Shown in pieces: positions 1 to 64,000 of a stretch of 64,000 nucleotides of DNA (the first letter of the stretch is position 1; every line of letters starts with the position of its first letter). The position numbers were made by a program, and so were the translations under genes. Under the pieces are notes generated by a model. The model ran no database searches and was not told the origin of the DNA. It saw only the letters and a program-made list of their open reading frames with translations. This DNA is from Paraspadella gotoi (Eukaryota; Animalia; Chaetognatha), in the NCBI GenBank assembly GCA_051294375.1, contig CM119267.1, positions 7,668,683-7,732,682 of the forward strand, given 5' to 3'.

Positions 1-167
1 TCGGAGAAGGGGACAAGGGAAATCAATTGTTCTTTTTCCCGGTTGACGTGGCCTCTGCCGCGACACGTGGGGCAGTCGACGTAGACCGTTTCTTCGTTTT
101 CCTCGGGATACCGATCGAACTCGTGGTAGCTCCCGAGGCCCTCTAACTGATAGAGGCTGCTCCCCAT
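1..167 (-). CDS. TMEM106B: TMEM106 family lysosomal type II membrane protein, 5' part only (continues beyond the window edge)
   Basis: Manual translation from ATG 167 gives MGSSLYQLEGLGSYHEFDRYPEENEETVYVDCPTCRGRGHVNREKEQLISLVPFS. This carries the TMEM106 signature CPTCxGxGxI/V...QLxxLxPxS. Not in the ORF track. A pyrimidine tract plus AG (TTTTCGAAG) directly precedes the ATG. Confidence 0.85.
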   Translation of the reverse strand, partial: MGSSLYQLEGLGSYHEFDRYPEENEETVYVDCPTCRGRGHVNREKEQLISLVPFS

Positions 168-550
168 CTTCGAAAACAAGAAATTGAAAAAAGATAAAAT
201 TTGCGAGTTATAATATAGAATTTTTTTATTTTTTTTAACAAAGAATAGAAAAAATATTTCATAAATTGTAAGGGCACTTTTCTAAATAACGTTGAGTAAG
301 GCAATAAGTAAGGCATTGTTCAATAAGGAATGACAATTACTAATGAGTAACGTGAAAAAAAAGTTGAATTGAGTATAGCGTAATAAACAGTTGGGTCAGT
401 GTCGCATTGTCCATCTCCATTTTCATTGCTATGATATGTACATTGTACAATTGGCAAATGTTCTGTAGGTATAACTTATATGTGTAAAGTTCAGTTTATA
501 CAGAAAGCATATTCAAAGTGCTCCGACTCGTTTGCGTTTTTGGCGATATT

Positions 551-2000
551 TCAGTTCTTCTTGTTTCCTTTTTTCAAACTCCTAACCCGAGTCTTGCTAG
601 AAACATCGGAGTCGGAAAAGTCGACGTCCGATTCGCGCGATAGGACGATGATGTCGTCGTCGCTCGAAGCGACCAAGTTGTCGTCGTCTTGGTGTCCATT
701 GATCGGTTTGACATTTCGTTTGCGAAAGGATTTGGACGAGACGCTTTCCTCGTCGACGTTGTAATTTTCGTTGGCGTCGGGAACCAATTCTCCGTCGCTG
801 TCAAGAGAAGCCATCCCGGTCTTCTTTTCTCCATTTTTGATCCGATTTCTCCCCTCCGCCGACGACTTGGACCTTCCAGGCGACTTGGCTCGGGTTCGAC
901 TCGGTTTAGTCTTTTCTCTCTTCTCGCGTGGAGGGTGAGGGACGAGGAATTCTCCCTCGGGCAGAGGGGAAGATCTAGGCACGGATCTTGCGGCCACCGA
1001 CTTGGGAAGCGTCTCCCCGGCCGAATCAATTTCTGCTGCGGCGCGATTCTTAGTCGATCCTCTCTCGCCTCGGTCGAGCTCGTCCTCCGACTCCCACAGC
1101 CGACGTTTCCCGTCCGTCCGCGGGACGGAACTCTTCTCTGGTCTTGAGTCGACGCTGGCCGAGCGATGAGAGGTCGGGCTGTCGTCGTTCCGCCCTCGAG
1201 AAAGCTGGAACCCGCCGTCGCCTCGGAGTCTTTCGTCGCCGGCCGAGTCAAGTCGCTCGTTTTCGCCGAAAGCGTTCACGGCGGGCGGCGGGGATTCAAT
1301 TGCGGCAGTGGCGGACTGACGTAAATGATCGAACATTGCTGGCCCCTTGAGAGCGGCGACGAAGGCCAGGGATGTAATGTAAGTTAGGGTCTGAGCACCG
1401 AGTGATAGGACGAATTTGTAGCCCTGAAAATAATTGGGAATAGTAGTTTGCGTTTTTATTACCGAATGAATTTATATCAGGTTTAAATTGTAATTTAGAA
1501 TGTATTTTTTTCCGATATTATGAATTCGAGATTTTACCAGAAAATTTATAAATGTACTTATGTAGCCAATGCTGATCGCTTAATATAAGTACCTGTTGCT
1601 TAGCTTTTGAAATAATGTCATCTATTTCGTTTTCTTTCTCCGTCAGCATCGGATGAACGAATCGGCGATACAAAATTGACGAGCCTTTTTGACATGATTT
1701 AATTACATAAATGCCAAGCATACACAGTCCAAGTTACAGATGAAACTTACCCTTCGTGTATGGCGACAACAGCCAGATGAGAAAGATGATCTTGACTTCG
1801 TGATAAAAAGGCATCCACCAAGAGACGAGGATATCGGCAAAAGTCTCGGCGAAAAGAAAGAGCGCGAACACGATCCAGTACATCATCCATTTCACGTAGT
1901 CCTTGACGCTCTTTGTCTTGACAGCTTTGTAGCTTTGGTAGGCGGGAAAAAGCGTCCCGAAAAAAAGGATCACGAGGCGGGAGATCAATGAGGAGATCAT
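551..2000 (-). CDS. REEP1-4 subfamily ER-shaping protein (TB2/DP1/HVA22 domain), about 404 aa, 3 exons: 2000-1751, 1684-1593, 1423-551
   Basis: [28 protein letters not shown]...[12 protein letters not shown]...WLLSPYTKG|[11 protein letters not shown]...[12 protein letters not shown]|GYKF matches REEP1-4. Introns are GT-AG and phase-consistent. Exon 3 runs in frame into the low-complexity 551..1336 ORF, which forms a long C-terminal tail. Confidence 0.88.
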
Positions 2001-2603
2001 AATGTGAGTGAGAGGGACGGAAGTCACAGTTTTAAATGTATTTTTTTGAAACTTAATGGAGCTCTAACATATTCTGAAAATATAAACAAAGTCTTGGCAA
2101 TGATGTAAAACATCATTAGTAAAAATAATGCCACCAGAAATAACAAGTAAGAATAGGGAAGGCGAAATATTGAGCAAAATATATTAGTAGTAATAGTAGA
2201 CTCCGTGATTAAAAAAAAAAAAACCATAAAAAATACTGTGTAAATTGATTAAAAAATTACAGAAAAATAAAACATGAAATACATAACAATTAAAATATTT
2301 AACATTTACGTACATACCAACGAAGTACACAAGATCACAACTTTTTCACGTCAAATAACTAAATAGCGGGAAACGTTTCCAAAAAAGCTTAAAAGCATGA
2401 GGATCGTCGCAATAGTATAAAAAAAAACTGAACCCATAACAAACTCAAAAAATCAAATTTAATACAGGAAAACAACATAATCATAACAAACTAGGCTTAA
2501 TATATAAAAAAATAGCTTAGAAGTATAAAAACAAAAGGAATAATATTCAATGGACAAACAGATACAAAAAATTCAAGATATAGAGTCATAAAAAAACTAA
2601 GGA

Positions 2604-5104
2604 TCAGCTGATAAAACGCAGCTCTTCTTCCATAAAACTGGTCATTTTGAATTTTTGCACTTTGCCTGTGACTGTCATTGGAAATTCTTCCACCATTTTG
2701 ATATATTTGGGGATTTTGAAATGCGAAATTTTTCCTCGAGAAAACGAAACGACTTCTTCCGATGTCAAATCGGCGCCTGGCGCGAGCCGGATCCAGGCGC
2801 ACACCTGCTCTCCGAGGCGAGGATCAGAAAATCCGAAGACGCAGACATCGGCGATCGCAGGATGCGTGTGGAGGAATTGCTCAATTTCCGCTGAAAAAAA
2901 AAATCATATTGTATGCAAAAAATACAACTTTAGCATGATTATTGGTTGATAATAAATCAAGTTAATCATCAGATAACACTTTCCTATGCCACAAGAAAAA
3001 AACCAGGAAAAAATTAGTCCACAAGTAAATGCTAAACCTGGATAAATATTTTCGCCGCCCCTGATGATTATATCTGAGGATCTCCCGACGACACTGCAGA
3101 ATCCTTCTTCATCCATGACGCCGACATCGCCAGTTTTGTACCACTTGTCGGCGCTCAAAACATCGCGCGTCTTGATTTCTTCGCCCCAGTATCCGAGCAT
3201 GGTGTTGTAACCTCTAAAAAAGAAAATATTAAATACCTCATAATAAACGTGACGTTTGCATCCAATAACTAGAGCAACAAAAACCCACCTCACGCAAATT
3301 TCTCCCTCTTGACCAATAGGAAGGATCCGGCCTGACTCGTCGGCGATTTTTATCTCTACGTGAGGCATGGCGGATCCGACCGTAGCCACTCGAATGGCCA
3401 ACGAATCTGTTGTACGATGGGACGTCGCCAGCGGACTCAACTCGGTAGCGCTAAAAGATGATTGTTTGGCTTGTGATGTAACAGGAACTTCGACCGATTA
3501 ATTCAATTGAAAAACAGAATGACCCAGAGATCGAAGTAGTTTTAATACTGACCCATAGCCAATAATAACTTCCGACATATTAAGTTCCGTCACGATTCGC
3601 TTCATCAATTCCATCGGACACGGGGAGCCAGCCATGATTCCAGTTCTCATGGTGCTCACGTCTACTTCCTTCAGCCGAGGATGATTCAAAATGTCTACGA
3701 ACATAGTAGGAGTCCCATAGAGAGCGGTGCATCTGGAAAGAAGCGATAGAGGATCAACGTTGGTGTAAGAACTACTTTTACTTACTACTCTTACCTTTCT
3801 TTCCCGATGGCGTCCAACACGCTACCGGCGTCAAATGAATACGAGGGAAAGACGCAGGTCGATCCATGTCCCAGAGTCATTAGACTAGCAAGCACCATGC
3901 CGAAGCAATGATAAAGCGGGACCGGGACGCAAAGGACGCCGCGCTGCTGATCAAATCCCAGTCGTTCCGACGTTGAAAGAGCGCAGTTGAGGATGTTGAA
4001 GTGAGACAGCGTTGCGCCCTTGGGCGAGCCAGTCGTGCCGGAAGTAAACTGAATGTTAATGGGTTCGTCGGGCGCCACGAGTTTCGTCTTTGCTTCCATG
4101 TCAGAAAAGGATTCCGACGAGGAGGCGTCGAAAACATCTTGGAGAGATAAGGCACCGGGAAAAACGGTTCCACTTCCTTCCGGATCGGTGAAGATGACGT
4201 GAGATAAAAGTGGAAGTTCTTGGGAGGTCGTCACCCCCGCGGGAGACGAAGGTAAACTGGGCAATATCTCGCATAGAATCGCATAGTAGTTCTGTTACAT
4301 GGAAAATAAATGCTGATAAACGCTCAAGGTTGGAAAGTAAAACAATTCTTACCCACCTGTGTTTTGAATGTAGGCGTGGCCAAAATTCCCTTGCATCCAA
4401 CTTTTTTAAGGGCAAACTTTAATTCGCCCGTTTGATACGCGGGATTAATATTGACTTGAATAATGCCGACCTTGGCAGTGGCGAACTGAGCTAAGATCCA
4501 AGCTTCGCAATTCGGTGCCCAAACTCCTAATCGATCGCCGGGTTTAAAACCTGTTATCGAAAACATATATGAAAATTAATTAACTGTAGTATTGACAATC
4601 AGGAATCACTAATTAATAAAATTAACAAACGGTGTATAACAAAAGAAGAAAACAATTTTTGCTGCACAGAGATGGAAAAAAAAAATTACGATTTTTTTTT
4701 CTGATTGAAAATGTTTCAAAATGAAAAACCGGTTTTTTTTTTTCAAATTACATTCTTTAACGATCTTGAACTTGACAATGATATTTCTCGTTAGCAAAAC
4801 CTCTCCTTCACCTTTTTCAAAACTCACCCAAAGCGATTAGACCCGAAGCGAGTCGCTCGGCTTTCTGTTTGAGATCGGCGAAGTTAAGCCGAATCCCCTG
4901 ATGAGGGAAGACGTGAGACTCTCGATCCGGAAATCTTTCGGCCAAACGATCGAGACGCTGGCCAATGGTCTCCGCAGTGAGCGGAACCGTCGAAGTCCCG
5001 TGGGTGTATGACTGAGTGTAGCGCCATCTTCTAGGAACTGTCGACGTTGCGACACGTCTCGGAACGGTTTGAAATTTGAAAGGCAGGCCACGGATAAAAA
5101 ACAT
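2604..5104 (-). CDS. ACSF2: Medium-chain acyl-CoA synthetase family member 2, mitochondrial, about 590 aa, 7 exons: 5104-4828, 4550-4357, 4291-3795, 3732-3553, 3450-3289, 3213-3038, 2890-2604
   Basis: AMP-binding motif INIQFTSGTTGSPKGATLSH, plus PVPLYHCFG, YGATELSP, WYKTGD, IIRGGENIYPAEIE and PMTVTGKVQKF. The N-terminus is Arg-rich and lacks acidic residues, like a transit peptide. All six GT-AG junctions are phase-consistent. Confidence 0.9.
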
Positions 5105-5406
5105 ATCAATTTTTTTCCTGGGGTTTTTTTTTCCCCGTTTTTTTTTCAGCGTTTAAGTAAGATATGCAGTGTAGAGAGCTGGCGGTGGAGAAACGATGTT
5201 TGCCGCATACGGGCAATCATCGCATCACCATCTTGTCTGCAATTAAAATTTTGAATCACAAGAGGGCAATAGCTTATTAAATAAACATGATTATTCACCG
5301 AACGACGAAACAAGCGCAACAATAAATTGATACTAATTAATTTTGAATTCAAAAGCAATTTGAATAATTCAAAAATTTCAAGTAATAACGATTGGTAACT
5401 TTCTTA

Positions 5407-6048
5407 TCAATAAGCGCTTTTCGCCTCCAGCGCATCCATCTGCTGCAGCAAAGACGCCGCTGCGAACCTCAACTGCTGAAACTGCTCCTGTCCGACTCCG
5501 AAGTGTTTCGTCTCTCCATCATTGAGCGTCGCTTCGAATTGGACCCTAGGTTCCAAGACGCGAGAAACGGAAGAATCTGAGATAGTGACATCGAGACGCC
5601 AACTCAAGTCAGTCAACGTTGGGTAACCCGCGCGAAGACCCATTGTAGGGGTCCCTTCTAACCGCCCGGCGCCGAAAGCGGCTGCGCGAAGGTCCTCGAT
5701 TTTATCGGCTTCCACGTTTAACTCTGCGAGATCCTCCTTGAAAGTTTCGGCTTTCAGTTTACTCTGACGCCTCGCCGTTCTCAAAAGGACATCCAAACCG
5801 GCGAATACGACGATCACATCGTTCAGAGGTGTGTGATCGTTGGTCAAGTCGTACAGGGATTCGGGACCGACAAGGTCCAATCCTTCCAGTTGGTCGACAA
5901 CAACTTCAAGAATTCTCCGGAATACGTCTTTTTCCATTGAAGGTAACACTTTTAAAAGCTCCTTCACTTCGAGCGGAATTTTAGGACCGAGAAAAAGCGG
6001 CCTTTCGACTTTAGCCGAAGGTAAAGAAACTCCGGTAAATGTCGACAT
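5407..6048 (-). CDS. COMMD5: COMM domain-containing protein 5, 213 aa, single exon
   Basis: C-terminal COMM domain LSWRLDVTISDSSVSRVLEP...FQQLRFAAASLLQQMDALE. The N-terminal FLGPKIPLEVKELLKVL...FRRIL resembles COMMD5. Confidence 0.85.
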   Translation of the reverse strand: MSTFTGVSLPSAKVERPLFLGPKIPLEVKELLKVLPSMEKDVFRRILEVVVDQLEGLDLVGPESLYDLTNDHTPLNDVIVVFAGLDVLLRTARRQSKLKAETFKEDLAELNVEADKIEDLRAAAFGAGRLEGTPTMGLRAGYPTLTDLSWRLDVTISDSSVSRVLEPRVQFEATLNDGETKHFGVGQEQFQQLRFAAASLLQQMDALEAKSAY

Positions 6049-6319
6049 TTTTTTGGGGGGTCATACGTTGAGTAATATATTTCCTTTTTGTTTCCTGACG
6101 AAAATAATGTTAAATTTAATAAATATTATGACTGTTCATTGAAATAATATTATGACTGTTCAATAAAAACTTAGTGTCTTGGCGTAGACTTAGGACGGTG
6201 CTACGTTTTCTATGGGTACATACTACATACATAGAGAAAAACTAATTATAATTTAATATTAAGTCGGGATTTGAACATGAAACATTTAGAGCAGAAGATA
6301 GAAATTTCACCCTCGCAAT

Positions 6320-8557
6320 TTAGTTTTTCCTGGAGCTCACGGAATCGTCAACTAGCTTCTCGATTATATTCAAAACGTTGATTGCGGCGTCGGGGATTTT
6401 GGTGCCAGGGCCGAATACGGCGCTGCAGCCGTTGGCGTAAAGAAACTCGTAGTCTTGGGGAGGAATCACCCCTCCGGCGACGACAACGATGTCCGGTCGA
6501 CCCATCGCCTTTAACTCTTTCACCAACTCAGGAATGAGAGCCTTGTGGCCGGCGGCGAGAGAGCTCACGCCCACCACGTGAACGTCGGCGTCGACGGCTT
6601 GCTGAGCGGCTTCGCGAGGGGTCGCGAAGAGAGGCCCGATGTCTACGTCGAAACCCATGTCGGCGAATCCCGTGGCGATGACCTTACCGCCGCGATCGTG
6701 ACCGTCCTGACCGACTTTAGCCACCAGAATACGCGGTCGTCGTCCTTCATCCTTCAAGAATCGTTCAGATCTCGCCAGCACAGCCTCGATATCTTTCGTA
6801 TCCCCATAGCTGTTCTTGTAGGCGCCGCTGACGAGTCTGTCGTGCGCCGAGTGGCGTCCCCAAATTTTTTCAAGAGCGTCGGATATTTGACCCACGGTAC
6901 ATCTGTCTCGCGACGCCTGGATGGCTAATTCGAGGAGGTTGCCCTCTCCGGTTTTGGCGCAGGCCGTCAACGCGTCCAACGCGGCGGCCACTTTGGCCGG
7001 ATCCTGCTTGGCCCGAGTGGAGGCGATATGCGCCAGTTGCGACTCGAAAACAGTCTTGTTGTCAATCATCAAAACGTCGACTATCTCTTCCTCGGCCAAT
7101 TTGTACTTGTTGACCCCGACGATGGTTTCAAGGCCGGAATCGATCCTCGCTTGCCGTTTGGCTGCGCATTCCTCGATCTTCATCTTCGGCCAGCCGGTAG
7201 CGACGGCGGCCGCCATCCCGCCCATTTTCTCCGTTTCGTCGATGACCTCCATCGCCGCTTTGTAGACGTCGTTAGTCAGAGATTCCATCATAAATGACCC
7301 GGCCCAAGGGTCGGCCACGTGAACAATGCCGGATTCCTCTTGGAGAATAATCTGAGTGTTTCTGGCGATTCGTGCGCTTTTGGGCGTCGGCAATCCCAAG
7401 GCTTCGTCAAACGAGTTAGTGTGGAGAGATTGGGTCCCCCCGAATACGGAGGCCATGGCCTCGATGGTGGTGCGAATTATGTTGTTGTAGGGATCCTGTT
7501 CGGTGAGCGACCATCCCGACGTTTGAGAATGGGCTCTCAACATCGTGGATTTCGAATTTTTGGGATTAAAGTTTTTTTTCATCAAATCTGCCCATAGTCG
7601 CCTTCCCGCCCTCATTTTGGCAATCTCCATGTAAAAGTTCATGCCGATGCCCCAGAAAAAGGAGAGACGGGGCGCGAATTTGTCGATGTCAAGGCCAGCC
7701 TTGATTCCCGTTCGACAGTACTCCAAACCGTCGGCCAAAGTAAAGGCCAATTCCAAAATGGCGTCGGCGCCTGCCTCCTGCATGTGGTAACCAGAGATGG
7801 AGATAGAGTTAAACTTGGGCATGTGTTTGGAAGTGTAAGCGAAGATGTCCGCTATTATGCGCATGGAATGTTGGGGCGGATAAATGTATGTGTTCCGCAC
7901 CATGAACTCTTTAAGGATATCATTCTGAATGGTGCCGGCTAGGTCGCCCAGTTTTGCGCCCTGCTCCTCGGCGGCAACGATGTACATGGCCATGACTGGC
8001 AACACGGCGCCGTTCATAGTCATCGATGTGGATATTTTGTCCAGCGGAATCCCATCGAAAAGAATTTTCATGTCTTCCACAGAATCGATGGCGACACCCG
8101 CCATGCCGACGTCGCCCTTGACCCTGGGATTGTCCGAATCGTAGCCCCTGTGGGTGGCAAGGTCGAAGGCCACGCTCAGTCCCTGCTGCCCCGCCTTAAT
8201 GTTGTCTCTATAAAAACGATTGCTCTCTTCGACGGTAGAAAACCCAGCGTATTGTCGAATCGTCCAGGGTCTTTGTGTGTACATCGTCGGGTAGGGGCCT
8301 CTGGTGAAAGGGAACTTGCCAGGCAACTCGTCCTTTTCGATTCCGTCCTTTTTGGTGTAAACCGGTTTGATGTCGATTCCTTCGGGAGTATGCCAGACTA
8401 GCTTCTCGGCGTCCTTCCCTTTCAGCGCTTTGGTCGCCATGGCGCTCCATTCTGCATTTAGAGGAACGGCCGCCTTGAGTCGACTGATCGAAGCGAAATG
8501 TCGAGAAAACGAGCCGCCAATCCCATTTCCTTTGGACAACAAGTTTCGTGTGGCCAT
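6320..8557 (-). CDS. MMUT: Methylmalonyl-CoA mutase, mitochondrial (adenosylcobalamin-dependent), 745 aa, intronless
   Basis: [28 protein letters not shown] and [11 protein letters not shown], plus the B12-binding motifs DGHDRGGK and [10 protein letters not shown]-terminal transit-peptide-like extension; one uninterrupted ORF. Confidence 0.97.
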
Positions 8558-8583
8558 TTTTTATTCGCCCTAAAAATGTAAGA

Positions 8584-8675
8584 AAACCGACGCAAACTTG
8601 GTTAAAAGGCATCCGCAGTAAGACTTTCACAGAGAAATTGCATCGCACTGCTTCATGACAAATTAGGCACGGTTT
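8584..8675 (-). promoter_or_regulatory. Type II SECIS element in the SEPHS2 3' UTR
   Basis: Minus-strand RNA: helix I 5' arm AAACCGUGCCUAAUUUG, then UC-A-UGAA, helix II GCAGUGCGAU, GC-AA, mini-stem UUUC(UCUGU)GAAA, GUCUUACUGC, GGAU, and helix I 3' arm CAAGUUUGCGUCGGUUU. It has the AUGA/GA quartet, a 10-bp helix II with one mismatch and the apical AA, and lies about 280 nt downstream of the stop of a gene with an in-frame TGA. Confidence 0.85.
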
Positions 8676-8957
8676 AAAAAAATAATTTCAAATAATACAA
8701 AAGGGTTTTAATTTTATATACTTTATAAACCGAAAACCGAAAATTAAAAATACTTGATATTCAACAAGTTTCTTGGCCTGGGGTTTTTGTTAATTCCACA
8801 TTTAGCGCGAACATTAAAAAATTACACCGAATACCTCAAGGTATAAAGTAAAGTTCGGAATGTTCATGAAAACAACAATTTTAAATGATACAAATGCAAA
8901 GACCTTTCCCAGCTTTCAGAAAATTCCAAAATGATCAAAGGCAACTTCAAACGTTCC

Positions 8958-11162
8958 TTACCACAACTTCCCCTCAGTGTCTTTCACGGGCACCTCGAAT
9001 ATCTCTGGCGACTCGACGATCACAGCATTTCCATCTCCCGGCTCCACGTGGCCCACGATCCACGCGGGATAGCCTTCCGTTCTTTCTATCTCTTCGCAGA
9101 ACTCCGAAGCAGCTTCCTTCGCAAGGCACATCAAGAGGCCGCCGCTAGTCTCAGCCGAAGTCCCTCGCAAAAGACCGAATCCCACGCCACAGGCTTTGTT
9201 GACGGCAACCATCTTGGCGATGACGGGAAAACTATGGATAACGAACGACACTTGACTTTTTTGAACTTTGGCCATGTTGGAGGCGTGACCGAAAATGCCG
9301 TAGCCGGTCACGTCGGTCGCGCAGTGTGCTCCGTATTTGTGCATTAGAATGGCTCCGGTACGGTTTAATCGAGCCATAGAATCCGTGGCTCTCTTGAAGG
9401 CAAGAACCTGAAAATGAATGAATACAACAAAAAAATTTATACACACTGTAACAAGCCCTGTTTGGTTACTTTTACTTTCGCCGACTGGGGTTAGGGTTAA
9501 AGATAATTTAAGGGTGGTTTAGGGTTAAGGGTGTTTTAGGGTTAGGGGTAGTTAGGGTAATATAGGAGTCTACGTCGTTCTTAGAGATCGAGGAAGACTT
9601 TTTAAATGGAGATTTTCGTTCAAATCTGACTACCAAACAATATAAACGCTCCTGGTAAAAATTCGGGTAAAATATCGATATAAAAACACTTGATTCCGAT
9701 CCTGTTGTATCTGAAGGGCTCGCATTTTTTTCTCTTGTCAAATCATCAAATCTTGATATCAAACAAACCAGAACAAATAGACTGCTTCTGGACGGAAAAA
9801 TTTTCTATCTCTGATTTTATATAGAAATGAAAGGGATTTTTTTCCTTAAAAACGATATAAACGTGACTGAGGTATGTTCCTGTTCAAACAATGACGTCTA
9901 ATTTTGGAATCCTTTAGCAAAGTGTCTGAAGGCTCTCAAAATTTATCTTTACATTTTATTTGGTTATTTTGATATGATACGATCCTGGAAAGTGAATTAG
10001 TCCATTTTGGTGAAATTTTTATTTAAAGTAAAAGTAAAAGAGGAGCTAACGATCGGAATTCTAAGAGTTTTCAACCGGGAGTCAGATTCGGGAAAAATCT
10101 TCTATGGCGAAAATCTTCCAAAGAAGGGGTTGATTTTCCGAAGATTTTGGTTAATATTTTCTATATTTATGGTCGGATTTTTTGGAAACTTAATATTAAC
10201 AATATTGCCATCATTCTACTTGGCCGGTATAAGAATATATTGAAAAAACCTCGGGCTTTTTTCATCAGAGCTTAGTCTACGGTAATATTTAAAAAAAATT
10301 TTTTTAAAAAATAAGTATTTTTAAATGATTTTTAAAAATCGCCATAACCGCGGTCGGCGAAAGTAAAATTTAGCTATATATTTCTTTATCATTCTGCGCG
10401 CTCATGACATAGTTTAAGTTTAAAAATATTTGGTTGTTGGTCCTGACGCACCGTTTCCGCTTCTGAGATGACATCTTTGACCTTAAGCCATCTTTCCTTC
10501 TTCTGATCCATCCACTGATGCACGTTGACGGCGATCTGCGTTCCAATCGGTTTCGTCAAGACCAAAACGTCACCGACGCACGCGCCGTCCGGACGAATAA
10601 ATTCAGAGTCGGCGCAGACGGAGCTGGCGGCGCCACCGATCATTAACCACGGGTTGTTGACGATTTGTCCCCCGCGGACGGAACATTCGGCCAGAGCTGC
10701 GCAAGCGCGAAATCCCGTTAGCATCTGAGAAACAACAACGTCCCTTTCCACTTCAGAGAGTTCAGGTGGAACGCCAGATATAAGAGAGACGTTGTCGCAA
10801 TTGACGACGCCCATAGCGTACAAGTCTGACAAAACGTTGGCACAGGCGATGCGACCCTGCATGTAAGGATCTTCGACTAGAGGATAAAAAAAGTCGGTGG
10901 TTTGCACAAGAGACAGATTTCCGTGACGAAGGGGAGTCACGCAGCAGTCGACTCCGACGCCGACGGTCGGAGGAGCTCGAGGGGCCTCGACGGAGTCGCC
11001 GCTGCCGGAGTCGCTCTTCGAGCTCTGGTTCATTCCCTCCAGGAGCTTGAGTAGAAGCGCCTGGGGGATCTTGCACCCTCATCCTTTCAGCGCGGCTAGT
11101 TTTGTGAGGCGAAAGTCCGGATCAAGCCCGTAGGCGGCAGGTTCAAAGGATGCTCGATCCAT
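8958..11162 (-). CDS. SEPHS2: Selenophosphate synthetase 2, a selenoprotein (Sec at codon 28, TGA 11081-11079), about 386 aa, 2 exons: 11162-10452, 9407-8958
   Basis: Manual translation from ATG 11162 gives [43 protein letters not shown], in frame with [44 protein letters not shown] and ETSGGLL. One phase-0 GT-AG intron. SECIS present downstream. Confidence 0.95.
9470..10368. mobile_element. Non-autonomous element with terminal inverted repeats and degenerate TTAGGG-like repeats, in the SEPHS2 intron
   Basis: TTTTACTTTCGCCGAC (9470-9485) and its exact reverse complement GTCGGCGAAAGTAAAA (10353-10368), extending imperfectly to about 28 bp. Internal blocks recur at about 60540-61000. No credible ORF. 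Confidence 0.75.
11034..11068 (-). promoter_or_regulatory. Candidate Sec redefinition element (SRE) stem-loop within the SEPHS2 CDS
   Basis: UCCC-CCAGG-C-GCUU-(CUACUC)-AAGC-U-CCUGG-A-GGGA forms a hairpin of about 13 bp that begins 10 nt 3' of the Sec UGA. Confidence 0.65.
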
Positions 11163-11575
11163 TTCTATGTCTAGTAGCAGAGAGCTTTGACCTATATAAA
11201 ATTCAAAATATTCCCAAAGATTTAGTTAATACGTCGAAATTAGGGTAAAAAGAGACATTCGCAAGAAAAATCTTTTTTTTTCATATTTAGACATTAGTTT
11301 AGTTTTGGCTTTTTTAATGTCATAGTTGAATTTTTTTAAATCTTTCAGAAGCGTAAAAAGCTACTAACTACTGACTTTTTAAAAATTTTATCACAATCAA
11401 AATACTTTGTAAATACACCGGCACTCATAATATAATCCTATTTAAACAATCATTAACTAGTTGAATTAAAAAATTCATGATTTCTTCAATCAATAAATTG
11501 TCAACAAAAAAATTTCACCAACAAAAATAAAAAAACTTAATGATACGAGTTTTGGTTGGCCCTAAACAAATAAAC

Positions 11576-13920
11576 TTAGTTGACCGAGTCGGAACTGCAA
11601 TCGATCATAACTTTGACGGCGCCACCTTTTCCAGTTCTCGCCGTTTCAAACGCCTGCAACGTCTCTTCAAGAACAAAGCGATGGGTCACCAAAGGCTTTA
11701 CGTTAACTTTCCCTGAAACAAATATTTTTAATTCCTTGTGAAAATTTTAACCTAATCATTCAATAATCAAAAAAATAATAAGTGTGTAGTGGTAGTATTT
11801 CATACCCCACTACTCGTCCGAGAATCAGCAGCACCTATGGCGCCAGAGGTAGCACGAGCTCCTCCCAACCCAAAGGACTCGGGTTCGCGCCCTGCTGATT
11901 CACACAAGTAAAAGCGGGATGGGGCGTCTAACCCACCTGTACCTGTAGTGTCGGACTACAGCCCGATCCAAAGTTTGGGACCTTGTGTGCAACGGACAGT
12001 AAACTGCTCAGTGAGCATCGTGCTCACGGCATCGTCTTCCACATTGGATCACGTCGGGCTTACCAATGTGAAAGACGATGCCGTGAGCAGTTTACCGTCT
12101 GTTGCACACAAGGTCCCGAGCTTTAGATCGGGCTGTAGTCCGACACTACAGGTGGGTTAGACGCCCCGTCCCGGTTTTACTTGTGTGAATCAGCAGGGCG
12201 CGAACCCGAGTCCTTTGGGTTGGGAGGAGCTCATGCTACCTCCGGCGCCATAGGTGCTGCTGATTTTCGGACGAATAGTGGGGTATGAAATACTACCACT
12301 ACAAGTAATTCATAATTCCACATTATCCAATTAATAAGTTCCTTTACCAGATGCAACAAGCTGAAGAGCGTCGCCGTAACAGTTGGCGTATCTGAAAATC
12401 CCCCTGATGTCTACCTCGCGCCATTGAGAATTTAAAACAGGAAATGACATGTTCGGAGACCCCATACCAACCAGCACAACGGTGCCTGCATATTAAAAAA
12501 TTCTTCAGTAAACAAACGGTTAAAAAAATCAGAATCAAACGCCATCAAAGACGTCGCGAATCGAGCAAACCTGCGCTTTGAGTCGCGAAAACGGCTGTTC
12601 GAAGACTAGATTCCACTCCACTACATTCGATGGCTTTGGAAAATTTTGATCCCAGCAATGATTCCGCCTGTTTTTTTAAAAAAGCAGTCGACAAGATTCG
12701 TTTCTGTTTAATACTTAATATGGTTAAAAACCTCTTTCGCTGTTTCCTCCGGAGTTGACGTCACGAGCAAAATCATGTCAGCGCCAAGAGACTTCGCGAA
12801 TTCCAGCCGGGATGCAGATATATCTATGGCAACAAAAAAAATTGATACAGATTAGGTAATTTAGATTTATCCCTTTATTTAATGCAAGTTTAACTATTGA
12901 ACTACTAAATTTTGAAACAGGAAAGATCTACGATAATTGCACCGAAGTTTAATCCTGCAGCCCACACTTATAAAGCAAAGACATACTGCTAAACCACTGA
13001 GAAGAGATAGAGCGAAAAGAAAAGAGGCAAGACGGTAATTAGATACGACTCGTACGTATATACTAATTAAAAAAAAATGCTCATACCGGTAATGCAGACT
13101 TGGACTGCTCCCATCGCCTTTGCCACTAGCATGTTCACTAAGCCTAAACGTTACGTAAAAAAAATTTGTCAACGGATTTTACCTAACAGCTTTGTATTAA
13201 ATTTTAATACCAATCGGTCCCGCGCCACAAATAAAAACTGTATCGCCAACGGTGATGGCAGCGCGCTTGCAAGCGTGAACGGCGACGCTGAGGGGCTCTA
13301 GCAAAGCCCCTTCTTCTAAGGAGACATGGTCAGGCAGTTTAAAGCAGAAGTCGGCGGGGTGGACAAAAAACCGCGCCAAGGTGCCGTGTACAGGAGGCGT
13401 GGCGCAAAATTCGACCTTGGGACAAAGATTGTATCGACCGCGTTTGCACAAGTCGCACAAGCGGCACGGTACACCTGGCTCGATTGCCACACGATCACCT
13501 GCAAGATAAAACATAACTAGTTAAATAGTAAACGTTCATTTGTCAATCGTCAATGATAATTAAAAGTAGTTTAATAATTACCAACTTTCAATTGGTCGAC
13601 CCCTTCTCCAACTTCAGCAACAACGCCTGATGATTCGTGACCCAAAACCATTGGCTCTTTAACAACATAATCACCAATGCAGCCAGCAACCAGGAAATGA
13701 ACATCAGAGCCGCAGATGCCCACCTTTTAGGAATGAAAATTATTTTGAAAAAAAAAAATTTGTAAGCTTCGAATCTCCTAACTTCAATTCAAAAGTTTTC
13801 ACCAGTTTTTACCTTTTGCATTGCCAAAAGAACTTCATTTTTTCCAGGTTTTGGTTTCGGTCTTTGGAGCAGTTGCAGGTCGTTCTTTGCCAAAAGTACT
13901 GCAGATAAATTGTCATCCAT
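11576..13920 (-). CDS. SORD: Sorbitol dehydrogenase (zinc-dependent MDR family), about 352 aa, 8 exons: 13920-13813, 13723-13582, 13498-13211, 13143-13087, 12823-12732, 12667-12571, 12485-12348, 11712-11576
   Basis: [82 protein letters not shown] and KPLVTHRF. All junctions are phase-consistent GT-AG. Confidence 0.95.
11785..12303. mobile_element. Near-perfect palindromic (foldback/MITE-like) element of about 520 bp; each arm carries a tRNA-like Pol III promoter; in the last SORD intron
   Basis: Starts TGTAGTGGTAGTATTTCATACCCC and ends GGGGTATGAAATACTACCACTACA. Arms are complementary up to a loop of about 15 nt near 12048-12062. A-box-like TGGCGCCAGAGG (11838-11849) and B-box-like GGTTCGCGCCC (11882-11892) are mirrored in the right arm. 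Confidence 0.85.
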
Positions 13921-14288
13921 TTTTTTACAAAGTGAACTACAGACTAGTGACTACTGCTGAAAAAATAAAAATGTAACAAAGATAAGTACGTATCGAGTAA
14001 TGAAGCCGACACAAAACCTCTTCCAAGAAGTTTTTTTCGCGGCAAACAAGTGTAGAACTAGTTATCGTACTATAGCACAGAAAACCGTTAACAATATAAT
14101 TTCGAATCTAAAAGAAGTATAGTAAATAATTAGAAATTTAATGTCACACCTTGATTAAAAAATAAATTTAACAACCAACAATGCTTCCAATGAAATTTTC
14201 ATAATTACGTAGGTCCTTTGGTTTTTTTCACCCACCCAGTTTCCACCATCCATGAATGACAATTCTATATCTCACATTCTGATTAAAG

Positions 14289-15293
14289 TCAGAGGCCTTT
14301 GTTGAAAACAACAACGTCGTCGTCTGGTCGAAGTCGTTTTAGATCAGCCTTTAAATCATGCTCCAGCCTTTCCTTGTCCAACTCGGCGAACTGAGGGAAA
14401 ATCGCGATGGCCGTCGGAAGTCCCAATCCGAAAGCGAGGATCGTCACCACACCAAGCGCAGGCAAATGGAGTCGGGGCCGCCGGGCAAAGGCGGGCACTC
14501 GTTCTAGCCCCATCATCACCAACGGTGGCAAGACAAAGCAGGGTACAGGGAGCAGCGCTCGAGAGATAGCCGTCTCTTGCAGGGCTTTTTTGGCCGCCAC
14601 CCGCGATTTTCCCAGGGTCAAACCGTCGCGGGTCCTGACTAGAATACCCTCTTTCAACTCGGAAAAGCGCATCAGAATGCAGTTAGAAACGGAGGCGGCG
14701 GCGACGGCGGGGAAAGGGACGAAACGCTGGACGATAAGACGCGTTGCTGGGGAAAAGGAAGACGACCTTTTTAACAAAACTGACAGGCCGACGGCGATAC
14801 CGCAAGCCGACGATATAGCGCTCGCGTACCCGACAACAAAACGCGAAGTTGGAGTCGGTTGTGACGCGTTACGATTACAATAGTTAACGCAGGCATTGTG
14901 GCTCTGATTTAGCCACTGCCAGAAGACCATACGGGTCAGAGACTGAGTCGGAATGAGCAGTCCGAAGACGATGGGGCTTCCAAATGGGACGAAACCAGAC
15001 ATTCGAAATGGCATAGGGATTTTCTCGCCAGTGTCCGGGTGAATGATCGCTTGTTTGATCTTTTGCGCACTCCATAACTCGTCGTCAGTTACTCCCTCTG
15101 GTTTGGCGCCGTGAAATTGAAACTCGTCCAACAATGCTATAGCCGAGTCAAGATCCTTCCGAGTCGCGAAGAGAGTCCGAGGATCAACAACGTCGAAAAA
15201 GTGAAGAAGGCGTCCGCGAAACGTACTTTGGTCATATTTTGAAGAACCAAGACGAAATGTTGAAGTAGATAATATTGAGGTAGTTCCCGACAT
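14289..15293 (-). CDS. SFXN5: Sideroflexin-5, mitochondrial inner-membrane carrier, 334 aa, intronless CDS
   Basis: YDQSTFRGRLLHFFDVVDPRTLF, LWSAQKIKQAIIHPDTGEKIPMPFRMSGF, FWQWLNQSHNACVNYCNRNA, QRFVPFPAVA and C-terminal FNKGL. These residues are typical of the SFXN5 subfamily. Confidence 0.93.
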   Translation of the reverse strand: MSGTTSILSTSTFRLGSSKYDQSTFRGRLLHFFDVVDPRTLFATRKDLDSAIALLDEFQFHGAKPEGVTDDELWSAQKIKQAIIHPDTGEKIPMPFRMSGFVPFGSPIVFGLLIPTQSLTRMVFWQWLNQSHNACVNYCNRNASQPTPTSRFVVGYASAISSACGIAVGLSVLLKRSSSFSPATRLIVQRFVPFPAVAAASVSNCILMRFSELKEGILVRTRDGLTLGKSRVAAKKALQETAISRALLPVPCFVLPPLVMMGLERVPAFARRPRLHLPALGVVTILAFGLGLPTAIAIFPQFAELDKERLEHDLKADLKRLRPDDDVVVFNKGL

Positions 15294-15692
15294 GGAGACG
15301 ATAGTTGTAAATTGTTGGGGAAATGATTTTTAACACGCTGATATAAAAAAAAAAATTTTTGGAGATCATTGGAAGACTTGGAAGATGATTACCTAGTTGC
15401 ATAGACGAGGCACCGAAAGATGGGTTTGTCAGCTATTGCATTAAACTTGGACCATAGCAAGTTATGGTTAATTACGGATCGCACGTGAATCTCACACTAA
15501 AAGGGTTATCGTCCGTTTCCTGGTCTGTTTAATAAGCACCTTACAATCCTCAAACACTTAGTCATTCAGGCGAGGGAATTATTTATCCACGTCAAGGATA
15601 TAAGGCCTTACGCTGTGGCGATGACAGCCGAGTTAAACAGATATTAATCTTTAAAGCATATAAATTTTTCATAATACAGAACTGTTTAAATG

Positions 15693-16682
15693 TCATAATT
15701 TATCGTTCCTCTGTTTCGAACGAAGCCAAAACCCCAGTGCACATTTCGTGCCACTGCTAACACGTTCCACCTCAATTCCCTCTTTGTCGGGAGCGACGTT
15801 AAGAAAAACTGACGTCGCAATTTCCCTCTTCCTTTGAATCGGCGGCGAATCGGGACTCATTTCTATGATTTCAATTTTTTCGGCCTCACGAGCATCCTCG
15901 AAAAAGTAGGATTTCCCGCGAAATATTTCTACGCCCTCCGAGGTGTCGACGATGGACGCGGCCAGGCGTTGGTCCACCCAAGCGGCGGCGTCTACTTCTT
16001 CTTTGTCCAGTCGCATGGTCGACTCTGCTTCATCAGGCGTCTTATCTAACCGGAGGTGAAGATAAACGACAATGTGGTGGCGACGAGGCTGTCCTCGGCT
16101 CAGCGTGGGCGGGTACGTGCTCTCCCAAAGGCCGAGACAGGAGACAGAAAGTAAAGAAGTCTTCGACAGGGCCAGCCCTGTCTCTTCGTACAGTTCACGC
16201 ATTCCAGCGTCGAGGGCGGACTCCCCCGTTTCCACGTGACCCCCGGGCGGGACCCAAACACTCGGAAAGGTGCGCATATGTTTGGCTCTCCGCGTCAGGA
16301 GTACTTTTCCCGCAGACTCTACTAAGACGGCGACGCCGGGGGCCACTCCTCGTTCGATTACGTCGGCGGGTAAATTCTCTCGCTGTTCTTCGCTCAGGTT
16401 CGTGATTGGGCAAAAGGAAGGCCGGACGAGAAGGCATGGGGCCGAGCCGAAATCATTTCGGTCCAGAGTGGGCGCCGAGAAATCATTTATGTTCGCCGGG
16501 ACGATTATCATCCGTCGACCGGCGAGGCGCCAACGGACCAATGCGGAATTTTTGTCGGAGGCGTCAGCTCCACGGAGGCGATCCACGACGGAACTGTGGA
16601 AAGGCGCTGGGAAATGGCAGGCGTCGTCGTCGGTGTCCGAAAGGTGAACCAAAACACGTTCGTAGTCGTTTTTTTGCGTCAT
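15693..16682 (-). CDS. NUDT17: Nudix hydrolase 17, intronless CDS; start is probably ATG 16682, with an alternative in-frame ATG at 16730
   Basis: Nudix box GGHVETGESALDAGMRELYEETGL, plus NUDT17-type motifs VLLTRRA, WVPPG, LGLWESTYPP, HHIVVYL and ERVSSGTKCAL. An acceptor (TTCGTCAG, G at 16713) lies between the two ATGs. Confidence 0.88.
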   Translation of the reverse strand: MTQKNDYERVLVHLSDTDDDACHFPAPFHSSVVDRLRGADASDKNSALVRWRLAGRRMIIVPANINDFSAPTLDRNDFGSAPCLLVRPSFCPITNLSEEQRENLPADVIERGVAPGVAVLVESAGKVLLTRRAKHMRTFPSVWVPPGGHVETGESALDAGMRELYEETGLALSKTSLLSVSCLGLWESTYPPTLSRGQPRRHHIVVYLHLRLDKTPDEAESTMRLDKEEVDAAAWVDQRLAASIVDTSEGVEIFRGKSYFFEDAREAEKIEIIEMSPDSPPIQRKREIATSVFLNVAPDKEGIEVERVSSGTKCALGFWLRSKQRNDKL

Positions 16683-19569
16683 TCTGTGAATGGAGATCCA
16701 GCGGGTGCAGAACTGACGAAGCACGAGCATTTAAGAATAGTAACGACAAAAATGTAAAAGGTGAAGACTGTCGGATGAACAATTTAGACAATTTCTGCAC
16801 AGAATATTTTTTTTCTGTTTTCAAACGTATATATCTAGTTTATGCAATTGCAAGCAATTACTGCAAAGAATAATATAACCCTTAATAAAAAAACAACAAA
16901 CTCTTAATAAGGCTCTTAGTCTTGAGTGCGACACCTGTTCCTCCATTCGAATGACGATTGTTCTTCCTGTTGTCCTGATGAGGAATCATCAGGGAGAAAA
17001 ATAAAAAAAAGAGAAATTAGGGAAAATCTAAATATTCCAAATCAGTCCGAATTTTAGAGATCTTAACAAATTCGAAGAGCAAAATTAAAATTGGTACATA
17101 ACATAGAATAACTAGACTAATAGACAACGAAAACGACGGAGAAAGTCATAGAAAAACTCAGAAATAAATTCTTCATTCCATTGTTCATTTGTTCATTTTT
17201 AATCCACTGAGTTTTTGTCGGTTTTTTCTTCGTCGGAAGAGTTAATGGATTCCTTTATTTTATAAAATTAGACAAAAGATCTTTATCCGATGAATATTCA
17301 TGGCGTTATTTAGTATAAATTTTAAAACATTTGCTTTATGTAATTTAGTTTCAATATATTTTTTTCATAAATGAACGAGAAAAATTAAAGTTTATTTGTT
17401 GAGTTGATGATACGCCGAGGGTTTTAAAAATAATTCAACAAATTTTGTTATAAAATTTTATTTCGTATTTCGTACTTAATTCTTTAGTATACTAATATCG
17501 CGGCAAAACTCGCTAAAACTTGATAATACTACGTGAAAAAGTATCGTTTTTTATCCTATACAGTATACTTTTGCTTCTCCCTCATTTCTTTCTCTCTCCT
17601 TTTTTTCATGAGTAGAGGCTTTCTTCATGATTTCGTCATGAGTCTCATGATTTCCACGCTTTCCTCCAAGTCGCCTTCCCTTTTCCTTTCTTTAAATCCA
17701 TTTCCTTCTCTTTTTCCTTGGAGCAAAAAGCCTTTTTCTCTACCATCTACCACAGAGGTAACGAATCTTTCATTGACGTCATTTCGTCTATTCCCTCCTG
17801 TACAGTTGTACCCGCTTGTGTTAAGTATATCCAAAGAGAACACACTGATGACGGAATCCACGAATAATCCGAAATTTTTTTTTTTATAATCGCTATAGAT
17901 TTATTCATTATAGTTTAAGTAAAATTCTCAAATGTTGTTAATAGAGGAGCTTCAGTATCTTATAGATAATAACGTAAGAAATTCTGCTGTACATTTAGAA
18001 GATTTATGATGAAAAAAGCGCCGCTTGGGGCAACATAAAAAAAATTCAAGTTAAAAACATAGTCTATTTCATTGCGTCATGATTCGTGTGCTCCACGCAA
18101 AAATTTGTTCCGAAATATTTTTTATTTTCCACTGACATTCCGACTTTTGAAAATTGCAATCTGCCCAAACCCGCTAATGCTTAAAAACGGAAAACAGAAA
18201 TTAAAAAACGGAAAACGTTTCAATGAGATGGAAATTTTTGGCTCTTACATTTTCTTTCCGATTTAAAAATGATAGGTTAATGTATTATAAACTTCAAAAT
18301 TTTTTTAAGATGGAGCTATGGTATGCGTTGTTGCATTAAAACCATTTTTTCGTTAATCTCAAATCTTAAACACAACGAAACGAAAAGATACTATCGAACG
18401 ATGTGGTTTTCAAAAAGAAGAATAAAAAAATATATATTATTAAATATATATTATTATATTATTAAGATCATTTTATTTTTTATTTTTTGATAAATGCGGT
18501 TAACCTATTAAAATCGTTTAAATCGTTCAAATCCGAGAAAGACAAAGCAATTATAATGCAAAGCCAAAGGGAAACAAACATAAATAACGTTGTGTTGGAA
18601 TCGATACAAACTATAATCAATAAACATTATTTCCCACGGCGATATAAATAGCATCATCAACGGTCAACAGTGTTTCCGTTTTGGTTTTTTTCCGTCTTTT
18701 CCTTTTTCTTTTCGCTCCATTCCTCGCTGCCATTTTGTTTTTTCCCCGACTAGCGGTGCTCGTTGCCCCAAGAAGATCGTAAATTACCCGCCAAATTGGT
18801 CTCTCAATTTCAGAGTCAACTTTTAGTTTTACGCGTTGTGTAAAGCTGACAGCTGAAGTAGACAATATATAATTTATATGTACATGTAGCATTTTATCAC
18901 TTAAAGAATAATCAAAGAATTTATGACGTTGACGTAAGTACGCGTCCGAATTTAGTGTGTTGGCTTAGTTTATCTGTAAAGATTTTAAAAAGTTAGAGTA
19001 AAACCTGTAAAAAATTTGGAAAAAACAAATTACTTCAAGATTTTGTCGATGGGTAAAATTATTAACGATAAGTATTACACGATGTGTGTCTGAAGATCAA
19101 TTTGTTTATAATAATGATACTTGAAAGCTACCTCTCGAGGTTGTTTCCTTTGTTTAACTTATACAACAATATGGTAAATATACAGTGTATATTATTATTA
19201 CACTATATTGATTTTAAAAATATGTACAGAGTACGGTCACTCCTTCCCATCCTTCTCATTTCATGAAAGTTGAGTCTGTTCTGTTATGAGCATTCGACTA
19301 ACGAAAAAAAAATTGACATTTTACCTTATTACTTAATATTGTCATTATCTCAAAAATTCAAAGTGTAAACGCTTAACCTTGATTTTTCTCGAGTTATTTT
19401 CTATTTTATGTAGAGACACGTCTCTGGTTTAATCGTTTTCTCAGTCGCTTGAATCGTCGAACGTAAACAAACAAATGATCGGAATCGCTCGTAGTCGTCC
19501 AACTGTTATTAACTTTCATCGCCTACAATGAAGTAAACGCCGATTACCTCCTATTAACTAAAGTTCACA

Positions 19570-22267
19570 ATGGGAACTGGTAAGTTTCTATAAAAAAAAA
19601 AAACAATCGTTCAATTTATTTTTATAGTTAAATTTCACTAAAAACTCACACAAATCCTTATCCGATAATTTTTATTCTCTGTCTCGAGTAGAAACGTTTT
19701 TTATGAACCACTTGGTGGCAAAAAAAAGGCTTTTTTTGGGGGGGTCCAATTTCTTTTGTGGCCTTTTTTCCGCCACATATTCCGATACCATCTTTTTCGG
19801 TCGACAAAGATCAAGACAGTGAAGGGTTGGGTTGATGCGGTGATTATAGGGGGGGGTTGGAAGGTGTGAAGGCAAGGTCAAAAGATCAAAGGCTCGATCT
19901 CTATGGAACCGATATTCCTCATCCGCCAATTCCATCTTCGTCGACGGCTTCTCCGATAATCCATTTGAAATACGGCTCAACGACCCAAACGCCATTTTTT
20001 CTTTAATACGGGGTCATGGAATGAAATTGAGTTTTTTAAATCGAGAATTACTTTGCAGCTATATCCGAAGCTCTTTAAATTGAGCCACTGCCACAGATGC
20101 GCGGTTAACGAAGAAGAATATGCAAATGGAGAATCTCTCGCTCCTTTGAGCAAAAATTCGAATTGCAAAAACTTCTCTCCGTCTAAACTTAGATCGGAAA
20201 CGATAATATAAATGATAAAAGAAAAAAAAAATTACCGCAAGAAATGTCAGTATGAGCCTTCCGATTTAATTTTAAATTTAATGTTATAGTGGACTAAAAT
20301 CCACCAACAGTTCATCATCGGCCATTGGTCCCGGAGGCCAAAGGTCCGCGGTTCTAGCCCGGTGGCCGCCTAGCAGTTAAGAGGGACGGGGCGCGTAACC
20401 CGCCTGTAACATGGTGTTACAGCCTGTTCCGAAGCTCAGGGACTGCTTATATTGAACGGTTCTGTCACTAACATACAACAATCATTACTGTCTCTTCAAT
20501 GTAAACTTTAAGGGATATTTTTTGAAATAAAAACATTTTTCCTTTAGGATAACTCGAGACTTTTGTTTACTTTTGGAGAATGTTACAAGTACTACATCCT
20601 ACAAACGACATTAGCGACGGCTTCCTAATTGTCAAGCGTTCGAGCCCGAGGTAGAGCGGCTCTAGTACGAGATAAGAGTAACGGATCAGTTATGCTACCG
20701 ACGGCAGTAACAAACCGGAGGATTTGAATTTCCGGAATGTACTGCATTGCATTGCAAGAAAACCGGCGGGAAAATCTTAGTTTCCCGGACATTAATTAAC
20801 GATGACTAACTCCGATCACTGTCTACATATATATCATCTTCTCCGGGCACCAAGCAGCGCGTGACGATGCCTCTTAACTCATACTTAGGCTTAGTCTTAG
20901 CTCTGCTTCTCGACAAATGACGACGACCACTGCCAATAATGAGGATTGCCGTGGTTTAAAATCGTTCATAAGAAAAAATAATTCTAACTCACTGAATGAA
21001 ACTATAAATAGATAGTTTCGCTGTCGCTAAGGCAATGCTTATGAAACTTCCGTCAGAAAAAAAATTACAATCATTATTCGCATTGTAAGATGGAAAGAAA
21101 TTATTAGTCGGTTCAAATGGCACTGCAGAATGATGCGCTTGAATCGACATGAAAAATTCCTCAGTTAACACGACGTTGCCAATTCTGATTCCCAAATTGT
21201 GAGCGAGAAGAAGAGATTTATATTTCGCAGTTTAACTCGATTCATCTGCAATTTGATCGTATCGAAATTTCCGACTCCCAGACGATATATCTGAAGGCGG
21301 CGGTGGCCAACTACGCAGTCTCAGACAAAGGACTGGCTGACATGTTTATTACCAACGTTCCTCATTATTTTTCTTCCCGCAAGAGGGAAAGAAAAACTTT
21401 CTCCATCTCTCTCTTTCATTTTTTCTCCGTCTCTCTCTCCCTCTCTCAGGCCAAGCCTGCCCGATTATATTTCCGAAAGAAAGAAAGAAAAAAAAAGAAA
21501 GAAATAAAGCCTTCACGATCGCGCGAATTGTTTGTTTTTATTTCCACTCAAAGATTAATTCCATATCGCGCGTTTTTAAGTTATGACTCTGATCACGTGA
21601 GCTGCACGCACGTGACCAAAGAAACGAGCGATGAAATTTCTCTTGGTTTTCGCGCACTGTTCTATTCTCAGTTTCTCAGTCCCTTTGCTAGTTTTTTCGA
21701 ACGTCTGCACTCCATTCACGACTCCAATCATCTGCTCTTCATTTGATGCTCGGCCCCATTTGCAACGCTACCCATTCCGAGCCCCCCTTGCTCCTCTTTC
21801 AAACATTTGCCTTTCACTACGTACTCCTTCAAAGATCTATAGTGTATTTCTGCTCCTTTCTCTACTCCTTCCATCCTCAACCCCCCCCCCTTGCTACTCC
21901 TTCGAATCTTCGCCTTCCAATCGCTCCTCCTTAAAATCCTCTCCCTATTTCGCCCACTCCCTCGCTAATCCTTCACGCGTCCATGAGCGACGCTTCAGTG
22001 AATCGTTTAATCCCTTTTTTGCCCTTTTTTGCCCTTTTTTTTTCCATTTTCGGTTCGCGTTGTTTCCCAATTTCTTAACCGTCGTCGACTCCATCGACAA
22101 TCTCGGTCGACCTCGGCGCCGTCAACGTCGTCCTCGATTCTGGCGACGTCTTCGACGACCAACGAAGGCGTCTCGGTTCAAAAGACGCCGCGGATGTCAA
22201 CGGGGAAAGAGGACCTCTCCTTTGGCAGGAAAAACTCGCCCTATGAAGCCGGCGATTTAAGTAAGAA

Positions 22268-22363
<96 letters not shown>

Positions 22364-25300
22364 CTCCCTCCCTCCGGTAATCATTCTCATTCATCGTCAT
22401 CTTACAACCTTTGCCATCACATTGCTTATGTTCCTCCCTCTTCTCCCTTCAAACCTCCTTTTCTGTTTCTTCTATTTTTTTCGATATTCCTCCACTTTCT
22501 TTTCCAATTTCCATTCTCCTTTTTTTTATACTTCAACTCTCCTTCCTTTCATTTTCCCTCATCTTCATATTTTCTCCTCTCCCCTTTTCGCCGAGATTCG
22601 AATTTTGAGCGGAGGCGGATGTGTGTCTCCGCAGAACCAGAATATCTATGGTGTCTCTCTGGTGTCTATAGCGTCTCGGTGTCCATGACTCGAGGCGCCT
22701 CCTTAAATCCGGGCGTGGAGCGGGAGGATTTAAGGGGATGAGACGACGGCAACCATGACGAGGACCAGAACGACGATATCGACGACGATGAAGACGACGA
22801 AGACGACGACAATGCAAACGACGATGAAGACGACGACGAGGACTACCAATCGCGATAGAGACGACGACGACGACGACACATTGGCAAAAATGTGAATTTT
22901 AGACTATTAGACTTAGTTTCAAATTAAAAAAAACTTGCCGAGCTATAAATCGTGAATAGGGCGACAGCAATCGTTTTCCAAACCACCCGGTGATGTATAA
23001 CAAATGCTTTAAAATTCAAAATTTTAACCCCAGTTTTAAGACAGGCAAATTTCGATTTAAGAAAATCAGCTGATGACACACGGCTGTAAACTGCCGGACA
23101 AAAAAAGTATGTAAAATTTTTTTTTTAACTAATCCAACAGTTAAATAAAAAAAAACAACAATTTTTTTCCTTTTGAAAACCTTTAAGTCGAGGAACCGTT
23201 GTTTCTGATCCTTGAAAAAAGTAATGGGGAACTCAGCGAAGGAGAAAGGTTTAAGCCGAAAGAATTAAAGAAGTCATTGGAGTCTTTGGCTTTAGTCTTC
23301 GCCACACATGCGACTCTCTGCCAATTTCTTCTCCGGTGGTCGTTGTCCGCATTTACTTTTTTTTATTTTTGTTAATAGTTAAGCCTAACGCCTCCTTTAT
23401 TTTTATCGTTTTATCTTTTTATCGTCTTAACTGTCAAATTGTCTCTTTTATTTCAGAAAAAAAAAAACCAATTATTTTTATTTCAATTTCGAATAAAATA
23501 TTCTTTGTTAAATTTGACTTCATCTCAAACTTAAACATTAAAAAGGTTTCAAAAGGAGAGGGCCCAATATGTCTACGTACCATTGTAATGGCATTTTTTC
23601 ATATATATTTTTTCCAAAATTTTTTTTTTTCATTATTTTTTCTTATTGTTTTTCTTTCTATCCATTTCTTTGTTTTTAAAACTTTTTTTCTTTCTTTGGT
23701 TTCTTTTTTTTCGTTCCTCAGTTTCTTTCGCCATTCTTTCCTGCTTTTTTTCCTTTCTCTCCTTTCTGTCTTTTCTTTTTCTCGTAAATCTTCATGCCAT
23801 CCATATTTCTTTTAAAAAAATATTTTTTTCACTTTCCTCGTTTTTTCTCTCTTAATTTCTCCCGTCATTCGAATGTAATATTTCAACTCACCCCTCCATT
23901 TATCCCTTCTAATTCTTTCTCCCATTCTCCTATTTTCCCCTATTTTACCTTTCTCTCCTTCCCAGACCGACGGAAACTGATTAGAGCCCTCTGGCGGTTT
24001 TCCAATGTCCAGCGCCATCGAGACGACGATGACGACGATGACGATGACGACGATGACATTGACGTCACTCATGAAAATCCGCGTTGATCAACGGAATATT
24101 TTCTCCCCGTTTTTTTTTTGTTGAGGCTAATGCGATTCGATAAGATCGGCCACTATGTACGGCGTTTTCTTTTTTTTTTATATAAAAATGAATTAAAAAA
24201 TTAAATAATATTCAGTAATGATACTACTTGTGTTTTTTTTAAATAGAATAACGGTTACTTCGTAGCAAAAATTGCTAATTAGGTTAGTTTCCCAGACTCC
24301 AACAGCACTAATACATTTTTTTCAGTTCTTTCTTGACTTCTCAGACCTTGTCATGAGATAAACCAGGACATCCCCTCTTAATCATTGCTCAATGTTTGTC
24401 TTCTTCAACTATTTCTCTAAATAGGCTGCGCACGCAAAGCGTCGACGATCTCCTTCAGAAATCGCGGACTTGAAGTCGAAGTTGCTGAAGTGGAAAAGAT
24501 CGTCAAGGTGGGTCAATGAAGATATATATAATAATTTTTTGTCAATGAGATAGTTCGTTTAATCTCACTACTAAATTTATCTATCGGTCGGATAAAAACT
24601 TTTGTATTTAAAATTTGATCAAATTTCTCCGTGTCCCGCTTCCCAGCCGAAACGCGTTGGCCTCGGGAATGAGAACCGGATTCTTCGCCTAGAGTTCCGG
24701 CGTCAGAGCAACAATGACAGCGGCGGCGGCGGCGGCGGCGGAAGCGGCTCTGGAACGGCGGCGCGGACGACGACGGCGACGACGACGCTTCGCGACGCCT
24801 TCTTGCGTCGCCGCTCTTCCCTCGGTGAGCAACGCGCGATTCGCGTAGGAAAAAAACCGTACGGAATTTCTCTCGCTCTCTGTCTCTCTATCTCTCTCTC
24901 TCCCCTTCTCTTTCTCTCCATCTCTCGACGGCGGAGAACTAAAAAAGTTGATTACGCGCTAAACGGGGGAGAAGGGGTGAGAAAGAAAAAAGAAAAAAAG
25001 AAAAAAAGAAAAAACAAAAAGCCAAAAAGGTTTTTCCCCATTTTGATTCTCGTAAATGAAAAATGTAACGGTAAATACACACACACACACAAAAAAATAA
25101 GGAATTCGATACAGAAAATTTAATTTCTCTTTCCCACTCGAATCGTCATCCAAATTCTTTCTGAAAATAACTTCCTTCTCTTTTTCCGTACATCCGTCTC
25201 CTTGTCTGTCGTCCATGTCTCCATCTCCCGATATCACGCCTTCACCCCGCGCCGTCGTCAGGTTTTTGCGTCGATCTCATCGGGTTCGAAGAAAATTCAG

Positions 25301-28300
25301 GTAAAATTCAGGAAACTGTAATCATGAATGTGAAAAGAATGTTAAACTAGACACTAAAAAGAAAAAAAATATAAACTTGTTTATCAAATGATATTTTATT
25401 ACACTTTTTAATATTTTTTAAATAAGTTTTATGCCAAAAATATAAAACGGGTGGTAAAACTACAAACTGTTAGTATTAAGTCTATGAAGTGAAATGAATT
25501 AAAATAAATTCAAATTACCCCAGAGGAAAAAGAAAACTAAGGCTACGTAAAAAAAAGTGGAAAAGCTAATCTTTTCCTAAAAAAAAAAGTCAATTTTCAA
25601 AATGGCCTCCTGGCTGACCCTTTTCGTTTCGCAATTCACGACAGACGCCGTTCACGATGGCCCGCTCGCGAGGGGGTTTTTCCCCCGCCTCGTAGCCTGT
25701 TAAAAGTTGTCTATGACAGACCACGACTTATTTATCTCCTTTAGTTTGACTCATCCTTTACGGCCTGACGTAGATTTGATTTTGATATATTTTCTTAGCT
25801 CGACCCGTTCGTGGGTCTTTTTCGTGTTTCTAGGCTGCCTCCGGCGATCGTTGGCGTCGGCCATTTTCAAGGTCTATTTACTCTGACGCGTTCGCAGCTG
25901 CTATTTGCGGCGGAAATGACCCGTTGACTACGGCCATTCCCTGTGGTGTGGGCTCCGACGCTGGGATGTCGTTTTCGATGGTTAATTTCGTTTTGGGCGG
26001 AGGGATCTATCTCCCGTTATAAACTGTTTGTATCCCATAAGCCATATCAAACAATAACGTGGTTACTTTGAGTGTGAGATTCTTTCTCACGCTAGCGATA
26101 TCGAGTTCGAGTTTCGCCCGTTTTGGATGTTTTAACGTGAGATTTCCGACAAGTAAATACAACGACAAGAAATGAGTTTTATTCTTTATTATGTTGAGTT
26201 TCCAAGCGGCCGAAAGAGTTACATGAATATTTTTATGAAACTAAAAAACGATTTGGAAATTTATCTCTACTTTGAGAAGAAACCAGTTGAAAATTTACCG
26301 AACGGTCAAAACGAGAGATTTAATTTCATCTGGTCAAATATGAGGCAACATCTTTCACATTGAGTAATGTATGAATAGTGAAATACAAACAAAGAAAAGT
26401 TTTGCTTAATCGGTTCAGCGTAATTTTAGTTCCGGTAGAAGACTACCAAAACTTTCCTCTTGAGCATCACGCGATGGAAGCGCAGAACAAAAACTAATTG
26501 CCTCTCTACTTTTTCCTAATTTTTACTGGCTCTTATTCTCCTGGGACCAAATTTAAACAAAAAATTCTATTCTCAATAAGTACCCCCCAAAGAATTCTCT
26601 GAAGACTCGAGATATTTAATTTTTTTGAAAAATATAGTAAAAAGATAACATTAAAGTTATTGACTAAACTGTCAATTATTTAGCTGTACATTAGAAATTT
26701 TCACCGATTCATTTCAGATGAAAATGTTAAAAGGAAACCGAAGTCACGATCGTCCAACTACTTTTTTGTGTCTCCCAACAAAAATAAGGTAAGTGTTGTC
26801 GAAAATCAAGAAATTTTAAAATTCTTAGTTAATTTTTGGAAATTGATTGCTCCGGGTTAAAGACGGGTATGAAGATTGTCACTCACGACCTATGGCTATG
26901 CCTAAGTTTTTAAACACCATGTTACAAATCGATATAACTAATAGATCAACGTAAGTATTTTAATTTGAAATACTTAATTAGATAGAAACTATTACTGATT
27001 TCTAAAAAAAAATTTCAAAAAAAGCTGTTAAAAATCCAATTTTGCTACTTTTAGCATTCTCCATTTTGCTTAAATTTTATCAAATACTAACAATTGTTAA
27101 CTCCCAAAATGATAATACATTTTTACTCCTTAATCTCTAATCTTTTCGACCGAGTTCCCTTTCCTTTTTGTCATTTTCTCTTATCAAGAATCACGAAAAT
27201 TCGCTTTTTTCGTAACGTCGTTTCTATTATTAAGATTAAAAATGTAGTTAAAAAAAAAATGGAAGACGATGCCGCGGGCAATTAGATCGTCGACCCTTTC
27301 ACATAAGACCCCGAACTTCGAATCGAATCGTCTCGCGAACCCGAGTACGTCGGGTTTGGCGGAGTGCGAGTCACCGTATCACCTCAGGCGCTATAAGTGC
27401 TGCTGATTCTCGAACGATATGCGGGGTAATATGTATTAACACAACCTAAAAAAAAAAAATAAAAAAACGCGTAACCTTTCAATTGATTAACAAGAACGGT
27501 AATTGAAATGTGTTGCGCCGCAGTGACTGCCTTATCACGTGTAATTCTCGTGATATGACATTAAATGACGTGACAGGACGTGACATGACATAACGTGACA
27601 TAACATGACTACATTACTATAATAACTTTCTTAGCCCGTGTATTTATGACATGCACGGCATGAATATTTTCTCTTTTATACCTTTTAGTTTTAGGATTTC
27701 CTGAAGGTGGTGCTTGCAGTACCTTAGATTTGAGGTTTTTTTCTGTCTTAACAAAAGAGCACAAGTAAGTGGGAAAGACCAACGGACAGACATACAGACG
27801 GACCGACCAATAGACCGACCGAAAAGTGATGTATGGAGTTGCTCCGCGAGTACTCGGGGCGCAACTAAAAAGATGAACCGGCAATTTCAGGGACTCTTTC
27901 GTGGACGATGATCACACGACTACTTATTACTTAAGCATAAAACTTATGCACTTTGCACAACAAGCATCTAAAATCTAAAATAACCAAGCATTATAGGAAT
28001 TATGACACAATGAATTTCTTTTCTCATTACCTCATTACTATATAATAAAGTGTAGCAAAAATATTAAAACCAAGTAGAATCAAAATTTGAATAGTAGATC
28101 AGGAGCAATTTTAAATGAAAAAATGTATTTGTTATTTTTTAATTTTTACATTAGCCCATATTTATACATAGTACTCGCCATAAAAAATGTTAAAATTTTA
28201 AAATATTTTTTTCTTATTTTTGAAAGTAGATTCAAATTCCTCACAAAAAGTTTATAAAACTTTTATATAAAACTTTTATTAAAAGGAAATATAACTCTTT

Positions 28301-31300
28301 TTAGAAAATTATTTCATTAAGTGAGTCAAAGTCCTAAAAAACTGTTATAGTTAACCTATAATTTAATTTTAGTATAAAAAATATAGTTTTTTAATTTTTA
28401 GTTGAGTTAATGAAATAATTTTTGATTAAGATTTGTATTTTCTTTTATCAGATTTTATGAGGCATTGGAATTTGCTTTTAAAACTAAAAAAAAAAAACTA
28501 TTTTAAAATTTTGACATTTTTTATGGCGAGTACTAAGTTTAAATATGGGCTAATAAGAAAATTAAAAAATAAAAAATAATTATTTTTGATTTAAAAATGT
28601 TACTGATCTACTATTCAAATTTTGATTCTACTTGATTTTAATATTTTTGCTACGCTTTATTATATAATAAGGAGGTAATGAGAAAAGAAATTCATTGGAA
28701 CATAATTCCTATAATGATTGGTTATTTTAGATTTTAGATGCTTGTTGTGCAATTTGCATAAGTTTTATGCTTTAGTAGTTGTCTGATCATCGTCCACGAA
28801 AGAGTCACTGAAATTGTTTGATTTCTCTAAAAACTTTTTTAGCTGGATCTGCTTACAGCAGATTCCGGCTCTATAATTCACTTTGTCGGTCAGTCGGTCC
28901 GCCCCCCCATTCTTGTCGGGCATTCACTTATATCATGTCAAAACATTGAATCATGATAAATTATGCAAAAAAAAAAATGATGTCCGTCCATCCATCCGTC
29001 TGTCTGTCTGCCTGTCTGTCTGTCTCTGTCAGTCTGTCTGTCCCACCTTAGCAAAAAACACCAATTACTCGTGATTTGATGAATGGATTGGAATGAAATT
29101 TTGTGTGTGGGTAGGAAAGTGTGTGATTGAGCTAGAAATAAAGTTTCGATGGAATCGTCTGAGTGGAAATGAGTTAAAATAGAAAAAACAAAAAAATATA
29201 TTTCACTATTGAACGCCAACTACTCATGAGTGAATGGGGCAATTGACTTAAAATTTTTATGTGGGTAGGAAAGTGTGTGATTGAGCAGGAAATAAAGTTT
29301 CGATGGAATCGTCCAAGTAGAAATGGGTTTAACTGGAAAAAACAAACATACTATTTCACTATTTGATTATGTTTTTTTTTATAAAATGTAAATTCAAGCT
29401 GCATTAATTAATTATTAATAAATAAGTAATTAATTATTTATTAATTATTTGTAATTAATTAATTAATTTAAATAATTTTGTGATCGAGATTGTTGTTTTG
29501 TGATTGAGAGGCGAGACAAAGTGAAAAACGATTTTGACACCAATAAAAAAATTAATATTAATTAATTAATTAATTAATTAACTGATCAACTGCTTACCGC
29601 TAATGATCGTGGGCAGATCTGGCATTGTTTGCTCAAAATTGTTAAAAAAAGGTTCATTTAAATTAACTTGAAAATAGGCCAAAATTGAGTACAGATTTCA
29701 GGCGATTCCAAAAATATACTCACTTTAAACAATTTTGTTATTTACCAAAAAAAATATATAAATAAAACTTTTTTTGGTGATTATTGATGCCTAAGATGTA
29801 TTTCTAGATGTATTAGCTTTATTATGCATTGTTAAGGTGAATGAACCTTCCTCTTGAAGTGAAAAATATATTTGACAAATCAATAAATTAAGAGTATATA
29901 ATAAATGGAATAATTTTGAATTGTTTTTTTCTAGACTTCCACTTATTTTCAAATATTATGAATATTTCTATTTATTTTGTTGGGATAGCTAGTGTTTATG
30001 AAACTGATAATGTTGTTAAATAATATTGTTTGTTAACAAAATAATAATAAGATATTGTTTGTTAACAAAACGCCGGGTAAGGACCGGGTAAGGACGTAGT
30101 TTTCGTTCTGACGACCGGTTAACTATTGGCAGCTAACGAAGAAACTAGTTTGATCGGCGATAACCGGTCTATGAATCCTTTGATTCTTGTCTCATTTATC
30201 GCCCGTCATATTTTTTTTTTATTCACTACGTTAATTAAAATAAAAAAAAAAATTAATTCGAGATCAAGTTTATTCTAAAACGAATTGAGGGCAGCATATC
30301 GTCTGACACTCTCCCCTTCATTTTATGTTGAAGAATTTGTTTTTTAGCCATTCCGGCACTAATTCTTATTGAAAAAAAAAAATTGATTTTAATAATTCGA
30401 TAAAAGAAATTAATAATCTCTTAGGAAGCAGTCAATTTTTGTAAAATCTGTCGGTGTGTTATTATTTCCATTCAAAATGATTTCGTTGCGCCCCTGACGG
30501 CGATTTCGTATTTTTCATCGTTAAAATAAAGTTTCATGTTGTGGAGATTTGACAATTTCTCTTCGCAGATATCGCCAGTGAAAAAACGAGTGGTCGTTTC
30601 TCGCGTTGTGGAACCGGAATATCGGAGATTCATTTCTAAAGGTGATCAATTATGTACCGTTTATTTTTTATTATTTTTTAATTTTTTTTTTTATTTTTTT
30701 ATTTTTTATTTTTTAGTTCCTTAAGAAAGTTTTAATTAGCATTAAACAACGATTTTTTTTAACTATAAAAGTCAAACATGTTTCAACTCTTGCCTTTCGT
30801 TTATACAACGAAAAGAGAGAAGTAACACAATGAAGTAGTTCCTGTAAAGTGGAAGATTGACTTATAGTCTATGACTATGACTAGTGGCATTGTAGTCATA
30901 CATATAAAATTGTAAAATCATGGATATTACGACATAAAGCTCAGAAAAAGCTAAAAAAATCGACAATGACCAATTGGTGGGTATTGGTAATTTTGTCAAA
31001 AAATTTTATATCCTTAAAGAAGCCGATTGACAGTTAACGAAAAACGACTTTGAAGTCGCAATTTTTCGGTCCGAATGTCGACCAAAATAAATCACCAAAA
31101 CAAAAGACGTCGAAGTAGAAGAAACTCCGTTGACATCCGTCTCTTGTGAGAAGACTATTTCTCTCTTCCCTCCTTAACTTCTTCGCTTTGCCTCTGCTTG
31201 TGGTTGTGAAAGCAATGGTGGTATTTCCTCCGGCTCTGATAACCGGGGCGCCGGGTATCTCAATTCAGATCAGGGATGCCGGGATGCCAAGGAACTTAAC

Positions 31301-33521
31301 CCGTGACAGACGGTTGCGACGAACTCACGAAGTGATTTAGCTCGATCAGCCATGGAGACGAGGCTGAGGACGGACAGCGGTGTGGCAGCTTCAAGTCGTA
31401 CTGCGACACCCCCTTACTTCTCTACTTTCGACCCCTCAGGCTCTCAGCTCTTCTCAATCGTTCATTGCTGGCGCTACTTTTTTGCTTTGTTAACTTTTTC
31501 ATCCCCCTTCCTCCTGTTTTTCCGCTCATCTCGAACTAGGAGACGAAGTGGTGACCATCGACGGACGAGACGTGTCCACCCTGCCGCCATCTTGGATTCT
31601 CACCAAATTAGATTCGAGGAAGGGTAGCGCCGCTGACGACGACAACGCCCGTGACTGGAACATCTTCAGAGACTTTCGCCAAGCGTTCAGACACAAACAA
31701 ACGGTGAGGTTTTGAGCGAGGCGCGCTCTTTTGTTTTTGTTTAATAGTTTATATACATATATTTTTTGATAATCCTATATTTTCTGCCTAATTTTTTCAA
31801 CAGTTTATTCTACATTTCATTCGATTATCATTGTTCCAGCCGAAGCGTCATAATAAATTATCGAATTACCTCGCCTGTGAACATAAATAAATTTATGTGA
31901 CTCTAAAATTTAATTAAAAAAAAATAATTGAAAGTAATTCGGGTACGTCATATCGCCACCAAACTAAGTTTGGGAAGTTAAAATTAGTTGGGTTCATTGT
32001 TCACGACTAATTAAATTACTGAAAGATTGAACTTTTTTGAACAAAATAAAATTACTGTATTACTGTACTTGCAGTTTTTTTATTAAAATAAGAGTAAATT
32101 TTTTTCAACAATTACAAGTCATGAGCTTTTAAATTGACAAAACTCCTTTTCAAAAAAAATTTTAAAAGCCTTACAAAAAATCTAAATAATGAAAATTATT
32201 TTGGAAGCTACAACATTGGACTTTCAAGTTGCTTAGCTTGTAGATCCGGATTTTGTTCTTGCGTGATTTCTGACTAGTAAGGTCTCTTGACAACGTAAGA
32301 AAAATAATTTTATAAAACCAATAAATAACTTTTCTTTGATCGATCCATCGACATTCGACATGTATCTGTGTTTCACAGCCCACTTAGCATGAATTATTAA
32401 ACAAGTTATGACAAAAAGTAGTGCTCCTGTCCATAATTATAATTATTCACATTTCTCTTTATCAGCTAATTGAAATATTTAAAACAATGACTTCTGTTGA
32501 TTATCATTTTTTTAATTAAAAGTTGAAAAAGAGTTTGAATTAATTCAACAACGATTTATTTTTATAACAGTGAACATGCTGATGTAGACTTGAACTAAAG
32601 TCGAAACATGTTCACTGTTATAAAAATAAATCGTTGTTGAATTAATTCAAACTCTTTTTCAATACATAACACAACAGAAGAAAGGATTTCACACCATTAA
32701 TTAAAAGTAAAATTTTTCATCAAAATCAAAAAAATTCTATTAAATATAACTGTGCGTGTGCAATCGTATAATCAAGCTAAAGGGGAGGAACGGAGGGATG
32801 GATGGACATTAGGACGACCTTATTTTCCTAATAATTGCCTACACTAATTTAGTAGTTGTATATAACGTCTATCTGGGGTGGACACCAGTTTTCCTCTTTA
32901 GAACGTCGACGCGATGGACCGGTTTTAATGCCAGGGATCAATCAATCAAAAAGTAAAACCAGTGGCTGCGCCAATACAAGTAAATCAATTTCATGTGCTT
33001 AAACTAAACTGTTACTTGGTACTTGAAAAAATATTCTATAAATCAAAACAATATTATTTTTATTTCGATATTAAAATGCTTTTATCAAGACGTAAAATAA
33101 GAAATGGAATAAAATAAAATAGAATAGGAAAAAAATACTTGTTAAAAATATAAATAAAAATTTTTAAAAGATTTAAGATAACAAAAATTAAAAAAAACAA
33201 AACAAAAAGAATAGAAAAGAATAAAATAGAATCGTCAGGAGCTCAATTTTCCAAATCTTAGTTCCGTTTTATGCTATTTACAAATTTAGTTCATTGATCC
33301 CTGGCCTTAAACTGGAGGAAGATAAAGCGAGATCATCGGCACGCGTTAAACTCGAAGGACCGGTTGTCTTCGTTGAGTAGAAAAAAAGAATATAACTAAA
33401 ACTTTTATTTCCTCCGCAGATGGCAACGGATAGCGTGGAGCGACCTCTCGTCTTAACGCTCAGCAGAAGCCTTTCGCCCGACGGACAATCCGAAGCAAAA
33501 GGCACGAACTTTAATAAGTGA
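19570..33521 (+). CDS. Candidate micro-exon gene for a protein of about 143 aa with N-terminal MGTGC and one divergent PDZ-like domain; exons 19570-19579, 24425-24507, 30569-30641, 31540-31703, 33420-33521
   Basis: The phase-consistent join reads MGTGCARKASTISFRNRGLEVEVAEVEKIVK|ISPVKKRVVVSRVVEPEYRRFISKG|DEVVTIDGRDVSTLPPSWILTKL...HKQT|MATDSVERPLVLTLSR...NK*. VVVSRV, GDEVVTIDGRDV and LVLTLSR occur in PDZ strand order. The last three exons are better supported than the first two. Confidence 0.5.
20310..20470 (+). mobile_element. Degenerate SINE-like remnant related to the arms of the 11785-12303 element
   Basis: B-box-like GGTTCTAGCCC (20350-20360), then GGGACGGGGCGCGTAACCCGCCTGTA...TACAGCCTGTTCCGAAGCT, compared with GGGATGGGGCGTCTAACCCACCTGTA...TACAGCCCGATCCAAAGTT at 11916-11975. 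Confidence 0.55.
22270..22360. repeat. (CT)n/(GA)n microsatellite, one of about a dozen long tracts; others near 33900, 37075, 39180, 42630, 43262, 49060, 49857, 50053, 53283, 53552 and 61384
   Basis: Directly visible dinucleotide runs. They produce the spurious SLSLSL and ERERER ORFs in the track. Confidence 0.95.
27335..27445 (-). mobile_element. Diverged terminal fragment of the palindromic tRNA-like element family
   Basis: GCGAACCCGAGT...ACCTCAGGCGCTATAAGTGCTGCTGATTCTCGAACGATATGCGGGGTA aligns with 12200-12290 (GCGAACCCGAGT...ACCTCCGGCGCCATAGGTGCTGCTGATTTTCGGACGAATAGTGGGGTA). Confidence 0.7.
27490..27871 (-). mobile_element. DINE-1/HINE-like non-autonomous element, family A, copy 1
   Basis: Homologous over its length to 34830-35267. 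On the minus strand it has a T-run, subterminal inverted repeat GTTGCGCC at both ends, a 5' hairpin, a GTCY-type microsatellite and a (TGTCA)-type repeat. The Helentron affiliation is inferred from architecture only. Confidence 0.7.
27882..28816. mobile_element. AT-rich foldback element of about 935 bp (long inverted repeat)
   Basis: Left arm CAATTTCAGGGACTCTTTCGTGGACGATGATC... and right arm ...GATCATCGTCCACGAAAGAGTCACTGAAATTG. Complementarity can be followed for about 430 bp per arm, for example AGTACTCGCCATAAAAAATGT and ACATTTTTTATGGCGAGTACT. Confidence 0.88.
28835..29645 (+). mobile_element. DINE-1/HINE-like element, related family B, with an internal duplication of about 110 bp (about 29095-29210 and 29255-29365)
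   Basis: TTTTTT-AGCTGGATCTGC-TTACA-GCAGATTCCGGCT hairpin, then CTATAATTCACTTTGTCGGTC and (GTCT)n ending in TCCCACCTTA, motifs shared with family A. A distal imperfect inverted copy GCAGATCTGGC lies at 29613-29623. Confidence 0.6.
32523..32662. repeat. Perfect 56-bp inverted repeat with a 28-nt spacer
   Basis: TTGAAAAAGAGTTTGAATTAATTCAACAACGATTTATTTTTATAACAGTGAACATG (32523-32578) and its exact reverse complement at 32607-32662. Confidence 0.95.
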
Positions 33522-33944
33522 GTACGCCCACCACTTTTTAACTTTCTTTGGAAACTCTTAAAAAACGTTTGCATTGCCTCGTTAATTAGTACGAAGCGGT
33601 CTCATTGTTTTAGATGTTTAATACTTGGAAATTCGCTCAAAGGCAATTCATCAAAAAATCAGAGCGGCGGTAAACCGATAGCGGGATAGTGGGAATAGGA
33701 GAAGGAGAGAGAGACTCCCAGCGAGAAAAAGCGCCATCTGAATTGAAATGAGGGACACCTCCCAAAGCTCCATCGATTGACGCAGTGCTTGCGGCTGCTT
33801 GCCCAATGACCGTGTAGCGCGAAAATTTTTAATTTGCTTCGTTTTAAAACCGCTTCCCCCGGTCAGGATTTGTCAGTGTTTGTCAGCGTTTGTCAGTAAA
33901 TCTCTCTCTCTCTCTCTGCTCTCTCCTCTCTCTCATCTCTCTCG

Positions 33945-34026
<82 letters not shown>

Positions 34027-34314
34027 TCTCCACGGAGTTTGCAAAAGGCGATTCGACGCTTCGTGCTTACAACAAAGAAAAAGGCGTTTTTTTTTTTTTA
34101 AATTTTAATAGTATTCAAGAAAACCGAGTAAAAATATTCAAAACAGTAATGGTTACGAAGGCTAATTTATCTTCTGGATAACTACGGGGAATGCAAATGC
34201 TTGGCTTTTTTTTTTTCCCGATCACAGATTCTTTAATTCTCATTGAGTGAAAAGGCGGGGGGGGGACTGGGGGGTGGGGGTGATGTCAGGAGGAGGTATC
34301 GATGATCACAATTA

Positions 34315-37068
34315 TCACCGATCACCGCTAGTGTCGCAGAAGCAGAATTTTTTGAGGTCGGCTTCCTCGACGCAGGCGGACTGAGAGGCGTACTCGTTGA
34401 TACGACTCACGTCGCCGGCCACGCGGGCGTTCGATATGGCTTGGTAGTCGAAGGCGTCTCCGTTGTCTACAGTCACCGTGGCCTCGAAGTGGGCCTCGCC
34501 GGGATGCGTGACGAAGGATACGAGGTAGTTGACGGGCGATTCGGCTCGCGCGCCGAAGAGCCGGGCAGCCCATCCGGCGGTTGGGCCTTTCCCGCCCCAT
34601 GGTCGAGCCGCGACGGCGTGGGTGATTTGAAGCAGGTTCAGTTGCGCGCAGAGACGACGCCGAGATTTGGTTCGATCGTTGAGATCGTCGATGACGCGGC
34701 GAACCAACAACGCCACTTCCGGTCGCGTCACGTCCAACGGAGTCTGAGCGTGGCAGCAGCACCTAGAGTGGAGGGGGGGGGATATGGTAAGGAGAGTATC
34801 TGTGTTTTGTTGACGAAGTATCTTTAAAAACCAAGAACGGTAATACAAATGAGTTGCGCCGCAGTGACTGCCTTATTTTTCGTAACATGACACGACATGA
34901 TATGAGACGACGTGACATGACATTACGTGACATAACATGACTGAATGACTACAATAACTTTCTTAGCCTGTGTATTTATGACAAGCACTGCATCGTTTTT
35001 GGATTTCCTGAAGGCGGGGCTAGCAGAGACTTCGATTTTATTTTTTTCCTGACTTAACAAATGAAGAACCAACTATAGGCAAATTATAACTATAATAATT
35101 ATTATAATTATAATTATAAAATGAATGGATGGATAAATGGATAAGTAAGTGGGATAGACCGAAGGACAGACATACCGACTGACAGACGGACAGACCGTCG
35201 GATCGACAGACCGACCCAAAAGTGACTAATAGAGTTGCACCGCGTGTACTCGCGGCGCAACTAAAAAGACGAGAGCTCAAATTTGGTCGACAAACACAAG
35301 CGGAAGAACAAGGAGCGATGGGAGGAAAAAATAAGTTTCGGTCGAACGGGGAGAAAATCATGAACTTCGGGTCCGACGTCAAGCATATGAAAAGTGGATT
35401 AAATGGCTTTAACGCTCAAAGCCTGAGGGTGACAGAAACGCCGCTGCTCTCTCAATCCGCCCCCCCCTATTATCCACCACCCCCTTTCCCCTTTTTGTGG
35501 TCATGCGAGAGACAAATTAATCGAGTCGGCTGAAAGCTTCGTGGCTGAGGATTTAAAAAAAAAATGTATATAACCGGGGAGAAAGACTAAACAAGAGTGA
35601 AATAAAAAGTATAGGCCCGTGTATTTTACATGATAACCAAGAGAATTCGTGGTCACAATCAAATAGAAACTGGCAAATTCCTAATGTTATCATCGACGGT
35701 GATTGAGTGTCGTTCAATCGTTCAATCGTTCATAAATACCAGTGCGGTAAAATGGCGGCGTCTTCGCAAGTTCTCTCGATCGGTATTTCGCCGAGAAGAG
35801 AAAAACCTCGTTTCATCTTCTTTTTCTTCTTTTCTTTCCTTCCTCTCGCCTCCGTCCTTCCTCCTTTCCTCTCTTTCCACGTCCCCTCAGCCATTCTCAT
35901 TATTTCCTCCAAAGTTTGGTGAACGTCGAAGGGCGTGGCGAGTCTCCCGGCATTTCGCCTTAGATTTTTCTCGGTGCCGGGAAATCGCCTTCGTAGAGAA
36001 TCCGGCAAAGCCACCACGAAGAACGGAAGCCGTTCTTCTAGTTTGCCTATCGTAGTTTCTCTGTTCGGGGGTTAAAGGGTCGATTTAATGAGTGTGAGCC
36101 TTTTAGACGATTAAACTTGGTTTTACAGTTTTTAGCTACGTCCGTCTACCAATTACATTATTAATACGTAAATTAATATAATAATTAAATTTAATACTTT
36201 AAATTTAAATTTAATATTTTAAACTTTTCAGATGATATTAAAATTTAGTCTAATAGTAATAGGGTAAAACATGTCATTTTTTTAATCTAATCGACAAACT
36301 CTTTAATTTTTATCAGGGGAATTTACGCGTATAGTATAATTACTATGTATTTTCTTCAAATATTCTCGTCGCCACATTAATTGTTTTTAGATTTTAAATA
36401 ATTTTCTTTTTAGATTTTAACTAATTCGTTTTTAGATTTTAACTAATTTCATTACTTTTTTTCGGACTCTCACTGTACCTAAAATCGCCGAACCGCAGTC
36501 CGTGGTCGCTGAAGTAAATGACGACGGTGTCGTTGAGCGTCCCCGCTTCGATCTGCCGTCGGAGAAACCGAAAGTGAGGCTCATCGGCCGCGCCCACTCG
36601 ATTCACGTCGTCGTGGGTGAGTCGAGTGAGAAAGGCGAAGGCGAAGGTCGGTTCTCGGTTATAGACGCGGAGAAACTCGTCGACGTAGTCCAGCACCATC
36701 CCCGTCTCCAATCGGTTGCCGACGCAGTGCTCTTCGCTCTCAGCGCGCAAGGTGGAGTACTCGACGGCCAGGCTGAAGGGGCGGAGATAGTGGTCGGCCG
36801 GTTCCGAGACGAATCCCTTTTTGAGGTAGTTGAAGATGGCGATCTTGGGGGCGTCTTCGGCGAAAAGGGTGGTGTAGCCGGCGAATCGCTTCCACGCCAG
36901 TTCGACACTGTCAAAGGGTTCGTCGGTCTCGGAAGACCAGTTGAGTTCCTCAACAAATTTCCCAGCGAACATGGGAACGAGGTTAACGAAAGTATTGTCC
37001 GCAACCTGGTGAATAGGTTTTCGATCATTTATTTGTGTTATTATTAGTCAATTTTGGTAAAATAAAAG

Positions 37069-37127
<59 letters not shown>

Positions 37128-39191
37128 ATAAGTTAATAACACTTTAACACTGATGAAGAACAGAAATCTGTTCGAAACATGTCTCTTTTAAATGCAGATA
37201 AAAATTCATTGTGACAATAAAAAAATATTTTTTCTACAAATTCATAAAACCAACGAAAAGAAAGGAAAAACTAACAAAAGAAAAAGAAAAATTTATATCG
37301 GAGTTGTTTTTAAAAGTTTTCTGGAAAGAGGTAGCGACTAAAAAACCCAAGTTTGAATTAAACTTTTTGCCCTTGGCTTCTTCGTAGTCATACAAACCAG
37401 TAATATGTTATTATTCAACTAACCTTGTTGTATCCATCAAGTTCGACTCCCTTGAGATCTTCGAGCAAAAGTCGGCGAAGTCGCGGCATCTGGCGGTGGA
37501 AGTTGAGCCGAGAGACGGAGTCAAGGCCGATCATGAGGACTTTGACCGGCAGGGGGTTGGGGGCTGCTTGAGAGGACGCCGCTGTGGCGGCGGCGGTGGC
37601 GGCTGCCGCCTCGATTCGCCGACGACGTTGCTCACTTTTTCGTCTTGTCCGTCGCTCGTCCGGCAGGATTTGATAGTGGAAGTTGTCGTAGATGACTTCA
37701 TCGTGAGGATCGAAGCAAGACACCATGTAAAACTGGCCAAAAACCGATGCCTCGTCGCGGAATCTGTCGTGGCACGATGGTGGTGAAGGGGGGGGGGGAG
37801 GGGAAGAAATAAGAATTAAGAAATATTTTTAATTAAGATTGAAGATTGTTTTTTGCGGTGAAGGAATTTTTTTATTGAAATTTTTAAGAAAATTTGGTTT
37901 TCTTTTTCATCTCATCGAATTCCGAACATTTTCGACAACAAAGAGCGTTATGAAAATTGGTAGAAAGTAGAATAATCACAATTCCCTAACAAATATGCTC
38001 TTGCTTTAAAAACCACAGTTACTTTTGCATTATTTTACGAGAGAAAATAGCTCTTGCACAATAGTACAACAGCTAAATAAGGTACTTCGTACGTTGACTG
38101 CACCGTCCTCCATCACGCTCAATTTCCCCACGACCTCCTTTTTCCCGCCATTTCGCACCTTCGTCTTAATTCCATTACTATCAACTTTCTCTTAACGCTT
38201 TCAGAGATGCCATTAATAACGCCATTACTGACACCATCACCCGATTATATTTAGAAAGAGATTCTCAGAAATTCTCTCTGCCGAGATCGATAAGAAGGCG
38301 GAGATAATTGGTCGTGGATTTTGTCGTCTTCGTCGTCGTCGTTGTCGGCGCCAAATGACATTTGACAAATGACATTATGTTGGTTGTACCAATTTCATTT
38401 GATTATTCGTCGATGACGTTGTCTTTGAAGAGCTCGCGCTCTCTCTCTAGAGCAGCTTATTTATAATAATCATATTGTGGCGGTATATTCACACCGTTTC
38501 ACGTCAAGTATTGTCCAGTCAATCTCATTGGCTCAGAGGGGTAACCAACAATTCCCGGCGTTGCGTTCCATCCACAGTCCTAACGTCTTGGCAAAGCGAG
38601 ACCGTCTTAGGGTAACCGTGACTGGATGTGTCACTAAGGGTCGGAAGCCCCCAAAGCCAAAAGTGAGATGCCCCATCCCCTTCCCAAAATAATTTACGTC
38701 GGCAACAAAATTATTGTCAGCGTCCATATGTCTTTTTTGATGTTCGCTTTTGTTTACAAAGACGTCGTACCTAATGGGTTCGCCCAAAAACCATTGCGTG
38801 TCGTCGTCTCCACGAATTATTTCCGAATAACGACATTCGCCACCGAAATTGGCGAAATTTCGTTTCGCGGAAACTGGGAAGAAGAAGAAGAAAAAAAAAA
38901 GGGGGTTAAAATAATAAATTAAACGAAATATACTAAAAGTTATTTATTTTTCTGAGATTATTGCTATTGGTTTCAAGGAAAACGTATTGGTTTATTGGTT
39001 TCAACTTTTATTGACAGTTTCGACACTGAATAAGCCGACTCGAGTTCAAAATGATCCAGAGTGAGAAAAATGGAGAGAGAGAAGAAGAAAGAGAGAGAGG
39101 AGAGACGGAGACTGAGAGAGAAGAGTGAGGGAGAGATAGGAGATGAGGAAGGGATGATGAGGGCGGACGGGATGGTCAGAGAGAGAGACGC

Positions 39192-39231
<40 letters not shown>

Positions 39232-42200
39232 CGATAAAAAGTATAAATCACCGGCTCGAACCAAGTTAGAGAAGTGGGCGGAAGAGAACGGTAGCGCCGA
39301 AAACGGGCCGAAACTGCCAGAAGATCATGGAATTGATAATTAATCAAGAATTTGGGCAAAGACCAAATTTTTTTTTTAGAATTCAAAGATCTTACACATT
39401 TACAGCCGAACGGACGTAGATTTAAAAGTTTTAAGGGTGGCAAATAACCGTGTGTAGCAGTGGCAACGGCGGACAGAATCGGGCGTGATAAACGCGGTCC
39501 GGAAGTTGACTCCCTTTTTTCGCTTCATTTGCGCCTTTCGCGCTATTTGTTGCCCGCGTCGTTTGTCAGATGGAGCATTAAGAAGAGGAAAGAAGGCAAT
39601 GAAACGAGACCAGCGATCGAACGAATGAAAGAAATTAACGAATCACTTTAGAGAAGGCAAAAATCTGATCAGCGCAAAAAGTGAATAAACCGATCGAAGA
39701 TGAAGAAAGGAGTTGGGTTTTTCGTGAATGAGATACTGGATCCTCGGAGAAAAGTGAAAGGAAGGGAGATTGAACGAAATGGGAGAGGAGGGGAAGGGAA
39801 TAAGTAAGGACTCTGGAAACTTATCAAATAAAACTTCGAATACGAAACAAAATGAATTCATAATCTCGGTAAAAAATTATGTTTTCCCCCGAAGTATATA
39901 TTTAAATAAGTATAAAGCATACGACTAAGTTGTTCTAATTATCAAGTGAGTTTAAGCGGTTAAGAATATGAAAAATAATAAACGAACAGTTGCTGATAAA
40001 CAAAGGATCTTTGGATAGTTTAAGAGAAATAGAGAGAGAGAGAGAGAAGGGCGAACAGGTGGTTAACGAAAGTCCGACGATAATTTTTCTCCTTTTTTTG
40101 CGATAAAAGGATTTTTAGGGGAGAAAAAAAAATCAAGAAAACTCATTCATCATCCGTTTTTTATTGTCTGTTTTTTTTTCTTTTTTCTTTCTCTTTTCTC
40201 TTTCTCTCTCTTTCACCTTTCTATATCCACGTTTCCGATTCGTATCACTTTTTCCTATTTCCTTCACCCCTGCAGCCCATCTCCCCCTCTTCCGCGAATC
40301 ACCTTTGTCCACGACGATTTTTCCGCCCCGAATCGCCGTCAGCGGATCGGGAAAGAAAGAGCACTCCACAGAAGCGCCCTTCGCCACCAGATGGAGAATG
40401 GATGGGTCCCAGGGGTCGATTCGTGGGATGCGGCACCCCGGGGTGTCGACGAGAAAGTCTAGGGTGGTTGGAGAAGGGATGATAATGATTGATATGGGGG
40501 AGTTGGCAGTATAAGCTTATAAAATCAAATAGCGACATTAAAATGTCCGAGTTCACTTTGTTTCTGGAGAAGATAACAAGATACAAAATATAAAAAAAAT
40601 TTCTTGAGAACAATACTTAATTAAAAGTGAGCCTAGTTCCACTTGGTGATCCCCCATGATTACCGTCGTATCTCACAGACTAAGGGGTTTAGGGCATCGA
40701 ACCTCGATGGTCGTTTCTTTCACTGGCGCGGATAATCCGTATCCGTCACGCTTTGCCAAGGAAGAGGGGGGGGATACGGGGATGAAAAACGGAACTTTCG
40801 TCAAGGGCTTAGGCTGGGCGGTCACTTGGCTCGGTCAGACGTTGAGACAAGGACGAGGGTAAGATCAATATGCATACTCACGAGAAAAGATAATTAGTCC
40901 AAACTGATAGAACTACTCCGTACAACTGCTTAATTTCTTTACGTTTTATTTTCAATGCGTCGTCCTTTCTCTTACTTTCCATTTTTCAATTTCTTAACCA
41001 TTTTTCCTTTTCCTTTTTTCCTTCTTTCAATCTTTCGAACGTGAACTCGACCAGTTTTTTGATTTGTGTCTTCCTCTGCCCTTCAGCAACCGTGCCGTCA
41101 CCGTGCGTCAGGCCACTTCTCGGCCTCGAGCGGACACGCCCCACTTAATGTCGAATTCGACGTCGTATTTCGATTCGGTTTCGTCGCGTAATCGAGGCTC
41201 TAGAAGGTCGATGGGACCCGGGGTCAGATCGGATGATTAAATGCAAAAAAAACATGAAAATGGGAGAGGCTCAATCTTGTTTGCAAGCAATTTTATCCAG
41301 GAATCATTCTTGAATTGAATCCTTGATTAAATGACGCCTAAGGACGTAAAAGCCTGTCCTAGATTTTTGAAGATTTGAAACCTGTTTTAAGATTGAGCTT
41401 CATTTCGGGGTAATTTTTGGATTATTTCCTTCAGAAAGACGTCATTAATTGACAGATAAGGATAAAACACTGGAGTCAACAGGTTTTCTAATGATTTATC
41501 TTATATATAACCTTATGTATACCTTATACCGGATACCATTGCATCGTGCATTTAAAAAAAAAACAATATTGAAATTTTTATTCTTCTCTTTGAAATCGCA
41601 GAAATATTATTTATTCAAGGGTCTCGACGCGAACGCCATCTTCGATTCCCTTTTGTTTCGAGGATTAAATAATTTCAAAAGTCGAGAATTCCTCGAAAAA
41701 ATGTGGCAAGAATTCGAAACAAATTATTTCCCCGTATTTCGTCGTAAGCGTCGATTGGAGTCAACCAGTGAGCATTGCTATCCATTGGTAACCATTGGTA
41801 ACCAATAGTAAACAATTCTACGCAAAACGGCGCTGAACAAAAAATCTAAAAAAATTTCGTAGCCTAAGAATAAAAAAAAAAACTGTTTCGGCGGCGTTCT
41901 ATCTGCCCTTCTCCTTTCTTCACTTCAGTCTTCTTTCTTTATTTAGAATTTTTGCTTCATTTTTATGCTTCTTCGCATTTACGACGACCAAAAACAGTAA
42001 ATGTGACGAATAAAATAAATGGTTCAATATCAATAACTCACGAGCACTCTCCGAAATAAATCTGAATAAAAAGAACGCGTGGGCTGGGAATAACTTTACT
42101 ATAAGGTTCGAGACAAACTTCTCTCCCAGGGAAGTAAAAAAAAAAAAAAAGACTATTTTTACGTTTTCGTAATGAAGAAAAACATCAACAAAAAAAAATA

Positions 42201-42562
42201 GATGAAAAGATAATAAGACACTCGCCTTGCGAAGTATTACCGATCGAGTAGATTCCGGCGGCCGCCATCGAGTTTCCGGCCGCCCCGCCGCTCTTCCCGG
42301 CCGCTTCGCCGCTTTCGTGACTCTCCCCGCCCGCCGCCGCTGCCGACGCCTCGGCGGCGGCGGAAATCAGGACTCGCAGCCGAGGAGATGAGGAGGAAGG
42401 GGAGAGGAAGAGGAGGAGGTGGAGAGAGAGGAGGAGACTGAGGGCGAGGACGAGGACGACGAAGCCGAGGCGAGGGAAAGGTTGGGGAAGCGGCGCGGGA
42501 TATTTGACGAGAGCAGCGGACGAGGGGGCGACGCCGAACCCGCGGAAATAATTGCGTCCCAT
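34315..42562 (-). CDS. DUF229 family protein (alkaline phosphatase/sulfatase-like fold, predicted type II membrane anchor), about 743 aa, 7 exons: 42562-42226, 40458-40303, 38873-38771, 37763-37424, 37005-36479, 36060-35740, 34762-34315
   Basis: FLVDTPGCRIPRIDPWDPSI, CRYSEIIRGDDD, VLMIGLDSVSRLNFHRQMPR, GYNKVADNTFVNL, GYTTLFAED, DHYLRPF, THDD, FSDHGLRFGDFR, GKLEERLP, RLATPFDVHQTL, RTCEDAAILPHWCCC and SRINEYASQSACV...KKFCFC. Exon lengths sum to 2232 nt with consistent phases. Exon 1 (hydrophobic anchor, GC donor) is less certain. Confidence 0.88.
34830..35267 (-). mobile_element. DINE-1/HINE-like element, family A, copy 2, in the last intron of the DUF229 gene
   Basis: AGTTGCGCCGC at 34852-34862 and its reverse complement GCGGCGCAACT at 35252-35262, hairpin AGTTGCACCGCG-TGTACT-CGCGGCGCAACT, and a (GACA/GACC)n tract. 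Homologous to 27490-27871. Confidence 0.75.
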
Positions 42563-42664
42563 TTTTAGAAATGATTTTTAATCTATTCCTCGACGGGGTT
42601 TTTTTTTTTAATATTTCGCTTTTGCTGAGTTTCTCTCTTCTCTCTCTCTCTTCTTCTCTCTCTC

Positions 42665-42701
<37 letters not shown>

Positions 42702-43281
42702 CTCTCTCTCAGATATTAGCGATTTGCGTTAGTTCCGTTTATCGATTATTTTTTTTCTCCATGAAAGTAAACGACGGTTAAAGTTTTTTTATTGGCAGTT
42801 TTCTCGATTTATTCTGATCTTTTTTTTTTTTTCTTTAAGCGGCGCTTATCGTTGTCTTTACCGTTTTGTCGCTCTTACGAATTTGTTTTCCCTTTTTGTC
42901 ATTAAACTAGTTTAGTTTCCTTATTTTTTAGAGAGAAAATGATAAATTCTCCAAAATATCCTGTCTACATAAAAAAAAACTTTTTTAAATTTTAACTACT
43001 TTTTTGGCGTTTTTTTTTCTTTGGCGAAACGAACGGGAGTTTCAATTAAACATCTCCAGTTTCCAGTCGAAAATAAAAAAAAAAATCTATAAAAATGTTA
43101 ATATATTCAAAGCGATGAGGAAGAAGAGACAGCGAGAGAGAAAGAGAGAAAGAGAGAGACAGAAAATTAGGAATATTCTCTTTTTTTTTTTTTATTAACG
43201 TCTACTATTTTAGTTTGATAAGAAACCGAATCGTTTTTCCGATTGAAGACGAAAGCGAGCCAAGAGAGAGAGAGGAGAGAG

Positions 43282-43337
<56 letters not shown>

Positions 43338-46300
43338 AGAGAGAGAGATCCCAGCCAAAAAATATCAGACGGTAACCGAGAGTGAGTGAAAGATGAAAGA
43401 AAATCTCGGAAGATGATGCGTTTTCGGATTTTTTAGGAGGAGGGGGAGGAAGAGAGATACTCGACCGCGAGATGGTCTGGGGGGGATGTTGAGGGTTGTC
43501 GAGGTGCGGTCGGGGGTTGTGGAAGGTAAATGGGGGAATTCTAAGGGGGTAAAGCGGGAAGAGAAGGAAGAGGAGGATTAGATTAAAGTAAAGAAAAGAG
43601 GAGGAGAGAGAGTCAGGAAATAGTCGTCAGGACTTTGAAAGCGAAAGAAATAATTTTGATGGGGAGAAAAAGCCACAAAAATGTTTATCAGTTGAGAAAT
43701 ATATAATTTTTATTTCCATCGAAGATTAGGTACCAATTCGACCTCACTTTTAAGTATGTCACTATTTAAAAACGTCCGCTGTCAACTTTTTCGGACCTCG
43801 CTGCGGAAGAGAAGAGGATTTTTCGAAGAAGTAAATTGTAAAACGTAAATAAATGGGGAAGCTGGAGACGAAGAGATTCGAGGAGATAACAGACGGTAGC
43901 AGATGGGAACAAGAGATGGGAAAGATGAAGATGATTGTACCCCGGAGCGAAAAAACTATGCGAAAAGAAATAGATTCTTTCTTATCTTTTGCCATCGATT
44001 CGAAGACCAAAACGGTAGAATGAATACTATTTATTGAATAGTTATAGAAACCGTAAAATACATTAGAGAGCAAAGCCCACTTTCTGGTTTCATCACCTCT
44101 TTCCCTTCCGGATACTTTCTCTCTGTGCTACTCGGTTGTAAATCAAGGATATGTCGAAAGACTGCCGAGGATATTCCTCTACTGTTTTAGTAGAACTTCT
44201 TTGAACACCGCCCAGTTCTGACTAATAATCGGTGGCTATTCCTTGTTAGTTGTCCGCGTCGACTTTTTTTACTATTTTGTTGGGGGGGGGGAGAGTTCAG
44301 GTTAAGAACTTTACTACTACCGTTCATTTTTGTTTACACTTATTGTTTACTTTTATTAACTGTATCAATATTTTGTTGTCGAAGTAATCTTCTATTTTAT
44401 TTATAAATGCTTATAAGCCTTTAGTTTCTGTTATTTGTTGCTACGACTTTTTAGAGGGTTTGTTGATATATATTCACCTTCTTTTTTTTTCTCCTTCCCG
44501 CGCCCGAAAGAGAAATTCGAGATTTACTTAGCCGATGATGACGATGACAACGACGATGACGACGACCACGATGAAGACGAAGGTTGTGAAAAACAGAATC
44601 GCGAACCAATGATTTTTTCATCGCCATCCCGCGGAGCAACCGGGGATGGGAACTTGGCAGAGAGGGGGAGGAGAAGGGGGGGGGTAGAAGTCCGAAGAGA
44701 AAGGTTAAGACGGGATGAGAGGGAGAGGAGTAGGCTATTCAGTATTCAGGGTAAAGTGCGAGTTAGAAGAAGGTTAACTGACCAGGAAACTATCAAGTTG
44801 GAGGTGAGCAAAGGAAGAAATCCACCTTTTTTGGTGAGAGGGGGGGGGAAAGGATCCAAAGTTCGCGATGTGGGGGCGGGGGAGGAAGGGGCGAGAGGTA
44901 ACTCTTCTTAACCCCGGATGCAACCGGACTTGCGATTGGCGCGGATTCGAGGCGCCAAAAGGGTCGGGGATCCACAGCGGTCAGCGGGCTTCTTTTTAGA
45001 CGCTTAGCTTTTTTCTCGTTTCCCGTTTAAACTTTGATGTGTTTAGGATTTCCTGATACAAAAATAAAAATATAAAAATGATTCAAGCATTCAGAATGAC
45101 GTTATACAAGTCGTGATTTTGGCTATTGAAACCGAAAATCTCAACGATAAAATCAAAAGTCCATTTTAAGTATTTAAAAGGTTTCTCGTTTAAAATTATA
45201 ATCTCTCGCCGGTTAATCATTCTCGAATTAAAGACTACACAGAGGCTCCTTAGTTGAGGGGCTCTTTAGGGGGCTTTTACCTCTCCATCATTTAGGGATT
45301 TCAATTTCTTTAACAAAAGGACCATCATCTTATTTTTATGACTAAGTTAGCTCAGTCGTACAAGATTGGTCGCCTTCACCAGAACTGGCACAGTGGTCGT
45401 TTCAATTTTGTTTCAGCCAAATTAGAATGGAAATTCCCTTTTTTCACGATCGACATTTCGCGTTGACGATTGGGATCTGGATTGTAATTTGTGAATTTAG
45501 CGACTTTTATGGTTTTGGCGGGAAAAAGCGAGAAAAATGAAGTCGCATTGCCAGAGGCTTCCTTGCGTTATTCCCCCCCTTTTTTATAAAACGGGAAAAT
45601 GCTGGATGGGGCTTTAAAATTTAAAATATTTCTTTTTTATGTTATTTGAATGTCATCACAAGCACAGTTAAAAAGTTATTTGCGTTATTTTGTATGTTTT
45701 TATGAAAATTACCATACTTTTTATTTGTTACCCTCTGTTGGCGGACTCAGCATTTTTAATCAATCAATCATGAGGAGAAAACCTATCAATCTGTGGGTTT
45801 TTTGTTTGAATCTCGCTCGAATAAAAAATGATGTTAATTTTTCGATCGCAGATCAGAAACAGTTTACAGTTTTACTGACCCAGTATGTTTAGATTGTTTG
45901 GGATCAATCTTTAACTGTTTAGAGTTTCAGATTCTTGGTCGTTGATTCATAACGAAAACTTGGTCGAATTCTTTCATGTCATTATTGAACGATTTTTATA
46001 ACCAAGAGAAGAATTCGACGACGTGATGAAAAAAATTCATAAAATCAAAGAAAAATAGATAAAAATTTTTTTTTAAAGTTATGCCCGGCGGTTATTTAAA
46101 AAGATTATTTGTAGGTATACAACATATGATTTATGGTGTTAAAACGCAGAATTGCAGATATTATAATAAGTAACCAGAATTTCTCAACCAATAAGATACG
46201 TTTTTACAGAAAGTTGAAAAAGTCCCACGAAAACATTCCTTTAACCCTCGAGCAAAAGTCGGAGATTATTTATTATATTTTTTTTTTTGTTTCTGGAGAT

Positions 46301-47649
46301 GAAAGAGATGAGAACTTCAATGACTGGATTACGAAACTTGAATGGGCTTTCAGAGAAAGCAAAGAGAGGGGACAAGTAGGGAGTGGGAAAAGCGAAAAGA
46401 GGGACAAGCCGGGACTGGGAGTTGGCAGAGCAAAAAACAAGGACTGGCGGGGAGCGGGAACAGCAAATAACAGAGACAAAGAAGGAGTGGGAGGGGGCAA
46501 AAACAGGGAGATGTGTGTAGCGGGGAAAGAAAATAACATGGTCAAGTGAGGAGTAAGAATAGCAAAAACGTGGATAAGCAAATATCAGATAAGTCGAAAG
46601 CGGGGAAAAGAGTTGGGAAAGGAACAAAACAAGCAATCGAGACAAGAAGTGAGTGGAAAGAGCAAAAACAGGGACTAGGGGGATCTAGAAAAACAAATAA
46701 CAGAAACAAGGAAGTGGGAGTGGGTGTGGAAAAAAACAGGGTAAGAAAAAAACGGACAAGTGGGAAATAGAAAGACAAGTGGAAAGAGGGAAAAGCTCCA
46801 AAGAGATAGCGTCGTGAAGGAAGTGCAAAAGTGACAAATTAAGAGGATAACCGATCTCTACTTATACACTTATTCACAACAAGAGCGCCTCAGCTATAGA
46901 ACTAAGCACTAAGCAGCGGGGGTAATTTTTAGGTACGAAGGGGAAACAAAAGAACTCGGGGGATGAAAGATGGAGAGGGAGAGCTCGGGTGGATGGTTGG
47001 AGGAAATAGGAGGCGGGCTCGGAAGAATACGCGGGCGGAGAATCTAGAATTTGTCGTCCGCTATTGATAGAACGGAGGGAAGGAGAGATGGAAACTGGGA
47101 TTAGAGGAGAGGAAATGAGTGGAGAACGACGTTGAATGCATTCATTGGAGCTGAAAACGTGGATTGGATGAGGAAGTTGGAAAGACAAAAGGGCGAAATT
47201 AAAAAAAACTGAAAAACGGGAGGAGAAAAAAAAAAAAAAGAAGCGAGGGTTGTGGTCGGGAAGGGGAGTTTAGGATTCGTAGTGGAAACGGAAGGCTGAG
47301 GAGTAAAGACTAAAGAGGGTAAGTAAAGAGGGTAATGGAATGAATGTTTGAGGGAAGAAGGAATTCTCGGCTTGAAATCATCAGTTGAATCGATGGATTT
47401 ACTTGAAGGAAACGGAGATCAGAGTTCGACGCCTCTTGGACTTGAGAGGCAGGGACGACGACGAACGTGGAAGACGACGATAAGAGCGACGATAGTGACG
47501 AAAACGACGATAGGATTTGAAGAAGACGATGACGACGACGATGTCGATGATGACGAGGATAATTGACAGCGGAGAGAGATGCCAGTCTATTTGATGATGA
47601 TGTTGAGGACTAGGATGATGAAAAGCTTGTAAATGTCGACTATTACGGT

Positions 47650-47990
47650 AAAACGACAGCTAAAAAGGGACACTGGTTGACGTTGATGACGGCGATGGAT
47701 GTCGATGACAAAGATGTTGACGACAATGTCGATGACGACAACAACAGCCAAAAGGGACTCTGGTCGATGGAGACGCCGTGGATTTTGACGACGACGACGA
47801 TGAGAACGACAGTGAAAAGGGACGACGGTCGATGTCGAGGACTAGGATTTTGATGACGACGACGATGATGACAACAGCCAAAAGGGACTATGGTCGATGT
47901 AGACGACGTGGATTTTGACGACGACGACAATGAGAACGACAGCGAAAAGGGACGACGGTCGATGTCGACGACAAGGGATCGAGTTTTAAA
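47650..47990. repeat. Degenerate minisatellite, units of about 60-70 bp arranged as dimers of about 130 bp, GAC-rich
   Basis: The motif ACAG(C/T)NAAAAGGGACNNNGGT(C/T)GA recurs about 5 times; 47741-47840 and 47871-47970 are nearly identical. Confidence 0.85.
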
Positions 47991-49055
47991 GCCGGAGGCC
48001 TCGCGGAGGTCGAGACGCGACTTGTTTTGGATGCGAGTTGGATTCGATTTGGCGACTCAGAGGGTGAGGAGGCGAACGGGGGCAATAGGGGGGGGGGGAT
48101 AGTTCAAGAGCGTGGCGATGTGGAATGTAAGTCCGGAGGCGGAAATAGGTTTCCATGGTTAACACTTTCTCATAGATAATGCGGAAATGAAATGGGAGCT
48201 GAACTATCTTCAAGTGAACAGAGATGCAGAATCGTTTGTCACGAAAACCTCTGGGAGGAGGGGAAACGGATCGGGTTGGGGGAGGGGGAAGTTAGTCGGG
48301 CAGAGATCGTATCGACTCTCGAACGGCGTTTGTGAGTCAATTCGTTCCGGCCGCGTATCGGGTATTTCCTCTCGCGAACGAAAACCGAAAGTGATTCGTC
48401 TTCGTCGTTCTCGATCGTGAACGACGCGTCTTCCAAAAGGCGGTGATGTGAAACGTCGTCATTGTCTTTCCTTTTGCCGAAGACATAATTTGGAATTTAT
48501 CACGTTGTTGTCTTGTCATTGAAGAGACAAAGAGACCCTTTCGTCTCTCTCTCGCGCTCTCTCTCTCTCTACCCTTATTCTGAGAACAATTCGCGTGCTT
48601 GCTTCTCCAACGGTGTACCGAAAATTTGGTGGGCGGTTGTGGCCAGCTGATCCGGATTAAGTGCGTCCATGACAAGGGGCGGTGACCGAGGGTCAAAGGC
48701 ACTTGGGGTCGACGTCAAGAGATGCCTGCATGGAAAGGAAAATGGAGCACAGTTTTAGTTTACCACTGAGGCGACTTACGACACTATGAATCAGTATGAA
48801 TCACTATGATTCTTCTTCGTTCGTACCAGATTGTGAGCATCACAAATTTCTAATCTCCCGTTTCGATTTTATTTCAACTTTTTTCTTTTCTCGTCGGGCG
48901 GGTCAAATTAAAGAATCTTTCGAAAGCTAAATTAATTAATGAAGCTTAATTTGAGTTGAATCGAAAGTGAGGGAGGGGAACGAGTAATGGATTTAGTGGA
49001 CGTCGTTGCTTGGCTGTCGTCGAGTACGAGTTAATGGAGATTGAGCTCAATTTCT

Positions 49056-49130
<75 letters not shown>

Positions 49131-49852
49131 GTCAGTCTTCAATTATTTGTTTCAGACTATTTTTGATTTTTCATCTTTCTTTTTTTTCTACTTTCTTTCC
49201 TTTTATTCTCTTTCTCTATCTTCATCTCTTTTCCTCCCTCCATTCCCTTCAGTTTGCCATCTCTGTCTATTCTCTCTTTTCCTCTTCTTTCTTTCTTCTT
49301 TCGACTCATTCCCTCTCTCCGTCCCTTTACTCTCTCTGTCGCCTTCCCAGCCTTCCCTCTTTCTGTCTCGTTCTCTCTCTCTCTTCAAACTCCTGCACTC
49401 TCTCTCTCTCTCCCTACATCCTCTCTCTCAAGTCCACTCCCCCTCCCTTCCCCCCCTCCCAAAAATAGTCGGTCGTCGGACAGAAAGCGATTTTTAATTT
49501 CGTTTTCGCGTCTCAATCGGGAATTCTTGGTGGACCCTCGACGCTGGAACACGGATTCGCGCCGACCTGAACGAGTGCCCCCGCCCCATTTTCGCTCTCC
49601 CTCCCTCCCTCCCTTACCATTGGTATTAAAGGTTGACAGCTGCGTCTTGAGTCTTTCGCGAACGAGGAAAGCGTGGGAGGGAGGGGAGAAGGATGGGGAT
49701 GGTGGTGGCGAAGAGTGGGTGGTGTTGTTGGTGGCGGTGAGTGGGGGGTGTTGCCAGGACGACAAGATTCCAACGATCAATCGGGCGCCGGGAGCGAACG
49801 ACCTTTTAGTTATGCACAGTTGGTGGAGAAGTTTCCTAGGAGAATTGTGAGA

Positions 49853-49912
<60 letters not shown>

Positions 49913-50052
49913 GAAAGAATAGGCGATGGACTGAGACAGAGAGAATTGAGACAGACAAACCCCGAGAGCGCCTTTCCTTTATTAGCTTTTCACTCTCTGG
50001 TTGAGATTAACTTTTTATCTCTGTTTTTCTCTCCGTCTCAGTTAACTCTCAG

Positions 50053-50118
<66 letters not shown>

Positions 50119-52814
50119 GTCTCTCTCTCGTCTCTCGTCTCCTTCGTCTCGCCGTAACCGAAGAAATGATTTTTCTCTCACTCTCGGTTGAAAAGAAGAG
50201 ATAAACTAGATGGGAAAGGATTAAAGCAGAGATAATAAGCGGGAGACCTCTACAACGAGGGAGGAGCCCTTGTTTCCTGGAGGGCGGTAGCGCCGCTCCG
50301 TGGAGAGATTGAAAAGTGAAACCCAACGTTTTGTCCCTTTTGTTTAGTCTCAGTTCTCACGGTAAGTATTATAAGCTTTAAAACAATTAATGATAAAAGT
50401 AATTTGATGTTTCACTACGGAAACTTTTTTTTTGGTCAGATATCACGGTAAACAATTAAAAACTACACTGATAAAAAAAAACCGTAAAAAAACTTATAAC
50501 ATTAATAAAATGTTCAAAACTACTTCATACAAAATTCTACAAAAATCATACAAAAATCATACAATCACTAAATACAAAAACTGTAAAAACAAATGTCAGT
50601 AACAAAGGGGGCATTTAGTGCCAAATAATCCTGTTTTTCGCGGCCACGAACGTTTCGACCTTGAAGTGATTAAGTTCCGCGGGCGACGCTTCCTATTTCC
50701 CCCCGAATGATAACGTCGTCGTTTACAACCCAGGGGGAACGCTTGTGTTACGTAAGCGATTAAATACTCAACGTTTTCCAACTCTCGTAATACGTTGTTC
50801 CTTTAGGTACTTGACTTTAAATAAATTATATTTTCTTATTCTAGAATATGGGAATTTTTTTGAAGCTGATCCTGACCAATCGTTCTCTATTAAAAAGGCC
50901 CATCGCATCGGCCAATATCAAGATCTCTCATTTATCATTCAGTTGAGGAAAAAAACTGTTTTGGTACAAATTGAGCAAAACAGTCCAAAAGCGGATGCGA
51001 AAGAAAAAAAAAGGGGGAAATTCCCGAGCTCGGAATACGGTTATTTGTATCGCAAATCCTTTTTCCGATACCGACATCTGTGGACTGCATCTGTTGCATC
51101 CGCCGGCGACATCTGGTGCCCCTAAACTCGGTTCGTGAATTTAGATGGACCAAGCAATTGATTTTTTTTTTGCGCTCGTAGAACCGTCGAGAATGGGAAG
51201 GATGGAAGCAATGAGAAAAAAAATGATGCTTAAAAAAATGAGAAGGAATGAGAGAAAAAAAAAGAATAACAAGAAAAAAATTAGTTTAATTGCGCCGTAA
51301 TCAAGTCGCGACAAGCGACTGTTGGAATCATTTCAAGCAGTTTTAATTGAGTCTGGCTGAAGTTTTACAAGCGTAAGATTATTTTAGCTAATTTTATTTT
51401 AAAAAAGAAATAAATCTTCTCTTTAACTCCTCTCATCGGCGCCTGTCTTATCATTTCTAAATTTCTTGGTGACCGAGAAAGAAATAAAAGCTGGCTTTTC
51501 GGACCGGGAGTACAAATTATAGTGAGCGATATAGTCGACGACATTAAAGGGATAATAATAAAATATCAATTATGAAATCAAATGGGAAGTGAAGTAGTCC
51601 ATATAGCGATGGCAACAAAGGAGTAAGTGGTCGGCCAGAGTCAAGAGTCGTAGGCGTGAAAAACGACGCCCAAGCCGAAAGAGCGAATGTTTTAAAACCT
51701 AAAGGTATCCACAAACCGAGGGGAATGCCGAGAGAAAAGACAGCAACAAGACGCCGATAACAGTTTAAAAAAAAAAAGCCGTTGCCGAACGCGAACTCCG
51801 CTCACTAATCGGATATCGAATTTCGCAGAAAGCGCTGTATTGTCGTCGAGTTAATTGAGGCAGTTAAACGGCGCTCGCTCTCTTCTCAACGACGCGTTTT
51901 CGACTACTTGTCAGCCGTACTTTTTTTTTTCTCATCCCCCCCCCCACTTTTTTTGATGCTTTTCTCAAAACGTCGCCTTTCTTCCTTCAATTTTTCGAAT
52001 TTTCACTCAAGCGCGCGCCGCGGCGCCCCTTCGTCGTCGGGGAAAAAAAACTTGAAAAGCCCGAAATTTATGGTGTTTTCCGCGTCATAATTTTTCGGTC
52101 GGGGACAAGTCGAAGAAAGATCTTTTAAAATACGGTTTCATTTCCGTTTTGAGTCAAGAGGCTTCGCAAACTGTTAGGCGTCGGTATTCCGATTAACATG
52201 TATGGACACAAAATGGTTCGCGAATTCGATTGTTTGCTGGAACTTTCTGAGATCTCTCTGAGACATTAATTTTGATATTTCCGGTTTCTGTCTTTTTATA
52301 TTACAGAAAATTTTATATAAATTAAATAAGTAAATTGGCAGGGTTTTTTCGGCATGTTTTTCGCATTATTTTTCCTAGGCCTAGTTTCGTTTCTTCTTCT
52401 TGCGCTAAAAAAGAAAAAAATTCCCCTCTTGTTCTCATTCGATATTTAATAATTCCTTTTTCATTCTCACATTTTTTTTTCTTGTTTTTCTCAAATTCTT
52501 CCTCATCTGACCACCCTGTCATCAAATAAACATTGACCAGCCTCTTTAGCGAAAAATAAACGGCTCGTCGTCGGAGCCATAATCGCATCATTGACGGAGG
52601 GAGAAAAAGAGCTGCGTTGCCAACTGAGTCGATGGAAGAGAGAAAAGGAAATGATGGAATCTAATTATCGGTTCTCCTTTTCCGACGACAACTCAACACC
52701 CCGAGCTCCCCTTCGACACTCCCTGTGCTTTCAAGTTTCTATTCGCAAACTGGCGGGACTTATTTTCCCAGAACTCCGCGTTTCATCATTAAATTTAAAA
52801 TAAAATAACTTTTT

Positions 52815-52985
52815 TTTAGGTTTAAAGATTAGGTTAAAGGTTAGGGTGAGAGAATAGATTAAAGATCTGGTTAAGGATTAAGGTTTGAGGATTAGGTTAC
52901 TAATTAGTTTTAAGGATTAGGGTTCGGAATTAGAGTTAAAGATTAGGTTATAGGTTAAGCAATAGATTAGGATTAAATATTAAAG
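52815..52985 (+). repeat. Degenerate interstitial telomere-like (TTAGGG/TTAAGG) tract
   Basis: Runs such as TTAGGTTAAAGGTTAGGGTGAG, GGTTAAGGATTAAGGTTTGAGGATTAGG and GATTAGGGTT. Confidence 0.6.
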
Positions 52986-53556
52986 TTATAATAAGTTCAG
53001 GGATTTAGTAACAGAAATGGAGCGCTTTTGAAAAAGAGAGCGTTTTTTTTTTCATCCGCATTTTAGTCTTCCCCAGTCTCCAGTGGTTCGATATTGGTTA
53101 ATTACTCTCGCATGAAAATTAGAATCGCAAAAAAAAAGGAAATAAAAAAAAAAAAAGAAAATATGGCGGCAGGAGCGGAGGGGCGATGGACAAAAGCGCC
53201 GCCTTCTCGTTTCCCAACTCCCGCTTCTTTCCAGAGAGCTCCATTTCCCTGAAATGAAAAAAAAAATGGCTTGTTTTTGCGCTCTCTCTGTCTCTCTCTC
53301 TCTCTCTCTCCTCCTCTCTCTCTCCCTCTCCCTCTTTCCCTCTCTCCGTGCCCATATTTATTCTTTCCCATGTTAATGAGGCGATTGAGATTCGGGCGAA
53401 AGAAAATTTTCGTCGTTTCTCAAGTTCCCGCCCCCCCCCGACTCCCGCCTAAAGCCAACCTCCCACGATTCTCAACAGATGACGTCCCCTTAACTCCCCT
53501 CTCGCTCGATCAGTGTCCCTGGTTTACCCCTACTTCCCCGCGCGACTCTTTTCTCT

Positions 53557-53635
<79 letters not shown>

Positions 53636-53934
53636 GCAGCACTCCGCTCTCAATTTCTTTTTTTCCCATTCGTTCCTTTTTATGTATCCCCGCTGGGCCT
53701 TACCCTTGTTCCTATTTCCTGGTCCTTGTCTGCCTCGTTCGGCTCCCACCCCCCCTTTCTCTCCTTCCCCCCCCCTCATCCTCCTCCCCTCCTCTTCCTC
53801 TTAATGCGAAGCAGACAGAAGATCCTTCGTTCGAACTTTCGCCTCCAAAACAAAATTCGCGTCTTTGTGACAATCGATTCGATTATGACGGAGGAGGAGG
53901 AGGAGAGGGGGAAGAGGAAGCTGAGGAGAAAAAT

Positions 53935-55155
53935 GAGGGAGGAAGAAATAGAAAACTAAACAGGGAAATGGGTAAGGGGCTTTGAAGGTCCGTAAGGAAA
54001 TTAATGAGAGGCTTCCTGGAGGAGCTAACTAGTTAGGAGAGGATGATCCAGGAAGAGGAGGAGAGAGGGCAGGAAGAGGAGAAAGATGTGGAGGAAGAAG
54101 AGAAAACTAAACAGGGAAATGGGTAAGGGGCTTTGAAGATCCGTAAGGAAATTAATACGAGGCTTCCTAGAGGAGCTACGTAACTAAATAGGAGTAGGAG
54201 CAGGAGGATGAGGAGTTTGAATGAAAAACGGAGAGTGATGCAGAGGAGCGAAGGCAGATAAGTTTTCTAAGGAGGACGGAAAAAAGAATGAATGAGAAGG
54301 AGGAGGTTCAAGGATGGCAGCTGAAGACAGCCAGTACGATATATCTCAGTGCCTCGCACGGAGACAGGAAATCCTAAAGTCGAAATAAGAGCAAAAGTTA
54401 GCGAGTCAGCGAGGTCCTCACCACAGCGACACATAGGATCGAAAGTGGATGTGGGACGCACCCGTTATTAGGTGGTCGCAAGGAAGAAAATCACTGGCGT
54501 TATCCTATGGTCAGCATCTTACGGAATTGCAGTGTCGATGGTACCGAAACAAGAGAAGGGTTGGAGCAAGCCAGGTTTTAGAAAGGAAGAGTCAGCGAAC
54601 GGGGTAACACCGGACAAGAGGGAGAAAAAGAAGAGGAGAAGAGGAAGAGGAAAATTGATGGACTTTTCGGTTTTCGAAATCGTCTTTCCCGAATGTAAAT
54701 AAAACTCGTGATTCCCTCTCGGCGTCTGCGCGATCGATTGACGCCAACGGCCATCTTCGCGCNNNNNNNNNNNNNNNNNNNNNNNNNAGCTACGTTAACT
54801 AAATAGGAGTAGGAGCAGGAGGATGAGGAGTTTGAATGAAAAACGAGAGTGATGCAGAGGAGCGAAGGCAGATAAGTTTTCTAAGGAGGAAGAAAAGGAG
54901 GAGGAGGAGGAGGAGGTGGGACGAGTGCAAGGAAAGAAACACTGGGTCAGCAATAGAATTGCAGTGCTGAATGTCCGAAAACAAGAGAAGGGTTGGAGGT
55001 TTAGAAGGAAAGAGGAAGAGGAAAAAAGAAGAGGAAGAGGAAAAAGAAGAGGAAGAAGAGGAAGAGGAAAATGATGACTTTTGGTCGAAATCGTCTTTCC
55101 GATAAAACTCGTTATTTCCTCTCGGCGTCGATTGACGCCACGCCATCTCGCGCCA
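53935..55155. repeat. Local direct duplications: about 53950-54030 with 54100-54180, and about 54174-54762 with 54788-55155 across an N gap
   Basis: AGAAAACTAAACAGGGAAATGGGTAAGGGGCTTTGAAG occurs twice. TAACTAAATAGGAGTAGGAGCAGGAGGATGAGG...CCATCT(T)CGCGC occurs on both sides of the N run at 54763-54787. Confidence 0.85.
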
Positions 55156-58100
55156 CAATTATGGCGTTAATGACGGGAATGAGGCGACGCTCGTTGACGC
55201 GGGCGGACCGGGCCGTCACGACCGCGGATCCATGATTATCGAGAGGCTGTATTAGTTCCGTGGTTGGCGAGGGTTGATGAGAGGGCGGGGTGAAGTCTAG
55301 TGAAAAACGCCGGAACCGTCGAAGCGAATGGCGCCCGACTCTATGGAATTAGCGCCAGTTTCCGGAAATAGCTCCTTTTCTCTCCGTTCGAAGTGAACGA
55401 CTGCACGAGAAGTCCGACCGATATTCTCGGGTTGAGCCTTGATTAGTAGAGTGGAGCACTCAAGAACAAAAAATTTATTTGAATGATCGAACAATGATAT
55501 TTAGATGTGAGATAGTATGATTAACTAGTACAAAAAATATTTTGTTCATATTATCTCGGGAACAGAATAGTAAAATATAATATATTTGTAGTAATATCCT
55601 TATAAAATAGTAAATTTTAAAAATAATTTTTATAAAACTTTTATTAAAGATTCAGATTCTTCATAAAAAGTTTAATCAAAAATATCTTTAATATCTTTAA
55701 TATCTTTAATATAAAATTTCTCAATTAAAAACAGATTTTCTAGAAACATANNNNNNNNNNNNNNNNNNNNNNNNNNNNNNNNNNNNNNNNNNNNNNNNNN
55801 NNGGCAGCAAAAAAATAATGTTCAATCACTCAATCTTTTCATAACTCCACCCTATTGATTAGTCGCCAAGCGATTCACGATTCTTGGGCCGAAAATCGCG
55901 TTACGAGTCTTGGGAGGGGGCGAATTACGTTAAGGAATTTTATTGCTTTTCCACTCTCAAAGATAAAACTTGCGTGCTGGTTAACTCCCAGTTACTGGAA
56001 TTAGGCGGGTCGTATTATCTCGCAGGTAACCTCACCCCTCATTAGATTATATTTGCCGCTTATTCTTTATTAAAATATGTGTTTAATGAATTATGAGAAA
56101 TTTGCAAATTACTTGTTTTGAGGTCTACGTATCTTGCTATTTATTATATTTTAATGAAGGATGTTATTATTTATTCTAGTAGATATTTAAGAGACCATAA
56201 TGTAGTCTATTGTCGATTGTGTCTTTTCTTGTAAAACGAAAAACTAAATTTGACTTAGTCGATTAATAAGTTTAGATAGATCCAATTTCGGACACGGGTG
56301 GGAGCAGATGGCTACGTGGTCGTGTCTTCTTGGAATGGAGGGAGAGCAGACTATATATCAACTACAAGGTTAGATTACAATCTGTCCTATTTTTTGTAAA
56401 TGTGAAATTTTTTGCTGTTTTCAATGTCATTATCGAGTTCCTTGCATGGGCTTTCGAAATTTTGAAACGCGCTGTTAAGAAATTCTTTAAAAATTTTATC
56501 AATTTTATAATAAAAAATATTTTTGGTAAGGGTTTACTTCAAAGTTTTTGTTATGGCATATCATGGGTTTACTATTCATTCGTTCATAAATTTAAAAATA
56601 AGAAATCAAAATGAACGAAACTTAAACTCGAAAATTTATGAGGAAAAAAAAACTAAAACAAAAAAAACCACCCAGTTTTAATTAACTTATTAACGAGATA
56701 AAAAGCAGCCGCTCTTTTCCTTTGATTTCGGACGTTCCTTCGTAAAAAGGGTCCTTTTTTCCAATCTCCTACCCACTTCCTCCTCGTCTCTTTTCCTCCT
56801 CCCTTTCCGACGACAAACGACGGCGTCCACGGGCGACGTCGACGCTCCTTGCGGCGCTTTTTATTTCGGGAGTCACGCCCTCTCACGGGAGACATCGCCA
56901 ACGCTGGCAAAACAAAGAACATCTTGACTTTTCGGGCGGCTGTGGCGAAGGAAACGGCGGCTGCGGCGGCTGCCGATGCATCATTTTATGTCTTCTCCTT
57001 CTTTCCCATTTATCCGAGAAATACTCTCAAAAGCAAATTTTTTTTTTATATACGTATATCTTATCGCCTTTTTTTTCTTGCCTCACATGTCTCATTTTCA
57101 CGCTCTCTATCTCTCTCTCTCTCGCTCGTTAATTCGTACTCTGCCCACATTTCGCCGTCACTCCCAGCTTTTTTTGCTACCACCCCCCTTCCCCTCCGAT
57201 TGTTTAGCATTCCTGGGGGGCGCTGCGTTTCGGGTAAAACCATTTCGGTGGCGAAAGGAAAAGATAATGGATTTTTTGAGCAACGACGACGATAACGACG
57301 ACGACGACGACGACGATAGCGAAAGGAGGGATCCATGCGTGTAATCCGCGATCTCGCGAACAGAGAGGGATCCAAAAACTCTATCTCTCGTCCTCTCTCT
57401 CTCTCTCGATCTCTCTTTTCTCGGCTCGCTATCTCTCTCTCTCACCAACTCTCTCCCGCGCTTTCTCTCGCTGACGCGATCCGTCACGATACGAGGTTCG
57501 TCCCGCGGTCCGTGACGAAGCTTTTGACGCGGTTCGTGACCACGGATTGGCGCTACGCACGTTGCATTTTTTTTTTTTGCTTCGCGCTTCTCCGTTCCGC
57601 TTTATTTTCGGGTAAAACCGTTTGCCCCGGGGTTAAAACCACGTAGCTATTGTCCCCTCCCTTTTTCTTCTCGTTCCACTGGCGTCTTAAGTCCCTTCCA
57701 TTTTATGGGCGTTGATAGCTATCCAATGCGTTGTACCTCTTGCTTCCTTCTTCCAAGGCGTTTTAAAAGGTTCACCATAAGTCTCTCTTGACCCATTCTT
57801 TTTTCTTTGCTTTCTATACACGACGCAATATGTTCTTTCACACACTCTCTCTCTAGAGGCTTTTCGAAGGTTGATTAATTTTAAACCCTTGTAACTTTTT
57901 TTCGCAATAAACTATAAACCCAATCATCATAATTGCTCTTAACACAGATATAAATTATAAAAAAGAAGAAAATAATTTCGGGGTGTTTTTTTTTTTTTTG
58001 GGAGGGGGGGAGATGTCCCGTGCTCTTCACTCTTCCTCGGTTCTCCTTCTCAACTTCAGCCTCTTACGTAAACCAAACTATTACCCTAAGACTTGCTTTT

Positions 58101-61100
58101 CTAATCCTCCCCCTTTCATCTCTAATGACATCTTTACTGGCGCCTTTGATATCCTACTAAAGGGTCTCGAAAATAATCTGGTCCATTCTTGTTTCCTTCG
58201 CAGACGCCATTGAAGACTCTTTGCCGTCTCGATATTCCGTCCGATTGTTCCGCCCGCCTGACGGTTCCATCGTCTTGCCCGGGCGCGATTCCCCACTCGA
58301 GCAACGGTGGAATCGGCGGCAACCCTCCGCGAGGCAACTCGCTCGCATCGCCTTCCATTTCCATTTCCGGATTTATGGTCGCGCGGCGTTGAAGTGGCGT
58401 CGTGGCGCCAAAAAGTGCCGTCTTGATTTCGCCTTTTGCCATTCGAATTCATTGGGATTGATGGAGATGGAAAGTCGGAACTTTTAAGCGAAACAACGAC
58501 AAAAACAACAACGACGAACAACGATTCTAATTTCTGCGTTTCTTTCGTCGTCGTTCACAATTTGTACGCCCTTACCCTCCCACCCATCCGCCCCCCCTCT
58601 TTCCCACGCACAATTGAGTGGGGCCCGTGGGGGCGAGTCTTTGAAATCTTTCGAAGTGAAAAGGTGAAGTCAGGGAGAAAAAAAAAAGGAGCGGGAGTAT
58701 TGTCTTCGTCGAAAGGGTGCGGGACGCGCTCCTGAGATCTCTTTATATTGGCTTTAGAAACATTCAGCTCATTCCCTTATTCGCCTCCACTTTTCAAAGG
58801 AAAAAAAAAATATCTAAGGCCAGAATCCCTCGGGACATGCGACGTTCGAAACTGGACAGCGTTGGAAAGAAGTATTTATTTAAAAGAAGGGCTCATCTCG
58901 AGTTTGGCTATTATATTTAGAAGAGAAGGGGACGACAGCTTTTTTTTTTTTATTTGCCTCCACCTACGCCGTTGTGACTTGAGAAACTTATGAGCTGTGA
59001 ACTTGGGATTTTCTTTTTTCCCTCGCGTCGACTCTTTACAATTTACTGCATTTTCTGTATAGGTCTGTATCCGTCAATGACTTTTAAATTTGAATTTAAA
59101 TTTCGATTCAAATTTTTATACAAAATTATCTTTCTCAAACGTAAGATTGATATGTGTGATCAGGTAATTATTTTCAAAGTAATGTTTGAAAAACTAAGAC
59201 AGTTTTTCGCATAAAAATTTTTTTGCTAGTCAACGTTTTTCCATGGCTATTAACGCCAAAGAACCTGGGCTAAGGCTGGGCCGTTTAATGAGTGCGCGGG
59301 CGGGTTCCATTCTCTTTCTTTCTCTCTCGCTCGTGCGGCTTTAACGGAGTCTAACACGCTCAGCGAGGCGTATTATTTGCTGAAAGTAACAAACCGTAAA
59401 CTCATATTTATCATGTCAATAAAGTTTCCGTTGAATTATGGTCCACGTCTCGCGCATAATTTTAGGAGAAGTGCGATTTCGCGCCGGCGCCCGGACCAAA
59501 GTCCGAAGTGATAAAGGGCGAAAAAGTAAGTGCAAACGTTGAGTTTTAGATTTTGCTTAACAAAGAATATTTTTTCCATTACGTCTGGTCTGCGAGGTCG
59601 ATTCTTTCTTCATTTTTTTTCTCTTCAAAGCCTTATGTCGAAAAAAAAAAAAGATCGGGGCAAACATGGGGACTAACCTTTATCAAATTCATCACCGACG
59701 GTTGGGGTTTTACTTTTGCTTGGCATAAAGTTTATGATCCGTCGGGGCGGCCCGGGTCGGAGGCATGAGGCTCAAATTGGTGACGAGAGAGGGCGTAGTG
59801 GCGGGTCGATGGGACGGAAGGAAACGGAGTAAAAGATGTAAAGTATAACAGGAGAGAAAAGAATAGAATAAAACGGAAAATAAATGAATAGATTTATGTG
59901 ATAAAAACTTACCACTATTGAAAAAATGAGTAGTTTAACTTTTGGCAAAATCACAATATTTTAAAATGAATAGCATCTGACAAGCCTTGCTTTATTTTTC
60001 CAACGATGCTCTGCGTTTATAATTCGATTTTTCGTACGAGCATTGGTTTTGTTTTTGCTGTGTTTTTGCTGTTGGCAATGAGTCGAAATCCATGGGGAGA
60101 CGGTATAGTCGTAAGACGAAACGCATTGCCAATTCCATTTGCAATCTTCTTTCCCGAGGTTCAGTCGATCTATTACCAACTTGTAAACTAGTCAGCAATC
60201 TCTGATTAATTATTTTTTCCCCCTCATTGTATTATTGGTTTTGCGCTATGAAGAACCGAAAACCCAAAGAGAAATAAATGTTAAATAGTCAAATATTAAA
60301 TTAATTTTATTCGATTTAACCTTCTTTTTTTTTAGTGACGGATTCAATTCTTTGAAAATCGAATCGAAAGATGGCGAACACTGCACGCACAAACACGAGG
60401 TGAGCTTTTTTTTTAACTCTCAAATATTTATTGAAGTATATTAGTTTTGCATCTCATCATTTTTGCCTTTTCTGCCACGAGTCCTGCAGTTTGTTAGTAT
60501 GCGGTTTGTCGGTCTACCTTTTTTGAGTAACTGTTAATTTTTCTTTGGCCGACCGGGGTTATTGGGGTTTAGGGTTAAAGGTGGTTTAATGATGGTTTAT
60601 GGGTGGTTTAGGGGTGCTTTAGGGATAGGGGTAGTTAGGGTTAAGGTTATGGTTAAGGTTATGGTAATTAGGCAATACTTTTTGTAAATTTTTTTAAAAA
60701 ATAAGTATTTTTAAGTAATTTTTCAAAAGACGCTAAAAGTAAAAGTAAAAGAGGAGCTTACGATCGGAATTCTAAGGGTTTTCAACCGGGAGTCAGATTC
60801 GGGAAAAATCTTTTATGGCAAAAATCTACCATCAAAGGGGTGGATTTTACGAAGATTATGGTTAATATTTTCTATATCCATGGTTTGATTTACTTGAACC
60901 TTAATATTAACAATATTGCCATCATTCTACATGTACATTCGCCGGTATAAGAATATATTAAAAAAACCTCTGGCTTTTTCCTTAGAGTTTAGTCCTACCT
61001 TAGTCATCATCCTCGTCGGATGATTCTGTTTGCTTTTGTCACCAACTAATTTCTTTGAATCGGAAAAGACGTTGCACGTGTTCATCGAATTTGCTTTCCT

Positions 61101-61378
61101 TCTATCCTTTGAATTAACACGCGTGCAGCGTTTGAGAAAATACAACGAAAAATTAACCAAATAGTGAAGTACAAATATTATAAAGCTCAGTCGCTTTAGT
61201 GATAATACTTCACAACGACATCGCATTCACACTGTGACAGTGATGTTTCTGTATTTATTTTTTGTATCTTACTTTTTTTACATATATGTTTACAAAGAGT
61301 ACTTTTTTAAAGGTTAGATATCTTAAAATAAAGATTGTTCAAATTATATAAATGAAATATTGAAACGTCAGATCTTTT

Positions 61379-61409
<31 letters not shown>

Positions 61410-61419
61410 NNNNNNNNNN
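54763..61419. other. Three assembly gaps (N runs) at 54763-54787, 55751-55802 and 61410-61419
   Basis: Ns in the sequence. Confidence 1.
60538..61000 (+). mobile_element. Second copy of the modules of the SEPHS2-intron element, in a different order
   Basis: GCCGACCGGGGTT plus TTAGGG-like repeats (compare 9480-9560), AATTTTTTTAAAAAATAAGTATTTTTAA (compare 10297-10325) and AAAGTAAAAGTAAAAGAGGAGCT...CGGGAGTCAGATTCGGGAAAAATCTT...GCCGGTATAAGAATATATT (compare 10025-10280). Confidence 0.8.
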
Positions 61420-64000
61420 CTCTCTCTCTCCGCCCCTTCATTTGATAACTTGTTTTGTCTCGCCGTCACCAAGGCGTTCGTATCGTTAAACCTTTTGTAT
61501 CGTTGAAAGCTTTCTACCGTTAAAATCCTTTCGCGCAAACGCATTCTTGCGACGGAATCTGTAGCCTTTTATCTACTGTATGTAGAAATTGTTTTTTGTT
61601 TTATTAAATATGCGAGGCCTAGCTGTTCTGGGTTGTCGATTTGGCTTTTAAGTTAAATAACTTTTTTACGAATGTCCCGATACGAAATTTTTGTAATCTT
61701 TCTCAGCTTAATCAGGCGAAATCTTGTCAAGAAAACTGTTTTCCCGCGCTCTCTCTCTCTGTCTCTTTCCCGGAAGCGAGTGAGTCGAGAAACCCGTCAG
61801 ATTGTTTGGCGCCCGAAACGAAAAGAAAAAAAAAACAAAAAACTAACGGATTTTTTTATTTTGACGCGTCAATGACGCCTATGGAAAACGCCGTTCGGAG
61901 GCTTCGAAATGAGAATTCGACTTTATTTACTTTTATTCTCGACTTTGTTTACATTATTAGGCCGAGTTGTAGTGACGATGATAGACGGCGCTGTCGTAAT
62001 CGAACTTCGATTGGATTCTGCTTTTTAAGAATTTCAATCTTTCAAGCTTTGCTCGAATCATAGAAAGTTTGGACTTAAATGAAAAACTTTATTCTTATTT
62101 CTAGATAGTGGTAGAGGCTGAAATTTAACGATCAGTTTTCGTAGTGAAAATACACTGAAAAGAGTAGTGAGAAATTGAAATGCTAAATTATCTTGTTTTT
62201 AAACTATTCCATTTGTATATATAATATATATATAATATATATTATATATATATAAGTTTTTCTTTTGGTGTTCATAGTGACAGTCCCTGTTTCGTTGATC
62301 GAGAATCGAGAATCAGTTGATTGCTCTTTTGTTGAGTTTTCAACTTTTGCCAAAAAAGTTAAAATACCTCGGGTAAAACGCTGTTTCGTTTAACTATATA
62401 TTATAGTATTATTATATGAAAATTTGAAAAATGACTTGTTTCACTATCTTATATTTATATATTTTATGAAGGTTTTTGCTAATCTATATTATTTAATTAT
62501 ATATATATATATGTATTGCATTTTTAAAAATTATAATATATATAATAATTAAAATATATAATATAATATAATAATAATATATATTATAATATATATGTAT
62601 GTTGTATAAACCTAGTTGTGCGATCATCCTCTTTCCAATCCTTAAATTGCAGAAATAAAAGTGAAAGTCTAAATTATAAAAGTTTAAAAAACCTAGAATT
62701 ACCTTAACATTAGAAATAATTACATCGATACGGATTACGAAGAATCGGGCTGAGTTTATTTTTCCAAAGCTTGAAAAACCTTGAGGCGAGTTCGCGAGGC
62801 GGTCACGAGTCACGGCGTTGTGTTTTCGCGGATATTTTTTTCCCCTTCTTCCTCGGGTCAAAAGTCAAACCATTTCGGTTTCTGATGTTTTTCTTTTTGG
62901 GTCGCCCCGAAAAAAGCTTGGGGGCAGGCGGTAGTCGCTTGTTGTCCTCGTAGTCGAGTGTTGGAAGCGTTTGCTTGAGTGATTGCTCGATATCGATAAG
63001 GAAAAGAGAACGCTTGATTATTATATTATTATATATTCGTATTTATAAATGAATTATAGCAATAACGATGAATTATACTCAATGGGAGGTTTTTAAATTT
63101 TTTTTAAAGACGTAGATCATACATACCAATTCATTGAAAGGGAAGCCAGGCACTCTGAGAGTTAATCAACTAGGGTAGAGAGTCTTGATTGAAAGCTTGC
63201 ACTGCAGGGTGTTGCTTTGTTATTATGATTATCTTGTAATAGGAATGGTGGACGTAACCGAGCATAATGCAAATTGGCTGTACCAATTTCATATCATTGT
63301 TTCATTTCGTAAAAACTGTCTTAGAATTATAATTTAGTATTTAATTTGTAGTAAATGTTTATTATATTTAAAAAAAAGAAATATAGTAACATAACATACC
63401 GTAACAAAAAAGTGTGCAGTTCCGCATATTTTTTATCACCGAGTCCAATTATTAAAAAAAGTTTAACGTTAAATAAAGATGCAATACGAAAGCTATGTAG
63501 AAAATCTGAAAACAGCGAAGCCTGGCCCAGTTGGGAGTCGTCGATATTTTAAAGGGAAACCCGGGGAATTTGGTGGCTGCGGCGCGCAAAACGCTTTTCT
63601 CTTCCTCTGACCTCTCACTTCTTAAGGTCGAGACGCTACCGAAAAGAAAAAGTTTCGAACATGTACTTTTTTTTCTTTAAAATAATGATAAGTATAATGA
63701 TAAGTTTTGAAACTAAAACCGCTTTATCCTAAAGGTTTTATGTTTATGAAATTGGTACAACCAATATAAAAATGTTCATCATTTTATGGTCTTGAATTAT
63801 GTGGTGTGTTTGTGTCGTGATTTGAAATATCCTTCACATCCTAAACGCCATTTCGAAGTAAAAGATCATGACTGAAGAATACACGAAAACTAATGCTGAT
63901 CAGTGGTCTGAGCCCAATGGCCAGTAGTAGCCCAGTAGTAAGGTGTGTCCAAAACTGTCCATTTTCAGTTTCAGAACTTTAAACCTTCAAGTTCAACCCT

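What the first reader, a model, noticed from the sequence alone, without database searches (positions are those of the whole stretch)
1..16730. Nine-gene co-oriented housekeeping cluster with the layout of an SL trans-spliced animal operon
Seen: nine unrelated genes on one strand with spacers of only about 270-600 bp, most near 370-410 bp. Most ATGs follow a T-rich AG acceptor, for example TACATTTTTAG|GGCG before MMUT, TTTTTTCAG before SORD, TTTTATATAG before SEPHS2 and TTTTCGAAG|ATG before TMEM106. The adjacent 47 kb holds only about two long-intron genes. Known: operons resolved by SL trans-splicing occur in nematodes, tunicates, flatworms and chaetognaths, and nematode operons are enriched for mitochondrial and housekeeping genes; MMUT, ACSF2 and SFXN5 here are mitochondrial. 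Inference: this is a long operon, still open at the window edge, and possibly in a lineage where operons have not been described.
Basis: partly seen in the sequence, partly recalled or inferred. Interest (0 to 1): 0.8.

Follow-up and report, generated by a model that had tools for sequence, protein, structure and literature searches.

The report
Nine-gene animal operon, leader unconfirmed
Nine unrelated housekeeping genes of an unidentified invertebrate sit head to tail, and for the lower five its RNA runs up to or into the next gene, so they are likely one operon that is probably cut into single messages by spliced-leader trans-splicing, a known arrangement, with one unusual splice that would strip the selenium-insertion signal from a selenoenzyme message.

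Summary
The cluster is real: nine minus-strand genes with stop-to-start gaps of 271-603 nt. The best splice acceptor of a gap lies within 50 nt of the next ATG in 5 of 8 gaps (1.2 expected, P=0.002). Spliced RNA contigs of the same organism (window 1-10200 only) leave introns empty but fill the gaps. REEP RNA ends on the TMEM106 acceptor. COMMD5 and SEPHS2 RNA reach 15 and 19 nt from the next acceptor. MMUT and COMMD5 lie on one unbroken contig. A GT-AG splice joins the last codon of SEPHS2 to the MMUT acceptor. This supports co-transcription. No spliced leader was seen, and the contigs cannot settle that point. The lineage has no named relative; one MMUT tree puts it among spiralians. A chaetognath is my best guess, and there SL operons are already described. 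Verdict: most likely a new member of a known kind. One addition: the SEPHS2-MMUT splice removes the stop codon and a SECIS-like element from a gene whose UGA carries a readthrough hexamer. That would be the SECIS-less isoform hypothesised for ancestral animal SPS; it is untested.

The parts
15693..16682 (-). NUDT17-like NUDIX hydrolase, single exon; first gene of the run (an in-frame ATG at 16730 is an alternative start)
   Evidence: Pfam PF00293; named NUDT17 hits; start at 16682 fits homologue N-termini; no RNA test
14289..15293 (-). SFXN5, single exon; candidate acceptor AG 15339-15338, 44 nt before the ATG
   Evidence: Pfam PF03820; sideroflexin-5 hits; acceptor best in its gap, score 6.0; no RNA test
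11576..13920 (-). SORD-like dehydrogenase, 8 exons; candidate acceptor AG 13958-13957
   Evidence: 352-aa model with 7 GT-AG introns; Pfam ADH_N; no RNA test
8958..11162 (-). SEPHS2-like selenophosphate synthetase, 2 exons (11162-10452, 9407-8958), in-frame TGA at 11081-11079; candidate acceptor AG 11193-11192
   Evidence: model; Pfam AIRS; exon 2 covered by RNA contig 5
11029..11081 (-). Sec codon followed by the GGG-TGC readthrough hexamer and an SRE-like hairpin
   Evidence: sequence; -20.7 kcal/mol, z -1.9, 8 of 200 shuffles as stable; motif as described in PMC4561486
8612..8656 (-). SECIS-like element in the SEPHS2 3' UTR, about 40 nt above the MMUT acceptor
   Evidence: pattern hit, 8 of 9 helix pairs, 10 of 2000 shuffles; no Rfam SECIS hit; fold energy not unusual
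8570..8961 (-). 392-nt GT-AG intron seen in RNA: donor inside the last codon and stop of SEPHS2, acceptor 12 nt before the MMUT ATG; removes the stop codon and the SECIS-like element
   Evidence: joint in RNA contig 3, 30 letters on the short side; donor score 4.2, within the range of true donors
6320..8557 (-). MMUT, single exon, 745 aa
   Evidence: Pfam; homologues; RNA contig 3
5407..6048 (-). COMMD5-like, single exon; candidate acceptor AG 6096-6095; on the same unbroken RNA contig as MMUT (8568-5254)
   Evidence: Pfam COMM
2604..5104 (-). ACSF2-like acyl-CoA synthetase, 7 exons; candidate acceptor AG 5238-5237 followed by 4 upstream ATGs
   Evidence: all 6 introns seen in RNA; Pfam AMP-binding
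551..2000 (-). REEP-family gene, 3 exons; candidate acceptor AG 2075-2074; RNA contig runs 3' to position 169
   Evidence: both introns seen in RNA; Pfam PF03134
1..167 (-). TMEM106 5' end, ATG directly after AG 169-168; cut by the window edge
   Evidence: Pfam TMEM106_N; sequence

Best explanation
Nine unrelated housekeeping genes lie head to tail on one strand and are likely transcribed as one long RNA from a promoter above NUDT17, which is probably resolved into single mRNAs by adding a spliced leader at the unpaired acceptor in front of each start codon. Shown: gene order and spacing; acceptors placed non-randomly near the start codons; processed RNA filling four of the five tested gaps to within 0-19 nt of the next acceptor or across it; real use of the MMUT acceptor; a splice that needs one RNA molecule to span the SEPHS2-MMUT boundary. 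Inferred: a single upstream promoter (16.8-21.7 kb); 3' ends formed at or just above the next acceptor, as in Ciona and Spadella operons with little or no intercistronic DNA; the leader itself; that the upper four genes behave like the lower five; that the animal is a chaetognath (about 60-65%). The SEPHS2-MMUT cis-splice is most simply a competitor of trans-splicing at the same acceptor.
For: run X1: 8 introns of REEP and ACSF2 are spliced out, and five contigs alone account for the depth in 23 of 28 bins. Introns are therefore empty and the gap coverage is processed RNA, not DNA. Contig 1 ends at 169, the A of the TMEM106 acceptor. Contigs 3 and 4 reach 15 and 19 nt from the next AG, contig 2 reaches 213 nt. 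Contig 3 runs unbroken 8568-5254 over MMUT, the gap and COMMD5. The joint 8961 to 8570 is GT-AG. The SECIS-like element pins the SEPHS2 3' UTR to about 40 nt from the MMUT acceptor. Acceptor placement P=0.002. No gap-wide motif beyond A/T runs. Precedent: 3 nt between poly(A) site and acceptor in a Spadella operon (PMC2481426, passages); poly(A) added at or 2-6 nt above the acceptor AG in Ciona (PMC1488885, section 14); 18% of genes in operons in Paraspadella gotoi (PMC12460157, passages).
Against: No leader sequence was seen. The ACSF2 contig begins at 5204 with no extra letters, and 5205-5253 has no cover. The one junction seen at a gene-start acceptor is cis, not trans. It has 30 letters on its short side, one short of the tool's 31-letter bridging rule, and rests on one run. 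Assembled contigs cannot show RNA ends, and a contig across two genes need not be one transcript. Three chosen acceptors have upstream ATGs, and donor-like GT sites scoring 2.8 or more exist in 6 of 8 gaps, so local cis-splicing is possible. The four upper gene starts are untested. The lineage rests on one quick single-gene tree whose sampling lacks nematodes, flatworms, rotifers and tunicates; the SFXN5 tree does not place the clade with spiralians.
Confidence: 0.68

Rival explanations
1. Compact but independent genes: each has its own promoter inside the 3' UTR or last exon of the gene above, and the acceptors are ordinary 5' UTR intron acceptors joined by cis-splicing. For MMUT the upstream exon would be SEPHS2 exon 2.
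For: The only junction seen at a start acceptor is cis; donor-like sites in most gaps; no leader seen; ACSF2 contig starts without extra letters.
Against: No joint from a local non-coding exon was listed at the COMMD5, ACSF2, REEP or TMEM106 acceptors. SEPHS2 exon 2 as a 5' UTR would put 7 ATGs before MMUT. Eight promoters would have to overlap transcribed 3' UTRs. The REEP-TMEM106 gap has no usable donor (best score -1.5).
Confidence: 0.14
2. Polycistronic transcription without a leader: some mature mRNAs stay di- or tricistronic (SEPHS2-MMUT-COMMD5) and downstream frames are reached by reinitiation or internal entry.
For: Unbroken MMUT-COMMD5 contig and the spliced SEPHS2-MMUT joint at ordinary depth.
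Against: It does not explain why the best acceptor sits just before the ATG in most gaps. Contig breaks lie near the ACSF2 and TMEM106 acceptors. Unnamed relatives' MMUT and SFXN5 lie on contigs of single-gene length (2.4-2.8 kb and 1.1-2.3 kb).
Confidence: 0.1
3. Several shorter operons or a hybrid: the run is broken by internal promoters, most plausibly in the longest gap (ACSF2-REEP) or among the untested upper genes, so 'nine genes, one unit' overstates it.
For: ACSF2 contig stops 213 nt above the REEP acceptor; no contig bridges COMMD5-ACSF2; no RNA data above 10.2 kb.
Against: A poly-A-like stretch was skipped in that gap and the tool drops records, so holes prove nothing; the upper gaps have the same length and acceptor layout as the tested ones.
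Confidence: 0.08

Closest known systems
Chaetognath SL-resolved operons (Spadella cephaloptera RPS14-PCNA, PMC2481426; Paraspadella gotoi, PMC12460157)
   Same: Co-oriented housekeeping genes; 3' end almost touching the next acceptor (3 nt in Spadella); operons called at under 250 bp between gene models; longest reported has nine genes.
   Different: The reported nine-gene operon holds ribosomal-protein, ubiquitin and proteasome genes, not these. Leader and species are not shown here. The paper's gene table (Supplementary Table 1, xlsx) was too large to read and may list this cluster.
Ciona operons without intercistronic DNA (PMC1488885) and SL1-type C. elegans operons (as cited there)
   Same: Upstream 3' end at the acceptor AG, as the REEP contig end at 169 suggests; unresolved dicistronic RNA detectable.
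   Different: Ciona operons are mostly 2 genes in that paper, up to 7 in PMC7986045 (passages). Here other contig ends lie 15-213 nt above the AG. SFXN5 does not group with Ciona savignyi.
SECIS-lacking selenoprotein isoforms: SELENOS/VIMP SECIS removal by splicing, and the hypothesised dual SPS1/SPS2 ancestral gene (PMC4561486)
   Same: A UGA with the GGG-UGY hexamer and a downstream hairpin, and a splice that removes the SECIS.
   Different: Here the alternative acceptor is the start acceptor of the next gene, the splice also removes the stop codon (36 extra residues), and MMUT plus COMMD5 would become the 3' UTR. No readthrough or protein product is shown.
Hydra RFC140-flp and Schistosoma mansoni polycistrons (PMC3273482, PMC5832876)
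   Same: About 400-nt stop-to-start gap with a T-rich acceptor (Hydra); cis- and trans-splicing competing for one acceptor (Schistosoma, at internal introns).
   Different: Those are 2-3 genes and experimentally verified; this is nine or more and unverified.

Membership tests
SL-resolved eukaryotic operon | Closely spaced co-oriented genes | tested here: met
   9 genes, gaps 271-603 nt stop to start; RNA-defined gaps 0, 0, 15, 19 and 213 nt for the five tested
SL-resolved eukaryotic operon | Splice acceptor just upstream of each downstream start codon | tested here: met
   Best AG within 50/75/135 nt in 5/6/7 of 8 gaps, P=0.002/0.001/0.006; MMUT acceptor used in RNA
SL-resolved eukaryotic operon | Transcription across gene boundaries | tested here: met
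   GT-AG splice SEPHS2 to MMUT and unbroken MMUT-COMMD5 contig; one run, contigs only, 2 of 5 tested boundaries bridged
SL-resolved eukaryotic operon | Common non-templated 5' leader on downstream mRNAs | tested here: inconclusive
   None among 11 listed loose ends, 57 not shown; none on the ACSF2 contig start; no raw reads available
SL-resolved eukaryotic operon | Single promoter, none in the gaps | not testable with these tools
   No CAGE, ATAC or ChIP data; no shared non-AT motif in the gaps
SL-resolved eukaryotic operon | SL RNA gene in the genome | not testable with these tools
   No genome held; none in the window by Rfam; two short chaetognath SL motifs do not co-occur in the window
Chaetognatha (lineage assignment) | Proteins group with named chaetognath sequences | tested here: inconclusive
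   No chaetognath-named sequence among any hits. Nearest are unnamed JGI/Logan/ENA proteins at 80-83% (MMUT) and 67-71% (SFXN5); named ones at most 76% and 60%
SPS2-Sec gene | In-frame UGA at the catalytic site plus a 3' UTR SECIS | tested here: inconclusive
   UGA present; SECIS by my own consensus pattern only, not by Rfam
SPS1-type non-Sec readthrough isoform | SECIS-less mRNA translated through UGA | not testable with these tools
   Splice, hexamer and hairpin seen; translation not shown

The most novel reading that the evidence does not exclude
The start acceptor of MMUT does double duty: trans-splicing there frees MMUT mRNA and leaves a SECIS-bearing SEPHS2 message, while cis-splicing to it from the SEPHS2 stop codon makes a SECIS-less message read through its UGA. 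One unduplicated gene would then supply both SPS2 and SPS1 activities, the ancestral dual state hypothesised by Mariotti et al., with operon processing as the switch, inside one of the longest animal operons outside nematodes.
Probability: 0.15. Interest if true: 0.75.

Novelty: new member of a known kind. Interest (0 to 1): 0.45.

Why it matters
As an operon it is a good example, not a new kind: nine or more genes would equal the longest reported for a chaetognath (PMC12460157). If the animal turns out to belong to a phylum without reported trans-splicing (my estimate about 25%), it would add another independent origin of animal operons. The SEPHS2-MMUT splice makes a published speculation testable at a defined junction: that unduplicated animal SPS genes make a SECIS-less, non-selenocysteine isoform.

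Tried and rejected
No genome is held, so no SL RNA search and no genome-wide background. The run search listed no holder on record as RNA; X1 is a guessed RNA run whose spliced introns show it is RNA-derived. X2 and X3 laid 3 and 1 records, uninformative apart from a short REEP match. The metagenome pattern scan gave 3 loci: two bacterial-like and one intron-bearing MMUT at mostly 62-68% identity, so no leader or synteny data. Cluster look-ups named none of the nearest MMUT, SFXN5 or COMMD5 relatives; for NUDT17, 5 of 10 clusters were named (lobster, vertebrates), none close. The COMMD5 search gave 1 unnamed hit. The NUDT17 representative and atlas searches confirmed the family but not the lineage. 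Rfam over the window gave only sub-threshold repeat matches and no SECIS in the SEPHS2 gap. The SECIS-like hairpin is not unusually stable (z +0.55 and -0.40), and my pattern was written after seeing it; at the looser cut-off it also hits the SORD gap. Uncovered stretches 5205-5253 and 8569-8590 are not used as evidence. Depth sums (226 against 116 + 131) suggest the splice may be common but contig depth cannot show it. A genome frameshift in the ACSF2 5' region was considered; RNA shows no indel there. Literature searches found no paper holding all of selenophosphate synthetase, SECIS, operon, trans-splicing or all of SECIS, alternative splicing, SEPHS2, readthrough, invertebrate; the library lacks most subscription papers. 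Listings showed no leader report for gastrotrichs, entoprocts, bryozoans or gnathostomulids; listings only, apart from PMC11660948, whose main text has no 'operon' or 'trans-splic'. Supplement searches found none of these genes (part 1 of 2 of one table read). Three look-ups of earlier scan findings gave nothing relevant.
Full report
Observation. The first 16.7 kb holds nine minus-strand genes. Each has a Pfam family hit (9 of 9), and I built full models with GT-AG introns for the four spliced genes. Stop-to-start gaps are 399, 368, 413, 400, 271, 302, 603 and 383 nt. The region is 61% coding and has none of the long (AG)n repeats, of which the other 47 kb has 22. In that 47 kb I confirmed only a DUF229 gene at about 34.3-42.5 kb. 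A plus-strand gene starting near 22 kb is inferred by eye; 31 of 34 candidate segments, including its pieces, had no Pfam hit at E 0.05, and two of the three hits were weak.

Acceptors. With a matrix trained on the 16 internal introns, the best AG in a gap lies within 50 nt of the next ATG in 5 of 8 gaps (1.24 expected, P=0.002; 0 of 1000 dinucleotide shuffles reached 5), within 75 nt in 6 of 8 and within 135 nt in 7 of 8. Against: the proposed NUDT17 acceptor scores -10.5, the SEPHS2 one is second best, three acceptors have upstream ATGs, and donor-like sites scoring 2.8 or more exist in 6 of 8 gaps.

RNA. One run (X1) holds 74% of sampled words. Its contigs were laid on 1-10200 only, which covers five of the eight gene boundaries. 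Eight introns are spliced out, and five contigs explain the depth in 23 of 28 bins; the misses are repeat-rich bins and bins with unlisted records. So introns are empty and the cover in the gaps is processed RNA. The REEP contig runs through the whole gap to 169, the A of the TMEM106 acceptor. The COMMD5 and SEPHS2 contigs reach 15 and 19 nt from the next AG, the ACSF2 contig 213 nt. MMUT, the 271-nt gap and COMMD5 lie on one unbroken contig (8568-5254). That contig begins with a GT-AG joint from 8961, inside the last codon and stop of SEPHS2, to the MMUT acceptor at 8570. The donor scores 4.2, within the range of true donors. The joint has 30 letters on the short side, one under the tool's bridging rule, and comes from one run. 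No leader was seen among the 11 loose ends listed (57 not shown), and the ACSF2 contig starts at 5204 without extra letters. Assembled contigs drop short branches and cannot show RNA ends, so this is inconclusive rather than negative.

Lineage. MMUT's best hits are four unnamed JGI clusters at 80-83%, then 77% and below; named proteins reach 76%. SFXN5 shows the same step, 67-71% to 60%. None of the near clusters carries a name. In a quick 65-row MMUT tree (64 of the 120 hits) the window and these four form a clade (SH-aLRT 100) among annelids, molluscs and a nemertean. The sampling lacks nematodes, flatworms, rotifers and tunicates. The careful 40-row SFXN5 tree (39 of 120 hits) recovers the clade but leaves it on a long branch, not with spiralians or Ciona. 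A phylum-level lineage without annotated public proteins, common in environmental assemblies, suggests chaetognaths to me (about 60-65%). This is inference, not a test.

Mechanism. Most likely one promoter in 16.8-21.7 kb drives a polycistronic RNA; each unpaired acceptor takes a spliced leader, and upstream 3' ends form at or just above that acceptor. This matches Spadella, where 3 nt separate poly(A) site and acceptor (PMC2481426, passages), and Ciona, where poly(A) is added at the AG or 2-6 nt above it (PMC1488885, passages and section 14). In P. gotoi 18% of genes are in operons and the longest has nine other genes (PMC12460157, passages, outline and section 5); its Supplementary Table 1 could not be read and may bear on novelty. 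Spacing, acceptors and boundary-crossing RNA are shown; promoter, leader and species are inferred. Confidence 0.68. Rivals: independent nested promoters with cis-splicing (0.14), leaderless polycistronic mRNA (0.10), several shorter operons (0.08).

The SEPHS2 splice. SEPHS2 has an in-frame TGA at 11081-11079 followed by GGG-TGC and a hairpin of -20.7 kcal/mol (z -1.9). A SECIS-pattern match lies at 8656-8612 (8 of 9 helix pairs, 10 of 2000 shuffles, the only minus-strand hit at that cut-off in the window). Rfam does not detect it and its fold is unremarkable. The 8961-8570 splice removes this element and the stop codon and adds 36 residues read out of frame from the MMUT start, ending at 8458. 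Mariotti et al. describe this hexamer as readthrough-enhancing and speculate that ancestral animal SPS made a non-Sec isoform through regulated SECIS inclusion (PMC4561486, passages). Two searches found no paper holding all my terms for such a case. The duller reading is that a cryptic donor sometimes beats the leader to the acceptor and the product is degraded; cis/trans competition at one acceptor is reported in Schistosoma (PMC5832876, passages). I give the functional reading 0.15.

Other papers seen: PMC7986045 (passages), PMC3273482 (passages), PMC11660948 (passages).

Verdict. Observation confirmed; operon reading supported, leader unproven; new member of a known kind; interest 0.45.

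Noticed in passing
window 9470-10368: About 900-bp MITE-like element with 27-nt terminal inverted repeats (89% complementary) and TTAGGG-like repeats in the SEPHS2 intron; RNA contig depth in the thousands in the part laid suggests a high-copy family.
   Followed up: partly
window 11785-12303: About 520-bp near-perfect fold-back element (arms of 157, 70 and 27 nt at 93-96%) in the last SORD intron.
   Followed up: partly
window 8591: The SEPHS2 3' UTR contig continues for 183 letters that lie nowhere listed in 1-10200: an allelic insertion, or a splice to a gene beyond the window edge. Unexplained.
   Followed up: no
window 5105-5236: ACSF2 5' region has four upstream ATGs, including a 24-codon ORF that reads like a mitochondrial presequence and stops just before a run of homopolymers; RNA shows no indel or intron there.
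   Followed up: partly
window 34300-42550 (-): Long-intron DUF229 gene; three exons hit PF02995.
   Followed up: partly
window 22000-31700 (+): Probable plus-strand gene diverging from the cluster: GC-rich segment near 22.1-22.26 kb ending at a GTAAG donor, and a PDZ-like segment at 31521-31673 by eye; no Pfam hit.
   Followed up: partly
window 5407-16682: Four of the nine genes (NUDT17, SFXN5, MMUT, COMMD5) are intronless, whereas vertebrate orthologues have many introns (recalled); SORD and ACSF2 keep 7 and 6 short introns.
   Followed up: no
window ~54.7 kb: An assembly gap (N run) shows as X residues in an ORF at 54578-54880.
   Followed up: no

What the first reader, a model, noticed from the sequence alone, without database searches (positions are those of the whole stretch)
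8555..8715. SEPHS2 SECIS abuts the MMUT splice acceptor, with poly(A) signals on both sides: a possible selenoprotein/B12-enzyme RNA-processing switch
Seen, in minus-strand order: ATTAAA (8712-8707), SECIS (8675-8584), the tract CTTACATTTTT, acceptor AG (8571-8570), AATAAA (8565-8560), MMUT ATG (8557). Known: Sec decoding needs the SECIS in the mature 3' UTR. Inference: a SECIS-containing SEPHS2 mRNA must either be cleaved inside the MMUT coding start, destroying MMUT from that precursor, or get its 3' end at the trans-splice site, as in C. elegans SL1-type operons. Use of the proximal ATTAAA would leave a normal spacer of about 120 nt and an intact MMUT mRNA but a SECIS-less SPS transcript. 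One precursor could thus have mutually exclusive outcomes linking selenophosphate supply to methylmalonyl-CoA mutase.
Basis: partly seen in the sequence, partly recalled or inferred. Interest (0 to 1): 0.85.

Follow-up and report, generated by a model that had tools for sequence, protein, structure and literature searches.

The report
Splice removes selenium signal between genes
In what is likely an arrow worm, one RNA data set shows the selenium-activating enzyme's transcript spliced straight into the next gene, which removes its stop codon and its predicted selenium-insertion hairpin; this would be the selenium-free form predicted as the origin of the enzyme's second function, but it may be only a splicing leak.

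Summary
All listed motifs are at the stated coordinates. The hairpin is a plausible type II SECIS of a UGA-containing SPS gene. It is the only pattern hit in the 3' UTR, and 8 of 20,000 shuffles match as well, but no Rfam SECIS model hits it. The poly(A) hexamers are chance-level, and the RNA contigs run through both.

Contigs of one RNA run fork at the SPS2 stop codon. One branch keeps the SECIS 3' UTR. The other splices from a GT donor overlapping the stop (8961) to the MMUT acceptor (8570). This deletes 392 nt holding the stop and the whole SECIS, and it gives no in-frame fusion.

The locus is a nine-gene same-strand cluster, likely a chaetognath operon. In such operons a 3' end abutting the next acceptor is known. 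The splice resembles SELENOS variant 1. It also matches the SECIS-lacking SPS isoform hypothesised by Mariotti 2015, and the UGA carries the readthrough hexamer and an SRE-like hairpin. Abundance, conservation and function of the splice are untested, and a leak is as likely as a regulated form. Nothing supports a selenium/B12 link.

The parts
10452..11162 (-). SPS2 (SEPHS2-like) coding exon 1
   Evidence: its 3' boundary is inferred from the GT donor, from protein homology and from 27 unplaced letters on X1 record 5
11073..11081 (-). In-frame TGA (codon 28, Sec position, in K-G-U-G-C-K) followed directly by the readthrough hexamer GGG-TGC
   Evidence: hexamer defined in PMC4561486 section 10
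11034..11068 (-). SRE-like hairpin starting 10 nt after the UGA
   Evidence: z -2.5 here, z -3.1 for the same hairpin in L001
9408..10451 (-). SPS2 intron 1 (1044 nt, GT..AG), holds a high-copy repeat
   Evidence: ends; inverted arms; depth in the thousands over the part laid
8958..9407 (-). SPS2 coding exon 2, ending in Leu-Trp-TAA (stop 8960-8958)
   Evidence: X1 record 5
8956..8961 (-). Splice donor GTAAGG made of the last base of the Trp codon, the stop codon and two further bases
   Evidence: X1 joint 8568/8961 with GT..AG ends; register fixed
8570..8961 (-). Optional 392-nt intron = SPS2 stop codon + whole 3' UTR + SECIS
8707..8712 (-). ATTAAA hexamer; no sign of use
   Evidence: chance level; X1 record 4 runs through it to 8591
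8584..8675 (-). Predicted type II SECIS (AUGA from 8656, AA 8639-8638, 3' GA 8613-8612)
   Evidence: no Rfam hit
8601..8605 (-). Branch-point candidate TTAAC (A 8602, 32 nt before the AG), lying in the internal loop of the SECIS
   Evidence: motif only; 3 of the 9 cis-intron acceptors checked as controls have such a motif within 50 nt
8570..8585 (-). Pyrimidine tract and acceptor AG (8571-8570) of MMUT; used in cis in X1, likely also the trans-splice site
8560..8565 (-). AATAAA inside the 12-nt MMUT leader; no sign of use
   Evidence: X1 record 3 runs through it
8458..8569 (-). 36-codon out-of-frame extension of the SPS reading frame on the spliced RNA, overlapping the MMUT start
   Evidence: computed
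6320..8557 (-). MMUT coding sequence, intronless, 745 aa
   Evidence: X1 record 3
1..16730 (-). Same-strand cluster: NUDIX hydrolase, sideroflexin, sorbitol-dehydrogenase-like, SPS2, MMUT, COMM-domain protein, acyl-CoA synthetase, REEP/DP1, TMEM106 (cut by the window end); stop-to-ATG gaps 271-603 nt

Best explanation
The predicted SECIS of an SPS2 gene lies inside an optional 392-nt intron: RNA contigs show one form that keeps it and one that splices from the SPS2 stop codon into the MMUT acceptor, in what is likely a trans-spliced chaetognath operon. SHOWN: both RNA forms, the GT..AG ends, loss of stop and SECIS, and no in-frame fusion. INFERRED: the 3' UTR runs almost up to the MMUT acceptor, as in other abutting operons, so SECIS and 3' splice signals share sequence. 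Three reactions then compete for one acceptor: 3' end formation near 8590-8570 (gives Sec-SPS2 mRNA), spliced-leader addition (gives translatable MMUT mRNA), and cis-splicing from the donor that the Trp-TAA end happens to spell. The cis-spliced RNA would insert no selenocysteine and would be a poor MMUT template (18 upstream AUGs). It most likely works as an unproductive side route that lowers both proteins, with at most low-level UGA readthrough to a 422-codon non-Sec SPS.
For: X1: nine GT..AG joints, so the run is spliced RNA. Record 5 (exon 2) forks at 8961 into record 4 (3' UTR to 8591) and record 3 (30 letters of exon 2, then 8568-5254 with no gap or mismatch). Only 2 letters fit both sides of the joint, which argues against template switching. 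Bin depths are fully explained by these records, so no contig covers 8569-8590; extended frame of 422 against 386 codons, MMUT ATG out of frame, 18 AUGs before it. Operon reading: nine same-strand genes, most with a T-rich AG 0-132 nt before the ATG. The window SPS groups with P0011 (SH-aLRT 100), whose contig L001 begins with the last 16 nt of chaetognath SL2.0 (Table 3 of PMC2481426). MMUT falls among spiralians. The same paper reports 3 bases between poly(A) site and next acceptor in a chaetognath operon.
Against: One run, one study, contigs only: the tool states that depth cannot rank parts of genes, so the share of the spliced form is unknown. No spliced leader and no poly(A) end was seen at this locus (13 of 88 loose ends were displayed). 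The SECIS contig leaves the genome after 8591 with 183 letters that lie nowhere in the laid stretch, which is unexplained. Rfam does not recognise the SECIS. L001 shows no SECIS in its ~650-nt 3' UTR by two scans, so no covariation test was possible. In flatworms cis-splicing is described as strongly prevented at operon-resolving acceptors (PMC12582326). The taxon rests on quick trees with long branches and on unnamed sequences.
Confidence: 0.55

Rival explanations
1. The cis-splice is a selected, possibly selenium-responsive SECIS-exclusion switch. One gene makes Sec-SPS2 from the SECIS form and an SPS1-type, non-Sec protein from the spliced form by UGA readthrough; SBP2 bound to the SECIS would mask the branch point.
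For: PMC4561486 (discussion passages) predicts such an isoform for unduplicated SPS2. The UGA has the GGG-UGC hexamer and an SRE-like hairpin. Contig depths 226 (exon 2), 116 (SECIS branch) and 131 (spliced branch) are compatible with a large spliced share. The only YTRAY motif within 50 nt of the AG lies in the SECIS internal loop. L001 also has GT at Trp-stop.
Against: Depths can equally come from coverage taper at a 3' end plus leader-spliced MMUT mRNA. The donor may be a by-product of the conserved Leu-Trp end (41 of 120 hits end so). The hexamer is scattered in ordinary SPS2 genes and is absent from L001. No relative with a tail after Leu-Trp was seen among the 96 new proteins checked or the 31 printed. 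A separate SPS1 paralogue could not be excluded, since no genome is held.
Confidence: 0.2
2. There is no trans-splicing here. MMUT simply borrows SPS2 exon 2, or its end, as a 5' untranslated exon from a shared or internal promoter, and the spliced RNA is the normal MMUT mRNA.
For: The cis-junction is the only 5' continuation of MMUT that survives in the X1 contigs, and no leader was displayed. The last ~65 nt of exon 2 hold no AUG.
Against: Record 5 spans all of exon 2 up to the exon 1 junction without a break. Exon 2 alone holds 7 AUGs. The cluster layout and the leader on L001 point to trans-splicing.
Confidence: 0.13
3. One reading: a choice between the proximal ATTAAA and the distal AATAAA makes SECIS-less SPS plus MMUT, or SECIS-containing SPS2 without MMUT, tying selenium supply to the B12 enzyme.
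For: Both hexamers exist. Exclusivity per molecule at abutting cistrons is plausible (PMC1488885). Short 3' branches can be clipped by assemblers (my knowledge), so minor use is not excluded.
Against: The hexamers are at chance level and contigs run through both. Most Ciona operon upstream cistrons lack the signal (16 of 18). The neighbours are functionally unrelated.
Confidence: 0.06
4. The junction is a library or assembly artefact, or a deletion allele, and the SECIS beside the acceptor is just ordinary tight gene packing.
For: Single run; the neighbouring contig carries 183 foreign letters, so chimeras may exist in this assembly.
Against: Exact GT..AG ends at a consensus donor and a strong T-rich acceptor, with 2-letter microhomology only.
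Confidence: 0.06

Closest known systems
Human SELENOS variant 1 (Bubenik et al. 2013, PMC3628699; passages read)
   Same: A donor next to the stop codon splices out the SECIS; SECIS-plus and SECIS-minus transcripts coexist (variant 1 is 5-16% there).
   Different: There the splice is within the gene's own 3' UTR, 8 nt after the stop, and Sec is penultimate. Here the donor overlaps and removes the stop, the acceptor belongs to the next gene, Sec is codon 28, and the gene is the selenophosphate synthetase itself.
SECIS-lacking SPS isoform hypothesis and insect SPS1-UGA (Mariotti et al. 2015, PMC4561486; section 10 and passages read; supplements not read)
   Same: UGA-containing SPS RNA without SECIS, with the GGG-UG[C/U] hexamer and a stem-loop at the UGA, made by alternative 3' exon use as they speculated.
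   Different: Their observed cases are separate genes (insect SPS1-UGA) or alternative 5' exons (Ciona SPS-Sec/SPS-Gly). A 3' splice into a neighbouring gene is not among the passages I read, and translation is not shown here.
Operons with abutting cistrons: Ciona (PMC1488885, section 17 and passages), Spadella RPS14-PCNA (PMC2481426, passages), C. elegans SL1-type (as cited there)
   Same: The upstream 3' end lies at or near the downstream acceptor, the branch point falls inside the upstream mRNA, and exclusivity per molecule is possible.
   Different: Here the shared stretch is a predicted SECIS, and a cis-splice uses the acceptor; leader addition at this site is not shown.
Cis/trans sharing of acceptor sites in flatworms (PMC12582326, passages)
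   Same: One acceptor can be used by both cis- and trans-splicing.
   Different: It is lowest at operon-internal acceptors there, and no selenoprotein element appears in the passages read.

Membership tests
Eukaryotic type II SECIS | AUGA...GA non-Watson-Crick core with ~10-bp helix II | tested here: met
   9 of 10 pairs above the core
Eukaryotic type II SECIS | Unpaired AA above helix II, apical mini-helix, and helix I | tested here: met
   the spacing rules are recalled SECISearch-type rules written into my script
Eukaryotic type II SECIS | In the 3' UTR of a gene with in-frame UGA at a Sec-homologous site | tested here: met
Eukaryotic type II SECIS | Match to Rfam SECIS covariance models | tested here: not met
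   no SECIS family at E up to 10
Eukaryotic type II SECIS | Conserved with covariation in relatives | tested here: inconclusive
   only one close 3' UTR (L001) obtained; no SECIS found in it
Eukaryotic type II SECIS | Binds SBP2 and supports Sec insertion | not testable with these tools
   needs a reporter assay
SELENOS-variant-1-type SECIS exclusion | Splice from a stop-proximal donor removes the SECIS | tested here: met
SELENOS-variant-1-type SECIS exclusion | SECIS-plus and SECIS-minus RNAs coexist | tested here: met
   records 3 and 4 of X1; one run only
SELENOS-variant-1-type SECIS exclusion | The spliced RNA fails to insert Sec | not testable with these tools
   inferred from loss of the element
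SL-resolved operon with abutting cistrons | Closely spaced same-strand genes with an acceptor before each start | tested here: met
   (motif level; an 8-site weight matrix was uninformative)
SL-resolved operon with abutting cistrons | Spliced leader on the downstream mRNA | tested here: inconclusive
   none displayed; leader seen only on the relative L001
SL-resolved operon with abutting cistrons | Upstream poly(A) site at or just before the acceptor | tested here: inconclusive
   contigs end or leave 1, 17 and 21 nt before three acceptors (169, 5254, 8591); contigs cannot show RNA ends
SPS1-UGA (non-Sec readthrough SPS) | UGA retained, SECIS absent | tested here: met
   true of the spliced RNA only, not of the gene
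SPS1-UGA (non-Sec readthrough SPS) | GGG-UG[C/U] hexamer after UGA | tested here: met
SPS1-UGA (non-Sec readthrough SPS) | [quoted passage not shown] | tested here: not met
   single-sequence folds give an SRE-like hairpin after the UGA, not the clover
SPS1-UGA (non-Sec readthrough SPS) | Translated through UGA and rescues SPS1 function | not testable with these tools
   needs ribosome profiling, proteomics or a rescue test

The most novel reading that the evidence does not exclude
A living instance of the predicted dual-function ancestral SPS gene. One unduplicated gene makes Sec-SPS2 and a non-Sec SPS1-type protein by splicing its SECIS out into the next operon gene. The branch point sits inside the SECIS, so SBP2 occupancy (selenium status) sets the splice choice and with it the supply of MMUT mRNA.
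Probability: 0.18. Interest if true: 0.82.

Novelty: new variant of a known kind. Interest (0 to 1): 0.55.

Why it matters
How the essential, selenium-independent SPS1 function arose from SPS2 several times in animals is an open question. Mariotti et al. proposed a SECIS-lacking isoform as the intermediate. This locus gives a concrete junction in an SPS gene that can be counted and perturbed. It also shows an operon boundary where a recoding element and the 3' splice signals of the next gene occupy the same bases. If the splice is a leak, it remains a small annotation lesson: SPS genes ending Trp-TAA-G spell a consensus donor and can be fused to their neighbour in gene models.

Tried and rejected
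No whole genome is held, so paralogues, SL RNA genes and other SECIS elements of this animal could not be searched.

Run search: no holder is on record as RNA; X1 is a guess by the tool, here supported by its GT..AG joints. X2 and X3 gave 5 and 1 short pieces, of no use.

Rfam: no SECIS hit in the window or in L001-L003; the listed weak hits are below their gathering scores and were set aside.

An acceptor weight matrix from 8 introns scored the RNA-proven MMUT acceptor at 0.4, so it was judged overfitted and dropped.

In-frame SPS-MMUT fusion: rejected by frame. None appears among the 120 listed MMUT hits or the 120 listed longer SPS hits.

Relatives' DNA: the viral scan was empty. The metagenome scan gave 10 loci, only L001 close, none reaching a neighbouring MMUT that I could see; I read L001 and L002 in full and did not inspect L004-L010.

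The leader motif in the window gave 1 match with 2 mismatches, at chance level.

The supplement search of PMC12460157 covered 3 files and found no gene names; its operon table may not be among them.

Literature searches that found no report of this arrangement: (listings only, apart from the papers named). PMC7668243 and PMC2777434 passages added nothing. Earlier scan findings: none for this place or sequence.

Full report
Observation. The minus strand reads, in order: SPS stop (8960-8958), ATTAAA (8712-8707), a hairpin (8675-8584), a T-rich tract, AG (8571-8570), AATAAA (8565-8560) and the MMUT ATG (8557). The upstream gene is a selenophosphate synthetase with an in-frame TGA at codon 28. The downstream gene is an intronless methylmalonyl-CoA mutase of 745 aa.

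The SECIS. The hairpin folds as a type II SECIS: helix I, internal loop, AUGA/GA core, helix II with 9 of 10 pairs, unpaired AA, apical mini-helix. My pattern scan, built on recalled SECISearch-type rules, finds it as the only minus-strand site at -5 kcal/mol or better in 64 kb. It fires in 284 of 20,000 shuffles of the UTR, and in 8 of 20,000 at this energy. Against it, Rfam's SECIS models give no hit at E up to 10, the folding energy is ordinary, and no covariation test was possible. I regard it as a likely SECIS, mainly because of where it lies.

The poly(A) hexamers. They are chance-level: 13,766 of 20,000 shuffles hold one, as do 7 of 8 gaps in the cluster. RNA contigs run through both.

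RNA evidence. One public run, X1, holds the locus. Laid on 1-10200 it shows nine joints with GT..AG ends, eight inside the REEP and acyl-CoA synthetase genes, so it is spliced RNA. Its four other joints lie in the repeat inside SPS intron 1. The ninth joins 8962 to 8569. The donor GTAAGG is spelled by the last base of the final Trp codon and the stop codon; the acceptor is the AG before MMUT. The 392-nt intron holds the stop, the 3' UTR and the whole SECIS. Record 5 (exon 2, depth 226) forks into record 4 (3' UTR to 8591, depth 116) and record 3 (spliced, through MMUT and the COMM-domain gene to 5254, depth 131). These records account exactly for the bin depths, so no contig covers 8569-8590. 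Limits: one run, contigs only, 13 of 88 loose ends and 15 of 435 pieces displayed. The tool warns that depth cannot rank parts of genes and that a contig across two genes shows no single transcript. From my knowledge of de Bruijn assemblers, short leader and poly(A) branches can be clipped, which would hide leader-spliced MMUT ends and leave even a minor cis-junction as the only continuation. The share of the spliced form therefore lies anywhere from a few percent to about half. Record 4 leaves the genome after 8591 with 183 letters that lie nowhere in the laid stretch. A GT stands there, so a second donor is possible, as is a chimera; this is unexplained.

What the spliced RNA encodes. The SPS frame runs 36 codons past its normal end (422 against 386 codons if the UGA is read through). 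The MMUT ATG is out of frame and has 18 AUGs before it. It is therefore no fusion protein and, by ordinary scanning rules, a poor MMUT template. Without a SECIS the default is termination at codon 28. The UGA is followed by GGG-UGC and by an SRE-like hairpin that is kept in the relative L001, which leaves room for non-Sec readthrough. The only YTRAY motif within 50 nt of the AG lies in the SECIS internal loop (A 8602). This is weak evidence, as only 3 of 9 control acceptors show the motif.

Context and organism. Nine genes lie on the minus strand with stop-to-ATG gaps of 271-603 nt, most with a T-rich AG shortly before the start. In a quick tree of the window protein and 49 of 120 SPS hits, it groups with nine unnamed sequences (SH-aLRT 100). 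One of them, P0011, comes from L001, which begins with the last 16 nt of chaetognath leader SL2.0 (Table 3 of PMC2481426). A quick tree with 32 of 120 MMUT hits places MMUT among spiralians with four unnamed sequences. The animal is thus likely a chaetognath. In Paraspadella about half of the genes are trans-spliced and 18% lie in operons (PMC12460157 passages). In a Spadella operon three bases separate the poly(A) site from the next acceptor. A SECIS near the end of a 3' UTR will then abut the next acceptor as a matter of ordinary architecture. No leader was seen at this locus itself.

Mechanism, ranked. (1) 0.55: three reactions compete for one acceptor, and the cis-splice is a real but most likely unproductive side route that removes the SECIS and uses up the MMUT acceptor. 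(2) 0.20: the splice is a selected SECIS-exclusion switch giving an SPS1-type product. (3) 0.13: no trans-splicing, and the spliced RNA is the normal MMUT mRNA. (5) 0.06: artefact. Shown steps: two RNA forms, splice ends, frame. Inferred steps: SECIS function, operon transcription, leader addition, position of the 3' end, fate of the spliced RNA.

Comparison with what is known. It works like human SELENOS variant 1, where a stop-proximal donor removes the SECIS (PMC3628699 passages). It differs in removing the stop and using another gene's acceptor. It matches the SECIS-lacking isoform that Mariotti et al. speculated as the source of SPS1 function (PMC4561486; supplements not read, and they may bear on novelty). 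It is not an SPS1-UGA gene, since the gene keeps its SECIS and no HRE clover was predicted. Exclusivity per molecule at abutting cistrons is discussed for Ciona, where member genes were not markedly exclusive in bulk (PMC1488885 section 17). Cis use of trans-splice acceptors is common in flatworms but lowest inside operons (PMC12582326 passages). Seven searches listed no paper on this arrangement; the library lacks most subscription papers.

Verdict. New variant of a known kind; interest 0.55, rising to about 0.8 if the spliced form is abundant, conserved and translated.

Noticed in passing
window 8591 (X1 record 4): The SECIS-bearing contig continues with 183 letters that lie nowhere in 1-10200. 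A GT at 8591-8590 could be a second donor, which would clip the base of SECIS helix I; a chimera is equally possible.
   Followed up: partly
window 5254-8568: MMUT and the COMM-domain gene are covered by one unbroken contig, intergenic gap included: overlapping UTRs or an unresolved dicistronic RNA.
   Followed up: no
window 11785-12303: A near-perfect ~520-nt fold-back (nested inverted arms of 157, 70 and 27 nt, 93-96% complementary) inside an intron of the sorbitol-dehydrogenase-like gene, probably a MITE-type insertion.
   Followed up: no
window 9470-10368: SPS intron 1 holds an element with 27-nt inverted ends and TAACCC-like runs near one end. X1 depth over the part laid is in the thousands with many variants, so it is a high-copy repeat.
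   Followed up: partly
L001 1-16 and 1217-1870: A leader-bearing, likely chaetognath SPS transcript with UGA and SRE-like hairpin but no SECIS found in ~650 nt of 3' UTR: truncated, non-canonical, or an SPS1-UGA-like gene.
   Followed up: partly
window 6320-8557, 14289-15293, 15693-16730: MMUT, sideroflexin and the NUDIX gene are intronless, while neighbours in the same cluster have several short introns.
   Followed up: no
window 168-169: The REEP contig ends at 169, one base before the acceptor AG end that directly precedes the TMEM106 ATG: another boundary with no spacer.
   Followed up: no
window 36442-37047: A DUF229 exon on the minus strand, in a gene-poor, (AG)n-rich part of the window.
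   Followed up: no
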